Source: Zootoca vivipara
Taxonomy: Eukaryota
DNA length: 64,000 nt
NCBI RefSeq assembly: GCF_963506605.1
Contig: NC_083281.1
Coordinates: 83,824,001 to 83,888,000 of the forward strand
Reading direction: 5' to 3'
This document shows, piece by piece, positions 1 to 64,000 of this stretch. The translations under genes were made by a program, and so were the position numbers. Within the stretch, counting starts at the first letter, position 1. Each line of letters opens with the position of its first letter. The notes beneath the pieces are model-generated. The model saw nothing but the letters and a program-made list of their open reading frames with translations, was not told the DNA's origin and did no database searches.

Positions 1-3000
1 TGGGCAACTTTGCAAATTAGGCAAAGGACTGTCTGGATTTAACATAAAGTGAACATACAGCAAGGATCTGCTGCTTGTCAAAGCCGGCTGTAAAGCAATG
101 GTGTTAACATCTTTGTCAAGTTCTCACAAGTGTTTCAGCTGTTTTAAATGTACAGTACATCTGAAAATGCAACATACAAAGCGGCAACTGGTAGTCTAGA
201 GCTAACTGCCGGAGGAAAGACTAGAAATGGGTGTGGCAGGAGGCTGCCAGATAGAAACAGTCTGACCTGATTTAAGGCAGATTCCTCTATCTGTCCACCT
301 TGCTTGATGGGCAGTGTCTCAGGCATGGAAATTTATTTCACGTTCCCAGCTATTTTATTCTTTTAACTGGAGATGCAGGGAACTGAACCATGGACCTTTC
401 CAAAACAGGTACTCTACCTGTGGGTCCTCCCCAAAAGGATTTTTTCACTGGGATGCAAGCTATTTCCTTGCCCCGACTTGAACCCTCGAACTAGCGAGAC
501 CTGCGCTTTGGCTGGCATCCTGTGGCTTGTGCTATAGGGTTTAGTTGTGAGAATCAGGGGTTCCAATTAAGCCAAGATACCATTTTTTCATTCTGGTGCG
601 CAAATATACAAGAATTTCATATTGGTCTGGACACTCTTCGGCCCCACTGGACGTTGTTACTCAATCCATGCACAAAACCACTTATTTTACATAGTTATTT
701 GTCTTGTTTTTCGGTCGCTGTGTCTAGTATTTGGTTACAGTTATTTTTCTTTTTTTATACATTTCAAAATTAAATTAAAAACTTTATGAAAAAGAGGAGG
801 AAGAAGGGCCTAGCAGGCCCTTCAAGCAGGTGTGGGACTGGGGCAATCTGCATGGGATTAGGAAATACTGCTATTCTGGCTCTAAACAGGGGTCATTTAG
901 TTTACTAGTTATGAAGAATATGTGAGTTTTGCAAAAACAAAAAAATTTTTTTTACAAACCACCAGCTCCTTGAAAGCTTTGCCCACAGAAGGTCATGTAG
1001 AAATATGGCAGCCATATCCCTCCAAATGACTATTAGGTGAAGCTGCTTATGATGCCGCTGTAAGAGCAAGAAGAGTACAGTAAAGAGAACTACAGCTAGG
1101 TTTCCTCCCTGCATGCTAAAAAGAATGCAGCACACAAAAAATGGACAGGATTCGGAAAGCATAGGGTAATTTTCTGCATGTGTGTAAGACAAAGGTTTAG
1201 GAGATGGAGAGGAGACATTAAGTGTGACAGTCCTGAAGGAATCCCTACAGGAAGCATACAAGAAAAAAACACCCAAAGAGAAGGAAATAAAAAGAAGATT
1301 TTGAACAAATGATTTTTGGGTGGGTGAATTAAGATTATTACTTTTTTGCTTTAGCTTCTTTAAAGAATTAAACTAGTTGATTACAGTAAGTAGTGGCAGA
1401 GCTCATTGGAAACAACCGGCTGAACCAGTTGAGTAAGGTTCCCACACACACCCATTTCACCATCATCAACTCCCCTCCAAAATATTTCATTTTTTAAAAA
1501 AACATCTAAACCACTCTTTCTTTTCCTGATGTATTCCAGGATGGTTTACAATAATACAGTTGCCCCATCTGCACATAAGGCCAAGTCAAACCATGGGTAA
1601 ACATGAAAAAGCAAGTGTGCAGATACACTGAGCAAAAACTGGTGCTGCTTCACTCCTATCCAGGTCCTGCCGCTGCCGCCGCCACACTACCTAAGGCTAA
1701 ACCACTGTTCACCTTAGCATTAAGCACAAACCAGGTCAGTATAATACAATATAAATATAACTACATACAGTGATAAAACTAAGAGGTAGCAAATTATAAA
1801 ACTATAAAGCAGATATAACCATTGAAAAATGCTTCAGCAAATAAAAAGTTTATTGACCTGCCACTGAAAAGACTGTTGTTATCAAGCTGAACCACGTTAG
1901 GGAAGGCATTCAAAAGGGGTGCCACCACAGAAAAGCCCCTCTCCTTTAACATCGGAACATAAGAAGAGCCCTGCTGCATGAGACCAGTGGCCCATCTAGT
2001 CCAGCATTATGTTCTTACAGTGGCCAACCAGATGCTTCTAAGAAGCCCACAAGCAGCACATGAGAACAATAGCTTTCTCTGGCTCATGTTCCCCAGCAGC
2101 AGGTTTTTCAAGGCATGTTGCCTCTTATACCAGGGTAGATAGTCATCACAGGGAGTAATCACTGATGGCCTTATCCTCCATGAATTTGTCTAATCCCCTT
2201 TTCAATGCTGTCCAAGTTGGTGGTTATCACTACACCCTGTCAAAGCTAATTCCTTAGTTTAACTATGTGCTATGTGAAGAAGCACTTATTCTTGTCTTAA
2301 TTTTATTTTTGAAATGTACAAACTGTCCTTCATCCCCAAAAAATGGATTGGTACACAAAGAAACACAAAAGTTACTGACACACTACTACACAAACCAACA
2401 ACACTAAGTCAAATAAAACCATTCAATTACCACAGAGAAGAACCCTCTCCCTTGCACATGTACCTGAAGTACTTCTAAAGATGGAACAGGTAACATTCAT
2501 TTATCACCAACCCACTCTGCAGAAATTTTGGAGAACACAATTTAGGAAGAGAAGAGAAGCAGGCTGTGAAGGTGGAAAATTGGTGTATCCTGTGCTGACC
2601 AGAGCCATTGTTAACAGGTGGCCCAGGGAGCCCAAACCCCCAGATCACTTACCCTTACCCTCCACCCGTTTTAAACTTAACATTTTAAATTTTTCTTTGC
2701 TTACAAAGTGGTTGAGCACAGTTCAATGCTCACTAATGACAAGGCCACAGCCATCCTTCATTGCTTTCTATTTGTGGCAAACATTGTGTTGATCTGTGGT
2801 CATTGGACTGGGTATAGATGGCATTGACTGGTGGCAGGGACTTTAAGTACGTATATGAAATAGGTAGATGAAGATGGGAAGGAGAAGAGGTGCTAGAGAT
2901 GAATGTGCTCATGTGTGAAAGTCACGTTGTTGTCAAAGGTTAGTTTTAATTTGAATGTGTATATAACCAGAGGGCCCAATCAACACAATGCAGCCCCTAA

Positions 3001-3899
3001 ACCCTGCTGGCATCCTATAGGAATGGAAAAGAAATTGATCCACATTTTGAAATGAACCAACCTAAATTGCTGGTCCCACAGTTATATGTGGATCAGCCTC
3101 TGTATGAATTTGGCAATGCAGTTTTTTGTTTTTTAAAAAGGCACAAGTACATTTCACAGAAAAAGGCATACTTAGGGGAAATGAAAGCATGCAAAACTGT
3201 ATCTCTTAGGGGATGAATGTATACAATCTAAATGTGAATTTTTCATGTTTTGTTTTAATCTGCAAAAAAAAATGAGATGGGGTGGACTTACAGAGGCTGA
3301 GCCATCCATCCCATTCCAGAGCTCAGAGTAAGCCCTGGCAGCAAGAACCAAAAAAACTCAAGGGCAGATCCACAGTATACATTTAAGGCATGTTCAGTCA
3401 GTGCACATTTAAAGCACATTACTGTACTCTCCCACCCCCAAATCCTGGGAACTGCAGTTTGTTATGGACGCTGAAAATGGTATCTAAGGGGCAGAAACCA
3501 CAGTTAATAGGATTCTATGGAGGAAATGTGTGTGCTGAATATGCTCTCAATGTATACCATGGATCTGACCTGAGAAGAGGCTTGCTGCTGGATCAGACCC
3601 ACCTAGCTCAGCATCCTGTCCACGCAGCAGTCAACCAGATGCCCAGAAGCAGGACCCCACCGCCTCTGAAACTAACCCCTAAATTTATACGTTGCACACA
3701 AATTACGATGATTTTGTTTCACGGGCCTGTGTGAGCCCCACCACACCTTTTAAAAGTACTTAGCGATGCTTCTAACGCTCGTGGGGGGGGGGGGGGAGAG
3801 AGAGCCAGCGAACAAGAGTGACTCCATGATGGTGGGTGGTGCTGCTTAGAGGAAATGAGGGGTTTTTGGGGGGAGGGAAGGATGGTTGGATAAATGGGG

Positions 3900-4830
3900 G
3901 GGAGAGAAATGAGGCGGAGGGCGCGCGAGCAAGCAGTGGGGGAGGGTGGAGATGAAACGCTGAAGGGGAGTGACGTTTACGGGGGTAAACGTCGGGGGAG
4001 AGGCGCGGGCGCGCGAGCAACGGCCGGCTGGAGACGGACATTCGAACGAGCAACCAGGCGCGCGCAAACAGGCTGACGGACGAGCGCGCGTGCGCGAGCA
4101 GCCAAACGGACTGAGGGGGAGAGAGAGAGAGAGAAAGCAAGCAAGCAGTCGCCTACTCACCGCGCGGCGCCTTTTGTTGCCAGGCGAGGCGTAAAGCGCT
4201 TACCTGAAGTGGAGGCGGCGGCGGCGGCAGTTATTAGCAGCACTAGTAATAATAAGAATAAGAATGTTGTTGTTGTTGTTACTGGGTCAGGGAGGAGCCC
4301 TCGAGTGGCCCTCCCGCGTAGACAAGGAGGGAAGCTGAGGCAGGATCGTGCCCTCGTCCTCTCAGCACTTGGAGCGGCTGAGCCTCCTTCTGCGCCTGAG
4401 GGGAGAGAAGCCCCGAACGGTGTGTGTGTGTATAAGCGGCAGCCGCTGCTTCTGCTCTTCTTCCTCCTCCTCCTCCCTCCGTCGTCGTGACTCACAGCGG
4501 CGGCGACCGAGGGAGGGAGCGGAGGAGGCGCCTGGGCGACTCCGGGTGGGAGGGACCCGCCGCCGCCGCTGCTTGCCGCGTCCCAGCGCCCGAGGCCGCT
4601 GAGAGGCGGCAAGCCGCGTCGCCTCAGGCAGCCGCCTCCAACGGCAACCTGAGGTAAAAGGGGGCGTGACCAACGCGGAGCTTGCGGCTGGAGAAGGAAG
4701 CTATTGTTTCGGGGAGGGGCGTGGCCGAAGGGGAAGGGGGTCGGGGAAGGGAGGAGCTACAATGAGAGGGGGGCGTGAAAGTAGCATGGGGCGGGGTCGT
4801 CGTCGGGAGGCGGGGCTTACAACGTCTCGG
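3900..4830 (-). promoter_or_regulatory. CTNNBIP1: CpG island: promoter and non-coding first exon(s), probably of CTNNBIP1 (ICAT); its coding exons would lie left of the window
   Basis: Dense CpG/CGCG; clustered GGGGCGTG/GGGGCGGGG Sp/KLF boxes at ~4660-4820; strong minus-strand donors GCT|GTGAGT (4496), CAG|GTAAGC (4204) and GCG|GTGAGT (4161). Gene identity rests only on conserved synteny next to LZIC. Confidence 0.65.
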
Positions 4831-5274
4831 GGTGGGAATAGGAGCAGTAAAGCTGCACTGAATGGAGTGCTGTTGTGCTCTGGTCCTGTTCATCGGCTTT
4901 GGACTGGCAGGGCTAGAGCCACTGGCCTGATACAGCAGCAAGGCTCTTTTTGTGTTTTATTCTGGTGCCCTCCAGATATTTTGGGCTATAGTGCACATCT
5001 GCCTCAGGTGCAGGGGGCTGCAGCTCAGCGCTGGAGCACATGCTTTGCATGCAGCTTTAATCCCTGCAGCTTCCGCTAGGGATGGAAAATATTCCCATTC
5101 TGAAATCCTGGAGAGCCACTGCCAGTCAGTGTTGACAGACGTACTGACTCTGTACTGTACTGGTGGCTGCTGTTGTTATTCCTACACCCTGCCCATCTAG
5201 CTGGGTTTCCCCAGCCACTCTGGGCAGCATAGTCTCCTATGTTTCCTTATAAAGATAAACAGTGACTTTTAATT

Positions 5275-5488
5275 ACAGGTAGGTAGCCGTGTTGGTCTGA
5301 GTCGAAGCAAAATAAAAAAATTCCTTCCGTAGCACCTTAAAGACCAACTACGTTTTTATTTTGGTATGAGCTTTCGTGTGCATGCACACTTCTTCAGATA
5401 CACTGAAACAGAAGAGCCAGACCCTTATGTATATTCAGAGGGTGGTGGGGGTGGGTGATGGGCTGATAGGAGTGGTAAACCTGTTGAT
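5275..5488 (-). mobile_element. Penelope-like element terminal (pLTR) fragment
   Basis: Reptile PLE-type terminal sequence (gtagccgtgttggtc...agcaccttaaagaccaact...atgagctttcgtgtgcatgcacacttcttcag); 13-bp flanking duplication gtgacttttaatt at 5262-5274 and 5489-5501. Confidence 0.8.
5364..5401 (-). ncRNA. Minimal type-I hammerhead ribozyme motif within the Penelope fragment
   Basis: Minus strand reads GUAU-CUGAAGA-A-GUGUG(CAUG)CACAC-GAAA-GC-UC-AUAC: core CUGANGA and GAAA, stem II, stem I GUAU/AUAC, palindromic AGCU mini stem III. Confidence 0.65.
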
Positions 5489-5668
5489 GTGACTTTTAAT
5501 TTAGCATAACAGTGAAAGTGTGCAAGCATTTTTTTGCATAAATCATGCAAATAAAACAAATAGCCATAAAACTATAATCTTAGCCACCTTTATCACCTCT
5601 GCCATCATTAAAATTGTTTTCAAACAGTTTGTCTGAATTTTACATGAAGGGGCATTATACCTTGTTTA

Positions 5669-6028
5669 AAAGGTAAAGGTAAAGGACCCCTGACAGTTAA
5701 GTCAAGTCGCAAACCGCTCTGGCGCTCATCTCGCTTTACTGGCCAAGGGAGCTGACGTTTGTCCGCAGACAGTTTTTCCAGGTCATGTGCCCAGCCTGAC
5801 TAAGCCACTTCCGGCGAAACCAGAGCAGCGCATGGAAATGCCTTTTACCTTCCCGTGGAGCAGTACCTATTTATCTACTTGCACTTTGATGTGCTTTCGA
5901 ACTGCTAGGTTGGCAGGAGCTGGGACCAAGCAATGGGAGCTCACCCCATTGCGGGGATTTGAACCACTGACCTTCTGATCGGCAAGCCCTAGGCTCTGTG
6001 GTTTAGACCACAGTGGCACCCGCATCCC
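5669..6028 (-). mobile_element. Sauria SINE, near full length
   Basis: Minus strand starts GGGATGCGGGTGCCACTGTGGTCTAAACCAC and ends in an (ACCTTT)n tail; 13-bp TSD tataccttgttta at 5656-5668 and 6029-6041. Confidence 0.9.
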
Positions 6029-7794
6029 TATACCTTGTTTAGAGGTTTTTAAATGGATATTGTGTGGACGGTCACTGGAAGGACAGAGAACTGAGACAAT
6101 CTTCCACCACCTTCAGAATACAGTGTACCAATGACATGTTTTTCCATGATCTGGCACTGGCACAATATCAGGGAGTAGGACAAATAGGCAAGTCATGTAG
6201 CAACCACTTCAGTGAGCTATGGAGAATATATAGGAGAAGAGTTCCACACTTTGAGGTCAAAGAGAGGAAATCAACAAGTAGGTCATAGCTGTATAATGAG
6301 AGGAGCTGGGAACTGGATTTCTCGCTTAAGGAATATAAGTAGCAGGACAGTGGTTACTTAGCTGGACAGTAGAAAATCCTCCTCCCCCATATTCTTTATG
6401 CCAGGCCAACCCCAGAGGACCTGGCTGCCCAGGTATGGTTACTGTTTCCTTTACTTCTCACTGTATATTGTATCTCTATCCAATAAGGTGCAGCAACAAA
6501 TAGGCCTGTGCTTTCCAATCTGTGCTTCAGTACTTAAAGGACATCAAAGCATGATGGCACAGAAATATACAACCTGTCAGTTAATGAAGACCTTAACATG
6601 AAAGGCCGTGAAAAGAGCAAAAGCAAGCTGCAGACAGGAACTGGGAGGGTGTAAATATGCTGGGATCTGAGATGATCACTAACACGTACCCAGCAAGCAG
6701 CAGGCAGTAATGATGATTAATTATTTAAGAAAAACTGAGTGCGTCAGCTCAGACTGAAGCAGGGGAGGGGGTGAGACGGAAACATCACTCTGGGATCCTT
6801 CTGTTAGAGTTACATTAATTAGCACGGTGTGTGAAGCGCAGAAAAATATCCAAAGACATTCTATCGTGAGGTGGGAGACCTGCAATTAAGGCATCTGTTT
6901 ACCCTTTGTATCTGACAGAGATGGCTTTTGAAGGAATTACTGGCTTAATGCAATTTTAAAAACACACCATATGTTCTGCTTTGTCCTCATTTGGCTGCTT
7001 GATTGTATCAATGTCTCAGGGCAGGGCGGGGGATAATCTGTGGCCCTCAGATGTTCTAGGATGCTAACTCCCATCAGTCCCAGCCAGTATGGCTGATGGT
7101 CAGGGATGATGGGAGTTGTAAATCCAACTAAAGCTGGAGGGCCACAGATTCCCCACCCTTGCTTTAGGACAGGGCAAAATCTCCTTCCCTGCAATTTCTA
7201 GTTCTTCCCTCTGCAGCAAGAGAAAGAAAAAAGTTCCACCTCAGTATACTTGAGGACCACTATTATATGTGTGCCCAACCCCCCCTGGAAGATTTTATTT
7301 ACTATTTATTGATTGCCTTTCTGCAAAGTCTGGTGGTACCCAGCTAATGCAAAGCAGGGACTTGTAGTTGATAGGTGATTGGGAGGGGCAACTCAAGCAA
7401 ACATTATCTTTGCTGCAGAACTTGCACTGCCTTGTTCCAAGGGACAGAATTTTAGGAGAGGACAAGGTGATGGATAGTAAGAAAAAAAATGCAGGTACAT
7501 TAAGGGTGAATCAAACGGGAAAGCATTTCAGCAAGAAAGGGAGGGGATGGGGGAGATTGAGCACAGGACAAGAAGCTATTTGCAAGCTGCTGTTGCTCCT
7601 GACCCAGTTCTTAGTCTGATATGGTCTGATCCTCTAGAGATGTACAGAAGGAACGGCAAGTGACATCATCTTTGTTTAAATGGCTGCGGTGCACAGCTCT
7701 CAAACCTGCTTGCTTTCCCATACACATCTTTTTAAAATGATAGTTTAATCTTAACCTATAACTCAAGTGATATTAGGAAGCTTAATGACTTTTA

Positions 7795-8012
7795 CAGTGG
7801 TACCTCGGGTTACTGACGCTTCAGCTTACAGACTCCGCTAACCCAGAAATAGTACCTCGGGTTAAGAACTTTGCTTCAGGATGAGAACAGAAATTGTGCG
7901 GTCGCGGCGGCAGCGGGAGGCCCCATTAGCTAAAGTACCTCAAGTTAAGAACGGTTTCAGGTTAAGAACGGCCCTCCGGAACGAATTAAGTTATTAACCC
8001 GAGGAACCACTG
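7795..8012. mobile_element. Tc1/mariner (Tigger-like) MITE
   Basis: TIRs CAGTGGTACCTCGGGTTA / TAACCCGAGGAACCACTG with TA on both sides. Confidence 0.85.
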
Positions 8013-8847
8013 TATTTGTAAATGATGTACTATTGGGTGACTGGTGTGTGTGTTTTATTATACAATGTAAGACCCTTTGGGGTAAGACCCCGCCCCCCAA
8101 AAAACCCGACTTTTTAAAGGCATTAAATGGCGTTATACATTTCTATAGTTTCCTGCTGTTGGTTCAGAGCTTTGCATGACACCTCCAGTTCCCTTTGCTT
8201 TATGCATCTTTTTTCCTAGCCGTAGCTGAAAATCAGGTATCATAAGCCCTAGCTCCTCCATTTGCTGCTTTGCACAGCCAGCCTTAACACTGGACAAAGA
8301 CGCTCTGCTTCAATCTCTTGCCGTTAGCCAACCATGATAATCTGCTTTGAAATTCATTTAGGATTCTTTCATAATCCAGCTGCCACCACACACCAAGACT
8401 TTCCATATGACCACAGGGGTAGATTAGTTCTGATGTTAAGATGGTGCTCCTGGTCAAATTGAAATCTTTGCCATGGCATAATTATTAGGATTTTACGCAC
8501 CCTTAGGAGAGCGCCCACTGTAACTTTTCGCCAGAAACAATTTTATGGACAATCAATATAATAAACTACATCCCGCATTTTTGGAATCCAAAATGACCAT
8601 TCTTTTTATGAGGACTATCCATATTATGAGGTATTGTTTTTACTTTTAATGAAGTATTCTTGCAGCAGGAAAAAAAGGCTGGGAAATTTTGTTCCCACTC
8701 CATAAGAGAAGAGATTAAGAGGCAAAAATAGTATATTTTGTATTTCATAATGTTGCATAACTTAGAAAAAGAGCATTGAGTGCAGAAAATGAATGACAAG
8801 TGACCTACCTCACAGGACTACTCTGAAAGCAAAGGATGGCTACAGCG

Positions 8848-9363
8848 CAGAGGTGGTGAACCCCTGGGCCAGTCTTCGCCTGCCAGGGGGTCCAAGTGAG
8901 CCTATGCATCCATTTCCCTCAAACCACGCCTTCTAGCTCTAGCCGATGTCTCTCGCAACATCATCATGTGACTGAAGGCAGGACAGGGTTAAATCCTGCA
9001 TTGGCTGTGTACCTGTTCCCATTAGAGAACAGATCAGAATTTAATCTCCCGCTTGTCTGCTGATGAGCAGGGGCAGGATACCATGTAAACCCCTTCTTGA
9101 ATCAGAAAGAGGTAAACATCAGAATTCTCTGCTAGAACAGTTTCCTTCCCTTCATTTTAGTAGGGCTTTCAATGCAAACCATCAAAAAGTCCTGTATAAA
9201 ACAAAGAGGGCCAGCATCATTTTTAGCAGCACTTTGCACCTGATGTCCTTGTGCTGTCAGGTGATTGATAGGTGGGTAGAGCCACCCACCTGATAAATTT
9301 GTTCAACATGGCCAATCCTGATGAGAATTTGGTCTGTGGAGCCAAAAAGGCTAACCACCCCTG
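8848..9363. mobile_element. Old hAT-type non-autonomous element
   Basis: CAGAGGTGG...CCACCCCTG termini; degenerate 8-bp TSD ctacagcg/ctatagag. Confidence 0.5.
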
Positions 9364-10468
9364 CTATAGAGAATGTTGCTCACTAGAAAAGATGCACCTG
9401 TAAGATACGTATATGTTCTCAATGCCGAGTAACTTTCCTTCTGCTTTCCACATCTGAAGAGGGACTTTCAGAGTTACTAATTTGCAGTTGAGTTTTTGAA
9501 AAGAGATTACAGTTTTACGCCAACAACACTAAGGCACCTTGAGCTTTCTTTATAATTGCTTTAAGCAAGTTCTGGATGCCTAACAAGAAAATACAACCCT
9601 CTCAAAGAATGTATTCCAAATTAAATGCCATATTTGAAACCATTGGCATTTTAAAGGGAAAGTTGTTGTTATAAGGCACTGCTTGTGTCCTTAAAAAGTA
9701 GATGGGTGGGGGAATATAAAATTGTCAATAAAGATAAAATGCATTTCTCAGTGATGGTTTATTAAAGTGAAATGAACAATATGCAAAGAGAGACAAGTAA
9801 ATGCAAATCTCTGAGCTGAGTGAGGGAGAGAGATCAGAAGAAGAAGCCTGTTTAAAGCCGGTGTGACTGCTGGGTTTGGCTCAAGGCACGGATTTGCAAT
9901 GGCACAGCAGCAAAGCTTCCCTTCTGCAGGCAAGGAACTAACCCTCTAATCATCACTAATGAGACAGCTACAGCATTTCGGGGAAAGGTCTGTAACCACT
10001 GTGACTTCACACAAGCTGTTATGTAGCCATCAGTTTTAAAAGGGAAGAAACATTTAAAAGGATGCAATTCCCAACTGCCAAGGCCTAATCACAAGCCACA
10101 GAGGGCAGTGAAGACCACAAACAGGGCAGTCAACTCTAGGAAATGCTGCACAGAGGCTTTCAGAGTCACAAAGCTCAAACACATACACACTTCCCAGTAG
10201 ACCTGCTCTCTCCTCTAACCAGGGTTTCCCCATATTTCTGTGGGACATAAGCCACCACACTTTGGAACTGGATGCTAGGTATGGTGGTATGGCTTCTCCC
10301 CATGTTTCCCATGGGCTTCTTGCTCTTTGAACAGACTACATAACAGGCAGAAATTCAGCTGATTGAGCTTTCCATTGTATTGACAGTAAAGGCTGCAACT
10401 CTTTACTGCTTACTTGTTGGGCAGCTTTTAAAGGCAAAAGAGTGCTGCCAGGGTGAAAAGGGAACCCT

Positions 10469-10958
10469 CAGTGGCGTAGCAAGAGGGGGCGATAGGGGCG
10501 GTCCACCCAGCGACTCCCAAGGCGAGCCCCTCCAGCCTCCCAGTAAAAAGCCCGCTCAGCACGGCATGGCGCGCTGAGCCGAGCAAGCTTTTTACCTGGA
10601 GGCTCGGGAGTCGGGGGGTGCCGACTGTCACCCCTGTCCAGCTCCAGGGTGGCACCTGCCCACCGCGCCGAGCGAGGCTTTCTAGGCTGGAGGCTCTGTT
10701 TAGGCTCCATTTTGAAGTCGCGGGGGGGGGGGGTCCTCTCTACGTATCACGCATGTGCAGCGGGATGCTATCTACCTGGAGCCTGGACGCTCCGTTTAGG
10801 CTCCGCTTTGAACTCGCGGGGGGCACGATCCCCCTCTACGTTGTACGCATGCGCAGCTTCATTACGTAGCAACGCATGCGTCATTACGTAGCAACGCCCC
10901 GCCCCCTGGGCACGGCAATTTGCCACCCCGGGTGACAAAGCGGCTTCCTCCGCCACTG
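10469..10958. mobile_element. CpG-rich hAT-type non-autonomous element
   Basis: TIR CAGTGGCG...CGCCACTG; 8-bp TSD ggaaccct/gaaaccct; internal direct repeats (gtttaggctcc...cgcggggg; cattacgtagcaacgc x2). Confidence 0.8.
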
Positions 10959-11055
10959 GAAACCCTAACATGTTCTCCACTGTAAAACCTCATATGTGAC
11001 TTTTGTTTTTTATCTGTCAAATCTATGACTAAAGGAAGTTTTCAACAGCTCCAAT

Positions 11056-11303
11056 TAGGGCTGCCATACATCCTGATTTTCCAGGACATTACTGGGATTT
11101 CAAAGGCAGAATTGACATCTGGGGGGGGGGGATTTCCAAATGGCAGCGCTTTGTCCTGTATGTTAGGCAAGTCAATCCAAAAATCGTGGGTTTTTTGGTG
11201 TTTTTGTAAAGAAAAGCTCAACAATTTCAGTGGTTTCCTAAAAAAAAAAAATCATCAATTTTCCGGTGTCCTGGTTTTAACTTTTTGAAATATGGCAACC
11301 CTA
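11056..11303. mobile_element. hAT MITE with TAGGG-type TIR
   Basis: TAGGGCTGCCATA...TATGGCAACCCTA; 8-bp TSD gctccaat/actccaat. Confidence 0.8.
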
Positions 11304-14152
11304 ACTCCAATAAACTAGAGCTTTCAGTCCCAGATCCAAAAGTAAACCTGACCTCAATCTTCTGTGTGTCTAACATTGGACAGTATGGTCTTGAGTTGAA
11401 GACAGTGAAAATTGAGGAGCACCAACCTACGGGGAGATTCACAACTTAATTTTGCTCACTGCAGATCAAGCTTTTTCTAGACTGAACCCACTTTAGGCTA
11501 CAGGTGGAAATTGGATGTTTGACTTCACAATCCTGAATCCCTGCACACAGAAAGCTGTCATTTCCTAGGGTGGGAGGTGGGGGGCTTACAGCCTAGCCTT
11601 CTCTCTGACAAACAATTCCTCTGCAGCTGAAAGAGAAAGAAAGGGAAGAGCGTGCATTGGGAACAGGTATAAGAGGGACATTTAAACACACACATCCCAC
11701 TAGCTCCTGCAATGTGAATCAGTGGAGTTCAGCAAACGATTTACCTCTTAATTCTGGTGGTTTAACAGCCTTGGTATTGTAGAAGCACTGTTGTGGTGGT
11801 GGGAAAGAGACTGCAGAGGGACATTTTCTACTTGCCCCTGTTTCATAACTCATAATCCTATTTGGAAATGTGCCGGCATAATTGATCGATAAAACATGGA
11901 AGGTAGTTGCCTGTTTTATGGCTGATTTACTGTGGCCATTGTTCACTAATAAGCCAGCTGTTCCTCCCAGCCTCATGTTCATGCACTCCCAAAAACTGCT
12001 GAATAAGGGAGAGAGTCATGTTTTGGCAGCATTGCAGTATGCTACAGCCAGCACCCTTTTGGCAACCTACGCATGCCTGCTAGCCAGGAAAATAGAATAT
12101 AGGCATTGTGCTTGTTCCTTTTTTAAACTGGGGAGGGGAGAGGGAGAGAGAGCAGCAGTTTCTCAAGTTACTATACAATGAGTTCATCTGGGAGCTGTGG
12201 CAAGGGCAAGAGAATTGATTGGCAGGGGTGATATTCAGTACTTTCTTTTAAAAAGAAATTAAAATCAGGCCCCAGGAAAGCTTACATATATGATCTGTAA
12301 CAAGCAGAAGAGATAGAAACAAGGAAGAAGTTTCATATTCAGGATTAAATCAATACAGTTTTTCAAATCCACTCACTTTCTGGGGTTCTAAGTGAACAAG
12401 ATCTGTAGTGATTAGGAAAACGGCATTCTGCATGTAAATTCAACTGTTAAGACTGAAGAGGTGAGTCCTGCAACAAACTAAGGTTAGAAATGAACGGAAA
12501 TGACAGAGAAAAAGAATGTGGATGGCTTTAAAATGCAAAAAAGGGGTGAAACAAGTGTAGAGGAGATAGTAGGGCAGAAAGATATGCTCTCCAACACCAC
12601 GCCCCCACCCCCACAAAAAAACAACAACCCAGTTGGATAGTTACTAAGTTGTAGCTAACCAAGTCCTACTCCGAGTAGACCCATAAAAATTAACAATTTA
12701 ACCATGTCTGCTAATTTGAGTAGGACCTGGTTAGAAGCATCACTAAAGACACTCTGCACATGCCAAGAGGCAATTATTTAGGGAAAAGCTACAAATATTG
12801 CAACCAGACCAAGAGGATGCCCTCCACAGACAAAAACTTGGCAAACTACCCACCACCCAGTGAGAAACCTAGTGTGGCCTTGCTGTCTAGGGCTAAGGAG
12901 ACCCAGATTCAAGACCATATTTGGGCTGGCTAATTACTCTTTCTGAGCCTGACCTACCTCACAGGGTCATTGTTGCAAGGATAAAATGGGTGGTGGGGGA
13001 GATATACAGAGAGGGAAGAATGGAAAAGGAACGAAAAAGTCTGTCACTCAATAGTGGAGCACCTAAGAGCACAGGTTTAATTGCCAGCATCTTCAGGTTG
13101 GGCTGGGAATGACCCCTCTGAAATCCTGGCGCACAGCTGCTGGTCAGTATAAAAAACACTGAGCTTGATAGACTTGGAAAAAGGCAACTTCCTATACTCC
13201 TAAATGAAAATTGTTGAGAAGGAGCCCAAAGGGACAAGGGAACTTTTAAGCTCAAGCCTGTAAGTCAAAATCAACCCGCATCTTAAGTCAGGCCTGGAAG
13301 ATGACAGGGCAGGGCTAACAAGGTCAACAGACAGCAAGCGCCACCTTCATTCGGCAACAGAACAGGCAGCATCTAAAAAAAGTAGGATTCTTCTGTTTGT
13401 TTCTACTTGGAAGGAAGCAGTTTCGTGCCTGCCTCCCAAAACACGAGGGAAGAATGGCAGATTGTAGCCAATAACACGCCTGGCTACAGTAGGAGGCCAG
13501 AAACAGGGCTTATTGACTGTGTTCCTTGTCATTCTGGTCCACAATGTTAAATTGGCCCAGAAAGCTCCCAACAGGGCTGCTATTGTTTGCCAATCAAGGC
13601 ATGGAGGACACAATGCTGCCCATTCATCTCCCAAGAGAAACTGGGAGGGCAGGAGGGCGCTCGGCTTGTTTTGAGACAAGCAAAACTGTGTCGCATTCCA
13701 CACTAGAGCTACATTCTCTCCACCACCCCACTTAAAAAAAAACACGATTCCAGCAAATCAACTGAACTCACACAGCCATCAAGTACCAAGAGCTGCTGAA
13801 GAGAGATGCTTTCTGCCATCACATGTAACAAAAACAATAGAGAAAACATTTTACTAGAGAAATGCACATTTTAAAGTGGGGAAAATACATACACAATGCA
13901 TACATTCAGAAGGTTACACAATTAAGTTACTTGGTTTCATTTCCTTGATTTTAAAAAGTACCACTTCGTGTTTTTCGCCTCTGAACTTGTGCAGCCCAGC
14001 TTGCAAAAGGGCACTTCAAAAACGGTCTACATTGTAGGTTAGCTTGCCGTTAAGATAAAGAGCGTTACAAAAAAGTTTGTAAGAAACACACAAATACAAC
14101 ATGGTAAAAAAACAAAAACCCAAGATCCAATGCAGCTGAACGTAGCCTGCTT

Positions 14153-21217
<7,065 letters not shown>

Positions 21218-21234
21218 TTATTTAATCTGCCAAT

Positions 21235-21715
21235 ATCATAACAATGTTATACAAATTGATGGTGCAACTGCGTTTGGAATATTGTATGCAGTTGTGGATA
21301 CCTCACTTCAAAAAGGATATTGTAGAGCTGCAGAAGGTTCAGAAGACAACAAAAATGATCAAGGGGATGGATTATCCTGCCCCCCCCATCCCGCATAAGG
21401 AAAGATTGCATCATTTGGGACTTTTTACTTTAGAGAAAAGGCAAACAAGAGGTGACATGATATACGTCATGATATTATTCATGGAATGGAGAAAGCACAG
21501 TGAAACATTTTTCTCCCTCTCTCATAACACTAGAACTCATGAGCATCCAATGAAGCTGAATGTTGGAAGATTCAGGATAGATAAAAGAAAGTACTTCTTC
21601 ACACAGCACATCGTTAAATTGTAGAACCCACTCCCACAGCCACCAACCTGGATGGCTTTAAAAGAGGATTACACATATTCATGGAGGGCAAGGCTATCAA
21701 TGGCCACATCACAAT
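21235..21715 (+). mobile_element. CR1 LINE 3' fragment
   Basis: ORF 21244..21624 resembles the decayed CR1 ORF2 C-terminus (LEYC.Q.W.P..KKDI..L.KVQ; LGLFTLEKR..RGDMI; RKYFFTQ). Confidence 0.85.
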
Positions 21716-21723
21716 GGCTATAA

Positions 21724-21859
21724 CAGGCACCCCCAACCTTTGGCCCTCCAGATGTTTTGGACTACAATTCCCATCATCCCTGACCACTGGTCCTGTTAGA
21801 TATGGATCATGGGAGTTGTAGGCCAAAACATCTGGAGGGCTGCAGGTTGGGGATGCCTG
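21724..21859. mobile_element. 136-bp palindromic hAT MITE
   Basis: CAGGCACCCCCAACC / GGTTGGGGATGCCTG; TSD ggctataa/ggctatat. Confidence 0.85.
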
Positions 21860-23379
21860 GGCTATATTCTACCTCCACTATCAGAGGCATAATGCCTCTG
21901 AATATCAGTTGCTGGGAATCACAAGTGGGCAGAGTGCTATTGGGATTATGTCCAGCTTGCAGGCTTTTGACAGACATCTGATTGGACACTGTGAAAACAG
22001 GCTGCTGGACTAGATGAGCCATTGACTGATCCAGCAGACTTCTCTTATGTTCTTAAAAGGAAATAGCAGGCTAGTTATATAGCGAAAGTGACATAAAAGA
22101 GCTTTGCTCTAGTACAAAGGTAAATATCACCTTCTTTATTTAAACATGCCCATCCTATTCAAGAGGCTCAGATAAGATAATATTGTATTGGGGGATTATT
22201 GTAGCATGATTAACTCACCCTAGGAAGCAAAATTAATATAAAAAAAACCCAGGATGTTTGGTTTACTAGTTTCTAGTGCAAAAGTATTTCACGCCAAGGA
22301 CCAATATGTTCAGGGATGCCATGTTCCCCCCCCCCAGTTTATAAAATGTGTTTTAAAATTATAAATAGATTTCTTTTTAATCAAATAGGGGAGGGGACAC
22401 TCATCTAACTCTAGAGAACAGCCAGTTTGGCTCTGAAAGCCAGGGTAGAGTAGTGGCTGGCTGGCCTTTGGAGACCAGGGTTGAAATCCCCATTTGGCCA
22501 CGCAATCCCTTTTTAAAGAAACATTAGTCACAAATCAGTGTGCAATAACAAAAACAGAAAATCCAAATGACATTTAAGAAACATTACATACAAGCATACT
22601 TCATGATATTCTAAAAAAATAAGCAAAAACCAACTCCAGTCAGACAGCTCAGCATGTTATCAGCAATTTAGAACGTCATCTCTGTAGTCTAATTTACATG
22701 AGCTGCTGAAAGCTACAGAGAAAAAAAATAAAAATAAAAGCCTTTGAGGCCCACCTAAAAACATCAGTTCCCTGATCTGCAATTAATTTGAGGAGAAAAA
22801 TGTTAGGAGGGGCCCAGCGACAATAAACTGGGAGCCAGTCCCCCTAACACAAAATACCATTTCTGACACGCCCCACTCTCTTTTGTAGCTGGGGATGAAG
22901 CCTCACCAAGGAAAATTTGCCGCAAGCACAACCACCTCTCCAGGGTGCTAAACCTTACCCTAAATGAGGAGGGGAAGCCTCTGGCCCCTAGGATGCTCCC
23001 CAGCCGCACCCCCCCACACACACACACTGGCATCACACCCTCCTTGAGCCTTTTTGCATGGCCGGATTATTCCCCTCCCGCCTCCAGTAATCCTCCTTGC
23101 ATGCCCGAATGGAGAAGGGTGTGTGCACAAACTACCAACCTACTGTACAAAGGTGAAATTTGCACATCTTGTCCCGCCCACAGCTGGCATGTTCCAATCC
23201 CCCACCCCTACCCCAGAAGAGAATGGGCTGAAAATGGCTCCCCGCCCCAGCCCAAACCATTCAAAGCCCCCTCCCAGATCCTTACACCCTTCATACACCC
23301 ACCCACCCAGCCCACCATCCCTATTATCCTTCTTCCACTAATAGCTTCTCTTCTTACATACCCCAGATTATCCCCGCAT

Positions 23380-23870
23380 GCCCCTTACCCCCAGATAATC
23401 CACACTCCTTCAGCCTTCTAGAAAACCGACATTCCCAACTCCCCCAATCGCATCCTTTCTTCAGGCAACGGGGTCCTCTATTGCAAAAGCCCAAACCCTT
23501 CCCACTTCCGGTTTCAAGATTGTGTGCCGGGGGGACCGTTCCTAGCGACGGACACGACGCCTCTTTCGGCTCCCGCGACCAATAAGAAGCTTCCCTGTAG
23601 GTACTCGTGCAATACTGTTCCCCCGCAGGTGGCCAAACCCGCAGAGTTCGGTTCCGTCCCTAAAGCGTTGTCGCCCGGAATCTGTCGGGGAAGAGTCGCC
23701 CTCCAAACTGGTAAGAGCCCATCTAGGGGACCTTATGGGGTCGCGATATGGGTGAGTTGTTTTGGATTAGTGCGGGGGTTCTTAATGGCGACTGATGAAC
23801 CGGTGAGGCGACGGGGCTGTAGTGAAGTCAGGAGACCCTTGAATGACCCCGGAGGAAGAAAGTAGTGCGG
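23380..23870. promoter_or_regulatory. Bidirectional CpG-rich promoter for LZIC (-) and NMNAT1 (+), with non-coding first exons
   Basis: CpG enrichment; ETS site CACTTCCGG (~23503-23511); CCAAT (~23579); minus donors GG|GTAAGG at 23389 and 22959; plus donors CTG|GTAAGA (23710), TGG|GTGAGT (23751) and CCG|GTGAGG (23802); the head-to-head LZIC/NMNAT1 arrangement is known in mammals. Confidence 0.72.
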
Positions 23871-24153
23871 TGGTAATATAAGTTGATACTGTTCATATTT
23901 AGCGAGATTGTGAGTGATGGCGAATGCCAATTTTAACCTGCCTTCACGGGGGGGAGGGTGTATCCAGTGGAGATATACACGTGCATGCAGCTGTAAAAGT
24001 GTGGCACCTTTTTCCAGAAAGGGCTAAAATTAAGAATGGGCAACTGAGGATTCATTTCTTAAAATTATATGTGTGATCTTCAGCCATAGCACCCAGGATA
24101 GCTCATGGAATAAAACCGTAAGTTATAAATACAAGGGCAAAGGGCTGGAGATA

Positions 24154-24156
<3 letters not shown>

Positions 24157-24196
<40 letters not shown>
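24157..24196. repeat. (AAT)n microsatellite
   Basis: Direct reading. Confidence 0.95.
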
Positions 24197-24198
<2 letters not shown>

Positions 24199-24436
24199 TT
24201 ATTTATACCCGACCCTTCCCGGTTTAAAAGCTGGGCTCAGGGCGGCTAACAGCAAATATAAAACATTGATTAAAATGTGACTTTAAAAACAGCATAGAAT
24301 GCAACATAAATGTAGCATCAATGTCAATAAAATTCAAAAATTCAGGGTCGGGGTGGGCGGAACCCAGTTCAGTAAACATCAAGTGATAGCCAGGGCTAAC
24401 TTGCCAAGTTGGTCCTGATAGGAGGCTGAATAGCTG

Positions 24437-24725
24437 TCACATGGAGGATGGAGCAAGCTTGTTTTCTCCTGCTCCAAAGAGTAGGACCTGAATCAATGGC
24501 TTCAAGTTACAAGAAAGAGGATTCTGACTAACCATCAGGAAGAACTTGGCAAGAGCTGTTCGACACTGGCCATGAGAAGTGGTGGACTCTCCTTTATTGG
24601 AGGCTTTTAAACAGAAGTTGAATGGCCATCTGTCATGTACGGTATAATCTAGCTGAAATTCCTGCATTGTAGAGGGTTAATGACCTTCGAGGTTCCTTCC
24701 AACTCTGCAGTTCTGTGATTCTATG
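24437..24725 (+). mobile_element. CR1 LINE 3' end fragment
   Basis: ttgttttctcctgctcc...gaggcttttaaacagaagttg...ccttccaactctgcagttctgtgattctatg tail. Confidence 0.75.
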
Positions 24726-25604
24726 CTGTTACTGTACCTGGTAGCCCTTCCAAATGTAGGAACATAGCAAGCTACCTTATATTGGGTCAGGCTATTGGCC
24801 CATCTAGCTTGGTATTGTCTGCACTGACTGGCAGTAGCACTCCAGGGTTTGGGGCTGGAGTATCTCCCAGTCCTAGCTGGGAATTGACTCTAGGTCCTTC
24901 TTCGTGCAAAACAGACACTCTACCACTGAGCTATAGCCCTTCCCTATAATCAAGGCCATGGTGAAATATGGGTAATGAGGGGGTGTTGTGGGTGGGAGGT
25001 GAGAGATGTCTTCATGTTGTAAGACATAGATAGAGGAAGTCTGTGCTTCAAGATTTTGTATGAACCTTTAAAATAATAATAGTGCATCTAATCTGCTACT
25101 CCTGTACGTGGCTCAGCAGGCTGCAGGAAGTCACTCTAAAGTGCAGAGGGGAGCACAAAAGTACTTTAGTGCCATCCAGCTTGAAACTGCCTTGTGGTAC
25201 ATTTGGCAGAAAATCCATCACAGTGGAAATAGTGTCTATGTGGGGTCATTCTGTTGATCTGCAGCCCACTTCTTCATGGGGCCCAATGAGGCTGCATTTT
25301 CTCTGTAGGTGAATAATTGCTATCAACTTCTCTGAAAGGCTGAGTATAGGAGAGGGGCTTTTTTGGGTTTCTTAAAGCCAGTCACATTCCTGTACCTCTT
25401 ACAGCAGTGTGACATGTAGACATTTAGCAGGTGAAAGCTCTTCCTGGAAAAATTGATAACCAACTAAGTCCCACTCAGAGTAGATCCACTGAAATTAGTG
25501 GAACTACATTACTCACTTTTTAAAACTTAAATGGCTCTACTCTGTGTACAGTCTATTCTGAGTAAGACTTTTATTTTTTATTATTACCATTAGTATTATA
25601 GCAG

Positions 25605-26020
25605 TTATATTCCACCCTTTCTCCAATGAATTCAAAGTGGGGTACATACTCCCCCCCCCTTAATTTAAGCCCCACAACAACACTGTGAGGTGGGTTAGCG
25701 CTGAGAGGCAGTGACTGGCCCAAAGTCATCCAGTGAGCTTAATGGCTGAGTGGGGGTTTGGTCTCCTTGGTCCTAGTCCATCACGCTAACCACTACACCA
25801 AACGGTTTGCCAAACTTACCCTGTATTCATATCCCACCTTTCCTCCATGGAACTCAATGGTGGCATACACAGTTCTCTCCCTCTTACCCATTTTTTTCAT
25901 TGCAACAATCCTTTGAGGTAGGTTAGGCTGAGAGATTGTGACTGGCGAAAGGCTTCATGGCTGAGTGGGGATTTGAACCCAGGTCCTCATCTGACATTCT
26001 AACCACTGCACTACACTGGC
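25605..26020 (-). mobile_element. Two tandem MIR/Squam3-like SINE copies
   Basis: ccaccttt...caacaac.ctgtgaggt.ggttag...ggctgagtgggg...aaccactacacc occurs twice; related copies at ~12860-13000, 32232-32430 and 54940-55110. Confidence 0.65.
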
Positions 26021-27902
26021 TGTGGACTAGCACTGAATACAATGCACAGAGAAAATCTGTATGTTTGGGTTGCTGTTGCGGGTTGCTGTGCATGGGGGTA
26101 TGTGTCAGCTACATGGCCAGTCCTGCCCCCACTGATGGAAGTTGTAGTTCAGCAACCTCTAGAAAATAATACAGCCTATCCACCCCTAATATACAGGATC
26201 AGGATGTGTGATTATAAAGAAACCCAAAGTCAGAAACAGCCAGATGTTTTGCTTCTATTTTGTCTAACAGTCACTGGGCTGAGATGAATAGTTTAAGTGA
26301 AATCTTAATTTCCACCTTTTTAAGGCCGCTTGTGCTTAATGAGGGTGATTTCTGTATAAGCATGCTCAGGATTTGTTTAATTCCATTTATTAATCACTTC
26401 CAATAAAATATTTCAAAGCCATTTCACAGTAAAAAGATTGCACTGCATGTTCCCTAATCAAAAATCTTGCCTAGGAACTCTGACCTGGTCTAACTCTGAA
26501 TTGTTTAATACTACTAGATCAGAATTGTAACTTTGCTTAAACTCATCCATTCCTGAAGACAAATAGCTTTGAAACTTTTTTAAGGCTTCCTAAATACTTT
26601 CAAATTCATTGTGAAACAAATGTGAGGTTTAATCATACCGGGGAGACAGAGTTCTATAGGAGTTAGCTCCTCATTCATTGCTGATCACTAGATTAGCTGC
26701 TTTTTAAAAAGCAGAGTAAGATCTATTTCCAATCCAAACTTATTACATATTACTAATTTCAATAGCACCTTCTTAATTTATATGTAACTCTGGTTTCCTC
26801 TTCACAACAACTCACCCCTGCTGTATAAAGGTAACAGCCCCATCCATTGCTCCATCCAGTTTTTTGCCCGTGCCTGTACACATATTTTGCCCCAGACCAT
26901 GCCCTTCAGTGGCACATGGCCCCCAAAGCTTGCCCAGGGGAGAATGTGGCCCTTTCATTGGAAAAGTTTGACCACTGCTGCAACAGGTGGAGAAACCCAG
27001 CCTGATGGGTGGGGTAATATTATTATTATTATTATTATTATTATTAGGTGGTGCCAACTTTGTACTGTGGAGTCTGATCACATGATGAAGAGATCTGCTT
27101 AGAAGCCATTTTGGCATATAATTTAATAATCCCTTTGTGCAGCAAGCTAAACTCCACACACACAAGCACACACCCTAAAGCCAGGCCGTTATCTGGAGTC
27201 AGAGCCTCCCTTCCCAGGAATATACAATCTGACTATTTTAACAAAAGGCAATTTTTAGATTGCCTCTAAACAGCTGCCTGTCCCTCGAGCCTGAAAAAAA
27301 AAGCTACCTGAAATATTTCTGCTGGAGAAGAAAGCACCCTCTTAAAAACGTCCCCTTAAAGATAAAAGCAGCTGACTTGAGAACAGGCTACTCCCCTCAC
27401 TTTGAAACTGGAGCTCTGGAGCATCGCCTTCTTCTGTCTCTTGTTCCATACACGTTCCCATAGCAACCGTCTCCCAGTTAATCTGCTGCGAGGAGCTTCT
27501 CCATTAAGTCAGGAGTACACATACAAAAGGAGGAAAAGGCTTTGAGGGCTTACTGTTTTGCTCCCTTCCCACAAAAGAAAATATCTGTGGATTTTAAAAA
27601 ATATATTCTTTTAAAAAATAGTAGAATTTTCTACAAAAAGATTTTGAAAGCCAACAGCCTCCCAGAGCTATCCTTTAAAAAGAATCCCGAAAGCCACGAC
27701 TCCCCCACCTACTGCACCTCAAAAGGCTGCTTAATGAATAGTTAAAATCTTTGGCTATGAATATCCCCAGATCTGAAGGTCTTCCCACTGTGTCTGCTGC
27801 AGAGATCAGTCCGTTTCGAAAAGAGGGAAAGAACTGAAGGCAGTTTAGCAAGGCGCTCATCGTGGTAGGGGCAGACGAATCCAGTCCCTGGCAGATTGCA
27901 GG

Positions 27903-28033
27903 TCAGATGTGCCACAGGCAGCCGCACTCGGAGACTGGCTCATAACAGATCCCCATCTTAGTCTCTTTGTTCAGTATCAAGCCAGGAAAAACCACGTTCG
28001 CAAGCCAAAACAGTCCCAGGACAGAGAAAAATG
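27903..28033 (-). CDS. 4-TM gene, coding exon 6 (A-FFSVLGLFWLANVVFPGLILNKETKMGICYEPVSECGCLWHI*)
   Basis: Acceptor ccactttatag|CA; stop TGA at 27905-27903; 131 nt. Confidence 0.85.
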
Positions 28034-31000
28034 CTATAAAGTGGGGTGGGGGTGGGGGTGTGTGGATGCAATTAGAAGAAAAGATAGCACAATTTTGAAT
28101 TTGCTTTGCAAGTGCAAAATATTAGGACAGACCAAAACATTTCAGCTTTCTTTTCATGTGTTAAAGCTACTAGTCCTCATGATAGTGAAAAAACAAAAAC
28201 AAAAAACCGTGTGTGTGTGTGCGCGCGCATGTGAAAACCCAATCTTGTGTGTGCATGCGTAAGGGTAAATGCAACTTCCTTCTTCTCTTTTGCCTAAATA
28301 TTTGCTAAAACTCCCAAAACAGAACACATCAGCATCTAAGCTTTTGGATAGGCTTGTTTAAATAAGCATGTTTTAAGCAGGCACTGAAAAGAGTACAGTG
28401 AAGGTGCCTGCCTGGTGTCAATAGGCAAGGAGTTCCAAAGTATAGGTGCCCCCACACTAAAAAAAATATGATTTTTTTTACAACTGCGTAACAAGTATTA
28501 TCTGGAACCTGTAGCAGTGCCAGTACCACAGACTGAAGCAGTCAGCTCCGTGCATATGCGGTAAGATGCTTCTGCAAGTAAACTAAGCTGTTAAGGGCTT
28601 TATATGCCAATAGTAACACCTTGAATGTGGCCCAGTAACAAACAGACCACCATTGCAGATCTCTTAAATCTCTGCTTCGTGCCTGCTGCAGTCGGAATAG
28701 TTTTGACCCACAAAGTGGATGCTACTCATGTTTAAACCAAAAACCTGCCATGTAAAATGAAAATTATGCATTTAATGTCACAGCCTAATTTGACCTTAGC
28801 ATGTGGCCCTCCAGATATTATAGGACTCCAGCTTCCACCATCCCTGACTTATTGGCCATGCTGATGAGAGTTGTCATCCAAAATGAGGGCACTGAGTTGA
28901 AGAGGAAGGCTATTTTAGCGCAAAGAGGAAGCATGATACCTACCGGTTGATACTAGACTGCTCACCGAGAGAGTCACTGATAAGTAATAAAGCTCAGGGG
29001 TGGTTTTAGCCTATGGAAGACACAACAGTCCATTCGTTAGAAAAGGAGCTTTTAAAAAAATAATAATGAGAAGGTCCCATCTGCAGACTTGCAATCTAGT
29101 GAGATCCCATAAGGGTCAGAATAAAAACCCCATGCATTGGGAGCGTGTCGGACTGTCTTCAAGACAACCTACTCCCAAGTCACATTGCGATCAAGTAATA
29201 AATATATGAAAATACAGTCAAACCTCGGTTGTCGAATGTAATCCATTCTGGAAGACCGTTCGACTTTCGAAACGTTCGACAACCAAGGATCAACGGGTGG
29301 TTGGCAAAGTGGAGAGAGAAAAAAAGAAAACTCCCTAGAAGCCGTTCGGCTTCCGAAAATCGTTTGAAAACCAGAGCAGTTTCTTCTGGGTTTTTGGCAT
29401 TTGGGAGCCGAAATGTACAATAACGGAGGCGTTCGAGAACTGCGGTTTGACTGTACTAAAGAGTTATTAAGTTACAGCCCTTCCCTTATGACGTAGGAAG
29501 CATCCTTATTCTGAGTCAGACCATGGGTCCATCCAGCTCAACATGTCTACACTGACTGGCAGCAGCTTTTCTGGGGTTTTCAGACAGGGGACACTCTCAG
29601 CCCTGCCTGGAGATTTTGAGGATTGATCCCTGAGCCTTCTGCATGCAAACAAGTGCCCTACCACTAAGCTATGATATAAGCAGCTCTTGAGCTCCAAAAA
29701 CTGTGTAAACAACTCAAGAGCTGCTTATATGAGGGAACAAAACTTGGAATTCCTCCAGCCCAGAATTTCATTTTAAAACAAATTGTGTAGGACCTCTGGT
29801 TTGGGCCACCCAAAAGCTTCCCCTTATTCCGCTAGCTTGAGGGGTGGGGCAAGCTTTTGTTTTTAGGCATATAACAGAATCGGCAATTACTCACACATTG
29901 TGTGGCCAAGGCAGTAAATATGATGGTGCAAACTCCTTTTGCAAAAGAGGCGCCCCCAAAGATGAAGAAAGTGGTCTTCAGCTCCCATGGAACCGGTTCC
30001 AACATGACCAGAAGCAAAGCCAGCCCTGAAAAGATGGGAGGGGGAGCATTAAGAGTGCTAAAAATGCACTTGCACAGAAACAGGCAGGATGCAGGGCTGT
30101 TGACTGGTCATGTAGCAAGTTAGGAAGCTGCCTTAGTTGGAGGCAGGCCACTAGCCCATCTAGGTCAGTATTGTCTACACTGACTGGCAGCCACTCTCCA
30201 GGGTTTCAGGCTGGGTTATCTCCCATCCCTCCTGGAGATGTCAAGGATCAAACATGGGACTGTCTGCATGCAAAGCAGATGATCTGCCACAGAGCTATGG
30301 TCATTCCCCTAAACACAAAATAAATTCCTAGTCCTCATGGTTCTAAATAAAAGGCTGATTTAAACACAGAAAGCTGCAGAGTCAGGCCACTAGTCCATGT
30401 AGCTCAGTATTGTCTACAATGACTGGCAGTGGCTCTCCAGGATTTTAGACAGGGGACCCCCCCCAGCCCAACCTGGAAATGCCGGGGATTGAACCTGGTA
30501 CTTTCTGGATGCAGAGTTCAGCAACTGGCTTATGTTTGATGTTTCAAGAAATTGTAGGATATTTCAACTACGCATACACATCACGGAACTACAAAACCTC
30601 CAAGTCCCAGCTGCCTTGGCTATCAGCCACAGATTTGCCTAGAAGCTTTAAAAATAAGAAAACGTTGACTGCCATTCCACATTTCTTGTGGCAATGAATA
30701 TCGCAGCTTAATGCAGCATTCTGCAGTGGTGCACACCTAAATTCCCAAGATTTGCCCCCAGTACTTCCTCAATGACGGTGGGCAGCTTCAAGGAAAGGCC
30801 CCCAAATGGAGTGTGCAAATGAGCGACAACTCCAGGGTGGTGCCCTCTGCCTGTGCAAATCCTCCATTTGGCACATGTGCTGTGCACCGAGAGACCCTCG
30901 ACTGCCTTCAGTATACAACCCCTTAAATTGGACCCTTGCTAGCCTTGTCATATTAAAAAAACACGCAACTTCTGGATGAACAAAATACTTTTGGGCACAT

Positions 31001-33021
31001 AATTCAGCCCACCAGGCAATGGCAAGAGACCCAGACAAACCACGGTTTACCCACCAATGGTGAAGAATGTAAAGATGATGCTTCCAACCAGATTGTAGAG
31101 GAGGGGCAAACCACAGTAATGAGATGATCTAGGTCTGGAAAAAAAGGGTTGAGGAACCACTGTGGATCTTGAACCAAAGGTTTTGGGTCAATATGTGCTT
31201 CTTCAGATATAGTCTGGCGTGTATACACACCCAAAAGTTTGCACCAGAGTAATTCCAGTACTTTGCCAATAAAAGCTTGCTTCATCGACCTGTATAAATT
31301 ATGCACATTTCCATATATTTGTCCATTATTTGCATAAATTCATGCTAGTTCAGGGCAACAAAGTTCTTCCCTTGGCAAGTCCTGGTTTCCCTTTTGGCTT
31401 CATCCTTGCACTTTTACACCTTCCTCGGCCACCTTAAGATCTAGAAACTTGATTCTTGTACAGTGGTCCCTCGACTTACGAATGACTCAACATCCGTAGG
31501 TTTCGACTTATGAACGGGACAAATGGCCGCACGCTTACGAATTTTTCTACATCCGAACAGAAACCGTTGGTGGTTTTTAATGCGGTTTCCTCGACTTACG
31601 GATATTTTAATGCGGTTTCCTCGACTCTCATCATTCCCAGCCAGCATGACCAATAGTTTGGGATGATGGGAGTTGTAGTCCAGCAACACCTGGAAGGTGG
31701 GCTCCTTCTGTTTTTGATGCACCTTCCTCCCTATCATTATGGCACCTTACACAGGGCCTGGTGACCACAGCCTCTGAAACTGTTAACGTAACCCCAAAAC
31801 AGTCCCACAGCAGCTTCCCGTTGAATTTTCAGCCCTTCAGGTTCGGAGTTTGAACCCTCAGCCCGCCAAGGGGTGAAAGACCCGATAGCCTTATTGCCAA
31901 CAGAGATTTATACCAATAAAGACACCCAAAACCAATTCCAAAATCTTCATGGGTCAGGCTGCGAGCTCTCTCTTCTCAACGTCACCACCTCGGGATATTC
32001 CAGCCAGCTCCCCCCACGTTCTGGAAGGTACGCAAAGGTGTTGAGAGTTGTCGCAAGCAAGACAGGTGGATTTTAAAAACAAAACACAATAGCAATGCCC
32101 CTTGCTTTGTACCTTAGCAAGACGTAGAGCTGGAAAATGAAAGCAGCAATTCCAAGGGCAAATATAGCAAACTGCCTAAGGGGGGTAAGAGAAAAAAAAC
32201 CCAATGGTGTTTGTTTGTATGTTAGGGCATCTATATCCCACCTTTCCTCCAAGGAGATCTAGGTGTGGCATGCTTGGTTTTCATCCTCCCCATTTTTATC
32301 CTCACAACAGCCCTGTGGGGTAGGTTAGGTGGAGACACACACCCAGAGTCACACCCAGTGAGCTTCGTGGCTGAACAGGGATTTGAAAACTGGCCTTGCC
32401 CAGCTCCTAGCTCAACACTCATAACACTGCACAATGCATTAGCCATCACACTGTTATCTGTGGAGGCTGATCCAATAGGGTGAATGGGGTGCTGTCCCAC
32501 CAACCTCAGCTTCTCAGGAGGATGGGGAGGAAACTAGAATTCACTGGCTCTGCTTGTCATTGGCTCTGGCCCCACCTATTGTTCAGCTCCCTGCTCCCCA
32601 CCCCCCGCTGGTCCCAGTGCACACTAGTCACCTGCCAACCCTTGGGGAAAATCTCCCGCAGTTCCATAGTTCTGGCGGTCACTTGCAAGCAGCGTGTTAA
32701 GTGGCAGGTTCTTTTTCTTGCAACCAAACCACCGAAGTCATCAAGGAGCAGCTTGGCGCTGCAGTCGGGTAACATTTGACCAACCTTCTCTCCCCAACCT
32801 GGGGCTTATCCAGATGCACCGGACTACACGTTTCATTGCAGGGGGTTGGACTAGATGACCGTTGGGGATCCCTTCTATGATACACCTCCCAACAGCCCCA
32901 GCCAGCCCAGCCCAAGATGCTGGTACGCCCAAGATAAGGGTTCTTACAGTCTGAGTCGGTGACGCTTTGGGAGCCGTCGGCTGAAGTGGTAGGCTGTGTG
33001 AGCTAGGCAGAAATGGATCAT
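27903..33021 (-). CDS. Six-exon gene missed by the ORF track, encoding a 181-aa four-transmembrane protein (probable TMEM274 orthologue); complement(join(27903..28033,28944..29010,29895..30025,31055..31134,32113..32175,32948..33021))
   Basis: 546 nt; five GT-AG introns with matching phases 2,2,1,0,1; no internal stop: MIHFCLAHTAYHFSRRLPKRHRLRLQFAIFALGIAAFIFQLYVLLRPRSSHYCGLPLLYNLVGSIIFTFFTIGLALLLVMLEPVPWELKTTFFIFGGASFAKGVCTIIFTALATQCAKTTPELYYLSVTLSVSSLVSTAFFSVLGLFWLANVVFPGLILNKETKMGICYEPVSECGCLWHI*. The name comes from recalled synteny only. Confidence 0.88.
28944..29010 (-). CDS. 4-TM gene, coding exon 5 (AKTTPELYYLSVTLSVSSLVST)
   Basis: tgtcttccatag|GCT ... ACC G|gtaggt; 67 nt. Confidence 0.85.
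29215..29453. mobile_element. Tc1/mariner MITE
   Basis: TA-CAGTCAAACC.CGGTT.TCGAA / TTCGA.AACTGCGGTTTGACTG-TA. Confidence 0.8.
29895..30025 (-). CDS. 4-TM gene, coding exon 4 (G-LALLLVMLEPVPWELKTTFFIFGGASFAKGVCTIIFTALATQC)
   Basis: catcttttcag|GG ... TGT|gtgagt; 131 nt; partly visible in ORF 29832..30017. Confidence 0.88.
31055..31134 (-). CDS. 4-TM gene, coding exon 3 (R-PRSSHYCGLPLLYNLVGSIIFTFFTI)
   Basis: ttttttccag|A CCT ... ATT G|gtgggt; 80 nt. Confidence 0.85.
32113..32175 (-). CDS. 4-TM gene, coding exon 2 (L-QFAIFALGIAAFIFQLYVLL)
   Basis: ctcttaccccccttag|G CAG ... CTA AG|gtacaa; 63 nt. Confidence 0.85.
32948..33021 (-). CDS. 4-TM gene, coding exon 1 (MIHFCLAHTAYHFSRRLPKRHRLR); exon extends to 33039
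   Basis: Acceptor ctcttcctccccag ending at 33040; GCT ATG (purine at -3); donor CT|gtaaga; 74 coding nt. Confidence 0.8.
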
Positions 33022-33885
33022 AGCGGATCTCCCGAGAACCTGGGGAGGAAGAGCAGAGTCTCCCCTTAGGATCAGTGGGTTGATTCTCCTGGAATTTTAA
33101 CACGAGACCAGAAGCCCACCCGAATACCAGTTCTTTGCCCAACTTGGGGCCTTCCAGATTTTTGGGGTCTGTCTCCAGGCGCCTCACGCTTACAGCTCCC
33201 ATCGGTGTGCTTGGCTGGAGCTGATGGGAGTTGTAGTCCAAAACATCCAGAGGGCACCAGGTTTAAAAGAGGATCAAAACAAATTCATGGAGGAGAGGGC
33301 ATAAGTGGCTACTAGCCGGGACGGTTATGCTCTACAACTGGATATTATTACCTATAATGGCTATGCTCTCCCTCCATGTAGGAAGCAGGATGCTGGTTCC
33401 TGTGCTGTTGCGCTGGGGTCATGCTTTGGGTCTCCCCAGAGGCATCTAGCTGGCCACTGCCTCCTCAGGGAGCACATAATGGCAAATAACTATAACATTT
33501 AATTAAAACAGGGCTTCTCAGAAACGAGTTCTTGAGCGTGTGCAGAACGCCTCTACCTCACAATGCAGATTATGTGTGTGCTTATGGTTAGAGACATCTG
33601 ATGGGGGGGGAGGAATGGTATGCAATATTTAATATTAGAGTGGAGGTGGGGTGGTAATTGCATACATTGGATATTTAGAAACCCACAACATCCAAGGGAG
33701 GCAGTGTTCCTGAGTATGTGAGGAGTTCATATGAGAAGGACTGTCTTCCTCCTCATCTACTGTACAGAAATCTACAAGGAGGAGGGAGAGAGGGGGGAAA
33801 GTGACAGCTTCCCAGGGGAGAACTCCGGCACAGTTCCGTTAGGGAACTCGGCCCCTTCACTATTTCCTCCCCGTTTTAACCTTAC

Positions 33886-34150
33886 CAGTAGCACCGGATG
33901 CCTCGATGAGGTTCGGTACCGCCTGGCCAAGCCGCCGCTTGCAGCCTCTCTGCAGCCGCTGTCTTCCTCCGGCCTCTGGATCGCCCTCTGCGCGGCCCGC
34001 GCAACCCCCCCCCCCTTATCCCGCCCCTCGCAGATTGCCGGTCGCTGCTCCTTCCCCTAAAGGCAGGCGACGCGGTGCAGGCGACGGCAGGCAGCACCGC
34101 CTGCTGCCCGGGTGATTTCAGCTGATCCGAGCGATCAGGTTACAGGATCG
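33886..34150 (-). promoter_or_regulatory. Small CpG island: promoter and non-coding exon 1 of the 4-TM gene
   Basis: Local CpG enrichment; GC box CCGCCCC at 34021-34027; strong minus donor CTG|GTAAGG at 33886; no ATG in the exon. Confidence 0.65.
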
Positions 34151-35346
34151 CTTTCATTCAATTCCCCACGTTTCTAGCCCGGGGTGGAGCTCCGAAGACT
34201 ACAACTCCCATCATCCCTGCCTGTTGCCCTTGCTGGATGGGGCTGATAGGAGTTGGAGTCCAACAAAAAGCTCCAGCGCAAGGGTTGCCAAACTTCTCAC
34301 TTGACAATTGCTGAGGGTTTTGATGGAACCCTTACATTATTATTCTCCCCGCCCCCGCCCCCCGCCGTTAGGAACCGCAATGCACTGCTTTAACTTTGGT
34401 TGGTTTGCTTGTTTTGCAATGTAGCAGCATGTGAATTTTATGAAGTGAAATAAAAAACCAGTCGACAAATAGTGGAACTTTATGTTTGCAGATTAAAGGG
34501 CAGTTCTGAAAGTGGGAGTCCAGGGCTTGAGGCCTGTGGGATAGGGCCCAATCCAAAACAGATTACCTCCTTCTCGTGTTCAGAAGTACCGGTAGCATAA
34601 CCAAAATGTGTTTTCTTTAAGGCCCTGCTGGAATTCTCAGTGATTTATTTACTTCCTGCGTAGCAATGGAGAAAGTTGGGCTCTGCAGCTGGTTTTGAAT
34701 AAAACAAGTGTATTTTCTCATATGTGTTGCGTATGTCTGAAATTATTCGTATATTGCTTAATTTACTCTGATTTTGCAAAAAGCTGCAAGGCAACATTGG
34801 AAAGCTGCCAGCTACAAATTGGTAAGAGTCTGCATAATGTTTGCATATTTAACTGTGGCAACACAGTGCAGTAGAGCTATAGTTCCCTGTGCAAGGTTCG
34901 ATCCAAGCTAGATTTTTTGCAAGTGGTGACATGAGAAAAGGATGAAAAGAAGAGCAGAAAAGTAAATAGGAGGTTGAAAGTGAGGAGAAGTAAAGGAAAC
35001 AATATTCGAAGGGATGAAAGGAGAGAGATTAATTTTTCTCCTACATTGAAGTTGCAACAGCTTCACATCACTCATCTGCGTCACAAGCTCAGATGCAACT
35101 CTTGGTTGCAACTAATTGTCTTGCCCCTTTTGAAAGGGAGAATGAACATCTTGTTTATTCTCCAGCTGACAACTGCCTACCATAGTTATTTCATGAGGAA
35201 AGGGTTTTTATTGTATATTTATTTATTTATTTAGTGCTTATATGTTGTAAACTACCCTGTGATCTTCAGACAAAAGGTGGCATGTAAATAAATAAATAGC
35301 CTGGGATCTCCTTAATGCAAAAGCAGATTTCCCAACTAATGAGCTA

Positions 35347-35979
35347 CAGTGGTACCTTGGTTCTCAAATGCCTTGGTACTCAAACAACTTGGAACCCAAA
35401 CACTGCAGACCCAGAAGTAAGTGTTCCAGTTTGCGAACTTTTTTTGGAAGCCGAATGTGTTCCATTTTGAGTGCCACACTTCCATTTTGAGTGTTACGCT
35501 GAGGTCTGTCTGTCTTTGCTATTTGTTTTGCGTTTTTGTTTTTGAGGCTTGTTTTGTTTTGTTTTTGTGACTGTGTGGAACCCAGTTCAGCTACTGATTG
35601 ATTGATTGATTGATTGTGTGCCTGCAGTACATTGTTTATTGCTTTCATTTTATGGATCGGTGGTCTCGTTAGATAGTAAAATTTATGTTAAATTTCTGTT
35701 TTAGGGGTTGTTTTTAAACAGGCATAGGCAACCTGCCAGATGTTTGGGACTACAATTCCTATCATCCCTAGCTAACCGGTGAGGTGGTCAGGGATGATGG
35801 GAATTGTAGTCCCAAACATCTGGAGGGCCGGAGTTTGCCTATGCCTGTTTTTAAAAGTCTGGAACAGATCAATCCATTTTGCATTACTTTCTATGGGAAA
35901 GCGTGCCTTGGTTTTGGAACACTTTGGTTTTGGAACAGACTTCCAGAACGGATTAAGTCTGAAAACCAAGGTACCACTG
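35347..35979. mobile_element. Tc1/mariner (Tigger-like) non-autonomous element containing a nested hAT MITE
   Basis: TA-CAGTGGTACCTTGGTT / AACCAAGGTACCACTG-TA; nested MITE at 35719-35847 with perfect TSD tttttaaa. Confidence 0.88.
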
Positions 35980-36115
35980 TACAGTCTTTTGCTCAACCCA
36001 CAATAGCACAGGAAGCTGCCCGGTACTGAGACAGATTGTTGGTGCTGCCTTTTGTGTGTCTGCATGACGGTAACCTCTGCTTAGCCTCTTGTATTTCAGA
36101 TATATGCATATATAA

Positions 36116-39004
<2,889 letters not shown>

Positions 39005-42000
39005 AGGTGGCCGGGCTGGTCCATATGGGTAGGTGGGGCGCTGCCTGCCAGCTTCAGTCTTGATTCCTCCAAGCTCCTCTTTGCTGTACACTCTTAGAGA
39101 GAGTTCCTGGCTATCACATTCCTCCTCTTTAGTCTCAGTGGTGCCCCTTGTAGAAGACAACAGCAAGGAGGGTGAAGGCAACATTGGGGTGAGTTGACTC
39201 TGTCTGTCATTGGCTCTGGCTCAGCCTATCATTGGCTCTGGCTCCACTCACCGCTGGGCTCCCTACCTTACGCCCCACCAGTCCCAATTGGCAACCAGCT
39301 CCCACTGAATTTGAACAGTCCATCTTTAGATGGGAAAGGGAGGGAGGGAGGGCTGGGGCAACCTTTGAGAGTTTTATCAGCTTAGAGTTTTATTAGTGTG
39401 TTTATCAGCATTGTCACAGTCCCCAAAGCCATCCCCTTGCATGCCAGGGACTGGGGTCTTATGTAGAGTTGCCAGCTGACGTGTCAAAATCACACACACA
39501 CACTTTCTCAGCTTTTCTCAGCATCTTCGTCGGTGGAAACCAGCAAGTGATTTTTTTCATAGCACAATTGCCTGAGAGTGCCTGTGGGTTGAGCTGATGT
39601 TGAGGGCACAGGATCTGGCTGCTGGTCGAGAAGTTGCAATTATGTGAACCTGAATCCGAAGCATTGCAGAGTCTTCTACTTATACACACAAACAACAGGC
39701 CTGATTGTAATGCACCAGCGCTTCTCTTCTTTAGGACAGGCCTGCAGAACTTTGTGCACTGAGGTTGGACAGAACCCTTCTGTTCTTTGCTGTCCCAGGC
39801 AGGCAGCAAGACTGGGAGGTTTCTTCAGCCCACCGTGAGCCAGTATATATGACACACTGTGTATCACCTTCAGCTGGGTGGACCAGGAGTTATTCAGGCC
39901 TGTCCTGCTGTCCCCTTGAGCTGCTAAGCACCATTATGCAGCCTTTGGCCTCCCCCAGAGGTAAAGTCTGCAGAACAACTGTGACTAAAGGGTGGAATGG
40001 ACACACCCACTTCTGGTTGAAATCTGGCATCTTGGCAACAAGAGTTGAATGCTTGCTTTATTACTTTGAATTTCATTGATTCTAAGAATATGTGATTGAC
40101 TACTCTTCCAGTGTGCAAACTGGTCATATAGCCCTTGTCCACTCTAATGCTACCTAGAATTTGAAGTGCCTTGCAGGTTCACCAGCTCCTACATTCACAG
40201 AGTGGCCTTCTCCTCCTCTTGTTCGTTTTACCCCTGCACCTCCTTTCCCAACTGTGTTTTGCAGGTAACAATGATGACTATGAACTGAATGTATCACACT
40301 GAACCTGGTGGTCAGAATTACATTTCCAGCAGTTTTAATCCTAACCATGGTTAGCTCAAACCAGAGTTTGAACACCCAGTTCCAACCTAGCTGCAGTCTC
40401 TGAATTGCAGGTGGCTATGGTAAGCTTTAAGATCAATGCACAGGTAACTATGGCCAGCTCCCAAAGGAAACAGATAAGGGAATATGCGCCCAACAGAGGA
40501 GGAAGAGCAGGAACCAATAGGAGGTTTTCAGTCTCCTCTCCAGTTTTCCTCTACATGAATGCATATTGGAGAATGCTTTTCACAGAAAGACTGCATGCCT
40601 TTGAATCTTTTAGCTCTGTTGGTTCAGAACCGCCAACAGAAAAGAAAAGAAAAATCAACAAAGCTTTGGTCCTCTTAAACTTCCAAAAGAGATTGCACCA
40701 GATGCTGCAGCATATATCACCGCCACCCTGAGGTGATGTTATTAAATGATACTGGGATTTGCATGAAGAAAGAATATAGAATATTAGTGAGTAATTTAAT
40801 TTAGCAGGAGCAAGAATGTTCCGTGTAAAAACAAGAGAAGAAGAAGAACAGGAAAAGGAAAAACTGTGACAACGTGTTAGCAACCTGCAATTATTGCAGT
40901 TCAGCAAAGCAATCACAAGGCGATAATGCATTTATTGTATGTTATATTTTGTAAGATTGGGGAGAATTATCGCATACTAGAGAAAGAACAACGCCCAAGA
41001 AAACCTACAAAGGTTACCAGTGTTGTTATGTTTCACATAATGGGTGTAACAGATGAGGATTTGTCTTTATTCAGTTACTGAATGTTCTTGTATATAACAT
41101 ACATGCACACACAAATACCCTTTTCAATTTTTGGTGACTTTCTTGTTTACAATTATTATTTTTTTAAATGAATAATTAACAGGAACAGAACAGGGTCAAG
41201 AGTTTTTTGTTTACAGTCAACTTTCATTGCGAAATCGCACTTTGCCCTCCCCACAGCTGCACAACCAACCCTTTAAAATCATAATGCTGTAGTTTGAGAG
41301 CGTTTGTGTGTGTGCCCCTGCACTTAACCTCTGCAACGCTAGAGAGGCGCTGTGCATGAGCCAGGAGATCAACATGTGATACTTTGATAACTTCCTTACT
41401 CGACAAGTTTAGAATATTACAATAAAATCAGTATGACAAAATCAGTTCACAAGCTGAGCGTGTTCCTTTTGCACTGGGATGGAGGACATTTCTCTGCAGA
41501 GCCTTCTGGGCAATTTTTCGGGGGCCGCATGCCAGTGGTGGACAAAGTAACAAATATAAATTTTACCTTTGTACAGGGGGCTAGTTTCTACGCCCACCCA
41601 CACCATGGCTTCTCCATGCTCCCATCAAGGCAAGGCAGGAGCATGATCAGAGCTGAAGGACATAGTCCAGCCAGGCAGAAATGCACGAGGAGGGGGCGAG
41701 GGAAGAACAATGAGAGGCGTGGCCTGGGGGAAGGTGTGGCCTGTCAATAATCCCAAGGGGCAGATAGGACTGGAGGGCTGCATTTGACACCTGGATCTAA
41801 GAAAAAAGCTTTTTCCCTTGTCAGAGAAACTCACCAAATCAGCTCAGCCAAGCAAGACTATGGGTTATGTTTGGCTAATGGATATTGCCACTTGAATTTT
41901 CAACAAATCCGAAGTATATATTAGAGGGACGAAGAACCATTTTTCAGCACAACCTCCCATGGCCACGTTCCGGTGGTGCATTGGGACAAAGGCAAAAGTG

Positions 42001-43144
42001 GGTGAATCATAGACTCAAGGGTCATTTACTCCAATCCCCTGCAATGCAGGAATCTCAACACTCAGTTCCCCTGTCCAATTTGAAGCCACGCCAGACCATG
42101 CTTAGCTCTGCAAATGTGCTAGCAGTTTTATTGCTACACTACTAGGAGAACTGAATAGTGTTACCTTTGTACCGGAAGCTAGTTCCCATATGCACTGACA
42201 TCCCACACTCTACACACACACATCTAGGCATGCAAGAGGCACCACAGCCCATAACGGGTGTATGTGTAAGCGAGTGCACGGACTATTTTGATTAAAAATC
42301 AAGTCTGTTCCCTTTTTATTATCCCATGAGGTAGAGAACAATGGTGCACGAAGGACAGGAAGGTGACTCTGGTATTGCAATCCCAGATGGCCTCGTAACT
42401 TGGAGAGACTTGCGAGGACCAGAAATGTGGTCAGAGTTCGAGGTCTTTGTTATGACCGCAACCTACTTCTGCAGAGGTTGCTAAATTGTTAAGGGCACCA
42501 GGGTGTTTGCCCACTCAAAATAGTCTGATTAACTTGAGTTTTATGCGCCCCCATTTATATATAAAAAACTTTGGCTGAAGCGTTTTGCAGAGCAAAGGTA
42601 GCACATGAGAGTTTCTTCATCCTGTTATCTGCTTCATCTTATCTAAACCTAAGAACAGCCAAGTTGCTGGATCAGGCCAAAGGCATGCTCTTTTCACAGT
42701 GGCCAGCCATGTGCCTCTGGGAATCCTGCAAGCAGCACTTGAGCGCAACAGTACTCTCTCCACATGTGGGGCATCTGCTTATGTTCACATTTATAGTACA
42801 CAAACTGTGCAATGCACAGACTGAAGGGCCTCTGTCACTACCACTGGGTAGTTGCAGCTGTTCTTCCCAATTAAATGGGTCTTAGATCCAGGTGAGACAT
42901 AAGTAAGTTACTTCTGCATATGGGGCACAATCAGCTTGTGGAACTCACTGCCACAAGGTGTGGCGGCAGACCCTAACACTGCTCAGAAGTAGACCCACTG
43001 AAATTGATGACCATGGCTAACATAGGCCCATTCATTTCCATTGGTAGGACCTGATTGGATACAACCTTATTAGTCTTTATGTGGAGCTTCCATCTTGTGA
43101 GGCAGTCTACCTTTAATTGTTATTACTCTGTTATTAATCAGTAC

Positions 43145-43425
43145 ATGGATAGCTCCATTGGTTAGATCATGGTGCCGATAATGCCAAAGTTGCAGGTTCA
43201 GTCCTTGTAAGGGACAGCTGCATATTTCTGCACTGCAGGAGGGGTTGGACTAGATCAGGCATCCCCAGACTTCAGGTCTCCAGATGTTTTGGACTACAAT
43301 TCCCATCATCCCTGACCACTGGTCCTGTTAGCTAGGGATCATGGGAGTTGTAGGCCAAAACATCTGGAGGGCTGCAGTTTGGGGATGCCTGGACTAGATG
43401 ATCCTCAGAATCCCTTCCATCTCTT
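43145..43425 (+). mobile_element. tRNA-derived SINE with CR1-like tail, interrupted by a 136-bp hAT MITE (43256-43391)
   Basis: Head atagctccattggttag...gcaggttcagtcc; tail gggttggactagatga...cccttcc; MITE TSD gactagat at 43248-43255 and 43392-43399. A related SINE lies at ~48470-48610. Confidence 0.8.
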
Positions 43426-43477
43426 ACTGGAGGTTTTTTAAAAAGTTGGAAGGGATTCTGAGGATCATCTAGTCCAG
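43389..43477. repeat. Perfect 31-bp inverted repeat with a 27-nt spacer
   Basis: ctggactagatgatcctcagaatcccttcca (43389-43419) is the exact reverse complement of 43447-43477. Confidence 0.95.
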
Positions 43478-43612
43478 ATTTTTTTTTAAGTTGCTTTGCA
43501 TACAGTTCTGTAGCAGAGAAGGGAAACAGCAAAGGCCTCTTTTCTGGCCTCCCATAAGCATCTGACTGGCAACTGCTGGAAAGGAAATCTTGGTTTAGAC
43601 TAAGGCCTTCCA

Positions 43613-44187
43613 GATTTTACTTTCTTGGGCTCCTTGATCACTGCAGGTGGTGACAGCAGTCACGAAATTAAAAGACGCCTGCTTCTTGGGAGAAAAGCAA
43701 TGACAAACCTAGACAGCATCTTAAAAAGCAGAGACATCACCTTGCCGACAAAAGTTAAAGCTATGGTTTTCCCAGTAGTGATGTATGGAAGTGAGAGCCG
43801 GACCATAAAGAAGGCTGATCGCCGAAGAATTGATGCTTTTGAATTATGGTGCTGGAGGAGACTCTTGAGAGTCCCATGGACTGCAAGAAGATCAAACCTA
43901 TCCATTCTTCAGGAAATCAGCCCTGAGTGCTCACTGGAAGGACAGATCGTGAAGCTGAGGCTCCAATACTTTGGCCACCTCATGAGAATAGAAGACTCCC
44001 TGGAAAAGACCCTGATGTTGGGAAAGATGGAGGGCACTAGGAGAAGGGGACGACAGAGGACGAGATGGTTGGACAGTGTTCTCAAAGCTACGAACATGAG
44101 TTTGACCAAACTGCGGGAGCCAGTGGAACACAGGAGTGCCTGGCGTGCTCTGGTCCATGGGGTCACGACTAAACGACTAAACAACAA
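43613..44187 (+). mobile_element. Bov-B (RTE) LINE, 5'-truncated 3' fragment
   Basis: ORF 43625..44269 EIKRRLLLGRKAMTNLDSILKSRDITLPTK...DAFELWCWRRLLRVPWTARRSN; (CAA)n-type tail ctaaacaacaa. Confidence 0.95.
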
Positions 44188-44814
44188 GGCTGGAGAGCCT
44201 GTGGCCTTCCAGATGTTGGGATTCCTATTCCCATCAGCCCCTGCCAGTAAGGCCCATGGTCAGGGGTGATGGAAAATGTAGTCCCAAAAACACTGAGAAG
44301 GCCAAGGTGTCCCCATCCCTGGAAAGAGTTTTGAGCTGAGTCTTGGGCACCTTCTTGTACCCATATTAGTTCTGGGTAATTTGGGATAGAACCTGCCTTT
44401 GCAGAAGTAGTATACCTCCAAATGCCAAATGCTGGGAAGTGACCGTGGGGAAGCTCTGCGGGCTTCCCAGAGGCACCCTTTGCTGCCCACTGTCGGAAGC
44501 AAGAGACTGGGGCTTGGAGATACCTTTAGCCTAATCTCTGGCAGGGCTGCTCAGAAGTTCTCCCACGCCCCAGTTTTGAGAGAGACCCAGATTTGACCCA
44601 CATTAAGACCAAGAAGAGGTTAAAACTCTCCTCTTGCCTCCTCCCCACCCCGTGACTCATGGAACAGACACTTTTAGTTCTGAACAAAAGATTTCAAATA
44701 GCTTGAACTTTCCCCTCCAAAGTCCCAGCTGCAGCTGATTCTGGGCCCACCCCTCCAGTAGATTGGATCACACTCCCATCACCTTCAGCTGTGAGACCTC
44801 TCCTATTCTCCTCC

Positions 44815-44824
44815 ATATATATAT
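44815..44824 (+). promoter_or_regulatory. RBP7: Candidate TATA element for RBP7
   Basis: atatatatat about 85 bp upstream of the ATG in a CpG-poor promoter. Confidence 0.45.
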
Positions 44825-44906
44825 CTAGAGAGCAAGAGAAAGAGGAGGGTCAGCAGAGGTCCAGCTAGCTTTGGTGTTATACATATTAGACTTGTCTACT
44901 TCAGCC

Positions 44907-44979
44907 ATGCCTGTTGATTTCAGTGGCACCTGGAACCTTGTCAGCAGTGAGAACTTTGAAGGCTACATGGTGGCCTTAG
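44907..44979 (+). CDS. RBP7: RBP7 exon 1 (coding part)
   Basis: gccATGC; donor TTA G|gtaagc. Confidence 0.95.
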
Positions 44980-47900
44980 GTAAGCTGAAATATAGTTTGG
45001 TTTTTCTCTTTGGTTATTTGCTTTATGTTGGGAACTGTTCCTCTGTGTGCAGAAAGTCGTCGTCCCCCCACCCCCTCAGCCAGAATCTGTATACAGTATG
45101 TAGTTGTTTGAACTCTGCAATTTATTATGGGTGTTTTGGTTTTTGGTTTTATTATAAAAAAAAGTTCGTATCTAATCATCTCTGAGTTCCTTGAGTTATT
45201 TACTCAGAAGTAAGGTCTGTTGAATTTGGGGCTTGGCTCCTGAATAAGTACCGTGTGTACAGGATTTCTGGTTTCCCTTATGTTGAATTGAGGAATCCAA
45301 GCATTCTGTATCTTGGAGGATTAACTACATGTATTTCTGAATGGAAGTCGCTTTTCAGGCAACAAGCTGGAGTTTGTTCTCCCTCCCCTGCTTTGCCATT
45401 GTAACAACCCTGTGAGATAGACCAACATCAGTGAGTATAGGAGTTTATTTTAAAGGAAGAGCTGGGCAAGTTCGAAGTCTCCTTCTGTTGCTGTGCAAGG
45501 ATGTAATTTGCTGGAAACACTTGGTGTTTCAAATAAAGTAAGCGCATTTTATAGGGGAGAGGCCAACACCTTGGTGATCATCTGAGCTTATGTGGGAGTT
45601 AATATTATCCAAATTGCTTCTTGGTGTAGCTCTGGGCACACCTGGTCTTCTCAGCCTTCAGTCTCTAGCTAAAATGGGGATTACAGACTCCTTAGTGAGT
45701 TGTCTCAACAACTGTGTGTTTGGCAACACAAGTGGGTCAGGTCTAGAATATTTGCAGCCCTGTGCTTATGACGTACAGCTCAGGATAGCCACATGGCTTA
45801 TTTTCTTCACTCAACAACCTTGTAAGGTACAGTTTGGTCAGGTCGTGAGAAAATATTGCCTAATGAGACCTCCTCAAAGTGAAGAGTTGAACTAGGGCTC
45901 TATCACTTCAAATCAAACACAGCAATTGCTATACCACACTGGTCCCGCAGCAGCTACTACAGTAGTTCACCTACATTGACAAAGAACCAGTTCCAAGTGA
46001 CTAGACCAGTGGTTTTCATCCTGGGGTTTTCAACCCTGGCCTCTGTTCCTCTTTCCTTCCCTCCCTCTCTGCCTCCCAAAGTCTTGCACAACTGTTTGTT
46101 GCGGCAGCCCTGGCTACAAGCAACACAGGCAAATGGTGCCTTTGGGGCTGGCCAGGGGGTGCTGGTTGCCAGGAGCTGAGGCAGCTTAGAGACTTGGGGA
46201 GGGGGCTGCTGCGGCTGCCTGGAGGACTCCCAAGAAGAGGGGAGAGGAGGCTGAGGCAGCACTCCACAAGGGAGGGTGTTTGAAAAAGGATGAGCAGGCA
46301 AGGGGTGACATAACTGGGCTCCTGAGGTGCCGCTAGAAAAGCTAACCAATAAACTGAAACTGACACGAGATAAAATAGAAGAGGACGCCTTCGCCTCCAA
46401 TATGGCTCAGCCCAACAAGACAACAAGAACCCACCAACAGCATCCGTATCAATCTGGCTGACTTGACCCAACATGCCCTCCGCCCACCCCCCTCACAAAT
46501 GCAAGCAAACTCCATTGCAGCCAACCACGGGAAAACCAACCATACCCTGGACTCCCAACCTCTCTCACTAGTCACTACCATGGAAATGTAACAAGTCAAT
46601 AGAAAGAGAACCTATCTAGCTGTCACTGACACAAAATCCCACATGTATACTGTAAAGAATATAAATTTCACCACCACCGCTCCTCTCCCCCCCTTCTTCC
46701 TGACCTTATAATGTCTCATAACAAATGTAACTTATTTGTAGAAAAGATTGTACAGCTTTAAAAAAAGAGACAAACCATGTACTTTTGTAAACCAAGAAAA
46801 TACTTAAGAAAATAAAAATAAAAAACCTCTGGGCTAGACATATGTTCCTAAAACTAGTATATGGGTCCATGTTACAGTACTGTACTTGGCAGCTTCCTGG
46901 TTCAGACTTTCCTGGTGGCAGTCTTCTGTGCCAACCTAAAAGTTTGCAATAATGTTTCCCAAGAATTCAGACAACGTCTGACCCATTTATTTTGGCTCAA
47001 ATGAGTAACCTTATTTCAACACTGGGCTGAGGAAGTTGAGGAATTGATTTCACACTTGCCACACTTTCATGGATGAGTTGTTCCAGGAACATGTAATTCT
47101 CTCTCCCACTGCCCCCTAAACACTTTTTAACAAAGCTAATTGCTCTTCATCAATCCTAAGGAATTGGGACCTCTTATCAGTCTGCCAACTTCCGATCTTC
47201 AAAGGCAAAAGCACTGGGGCAATGGTCTGACCAGGACTCATATTATCTAGGTTTGGGCAGGTGAGGGGTAGAGTGGGAATGTACTGTACTGTAGTGGCAA
47301 ATCTGGAAGTTCAAGATCCCTTCGTGATAGTCACAGTCACACCCTTTTTATGACTAGAGAGCCTTATAAGATATATTAGTGATGCCTTGCAACCAGCAAT
47401 GCAGATGTCACTGTGTTGCCTTTCAGATAGAGCTAGCATTTTCTGTGCATGTACATGGAGAAAGGATTCGGACTGCCCCATTATATTGTTTTGCAATGAC
47501 TTTAAGTTGTGCTTTCTTTGAAGTTCCATTGCACATAACAGAATATCCACACCATTCTCTTGAAATGAAAGCACCTTGCGTTTTCAGTGTTTATAAGTGC
47601 CTGGCTTCTGCAACATGAAGTGGCATCCATTTCATGCTGATAGGGCAGCTCTGGAAGGCTGCAGGCACGGACCCTGCGACATAAACAGTAATGGGTCTTT
47701 GACCCCATCCCCCATGACCCTGGACCACTATACCACTGGGTGGGAAGTAGCAATTGTGACATAGCTGAGTGGTAGCATGTCTGCTTTGCATGCTGATGGT
47801 CTTGGGTTAGGTCCCTGGCATCTCCTGGTATGGCATGGAATTTCCTCTGGCTGATGCCTTGTTGCCAGTCAGCATAAATAGTGCTGAGATAGATGGACCA

Positions 47901-49967
47901 GTGGTCTGACTCGATATAAGGCAGCTTCCTGTGATTGCAAAAATCAAATGTGTTCTGTCTAAATAACATGGATGCAACTTCTCTCTGTGCAAAGGTATCG
48001 ATTTTGCCACTCGCAAGATAGCCAAAATGCTGAAGCCTCAGAAGGTCTTCAAACAAGATGGGGACTCGTTTTCCATCAGCACAACCAGCACTTTCCGCAG
48101 CTATTTAGTCGAGTTCAGGATTGGAGAGGAGTTTGAAGAAGACAACAAAGGCTTGGACAATAGAAAATGCAAGGTATTGAGGACTGGAGAAAGCCTCTCT
48201 CTAAGTAGGCAGCTTAAACTAAAAAGAAACTTGCCATCCTTCCCCCGGCCAGGAAGGGGTGTGGATGCACGCACGCAGGATTTCCGGGGGGGGGGGGAGG
48301 TGGATCCAATAATGTGTGGTACCCAATTCCTGTTTATGTATGAGTGCATTGTGATATTACACAAGTATGGGTCAGGACACTGCATAGCCTGACTTTCGAG
48401 CCAATATACTGATAAGCTCAGGCTGGTGGACAGCATTGTTTTTTTAAAAAACCCCAAACAAGAGCACCCTAGGTGGTACAGTGGGACAGTGCATCTGGCT
48501 CTTAACCAGAAGGTTAGTGGTTCGAGCCCACCCAGGGGCAGGATTCCTGCCTTGCAGGGGGGTTGGACTAAATAACCCTCAGGGTCCCTTCCAACTCTAT
48601 GATTCTATGATAACAAATGTATTTTCCAGCACTATCCTCTTATTTTTCAATACTTTGGCTATGTACACACTGCACCTGTGAAGCCTTTCTTCCTCGCTCC
48701 ACAGAAGTACACTGTAGTTTAAGGGTTGCTGGGAATTGTGCCCAGAATTCTTTGAGGGAATGAATGTGTTTCATAAAGGTGTACATGACAAAACCTTTTT
48801 TGTTCTTCTGTTCATATGGATGCTACTTTCAAGATCCCTTAGCTTGCATTAATTGTCATGGGCTTATTGTAAGCTGCCCTGTTAGAAGGTGGGGCATAAA
48901 TCTAAACTTTATAACAGGGCCAAGCTAGCCATTGCGGGTGGGGAGCAAAATGTGTGGGCCCATGGAACGTGTTTGACATGATGACAGTGGAGTTGGGTTC
49001 GTTGAAGTGGATAAGGCACTGCCCCACCAACCTTGGACTGCCTTCAGACAGCCCACCCCTATGTGCCTCACAGACAGTATGGAGGGTGGCCCTGCCTGTT
49101 ATCTTCCTTCTCCTTAGTCTCTGTGTTGCCCTTCTATAATTTGTTGACCCTTGGAGCAGAACCTGAGAGATCAATTGTGCCTTGAATATTTTTTACCCCT
49201 CTCCTCCCCTGCAGAGTGTGGTTAACTGGGATGGCGACAAGATTGTTTGTGTCCAGACTGGAGAGAAGAAGAACAGAGGCTGGACCCACTGGATTGAAGG
49301 AGATGACCTGTACCTGGTAAGCTGTTACATGGGTGTATAGCTAGGCTTGCTTTGGAGGTAAGCCACCTAGATAGATACTCTGGAGCCAGGGGATGTTGAC
49401 TCCGTATGCTTTGCATGTGGGTGTTCCTGTTTGAAGGGCTCCCCTACCAGCACACCTCAGCCATGTTTCATGCTTGAGATAGCCAGTGAGTCCTCTGGCC
49501 TACTCTGCTCTCCCCTGTCCCCCTGCCCAATGTGAGCAGCAAGGGGCTTTTAACAGCTGTTGCATCAATAGCTTGTGTGTTCTTCACTTGGGATGGGAGT
49601 TGGCAGCCAAGGTCTCTGCTATTTATATGCACTGGGGAGAGAGCTAATGAGCCTTTTGCCTCGGTGGGATTGAGTTGGCCAATGGGTAAGCCTAGGCTAC
49701 TGCTACATGTAGGTAAAAAATCTGCTTTGCATGCAGAAGACCCCAGGTTCATTTCCCAGCATCTCGAGGTAGGGCTGGGACAGACTTCCTGTTTAAAACC
49801 CTGGAAAGCTGCTGCCAGACAGTGTAAGCAATACTGAACTAGATGCACCCGTGGGTTCGATTTGGTGTACAGCAGCTTCATGTTTTATTGTTCCTAATGG
49901 ATGTCTCCTTGTGCAGGAACTCCGATGTGAAGACAAAGTAAGCAGGCAGGTTTTCAAGCGAGCGTGA
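44907..49967 (+). CDS. RBP7: RBP7, cellular retinol-binding protein 7 (CRBP-IV), 134 aa; join(44907..44979,47995..48173,49215..49316,49917..49967)
   Basis: [134 protein letters not shown]; canonical iLBP four-exon layout 73/179/102/51; position between NMNAT1 and UBE4B. Confidence 0.96.
46340..46825 (+). mobile_element. Probable LINE (L1/Tx1-like) 3' end fragment
   Basis: A/C-rich stretch ending in aaataaaaataaaaaa; family not identified. Confidence 0.4.
47995..48173 (+). CDS. RBP7: RBP7 exon 2
   Basis: ctctgtgcaaag|GT ATC GAT ... TGC AAG|gtattg; 179 nt. Confidence 0.95.
49215..49316 (+). CDS. RBP7: RBP7 exon 3
   Basis: cccctgcag|AGT GTG ... TAC CTG|gtaagc; 102 nt. Confidence 0.95.
49917..49967 (+). 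CDS. RBP7: RBP7 exon 4 (coding part)
   Basis: cttgtgcag|GAA CTC ... GCG TGA; candidate polyA signal ATTAAA at 50190-50195. Confidence 0.93.
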   Translation, partial: ELRCEDKVSRQVFKRA

Positions 49968-51051
49968 AGCTGATTCCTGCAATACCCCCCAAATGACAAC
50001 AGCGCAGAGAACCACGTACAGGAGTGTTCGTGCATAGCGGCACTTCAGACATGGAGTGCTAACTAAAAAGGCAGCTTTACAGGTCAAACCTTCTTCCTCC
50101 ACCCCTGGTGCTCTTTTTGTAAAAGCATTCCAACCTGATCCTTTTGAACAAATGTTGTAACTGTTAACCTGCACTTACCACGTAACTTCATTAAAAATAT
50201 ATGATTATTTGCAATACAACTTAGGAGTCTACAGCTTTTTGTTAAGAGTACTGTACTATTTCTCTAAAAATGCCCTTTGTGGAATTCTCGGTTGCAGGTG
50301 TGTTTATCTGTGCCAGCTGCACATAATACATTCAAAGCACCACTTTAAATATCCATGGCCTTCCCCCAAGTATTTTTGGGAGCTGCAGCTTAAGTGTCTG
50401 GGACTGGCAGGGCTCTGACCAGTGTGTGACAGGGGCACGGGGTTGGAGGGGGCCAGCGATTTATGGGGTTTTGTGCCACCCACAAAGTAGGAGCCAGGGC
50501 AGGAGGAAGGGGAAGAGTCTGAGCAATCAGAAGCAGGTGTATGTTTGGAGTGGGTGGGGTGCAGCACATGGTCAAAGCAGATTAAGAAGCTGTTCAGGTG
50601 AGTGGGGGCCCAGTTGAAAGCCCTCTGTCCCCTGCACTGCTGTCTCCTAGGGACAGGACGGGCTTGAAAAAGCAAGCACAGCAGCAACTTCCATGTAGAA
50701 GTGTTTGCATGCACTGTATCAGATGAAGCTATTTAAGCCTGGGAGAGGGGGGCCTGGTCCCGCTGTGGCTTCAACTGTTCAGCCAGAGCACAAGCCTGAG
50801 AAAGTTAATGCCAGCTACGTAGCTATGGGTAGTATGTGCATGTGTTTATTTTCTGAGTACCTTAGGAACTGCTTTGGTCAAGAAAGAATTAAACCACTGG
50901 CCATTTTTCCTCCTTTGCTGGGCGTTCTCAGGACATTGAGAGTGCTGAGCATTGTCAGGAGGCCCTTATTTCCACAGAGCAGCAATTCCCAGAGTAATTT
51001 CACAACCAATCCATCTTCCAGTGAACTGAGAACTCTTTCTTTCTATCTCTA

Positions 51052-51282
51052 CACCAGCGTGGTGTAGTGGTTAACAGCCGTAGTCTCATAATCTGGGGAA
51101 CTGGGTTCGTGTCTCCGCTCCTCCACATGCAGCTGCTGGGTGACCTTGGGCTAGTCGCACTTCGCTGGAGTCTCTAAGCCCCACTCACCTCACAGAGTGT
51201 TTGTTGTGGAGGAGGAAGGGAAAGGAGAATGTTAGCCGCTTTGAGACTCCTTCGGGTAGTGATAAAGCGAGATATCAAATCC
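51052..51282 (+). mobile_element. Squam3/MIR-like tRNA SINE abutting the assembly gap
   Basis: agcgtggtgtagtggtt...gggttcg...gggtgaccttgggctagtc...ttagccgctttgagactcc. Confidence 0.8.
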
Positions 51283-51468
51283 NNNNNNNNNNNNNNNNNN
51301 NNNNNNNNNNNNNNNNNNNNNNNNNNNNNNNNNNNNNNNNNNNNNNNNNNNNNNNNNNNNNNNNNNNNNNNNNNNNNNNNNNNNNNNNNNNNNNNNNNNN
51401 NNNNNNNNNNNNNNNNNNNNNNNNNNNNNNNNNNNNNNNNNNNNNNNNNNNNNNNNNNNNNNNNNNNN
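51283..51468. other. Assembly gap (186 N)
   Basis: Run of n. Confidence 1.
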
Positions 51469-52979
51469 TCCATTAGGTATGTGGCCTTTCCCTCATGTGC
51501 TACCTAGGCCGACGTGGCCCTCAAGCTGGAAAATACTCTGCACCCCTGCTTTAAGGCAAATCAAGCATTACATGATGAAAAACTCAATAAGCTAGTTGCT
51601 GGTGTATTAACTTTTCTACAGAAATTTCTGATTACCAGACAAGGCCCCACAGCTCATTATTTATTAATTCAAGTTGGTAGAAGCTTGAGATGAATCCAAG
51701 CTGTTACCCACAATTTGGCAATACCTTTAATAGGACTAACCAAAATATCTTAACTGTGGCAAACTTTTGAGGACCTTGGGGCTCTTCAGCACAAGTCACA
51801 CCCACATTGCAAATTTAAAGCACATGTCCTGCCCCTTGCCCGAACACAAAAGAATCCCGTAATTTCCTAAGAGTGTTGGGAAGATCTATCAGGGGGAAGC
51901 TACAGCTCCCAAGATTTTTTAGGGGAAGCGATGTGCTTTAAATGTATACAGTACTGTAGTGTGAATGTGACCACAGCCTCTCTTAGAGGAAGGAAAAACC
52001 CAACAGTTCAGTGTCCTCGCCATTAGGTGGCACCTCTGCTACGTTATGGAAAGACACTCGGCTAGAGATTTTTGGAAGTCTTGTGAGCAGATGACTCAGT
52101 TGTGCAGACTATCTTGAACCTTCCTTAAACCAACAAGCAGCTTAAGTCCCTGCATTTTTATAGCAGAAGAGCAGGTCTTTGACTTCATTTCCCCCCTATT
52201 GTGCTTTGAGAGAAAGAAGGAACGTTTAGTTTGTTTAAAAAAATACAGGTATTTAAAAAACGTTCTTCCTTATATGCAAGGGTAGGGTTTTCTTTGACGT
52301 GTACATAAGCACTGACCCAGCACACAAGGCTGCAGCAACTCAGAAAGATGTTTGTTTTCCAGTTAACATCAGAGGGCACCGTTGGCCTAATTCGCACTGA
52401 GTGATAGTGCGGTGGCATGGAGGTGAAGATTTTCTGTGGCACCCTACCCCATTGTTTTTTCCTGTGGGTCAATGGCCTTTTATAGAACAAAGGTACCACC
52501 ACCCCATATTAACAGATGAGATGATAAAATCGGTTTTGGACTATATTAGTTTGGGTTGCAAGTGGAGAATGACCTGACTGAATTCGCCTCTATGTAAAAA
52601 CCGCCCAATTAATTTTCCTCCAGATAAATTATGGCACTATACAGACTTACCTAGCTGCAGAGTAATTGACAGAGTTGAACTGACGTACATAAGCACTCCA
52701 ATAATTGGGGTTGTATTTAGTGCTGGTGTTGCTCACAGTAAAACCATTGACAATAATGAACACGAGTAATTTAGGTCCATTAGTTTCAATGGGTGTACTT
52801 TAACTATAAGTTAGTGTTCAAGGTGCCTCTCAGACCTTTTGGCTTTTTACTCCCTTTGCACAGAGCAAATTACTGTTTTTAAAGTACTGTATACATGTCC
52901 TGTATACATGTCCTATCGCTCTCCCTTTGCATAAGACAGCCCCTCCCTCAGCTTTCTTTCCCGCCTCAGCAAAAGCTTT

Positions 52980-53600
52980 CCCCCACGCCATTCATCGCAG
53001 CATCTCGCGCCTGCCCCGCCCCTGTTGCTATGGCGCAACCAAACAGGCCCCACCTCCCACTTTTAGACCCTCCCACCCCGAGCTCAGCTTCTTGTAGTGT
53101 AGGTGACAGTGATTGGGGGCGGGCAAGCGGCGGAGGCCTCCCCTCCCTCTTCTCATTGGTCAGTACCAGGGCACACGCGGGGAAGCTTCGGCCTGTGACC
53201 GAGAGACGATGAAGGGTGGAGCGGCGACTGCGCGGGTGCGAGGAGGAGGAGGCGTGCCATCCTCAGCGCGTGGACTGCTGGGCGGGAGAAGGCGGAGCCT
53301 TTTTCTCATTGCACCGCCCTCTCTGCTCCGCGATTGGGCACCTTCCCTGCGCTCGTTGGGCTGGTTGGTGGGAGGAGCCTTCTCTCTGTTTGGCCTCCCG
53401 CACTTAGATCGCGCGAGCGCACGGATCCACGCACGCGTACGCTCTGGTTGGGTGGCTATCTTGCAGCCGTACGCAAAGAGGCGTGCGGAGAACCGCCTGG
53501 AGGAAAGAGAGAGCGCGCGCGAGGGAGAGGAGGGGAGAGGTCACGTGATCCGACGCCAAGATGGCCGCCGCTGCCTCCTTGTTTTGATGAATAATCTCTG
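52980..53600 (+). promoter_or_regulatory. UBE4B: UBE4B CpG-island promoter
   Basis: CpG-rich; several reverse CCAAT (ATTGG) and GC boxes; E-box GTCACGTGAT at 53540-53549; YY1 motif CAAGATGGCCGCC at 53557-53569. Confidence 0.8.
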
Positions 53601-54760
53601 TGTGGGGAGGCAGAAGCAGCGTCTGCAGCAGCTGAGGGAAAAGAGTGTGAGGGGGCAGCTCTGAGAGGAGTGTGTTGGTGGCTTGCCGAGAGGTGTAAGG
53701 CCAGTCATTGGCGCGAGCTTTCCCCACCACCACCCTCCTTCCACACTGTCTTCTTTTCTCTGCAGCCCCAGCCAAGCCAGGCACCTGGAGAATTCAAGGG
53801 GCTGAGGTGGAAGAGAAGGTGGCTTAAGCTGGGGCCGAGTGCGAGGCGAAAGGGAGGCAGCTGGCTAAACTGGGGCTTCAGGTTAGGCAGCCGACTAAGG
53901 GGAGACTGTTGTAATATATAGCTGGTGGCAGGGCGCTGTATTCATATATCTATCTATATATTGAATATACTGTATAAGAGCCAGCAAGCAGCTTGGGGTT
54001 CTAGCAGACGGAGAAAGAGCGGGACCTATCTTATGTGTATATATGGGACTAATAGGGTTTCCTGGGTATACGGAAGGCAGCCTGCGATTGGGAACTGGGG
54101 GTAGTCAGCAAGCGGAAGGCTCTCTACCGTGTTTGGTGGACGGTGAGCAATAGGAGCCTCTTGTGATACGAGGCGGTATCTTGCTGACCTTGCTGAGCTT
54201 TCAGGGTTTGTAGGAAGGTTCATAACAGGCGGCATAGTGCCACTGAGGCTTTAGGACACCTGGGGGACGGTGAGAAGCGAGTTTTCTGGGATCGGCCGGA
54301 GGATTCTTGGTAGGCCACCTGGGGCGCCTGGAGTGTGGAGAAAAAAGGTCAGTGGGACCCAAGGCGGGAAGCAGGAGCTAGGATCCTAGGGGGTTATCGG
54401 CAGCTTGGGGTGCCTGTGGAGGGAGTCTTTTAAAGCTGGGGCTACAGCGAACATAGCTTCAGGTATAGGAAGGGGTAAGGCCTGGAGGTTTAGTCGTGAG
54501 ATAGGAGTGGCTTATGCGTGTGTTCATAATCATTTAGTTGACTAGCAAACCAGAGAGAAACAGCCTCTGCCCAAGAGCAGGCGAAGTCTATTCTGTGGTG
54601 GTGGTCTTTACCTCTGACTATGCAATTCTGAAACGTCCCGAGGGAAAGAGGCAGCACGACAGGATTTCCCTTAAAGACTCTCTCTCCCACAAGCACGCCC
54701 CTCAAGGGAAGTACAGAGCTCCCCTTCCCCCAAACTCCTTTCACCATTAAGAGGAAAACA

Positions 54761-54784
54761 ATGGAGGAGCTGAGCGCTGATGAG
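54761..54784 (+). CDS. UBE4B: UBE4B first coding exon (MEELSADE); the rest of the gene lies beyond the window
   Basis: acaATGGAGGAGCTGAGCGCTGATGAG|gtgagt matches the UBE4B N-terminus; downstream of RBP7 as in other amniotes. Confidence 0.92.
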
Positions 54785-56444
54785 GTGAGTTTGGGGATTG
54801 TTGACTGAACAGCGGATGTTGTGGGAAGGGAGGCTGGGCGCCAGGATGTATCCTACAGGTAAATGGATCTACTGAAGGGGGTTTGCCATGGGGATTTGTG
54901 GAGGCCCACTATTTCTGCAAAGTGAATAAATTTGTATGTGCTATGGTGGCATATCCCAAGTTGTTAAGGTGTTGGACTTGGACCTTAGAGACCAGAGTTC
55001 AAGTCATCACTTGGCTATGAAACTTGCTGGGTGATCTTGGGCCATTCACTTGCCTGTTTGCCTAACCTACCTTGCAGTGTTGTTGTTGAGATAAAATGGG
55101 GGGAGGGGAACTATATGTTTGGGCAGGAGTTTTGATTCCATAGCTAGAGTGCTAGAATGTCTCTGGATATAATCTTTGTAAATGATAACAGATTAGTTTT
55201 GCTATTTTGGATAAGTGCATTAGTAATATAATGTTCTTGTGTTGTATTTTCTCCCCGCCACTTTTTGGACACACCTCACCCTACTTAAGTCTGCAATTAT
55301 ATAGGGGGTGGGGTTGTTTTTAATCCCTTCTCTTCTTTATAGTTGAGTATTCACCTATGTTGAGTAACACATGTCAAATTTTTCTTACTTGGAGAGAGAA
55401 ACTTTTTAAAAGTGTGTTTTGGTTTATTGAATGTCTAAAGCTTGACAGTACTTTGTGCTTAAAGGGAACTTTTCAATTTACATTATTTGATACTAAGGGA
55501 TAGATAGCTATTTTCCCATTGGGGTGTCATACTACCAGGACCACTTTTAGATCTTTGTTCATATAACGTTTTGGACTTCTCCTTTGTCCAATTTGTCTAT
55601 TAAAGAAAGGTGTATGTGGGGGACACACAACAGGTCCCCTCAACAGAAGTATGTAGATGTTAGGCTTCCAATTAAAGCTTTGGTTTCAGATTCAGAGTTG
55701 TAAGTTTTTTCAGGTGGGAACCCACAGTGTGAGAGGTGCTAGTATGATTGCTTATGGAATGATTCCAGGGTTGTTGGGTACTGTCCTGGTGAGGTGTTTC
55801 TTGAGAGTACTTCCTGTTTTACGGTACTAAGAGGATGTCCTGTGTTTTATTCAGACTAAATTGTGAAGTTTAAACAAAAACAATTTAAACTTCAAAAAAT
55901 GATCACAATGAGGGAATCTTTTCTATCTACACATTGATATTTCCATCTTGTTTAATTGCAGTCTTTCCTGATCTCTCCCTCCCTCCCTCCCTCCTTTCCC
56001 CTTCTGCCAGGGTAGTATTTTATTGCTTTTTTAAACAAAAAAAATGTTTTTTTGGATCTTATTCATTGCAAAAGCACTCACAGCTACTTAATCAGTTGCT
56101 TTATACCAGCAAGCTCTTCCTGCACACTTTGACACATTGATTGTACATTGGCCCAAGGTAAGGCCATGTGAGCTTTTTTATATTGTAGTTTTGATGTAGG
56201 TGAAAATACTTAGAGAAACTAGCTTGGGTGCTTTCATAACTTGCCACGAGGCAGGCTTTCCCCATGTGAGTAATCTGTCTTTTTATTTTAAAACAGCTTT
56301 TAAGCTGCCCTTCATGCACAGAAATACTGGATCAAAATAGTGAATACAAAATAAAATCGTCAAATCATTTAAAAGAAGGAAGAAGGTGCAGTAGAAACAC
56401 CTTCAGACAAAGAAAGTACCTGAAAACAACTGAGTAGTTTAAGA

Positions 56445-56678
56445 CAAGCATGTCCAAAGTCCGTTTGGGGGGCATAATCCAGCCCGCTGGTTGGTTTAAT
56501 CCGGCCCCTGTGGCAGTTTATTTCTTGGGGTAAAATCGTAAAAAACCCTCAACAATTTCAATCCTTAAAAATCAACAACTTCAATTCTAAAAAAAAAAGA
56601 TCAACAACTTTGGTTGGCCCTCATGGCTCTTCACTTCATCAAATCTGGCCCTCTCTGAAAAAAGTTTGGACACCACTG
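56445..56678. mobile_element. hAT MITE
   Basis: CA..TGTCCAAA / TTTGGACACCACTG; TSD gtttaaga/gtttaagc. Confidence 0.7.
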
Positions 56679-58501
56679 GTTTAAGCAGTTATTACAGTTA
56701 TTTGTTAGATTTCTTCCCTGTACCACACTTTGGGGTTCCAGGGCAAGTTGTGACAATTTAAAAATACACTAATAAAATAAGTTAAAATAATTTTATGTAT
56801 TCATTTGTTGTTTTATACATTTCTATACTGCCCTTCATTCGAGGATCCCTGAACCTCCCTAGGGAAAGCATTCCACAAATGGGGAACCACTGCAAAAAAG
56901 GCCTGTTACTGTGATCTCTCAAGAAGAAGAGTCTCAGATTATGATTTCAGAGTCTGGGTCGCTTCATAGGGGGAGAGGTGGTCCTTGAGGTATTGTGGTC
57001 CTGAGCCATGTAAGGCATTATAAGTAAAAACCAACACTTTGAATTGGGCTCAGAAACTAATTGGCTTGGAAATTTGGTCAAGAGAATATGGTGGGAAACT
57101 GAAAATGCCAGAGCACACAAATAAGTCTCAAACTAGCACTGGACAGATAACTTTAGTGCCAGTCATGCATATCAGAGAACAGCATTCCACAGATGCTGCC
57201 TCACCATGGAGAAGGAGTTATTCCATATCATTACATAGTGAGCTTCTAATGGTGAAATATGGGAATGTGCTTCCACCAAAAGTCTCAAGACATGGGCAGG
57301 CTGGTTATAAGGAGAGGTACTCCTTCAAGTGTTTGAGTTCTGAGCTCTTCATGGCTTTAAAGGTGAGCATATCATTTACTATATGTAGTTCCTGCTTTTT
57401 ACCATTTTTCTCAAAGTAGTTCACAATAAAACTAAAACAAAAAGCAGTTTATTTAAAACTGGAGTTATTAATAATAAGGGAAACATAAAATAGTGGCACT
57501 GTCAAAACTCTAGAAGTGTCAGGTATAATTAAAACAGAAAAGGCACAGTGAAATAAGGTCTTTACTCCTTTCTGAATGAGAGAGATTCTGTGTGTTCCTG
57601 ACTGTAAGTAGGAGTGAATTCCATAATTTTGGAACCACCATGAAAAAGCACTGCTTTTACCGCACCCCAAACAGGTTCCTGCCTCTTTTCATAGGCTTGA
57701 ATTTGGTAGCTGGTGCGTACAGTAAAACTCTCCACCGCAACCCGTGGACAGGCTATTCCCATGCTGTCTGCGTTACAATAAAGGAGAGACAGGGTAAAAA
57801 AAAAAGCACACTGTTTTTCATGAATAAAGTTCCTAACTGCTGGAACATCATGGGACATGGCCTGAATTGTTCAGACTGCAAATTCTCACCAGCTGTGTCC
57901 AACAGAACATATTTCCAAGTACACAGACATGGGCTTGCACTAATAAAATTCAAGTAACAAAGAATGGGCTGCTAATCTGGAGTAGCAGCACACTGACCAC
58001 ATAGGCTTAATTCTAGTGTTATCTTAGTTAGCCTTGATGTTAGAATTGAGCGGACTTGGTTTGAAGGCAATCTGGGTTAGAGGGGAGGAAGATGTATGTG
58101 AGAGCATGCCACATTTTCAGTCTTCTGAACTTTGGTTTGGAGAATGCTAACATGACATCTAAATTCAGCCCTTTATTGGTTACTTGAATATTCATAGTGG
58201 GCAGCAGTTTTTAAGCTTGAAACTGTGTTACAGTATCTACTTACAGGTTTGCCAATGGCAACGAGAAATACACAACTCCCACCCCACTTTTCCAATAAAA
58301 CCTTGCTGGGGAATGAGTACAAATGGGGCCAAAGGGCCTAGGCAATGGTAAAATGTGTGGTTTGAACACAGAAAGCCCCAGGTTCAATCCCCGGCATCTC
58401 CGGTTAGGGCTGGAGGAGACTTCCTCTGTGAAACCTTGAAGAGCTGTTGCCAAACAGTATAGATAGACAGTGCTGAATTCAATGGATCAATAGTCTGACT
58501 T

Positions 58502-58637
58502 CAGGCACCCCCAAACTTCGGCCCTCCCGATGTTTTGGACTATAATTCCCATCTTCCCCGACCACTGGTCCTGTTAGCTAGGGATCATGGGATTTGTAGG
58601 CCAAAACATCTGGAGGGCCGCAGTTTGGGGATGCCTG
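58502..58637. mobile_element. 136-bp palindromic hAT MITE nested in a tRNA-SINE
   Basis: CAGGCACCCCCAAAC / GTTTGGGGATGCCTG; flanking duplication gtctgactt. Confidence 0.88.
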
Positions 58638-59829
58638 GTCTGACTTGGTATAAGGTAGCTTCCTGTGTTCATATGACATGCACTGGAGAAGTAGTTGGAA
58701 AGTTAAACTTCATTGGCTAGTAGAAACAATGATTGGCTACTAAACCAAACCAAAATGTCTGGACGCTTGGGTTTGCTTTGTGCAGGTATATGTGGGGGTG
58801 CAGTAAGTCAGCCCCTTGATGGCCTGCAATAGCATATGAGCAAATTAGTGGCAAGTCTGCTTTTACATGCCAAATATGGATATTGATTTGGGTTCCCTGT
58901 AGTACTTAGAATTTGAACATTTCCCTATAGGTTGCATTGAAAGATAATTGTCTGGGCAGTAGAGTCAATTTCCCTGTCGAGCTTTGGCATTCATTTTTCT
59001 GAAGTGTATCTATGATGAGCATCTGTTAGGCATGGTTTTAGGTCCAGACTGTTTGCTACGGTATTTCGATCACACCATGTATCATGTTTTGAGGTGATGT
59101 AGAATCATGGGAATCAAGTTTTCTCCCCAGTTTAAAAAAAACGAGTTTCTTGTCTTCATTGTTGTAGAAATCCATTTGCATACTTTCTGGGTTCAATTCT
59201 GGATCTAGTTCAAGGTTTTCACATTGGATTTTTAAGCCCTAAATGACTCAGGCCCCCAATAACTGAAAGACCACCTTCTTCCCTACAAATCTTCTCAGGT
59301 GCCAAGTTTGTGGGGGATGGGGCTTTTTTTGGTGGTTCTGCTGCCTTCAGAAGCAGTGGTGGCAGCAGCCTGGGAGAAGCCTTCTTTGTGGCAGCCCCTA
59401 AGTTGTGGAACTACCTCTTCACAAAGATGCAGTTGGCAACTTCATTATACAGTTTTTGATGAATGATGAAGATGCAAATTGTTGTAACCCTTCCTGGGAC
59501 CTTAGGGTGAAGAGCAGGATAATAATAACTACAGTATGTAAAACTGGTGTCACCAAATGGGATCCTTGTTTGGTGGATGGATGTCTTGTATGGCTTCCTG
59601 GAACTATGGTCTATACCCCCATTTCTCATGTGGGAAAGGGTATATGATCATCTGTTGCCCAAGGATCTGTATTAGGACTGGCAAATTTTAACGTCTTCAA
59701 TAATGTACATGTTGGTGGAGGTTGTATCCACTCTGAGTAGTCCCACTGAAATGAATAGACATGACTAATTTAAAGTCCAGTAATTTCAACAGGTCTACTT
59801 TGAGTAGAATTTAGCTGGATGCCACCACC

Positions 59830-61290
59830 ATTGAGGTATCCCAGGTTTCCATATAACACCAAATTGTTTTAGGTGGTAAATAAAATGGAAAAGTGATTGT
59901 GAAGTGCTCCAAAGGGCTCTTCCCAAGCTGGGTAAAAGGAGAATAAATTGGCAAATGTGGTTCAGAATTCATCATGCGAAAGGCTGGACTAGATGAATCC
60001 CAAACTGGAATTAAGATTGCCGGAAGAAATATCAACAACCTCAAATATGCAGATGACACAACCTTGATGGCAGAAAGTGAGGAGGAATTAAAGAACCTTT
60101 TAATGAGGGTGAAAGAGGAGAGTGCAAAATATGGTCTGAAGCTCAACATCAAAAAAACCAAGATCATGGCCACTGGTCCCATCACCTCCTGGCAAATAGA
60201 AGGGGAAGAAATGGAGGCAGTGAGAGATTTTACTTTCTTGGGCTCCTTGATCACTGCAGATGGTGACAGCAGTCACGAAATTAAAAGACGCCTGCTTCTT
60301 GGGAGAAAAGCAATGACAAACCTAGACAGCATCTTAAAAAGCAGAGACATCACCTTGCCAACAAAGGTCCGTATAGTTAAAGCTCTGGTTTTCCAGTAGT
60401 GATGTATGGAAGTGAGAGCTGGACCATAAAGAAGGCTGACCGCCGAAGAATTGATGCTTTTGAATTATGGTGCTGGAGGAGACTCTTGAGAGTCCCATGG
60501 ACTGCAAGAAGATCAAACCTATCCATTCTGAAGGAAATCAGCCCTGAGTGCTCACTGGAAGGACAGATTGTGAAGCTGAGGCTCCAATACTTTGGCCACC
60601 TCATGAGAAGAGAAGACTCCCTGGAAAAGACCCTAATGTTGGGAAAGATGGAGGGCACTAGGAGAAGGGGATGACAGAGGATGAGATGGTTGGACAGTGT
60701 TCTCGAAGCTACGAACATGGGTTTGACCAAACTGCGGGAGGCAGTGGAGGACAGGAGTGCCTGGTGTGCTGTGGTCCATGGGGTCACGAAGAGTCGGACA
60801 CGACTAAACGACTAAACAACAACAGGTGTGAAGGTATGCATAATTGGGGCAAGGTACAGCATCATCTATATAAGATGATGAGGTCTGATCATGAAAGGGA
60901 TCTTGGGGTCATGGTGGACAGCTCACTAGAAACAGCCACTCAGACTGCGGTAAAATGTATATTTCTTGTTGGGGATCATTAGGAAGGGGGATTGAAAACT
61001 GCCATTATATACAAACCAGTAGTGCAACCGTTCTTGGAATACTGAATACTGTTTATAGTTCTAGTTGCTGCATTTCAAAAATATATTGTAGAGCTACACT
61101 AAGGGAGCCAGAATGATCGAGGGGCTGGAGCCAACAGGATAAAAGCCTAGGAAAAGTCGAGTAAAAGGGGACGTGATAGAGGTATATAGAATTTTGCATC
61201 ATGAAGAGAAAGTGGGTTGAGAGAAATCCTTAATTCATAATACTTGAAAATTGGGGGGGGGGGTGAGTTATCCAGTGAAACTAAAAAGGA
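59830..61290 (+). mobile_element. Decayed CR1 LINE fragment split by a Bov-B insertion
   Basis: ...tggcaaatgtggttca | Bov-B | ggtgtgaaggtatgcataattggggc...gaaagggatcttggggtc...ttggaatactg; CR1 ORF2-like sequence on both sides. Confidence 0.7.
59966..60823 (+). mobile_element. Bov-B (RTE) LINE 3' fragment with RT motif YADD, inactivated
   Basis: ORFs 59974..60399 (NNLKYADDTTLMAESEEEL) and 60399..60674; 1-nt frameshift near 60393 and CGA>TGA stop at 60672 relative to the 43.6-kb copy; ctaaacaacaac tail. Confidence 0.95.
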
Positions 61291-63189
61291 ACTTAAGAAG
61301 AGTCCTGCTTCATCTGACCAAAGGGCTGCCTGATCCAATATTCTGGTTCCCACCATGGCCAACAGAAAGCCCATACACAGGACATGAGGGCAGTCATGTA
61401 CCCCAGCACAGGTATCCAGAAGCACAACGCCTCTGCTCCTAGAGGTAGCATATCACCATCAGGATGAGAAGCAACAGAGAGCCTGACCCTCCATAAAGAC
61501 GTCTCATCCATTACAAAGCTGTCGTAAGTTGATGTCCATCACTACCTCTTTGTAGTAGAGAATTCAACAGTTTAACTACCTGGCACTGCGTGACCAAGTC
61601 CTTCCTTTTGTTTGTTGTGAATCTCCCATTCCCATACTCTTGCAGTCTCCTGTTCCTTTAAAGGAATTCCTGTATTTTACAAAATCTGTAATACCTTTAA
61701 TAATGAGGTGGTGACAAATCAAGAACTCATTTGTAAAACAAGCCTACTAGCATATACCTCAGCTCCGTAATATCTGTGGAAATGTTTTTTTTAAACAACA
61801 ACAACAATTATCAGTTTATGGAATTCTACTATTGCAATGAGCTGCAACATTTATGATCCTTTTTCTCTGTTGGTGTGTGTGTCGCTTACATGCTCTGTGT
61901 CATCTGTGGAGATCATACTGCAACAACTGACATCTTTATGCAAAGTCATTCAGTATATTCCAAAACATCACAATGTTGTTTTGCATGTTGAAGGTAATGA
62001 TTTAGCAATCGTTTGATGTTGCAATAGGAATTTGGGGATGTGTGTAGTGCCAGTGGCTAGGGTGTACTTCTTGTGAGCTGGGAATGACTAAGGAAAGACT
62101 ACAGTTCTCAGCAGACACTGGCGGTAATGCTAAAGAGGCAGGAGGCTTAGTTTGGAAGTATGTTAATTGTCACTGGAATAATAGGCCAATTGCATTCAAG
62201 TGATGAGGACTTTTGACATATTTTAGCTTAAGCCACTTGGTTTAAGCCTGATTATATCACTGTTAATGTAAGCCACTGGCACCAGAAATGCTGTATAATC
62301 AAGCCAGGTTATACAATATATAGAATTTGATTTATGGCAAGGAATTGACCTTTTAAAGCATTAATAAAATTTCTGTGAAGTCCCCATCCCCCTTTTCTCT
62401 CAGTGCAACTTTGCTTTTAAAAGAATCCAGATACGGTAGTTTGCACGCTTACTTTGCTGTTGCTTGAGTCAGGATTCATTCTGTCTCCTAATCTGGTGTG
62501 GGATCTTGTTTTGAATCCCACCCATGCACAGGACACCAGGCATGGAAACTGACCCTTACATGTGGCAAATAATAATTGCCTTCAGGCTGTTGGGTAGGAT
62601 TGTTTGTAAACTTGTAGTTATTCTACATGCTATGGAGATGAAAGCCTTGTTACACACAGGAAGGTGGGCTATATATCACATGCAATAGACCTGATTTCAG
62701 AGCCACGACATATTTCTCCGTAGGGAGGGCGCTGCCATATACTGAGTCAGAGCAATGGCCCATCTTGGTCAATTTTGTCTACACTGATTGGTAATGCACT
62801 CCATGGTTTCAATCAAAATGCCCTCCTGAGCCCTACCTGGAGATGCCAGGGATTTTACCTGTGACCTTCTGCATGCATGCAAAGCAGATATTCTGCCACT
62901 GAGCTAGGGCTCCTTCCCTCAATGACAATTAGGTACGCAGTGTAAAACAAAATTACCTCTTTCAGACGACTGTGGTACCCTCCAGATAATGTGGATTATG
63001 ACTTGAGGGCACCACACTGGTTGTACCAGGTCTAAAGGTTTCGCAAACAGTGGTTTATGAAGTGTTGGCCAAGCATTGGCATTTAGCTTAAATCTTGGCT
63101 TATTTTCATGATTAACTGGTATTAATCTGAGTTCAGCCCATTCACACATAATGGGGAATTCTGGTTTAATATAAGCTAGGACATTAAAG

Positions 63190-63375
63190 GGACGCGGGTG
63201 GCGCTGTGGTCTAAACCACTGAGCCTAGGGCTTGCCGATCGGAACGTCGGCAGTTCGAAGCCTCATGATGGGGTGAGCTCCTGTTGCTCGATCCCAGCTT
63301 CTGCCAACCTAGCAGTTCAAAAGCACGTCAAAGTGCAAGTAGATAAATAGGTGCCGCTCCGGCGGAAAGGTAAAT
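63190..63375 (+). mobile_element. Sauria SINE 5' half
   Basis: GGGACGCGGGTGGCGCTGTGGTCTAAACCAC...AAAGTGCAAGTAGATAAATAGG; same family as 5669-6028. Confidence 0.9.
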
Positions 63376-64000
63376 GAGATTTCCTTTTAAAAAAAAAGTG
63401 ATTGAATTTTACATACAGAGAAAAAAGAAAAAAGAGGGGGGGAGAAAAATTTATAAAGAAAATACAAAAAACAAAAAATGACAATGCTATCACATCTTAT
63501 TTCTTCGAACTTCTTCACTTCCCCTTCTTACAGTCCTTATTAATAATTAACTCTTACCACTTCCAAATCTTAACTAGACACCATAGACTTACATCTTATC
63601 TCCCATTTCATAACCTTATTCTTAAATAATTCTTATTCATTTTATATAGAAGAGTGAAGGAAAAATAGAGAGAGAACAAAACCCAAAATAAAAATAAAAA
63701 GACATAATACATAATCATATTTTCTAATTTGTAATCTAAACATTTCGGACTTCCTCATTTCCCCTTCTTGAGTTCCTTATGAGTCACTAATTATTGCAGT
63801 TTCCAAATCTAAGATTACCATCTTCCTTCCAATTTACAACTTCTTTTTAATCATTTACCCTTCATACTTTTCTTTACCTTTATTACCCAATATTCTCTAC
63901 CCTTTTACCCAAAAATATTCATAATTATTTTTCAAAATCTTTTCCCCCCTTTTTTATTCCCGCCCTCAAAACTAAATCTACCCCCTTTCCTTGGAATCGA

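What the first reader, a model, noticed from the sequence alone, without database searches (positions are those of the whole stretch)
27903..34150. Hidden intact four-transmembrane gene between LZIC and the NMNAT1 coding exons (probable TMEM274 orthologue)
Seen: six coding exons of 63-131 nt, each with a polypyrimidine-AG acceptor, and five GT donors. Intron phases chain correctly (2,2,1,0,1) into a stop-free 181-aa ORF with four hydrophobic segments. A separate CpG-rich first exon has a strong donor at 33886. Only one exon shows up in frame in the ORF track, and five phase-matched junctions giving a coherent membrane protein are unlikely by chance. Recalled, not verified: human has a TMEM274P pseudogene in the NMNAT1 region, with a coding counterpart in mouse. 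Inference: this is an ancestral amniote gene of unknown function, intact in lizards and lost in human.
Basis: partly seen in the sequence, partly recalled or inferred. Interest (0 to 1): 0.92.

Follow-up and report, generated by a model that had tools for sequence, protein, structure and literature searches.

The report
Lizard TMEM274 gene, real but known

Summary
Six minus-strand coding exons with canonical AG/GT sites join in phase into a 546-nt, 181-aa ORF with four hydrophobic helices. A CpG-rich non-coding first exon sits upstream.

Transcript contigs from the same species show two of the six junctions exactly: exon 1/2 and exon 6/7.

The peptide is 97% identical over 181 of 181 residues to the NCBI model LOC114602951 of Podarcis muralis. 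It is 57-59% identical to rodent proteins named Tmem274. In a gene tree that follows the species tree, it sits beside Podarcis inside the squamates.

LZIC (minus strand) and the NMNAT1 coding exons (plus strand) flank it in the window.

Mudge et al. 2019 (PMC6886504) already described TMEM274 as coding in mouse, a unitary pseudogene in human, ancient and weakly expressed. Searches here found it from sharks to mammals, so it is older than amniotes.

It matches no Pfam or NCBIfam family. Its predicted fold is a generic four-helix membrane bundle with no significant structural match, so its function remains unknown.

This scan also noted the same stretch as s1-853134.

Verdict: real gene, already known, low interest.

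The parts
33886..33989 (-). Non-coding first exon (5' end not mapped; at least to 33989) inside a CpG-rich promoter region (about 33801-34200)
   Evidence: In one search, X1 contig record 5 joins 33955..33884/6 to 33037/9..32959 and runs 34 letters beyond 33955. CpG observed/expected is 0.86-0.91. There is no ATG in the leader.
32948..33039 (-). Exon 2; the CDS starts at ATG 33021 (residues 1-24 and two bases of codon 25)
   Evidence: Splice sites are shown. The exon 1/2 junction is seen in an X1 contig. tblastn with P0038 gives 100% identity over residues 1-25.
32113..32175 (-). Exon 3 (transmembrane helix 1)
   Evidence: Splice sites are shown. tblastn matches P0038 residues 26-46 and P0030 residues 23-45. 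No junction for this exon was listed in the reads.
31055..31134 (-). Exon 4 (conserved loop RPxSSxYCxxPLLxNL and the start of helix 2)
   Evidence: The acceptor at 31134 is used in 4 X9 RNA reads, joined to an alternative donor at 31914. tblastn with P0038 gives 100% identity over residues 46-73.
29895..30025 (-). Exon 5 (end of helix 2, EPVP loop, helix 3)
   Evidence: The library search with this exon alone gave 13 hits, the best at E 1.8e-07. tblastn results are.
28944..29010 (-). Exon 6 (CAKTTPELYY loop and the start of helix 4)
   Evidence: X1 contig record 1 covers 28944-29010 exactly and joins it to 28033. tblastn results are.
27903..28033 (-). Exon 7 coding part (end of helix 4, Cys-rich tail, TGA at 27905-27903). 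The 3' UTR continues to at least about 27856.
   Evidence: X1 contig record 1 shows the 28944|28033 junction and 104 further letters past 27960. tblastn with P0038 gives 95% identity over residues 139-181.
31914..32112 (-). Alternative exon sequence ending at a donor after 31914 (GTATAA). If it is an extension of exon 3, the main frame stops at 32075-32073.
   Evidence: One search shows a joint 31914->31134 in 4 X9 reads with 3 start points. Hemicordylus isoform X1 (P0009) aligns to 32160-31948. The ORF 32073..32252 is listed.

Best explanation
This is the lacertid orthologue of TMEM274, a single-copy gene of jawed vertebrates. It lies on the minus strand between LZIC and the NMNAT1 coding exons. 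It is transcribed at low level from its own CpG-rich promoter and spliced from seven exons.

Shown: the product is a 181-residue protein with a basic N-terminal helix, four transmembrane helices and a Cys-rich C-terminal tail.

Inferred from charge distribution (six K/R before helix 1): both ends face the cytosol, so loops 1 and 3 face the lumen or outside. Each of those loops carries one invariant cysteine (C53, C116), which probably form an inter-loop disulphide. The short EPVP loop and the tail CYxPVSxCxCLWH[VI] would be cytosolic.

Working guess, with low confidence: it acts as a small non-enzymatic scaffold or accessory subunit of a membrane complex, in the manner of other four-pass proteins such as MARVEL proteins or sarcospan. 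I do not think it is a transporter.
For: - Gene structure and ORF.
- Spliced contigs for junctions 33886|33039 and 28944|28033, and use of the 31134 acceptor.
- Identity: 97.2% to P. muralis LOC114602951 over the full length, 66-71% to gecko, skink and anole models, 57-59% to proteins named Tmem274.
- The family has more than 200 members from sharks to mammals.
- All invariant and near-invariant residues are present.
- The gene tree follows the species tree, with the window sister to Podarcis at 100/98 support.
- Flanking genes: LZIC ICAT hit at E 7.5e-15; NMNAT1 last exon against PDB 1kqn at E 2.5e-66.
- AF2 model: pLDDT 82, pTM 0.71, four long helices plus an N-terminal helix.
- Charge counts per segment.
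- PMC6886504 describes the family and its weak expression.
Against: - Only two of six junctions were seen directly.
- Depth on the exons in three RNA runs was below about 1, with roughly 6% of each run read.
- The only exon 4 junction with three or more reads uses a different, probably non-productive upstream donor.
- dN/dS could not be computed because no relatives' DNA could be fetched.
- Topology, the disulphide and the scaffold role are inferences.
- Fold matches (best Z 8.5, synaptophysin) are within the noise stated for helical bundles.
Confidence: 0.92

Rival explanations
1. The locus is transcribed, but in this species it mostly gives non-productive isoforms, so the 181-aa protein is made rarely or not at all.
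For: The only exon 4 junction with three or more raw RNA reads joins donor 31914, not 32113. If this is exon 3 extended, the frame stops at 32075-32073. Overall depth is very low.
Against: The ORF and every family-invariant residue are intact. The protein is 97% identical to Podarcis muralis at the same length. Only about 6% of each run was read, and junctions with fewer than 3 reads are not listed. Weak expression is typical of this gene in all species.
Confidence: 0.06
2. It is a member of a known small-transporter family (the CrcB/Fluc fluoride channel or the YciB/IspZ septation protein A), as some database names for relatives suggest.
For: UniRef names the Vicugna member 'Fluoride ion transporter CrcB', and NCBI names several teleost members 'probable intracellular septation protein A'. 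One teleost member gives weak NCBIfam matches.
Against: Those matches score 15-22 bits against curated cut-offs of 165-277, and four other members give none to either family. There is no Pfam hit at E <= 1. No PDB sequence hit appears at E <= 10 with the family profile. Neither family appears in the top 50 rows of either fold search.
Confidence: 0.02
3. It is a chance ORF or a decaying pseudogene remnant with no coding function.
For: There is no Pfam family and expression is low.
Against: Five phase-matched junctions give a protein of conserved length. Invariant residues are kept across 85 sequences from sharks to mammals. The exon blocks are recovered with paddlefish and hamster proteins. Spliced transcripts exist.
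Confidence: 0.01

Closest known systems
TMEM274 / Tmem274 (mouse coding gene; human unitary pseudogene TMEM274P; Mudge et al. 2019, PMC6886504)
   Same: It belongs to the same protein family: 57-59% identity to rodent proteins of that name, shared invariant residues and four helices. It shares weak expression. In the window it sits beside LZIC and NMNAT1.
   Different: The lizard protein keeps the ancestral 181-aa form with a Cys-rich tail ending in CLWHI. The same type of tail is found in sharks, coelacanth, gar, bowfin, eel and frogs. Eutherians are 162-163 aa and end in ..AKPTV, and most teleosts also lack the tail.
Podarcis muralis LOC114602951 (NCBI 'uncharacterized protein', 181 aa)
   Same: It is 97.2% identical and the same length. 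Only five substitutions separate them: V43I, T106N, I108V, A150V and M165T.
   Different: It comes from a different species or population. The window's own annotation status is unknown.
MARVEL-domain proteins (synaptophysin) and sarcospan, which are four-pass scaffold proteins
   Same: They are the best structural superpositions: synaptophysin 9bra_s at Z 8.5, rmsd 3.4 over 114 residues, and 9c3c_n at Z 7.8-8.3. They share four helices with both ends on one side.
   Different: There is no sequence or Pfam match. The Z scores are within the tool's stated background for helical bundles. So this is a resemblance in architecture only, not membership.

Membership tests
TMEM274 | Significant full-length sequence similarity to proteins named Tmem274 | tested here: met
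   Against P0030 (Phodopus Tmem274): 57% identity over 155 aa, E 4e-59. Against P0039 (Peromyscus): 59% over 141 aa, E 4e-57. These are local BLAST results. Exon 5 alone gives E 1.8e-07 to 7e-04 against 1.84 billion proteins.
TMEM274 | Family-invariant residues (S49, C53, P56, T110, C116, L123, S127 and the near-invariant set) | tested here: met
   All are present in the window's peptide (against A1). The invariants over 85 sequences are listed.
TMEM274 | Orthologous (species-tree-like) placement with no sign of paralogy | tested here: met
   In the IQ-TREE analysis of 34 rows, the window is sister to Podarcis (100/98). An amniote clade (98/96) holds the rodent Tmem274 rows. Cartilaginous and ray-finned fishes each form a starred clade (100/99; 98/95 without paddlefish), and the two frogs pair at 100/100.
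TMEM274 | Conserved position beside LZIC and NMNAT1 | tested here: inconclusive
   The window side is met: LZIC exons lie at 17091-21217 on the minus strand, and NMNAT1 coding exons lie at about 36209 and 38603-39001 on the plus strand. The mouse side was not tested here.
TMEM274 | Four transmembrane helices | tested here: met
   AF2 helices span 19-45, 56-80, 86-112 and 121-153 (folded on P0038 as a stand-in).
CrcB / Fluc fluoride channel | Match to the CrcB profile at the curated cut-off, or to the Fluc fold | tested here: not met
   The best match is 15.4 bits against a cut-off of 173, in one teleost member only. There is no Pfam hit. It is absent from both fold-search lists.
YciB/IspZ septation protein A | Match to the family profile at the curated cut-off | tested here: not met
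   The match is 22.1 bits against a cut-off of 277.
MARVEL domain | Pfam MARVEL match, or a fold match clearly above background | tested here: not met
   There is no Pfam hit at E <= 1. Synaptophysin scores Z 8.4-8.5, within the background for helical bundles.

The most novel reading that the evidence does not exclude
Squamates keep the ancestral gnathostome form of TMEM274, including a cytosolic Cys-rich tail (CYxPVSxCxCLWH[VI]) that eutherians and most teleosts replaced independently. The gene may also have been lost in birds, crocodilians and turtles, since no such row appeared among the 120 best family hits. If so, lizards would be the amniotes in which the full ancestral protein can be studied.
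Probability: 0.3. Interest if true: 0.3.

Novelty: already known. Interest (0 to 1): 0.15.

Why it matters
It confirms that reading splice sites and phases by eye can recover a real small gene that ORF tracks miss. It also adds a transcript-supported squamate member to a family whose function is still unknown. Beyond that it changes little. The family was published in 2019, and the same 181-aa protein is already predicted in a sister species. The modest added value has three parts: the ancestral C-terminal tail is kept in lizards; an invariant cysteine pair suggests a topology that can be tested; and several database names for family members (CrcB, septation protein A, chitin synthase 2, LZIC) are unsupported.

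Tried and rejected
- Pfam on each of the six exons by reference gave no family. Pfam and NCBIfam on full-length relatives gave none at threshold.
- A first guess at the LZIC and NMNAT1 exons from the ten longest ORFs gave no Pfam hits. Short motifs then located them.
- The family profile against PDB sequences gave 0 hits at E <= 10.
- Foldseek against the PDB with both models found nothing below E 0.6. VIA-align wide gave a best Z of 8.4-8.5, which is not above background.
- The ESM Atlas listed a chordate cluster, a giant-virus-rich cluster and a mollusc cluster at 0.93-0.96, as leads only. A scan of viral contigs with the family alignment found no relative.
No DNA of relatives was therefore available, so I ran no dN/dS and no direct synteny check in other species.
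- The joined 181-aa peptide was never sent to a search or fold tool. It was built only inside scripts from window.fa and compared there with fetched proteins. Database searches used single exons by reference, and folding used P0038 (97% identical) as a stand-in.
- No complex prediction was run, because no binding claim is made.

Full report
**The observation**

On the minus strand the six coding exons are:
- 33039-32948
- 32175-32113
- 31134-31055
- 30025-29895
- 29010-28944
- 28033-27903

Each follows a pyrimidine tract and AG, and the first five each end before GT. The first ATG of exon 2 is at 33021. From there the joined sequence is 546 nt, which is 181 codons plus TGA, with intron phases 2, 2, 1, 0, 1. 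Hydropathy shows four hydrophobic blocks.

The proposed first exon ends CTG|GTAAGG after 33886. It lies in a region with GC 0.66 and CpG observed/expected about 0.9. No ATG precedes 33021 in the leader.

**Transcript evidence**

One read-laying run was allowed, so I laid 27960-33955 on three raw RNA-seq runs and one set of contigs from the same species.

- One contig in run X1 joins 33886 to 33039 (exon 1/2) and runs at least 34 letters further upstream.
- Another X1 contig covers exon 6 exactly (28944-29010), joins it to 28033 (exon 6/7) and runs about 104 letters past 27960 into the 3' UTR.
- In run X9, four reads with three start points use the exon 4 acceptor at 31134, but joined to a donor after 31914 rather than 32113.

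Depth over the exons in the raw runs is below about 1, with roughly 6% of each run read. Junctions with fewer than three reads are not listed. So two of six junctions are shown directly, one acceptor is shown, and four junctions remain untested.

Most reads on the stretch belong to interspersed repeats at about 31560-31760, 32760-32960 and 33160-33360. Low expression agrees with the literature on this gene.

**Identity**

Pfam found nothing in any exon. Exon 5 alone (43 aa, by reference) found 13 proteins at E <= 0.001 among 1.84 billion. Several of them match at the same residue numbers, 74-116.

Their records name uncharacterised proteins of Varanus, Hemicordylus, frogs, a newt, an elephant shrew and koala. 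Searching from two of these relatives and then from an alignment brought in more than 200 proteins:
- cartilaginous fishes: sharks, rays and chimaera
- coelacanth
- ray-finned fishes: paddlefish, gar, bowfin and many teleosts
- amphibians
- squamates
- mammals

Two rodent entries are named Tmem274.

I built the window's joined peptide only inside scripts and compared it there with the fetched proteins:
- 97.2% identical over 181 of 181 residues to Podarcis muralis LOC114602951
- 66-71% to gecko, skink and anole models
- 57-59% to the Tmem274-named rodent proteins
- about 50% to frogs

It carries every invariant and near-invariant residue of the family.

The hamster Tmem274 protein recovers the first five; as in other eutherians, its C-terminus differs.

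A maximum-likelihood tree of 34 rows broadly follows the species tree. It places the window beside Podarcis (100/98) inside an amniote clade (98/96) that also holds the rodent Tmem274 rows. This is orthology, not a new paralogue.

**Surroundings**

LZIC lies on the minus strand. Its exons are at 21217-21056, 19008-18661, 18362-18192 and 17222-17091, and the last gives an ICAT hit at E 7.5e-15.

NMNAT1 coding exons lie on the plus strand. The first is at about 36209, with a CTP_transf_like match. The last is at about 38603-39001 and matches human NMNAT1 structure 1kqn residues 148-278 at E 2.5e-66.

A second CpG island at 23401-23800 has a plus-strand GTAAGA donor near 23711. It is the candidate shared LZIC/NMNAT1 promoter. 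If NMNAT1 exon 1 is there, TMEM274 is nested antisense in NMNAT1 intron 1, as the scan's other note on this stretch (s1-853134) proposes. I could not test that.

**What is known**

Mudge et al. 2019 (PMC6886504) introduced TMEM274P as a human unitary pseudogene and Tmem274 as a new mouse coding gene. They report that it is ancient, with synteny back to coelacanth and possible relatives in scallop and Trichoplax. They also report at best weak expression in all species examined.

The phrase 'ancestral amniote gene' understates its age.

**Protein and likely mode of action**

Because the joined peptide has no reference, I folded the 97%-identical P0038 with family alignments.
- With 28 sequences: pLDDT 71.7.
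- With 85 sequences: pLDDT 82.2 and pTM 0.71.

The better model has helices at 2-16, 19-45, 56-80, 86-112 and 121-153, and a low-confidence tail.

Six K/R residues precede helix 1, against two in loop 1 and one in loop 3. By the positive-inside rule, both termini would be cytosolic and loops 1 and 3 exoplasmic. Each of those loops holds one cysteine that is invariant across 85 sequences, C53 and C116. I infer an inter-loop disulphide.

The tail motif CYxPVSxCxCLWH[VI] is kept from sharks to lizards. It is replaced in eutherians (..AKPTV) and most teleosts.

Fold searches gave no significant match. Foldseek found nothing below E 0.6. VIA-align gave synaptophysin at Z 8.4-8.5 and a dystrophin-glycoprotein-complex four-pass chain at Z 7.8-8.3. 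Both are within the background the tool states for helical bundles.

My working guess is a small scaffold or accessory membrane subunit. That is inference with low confidence.

**Misleading names**

The names CrcB and septation protein A attached to some members rest on matches of 15-22 bits against cut-offs of 165-277. Other names, 'Chitin synthase 2' for Varanus and 'LZIC' for rat and turbot, are annotation artefacts.

**Limits**

I therefore ran no dN/dS and no direct synteny check in other species.
- Constraint is inferred from preserved length, frame and invariant residues across jawed vertebrates.
- The apparent absence of birds, turtles and crocodilians among the 120 listed family hits is only a lead.
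- The N run at 51283-51468 was left untouched.

**Verdict**

The gene is real and is the TMEM274 orthologue. It is already known, so interest is low.

Noticed in passing
window 31914-32160 (minus strand): There is an alternative donor after 31914, joined to the exon 4 acceptor in 4 RNA reads. The same region is translated in Hemicordylus capensis isoform X1 (P0009), so this minor isoform may be shared among lizards. In this window the main frame would stop at 32075-32073.
   Followed up: partly
window 31560-31760, 32760-32960, 33160-33360: Intronic interspersed repeats (containing the motif GGACTACAACTCCCATCA) draw almost all RNA reads laid on the stretch. Many joints on opposite strands and many loose ends show that these reads come from other copies across the genome.
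   Followed up: no
window 23401-23800: This CpG island has a CCAAT box and a plus-strand GTAAGA donor near 23711. It is the candidate bidirectional LZIC/NMNAT1 promoter and NMNAT1 exon 1. If so, the TMEM274 gene is nested in NMNAT1 intron 1.
   Followed up: partly
window 17091-21217 (minus) and 36209-39001 (plus): LZIC coding exons (ICAT domain) and NMNAT1 coding exons were located. The NMNAT1 last exon matches human NMNAT1 residues 148-278.
   Followed up: yes
window 3701-5000, 10501-11000, 16401-17000, 53001-53700: There are further CpG islands. The one at 16.4-17.0 kb lies inside or next to LZIC. The ones at 3.7-5.0 kb and 53.0-53.7 kb may mark other promoters.
   Followed up: no
relatives P0001, P0024, P0034, P0072, P0089: Database names for family members are misleading: 'Chitin synthase 2' (Varanus), 'Fluoride ion transporter CrcB' (Vicugna), 'LZIC' (rat, turbot) and 'septation protein A' (teleosts).
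   Followed up: yes
family hits: No bird, turtle or crocodilian protein appears among the 120 best of 211 family hits, although squamates, mammals, amphibians and fishes are well represented. This may reflect loss or non-annotation in those lineages.
   Followed up: no
window 51283-51468: This is a run of 186 N (assembly gap or mask). I left it untouched.
   Followed up: no
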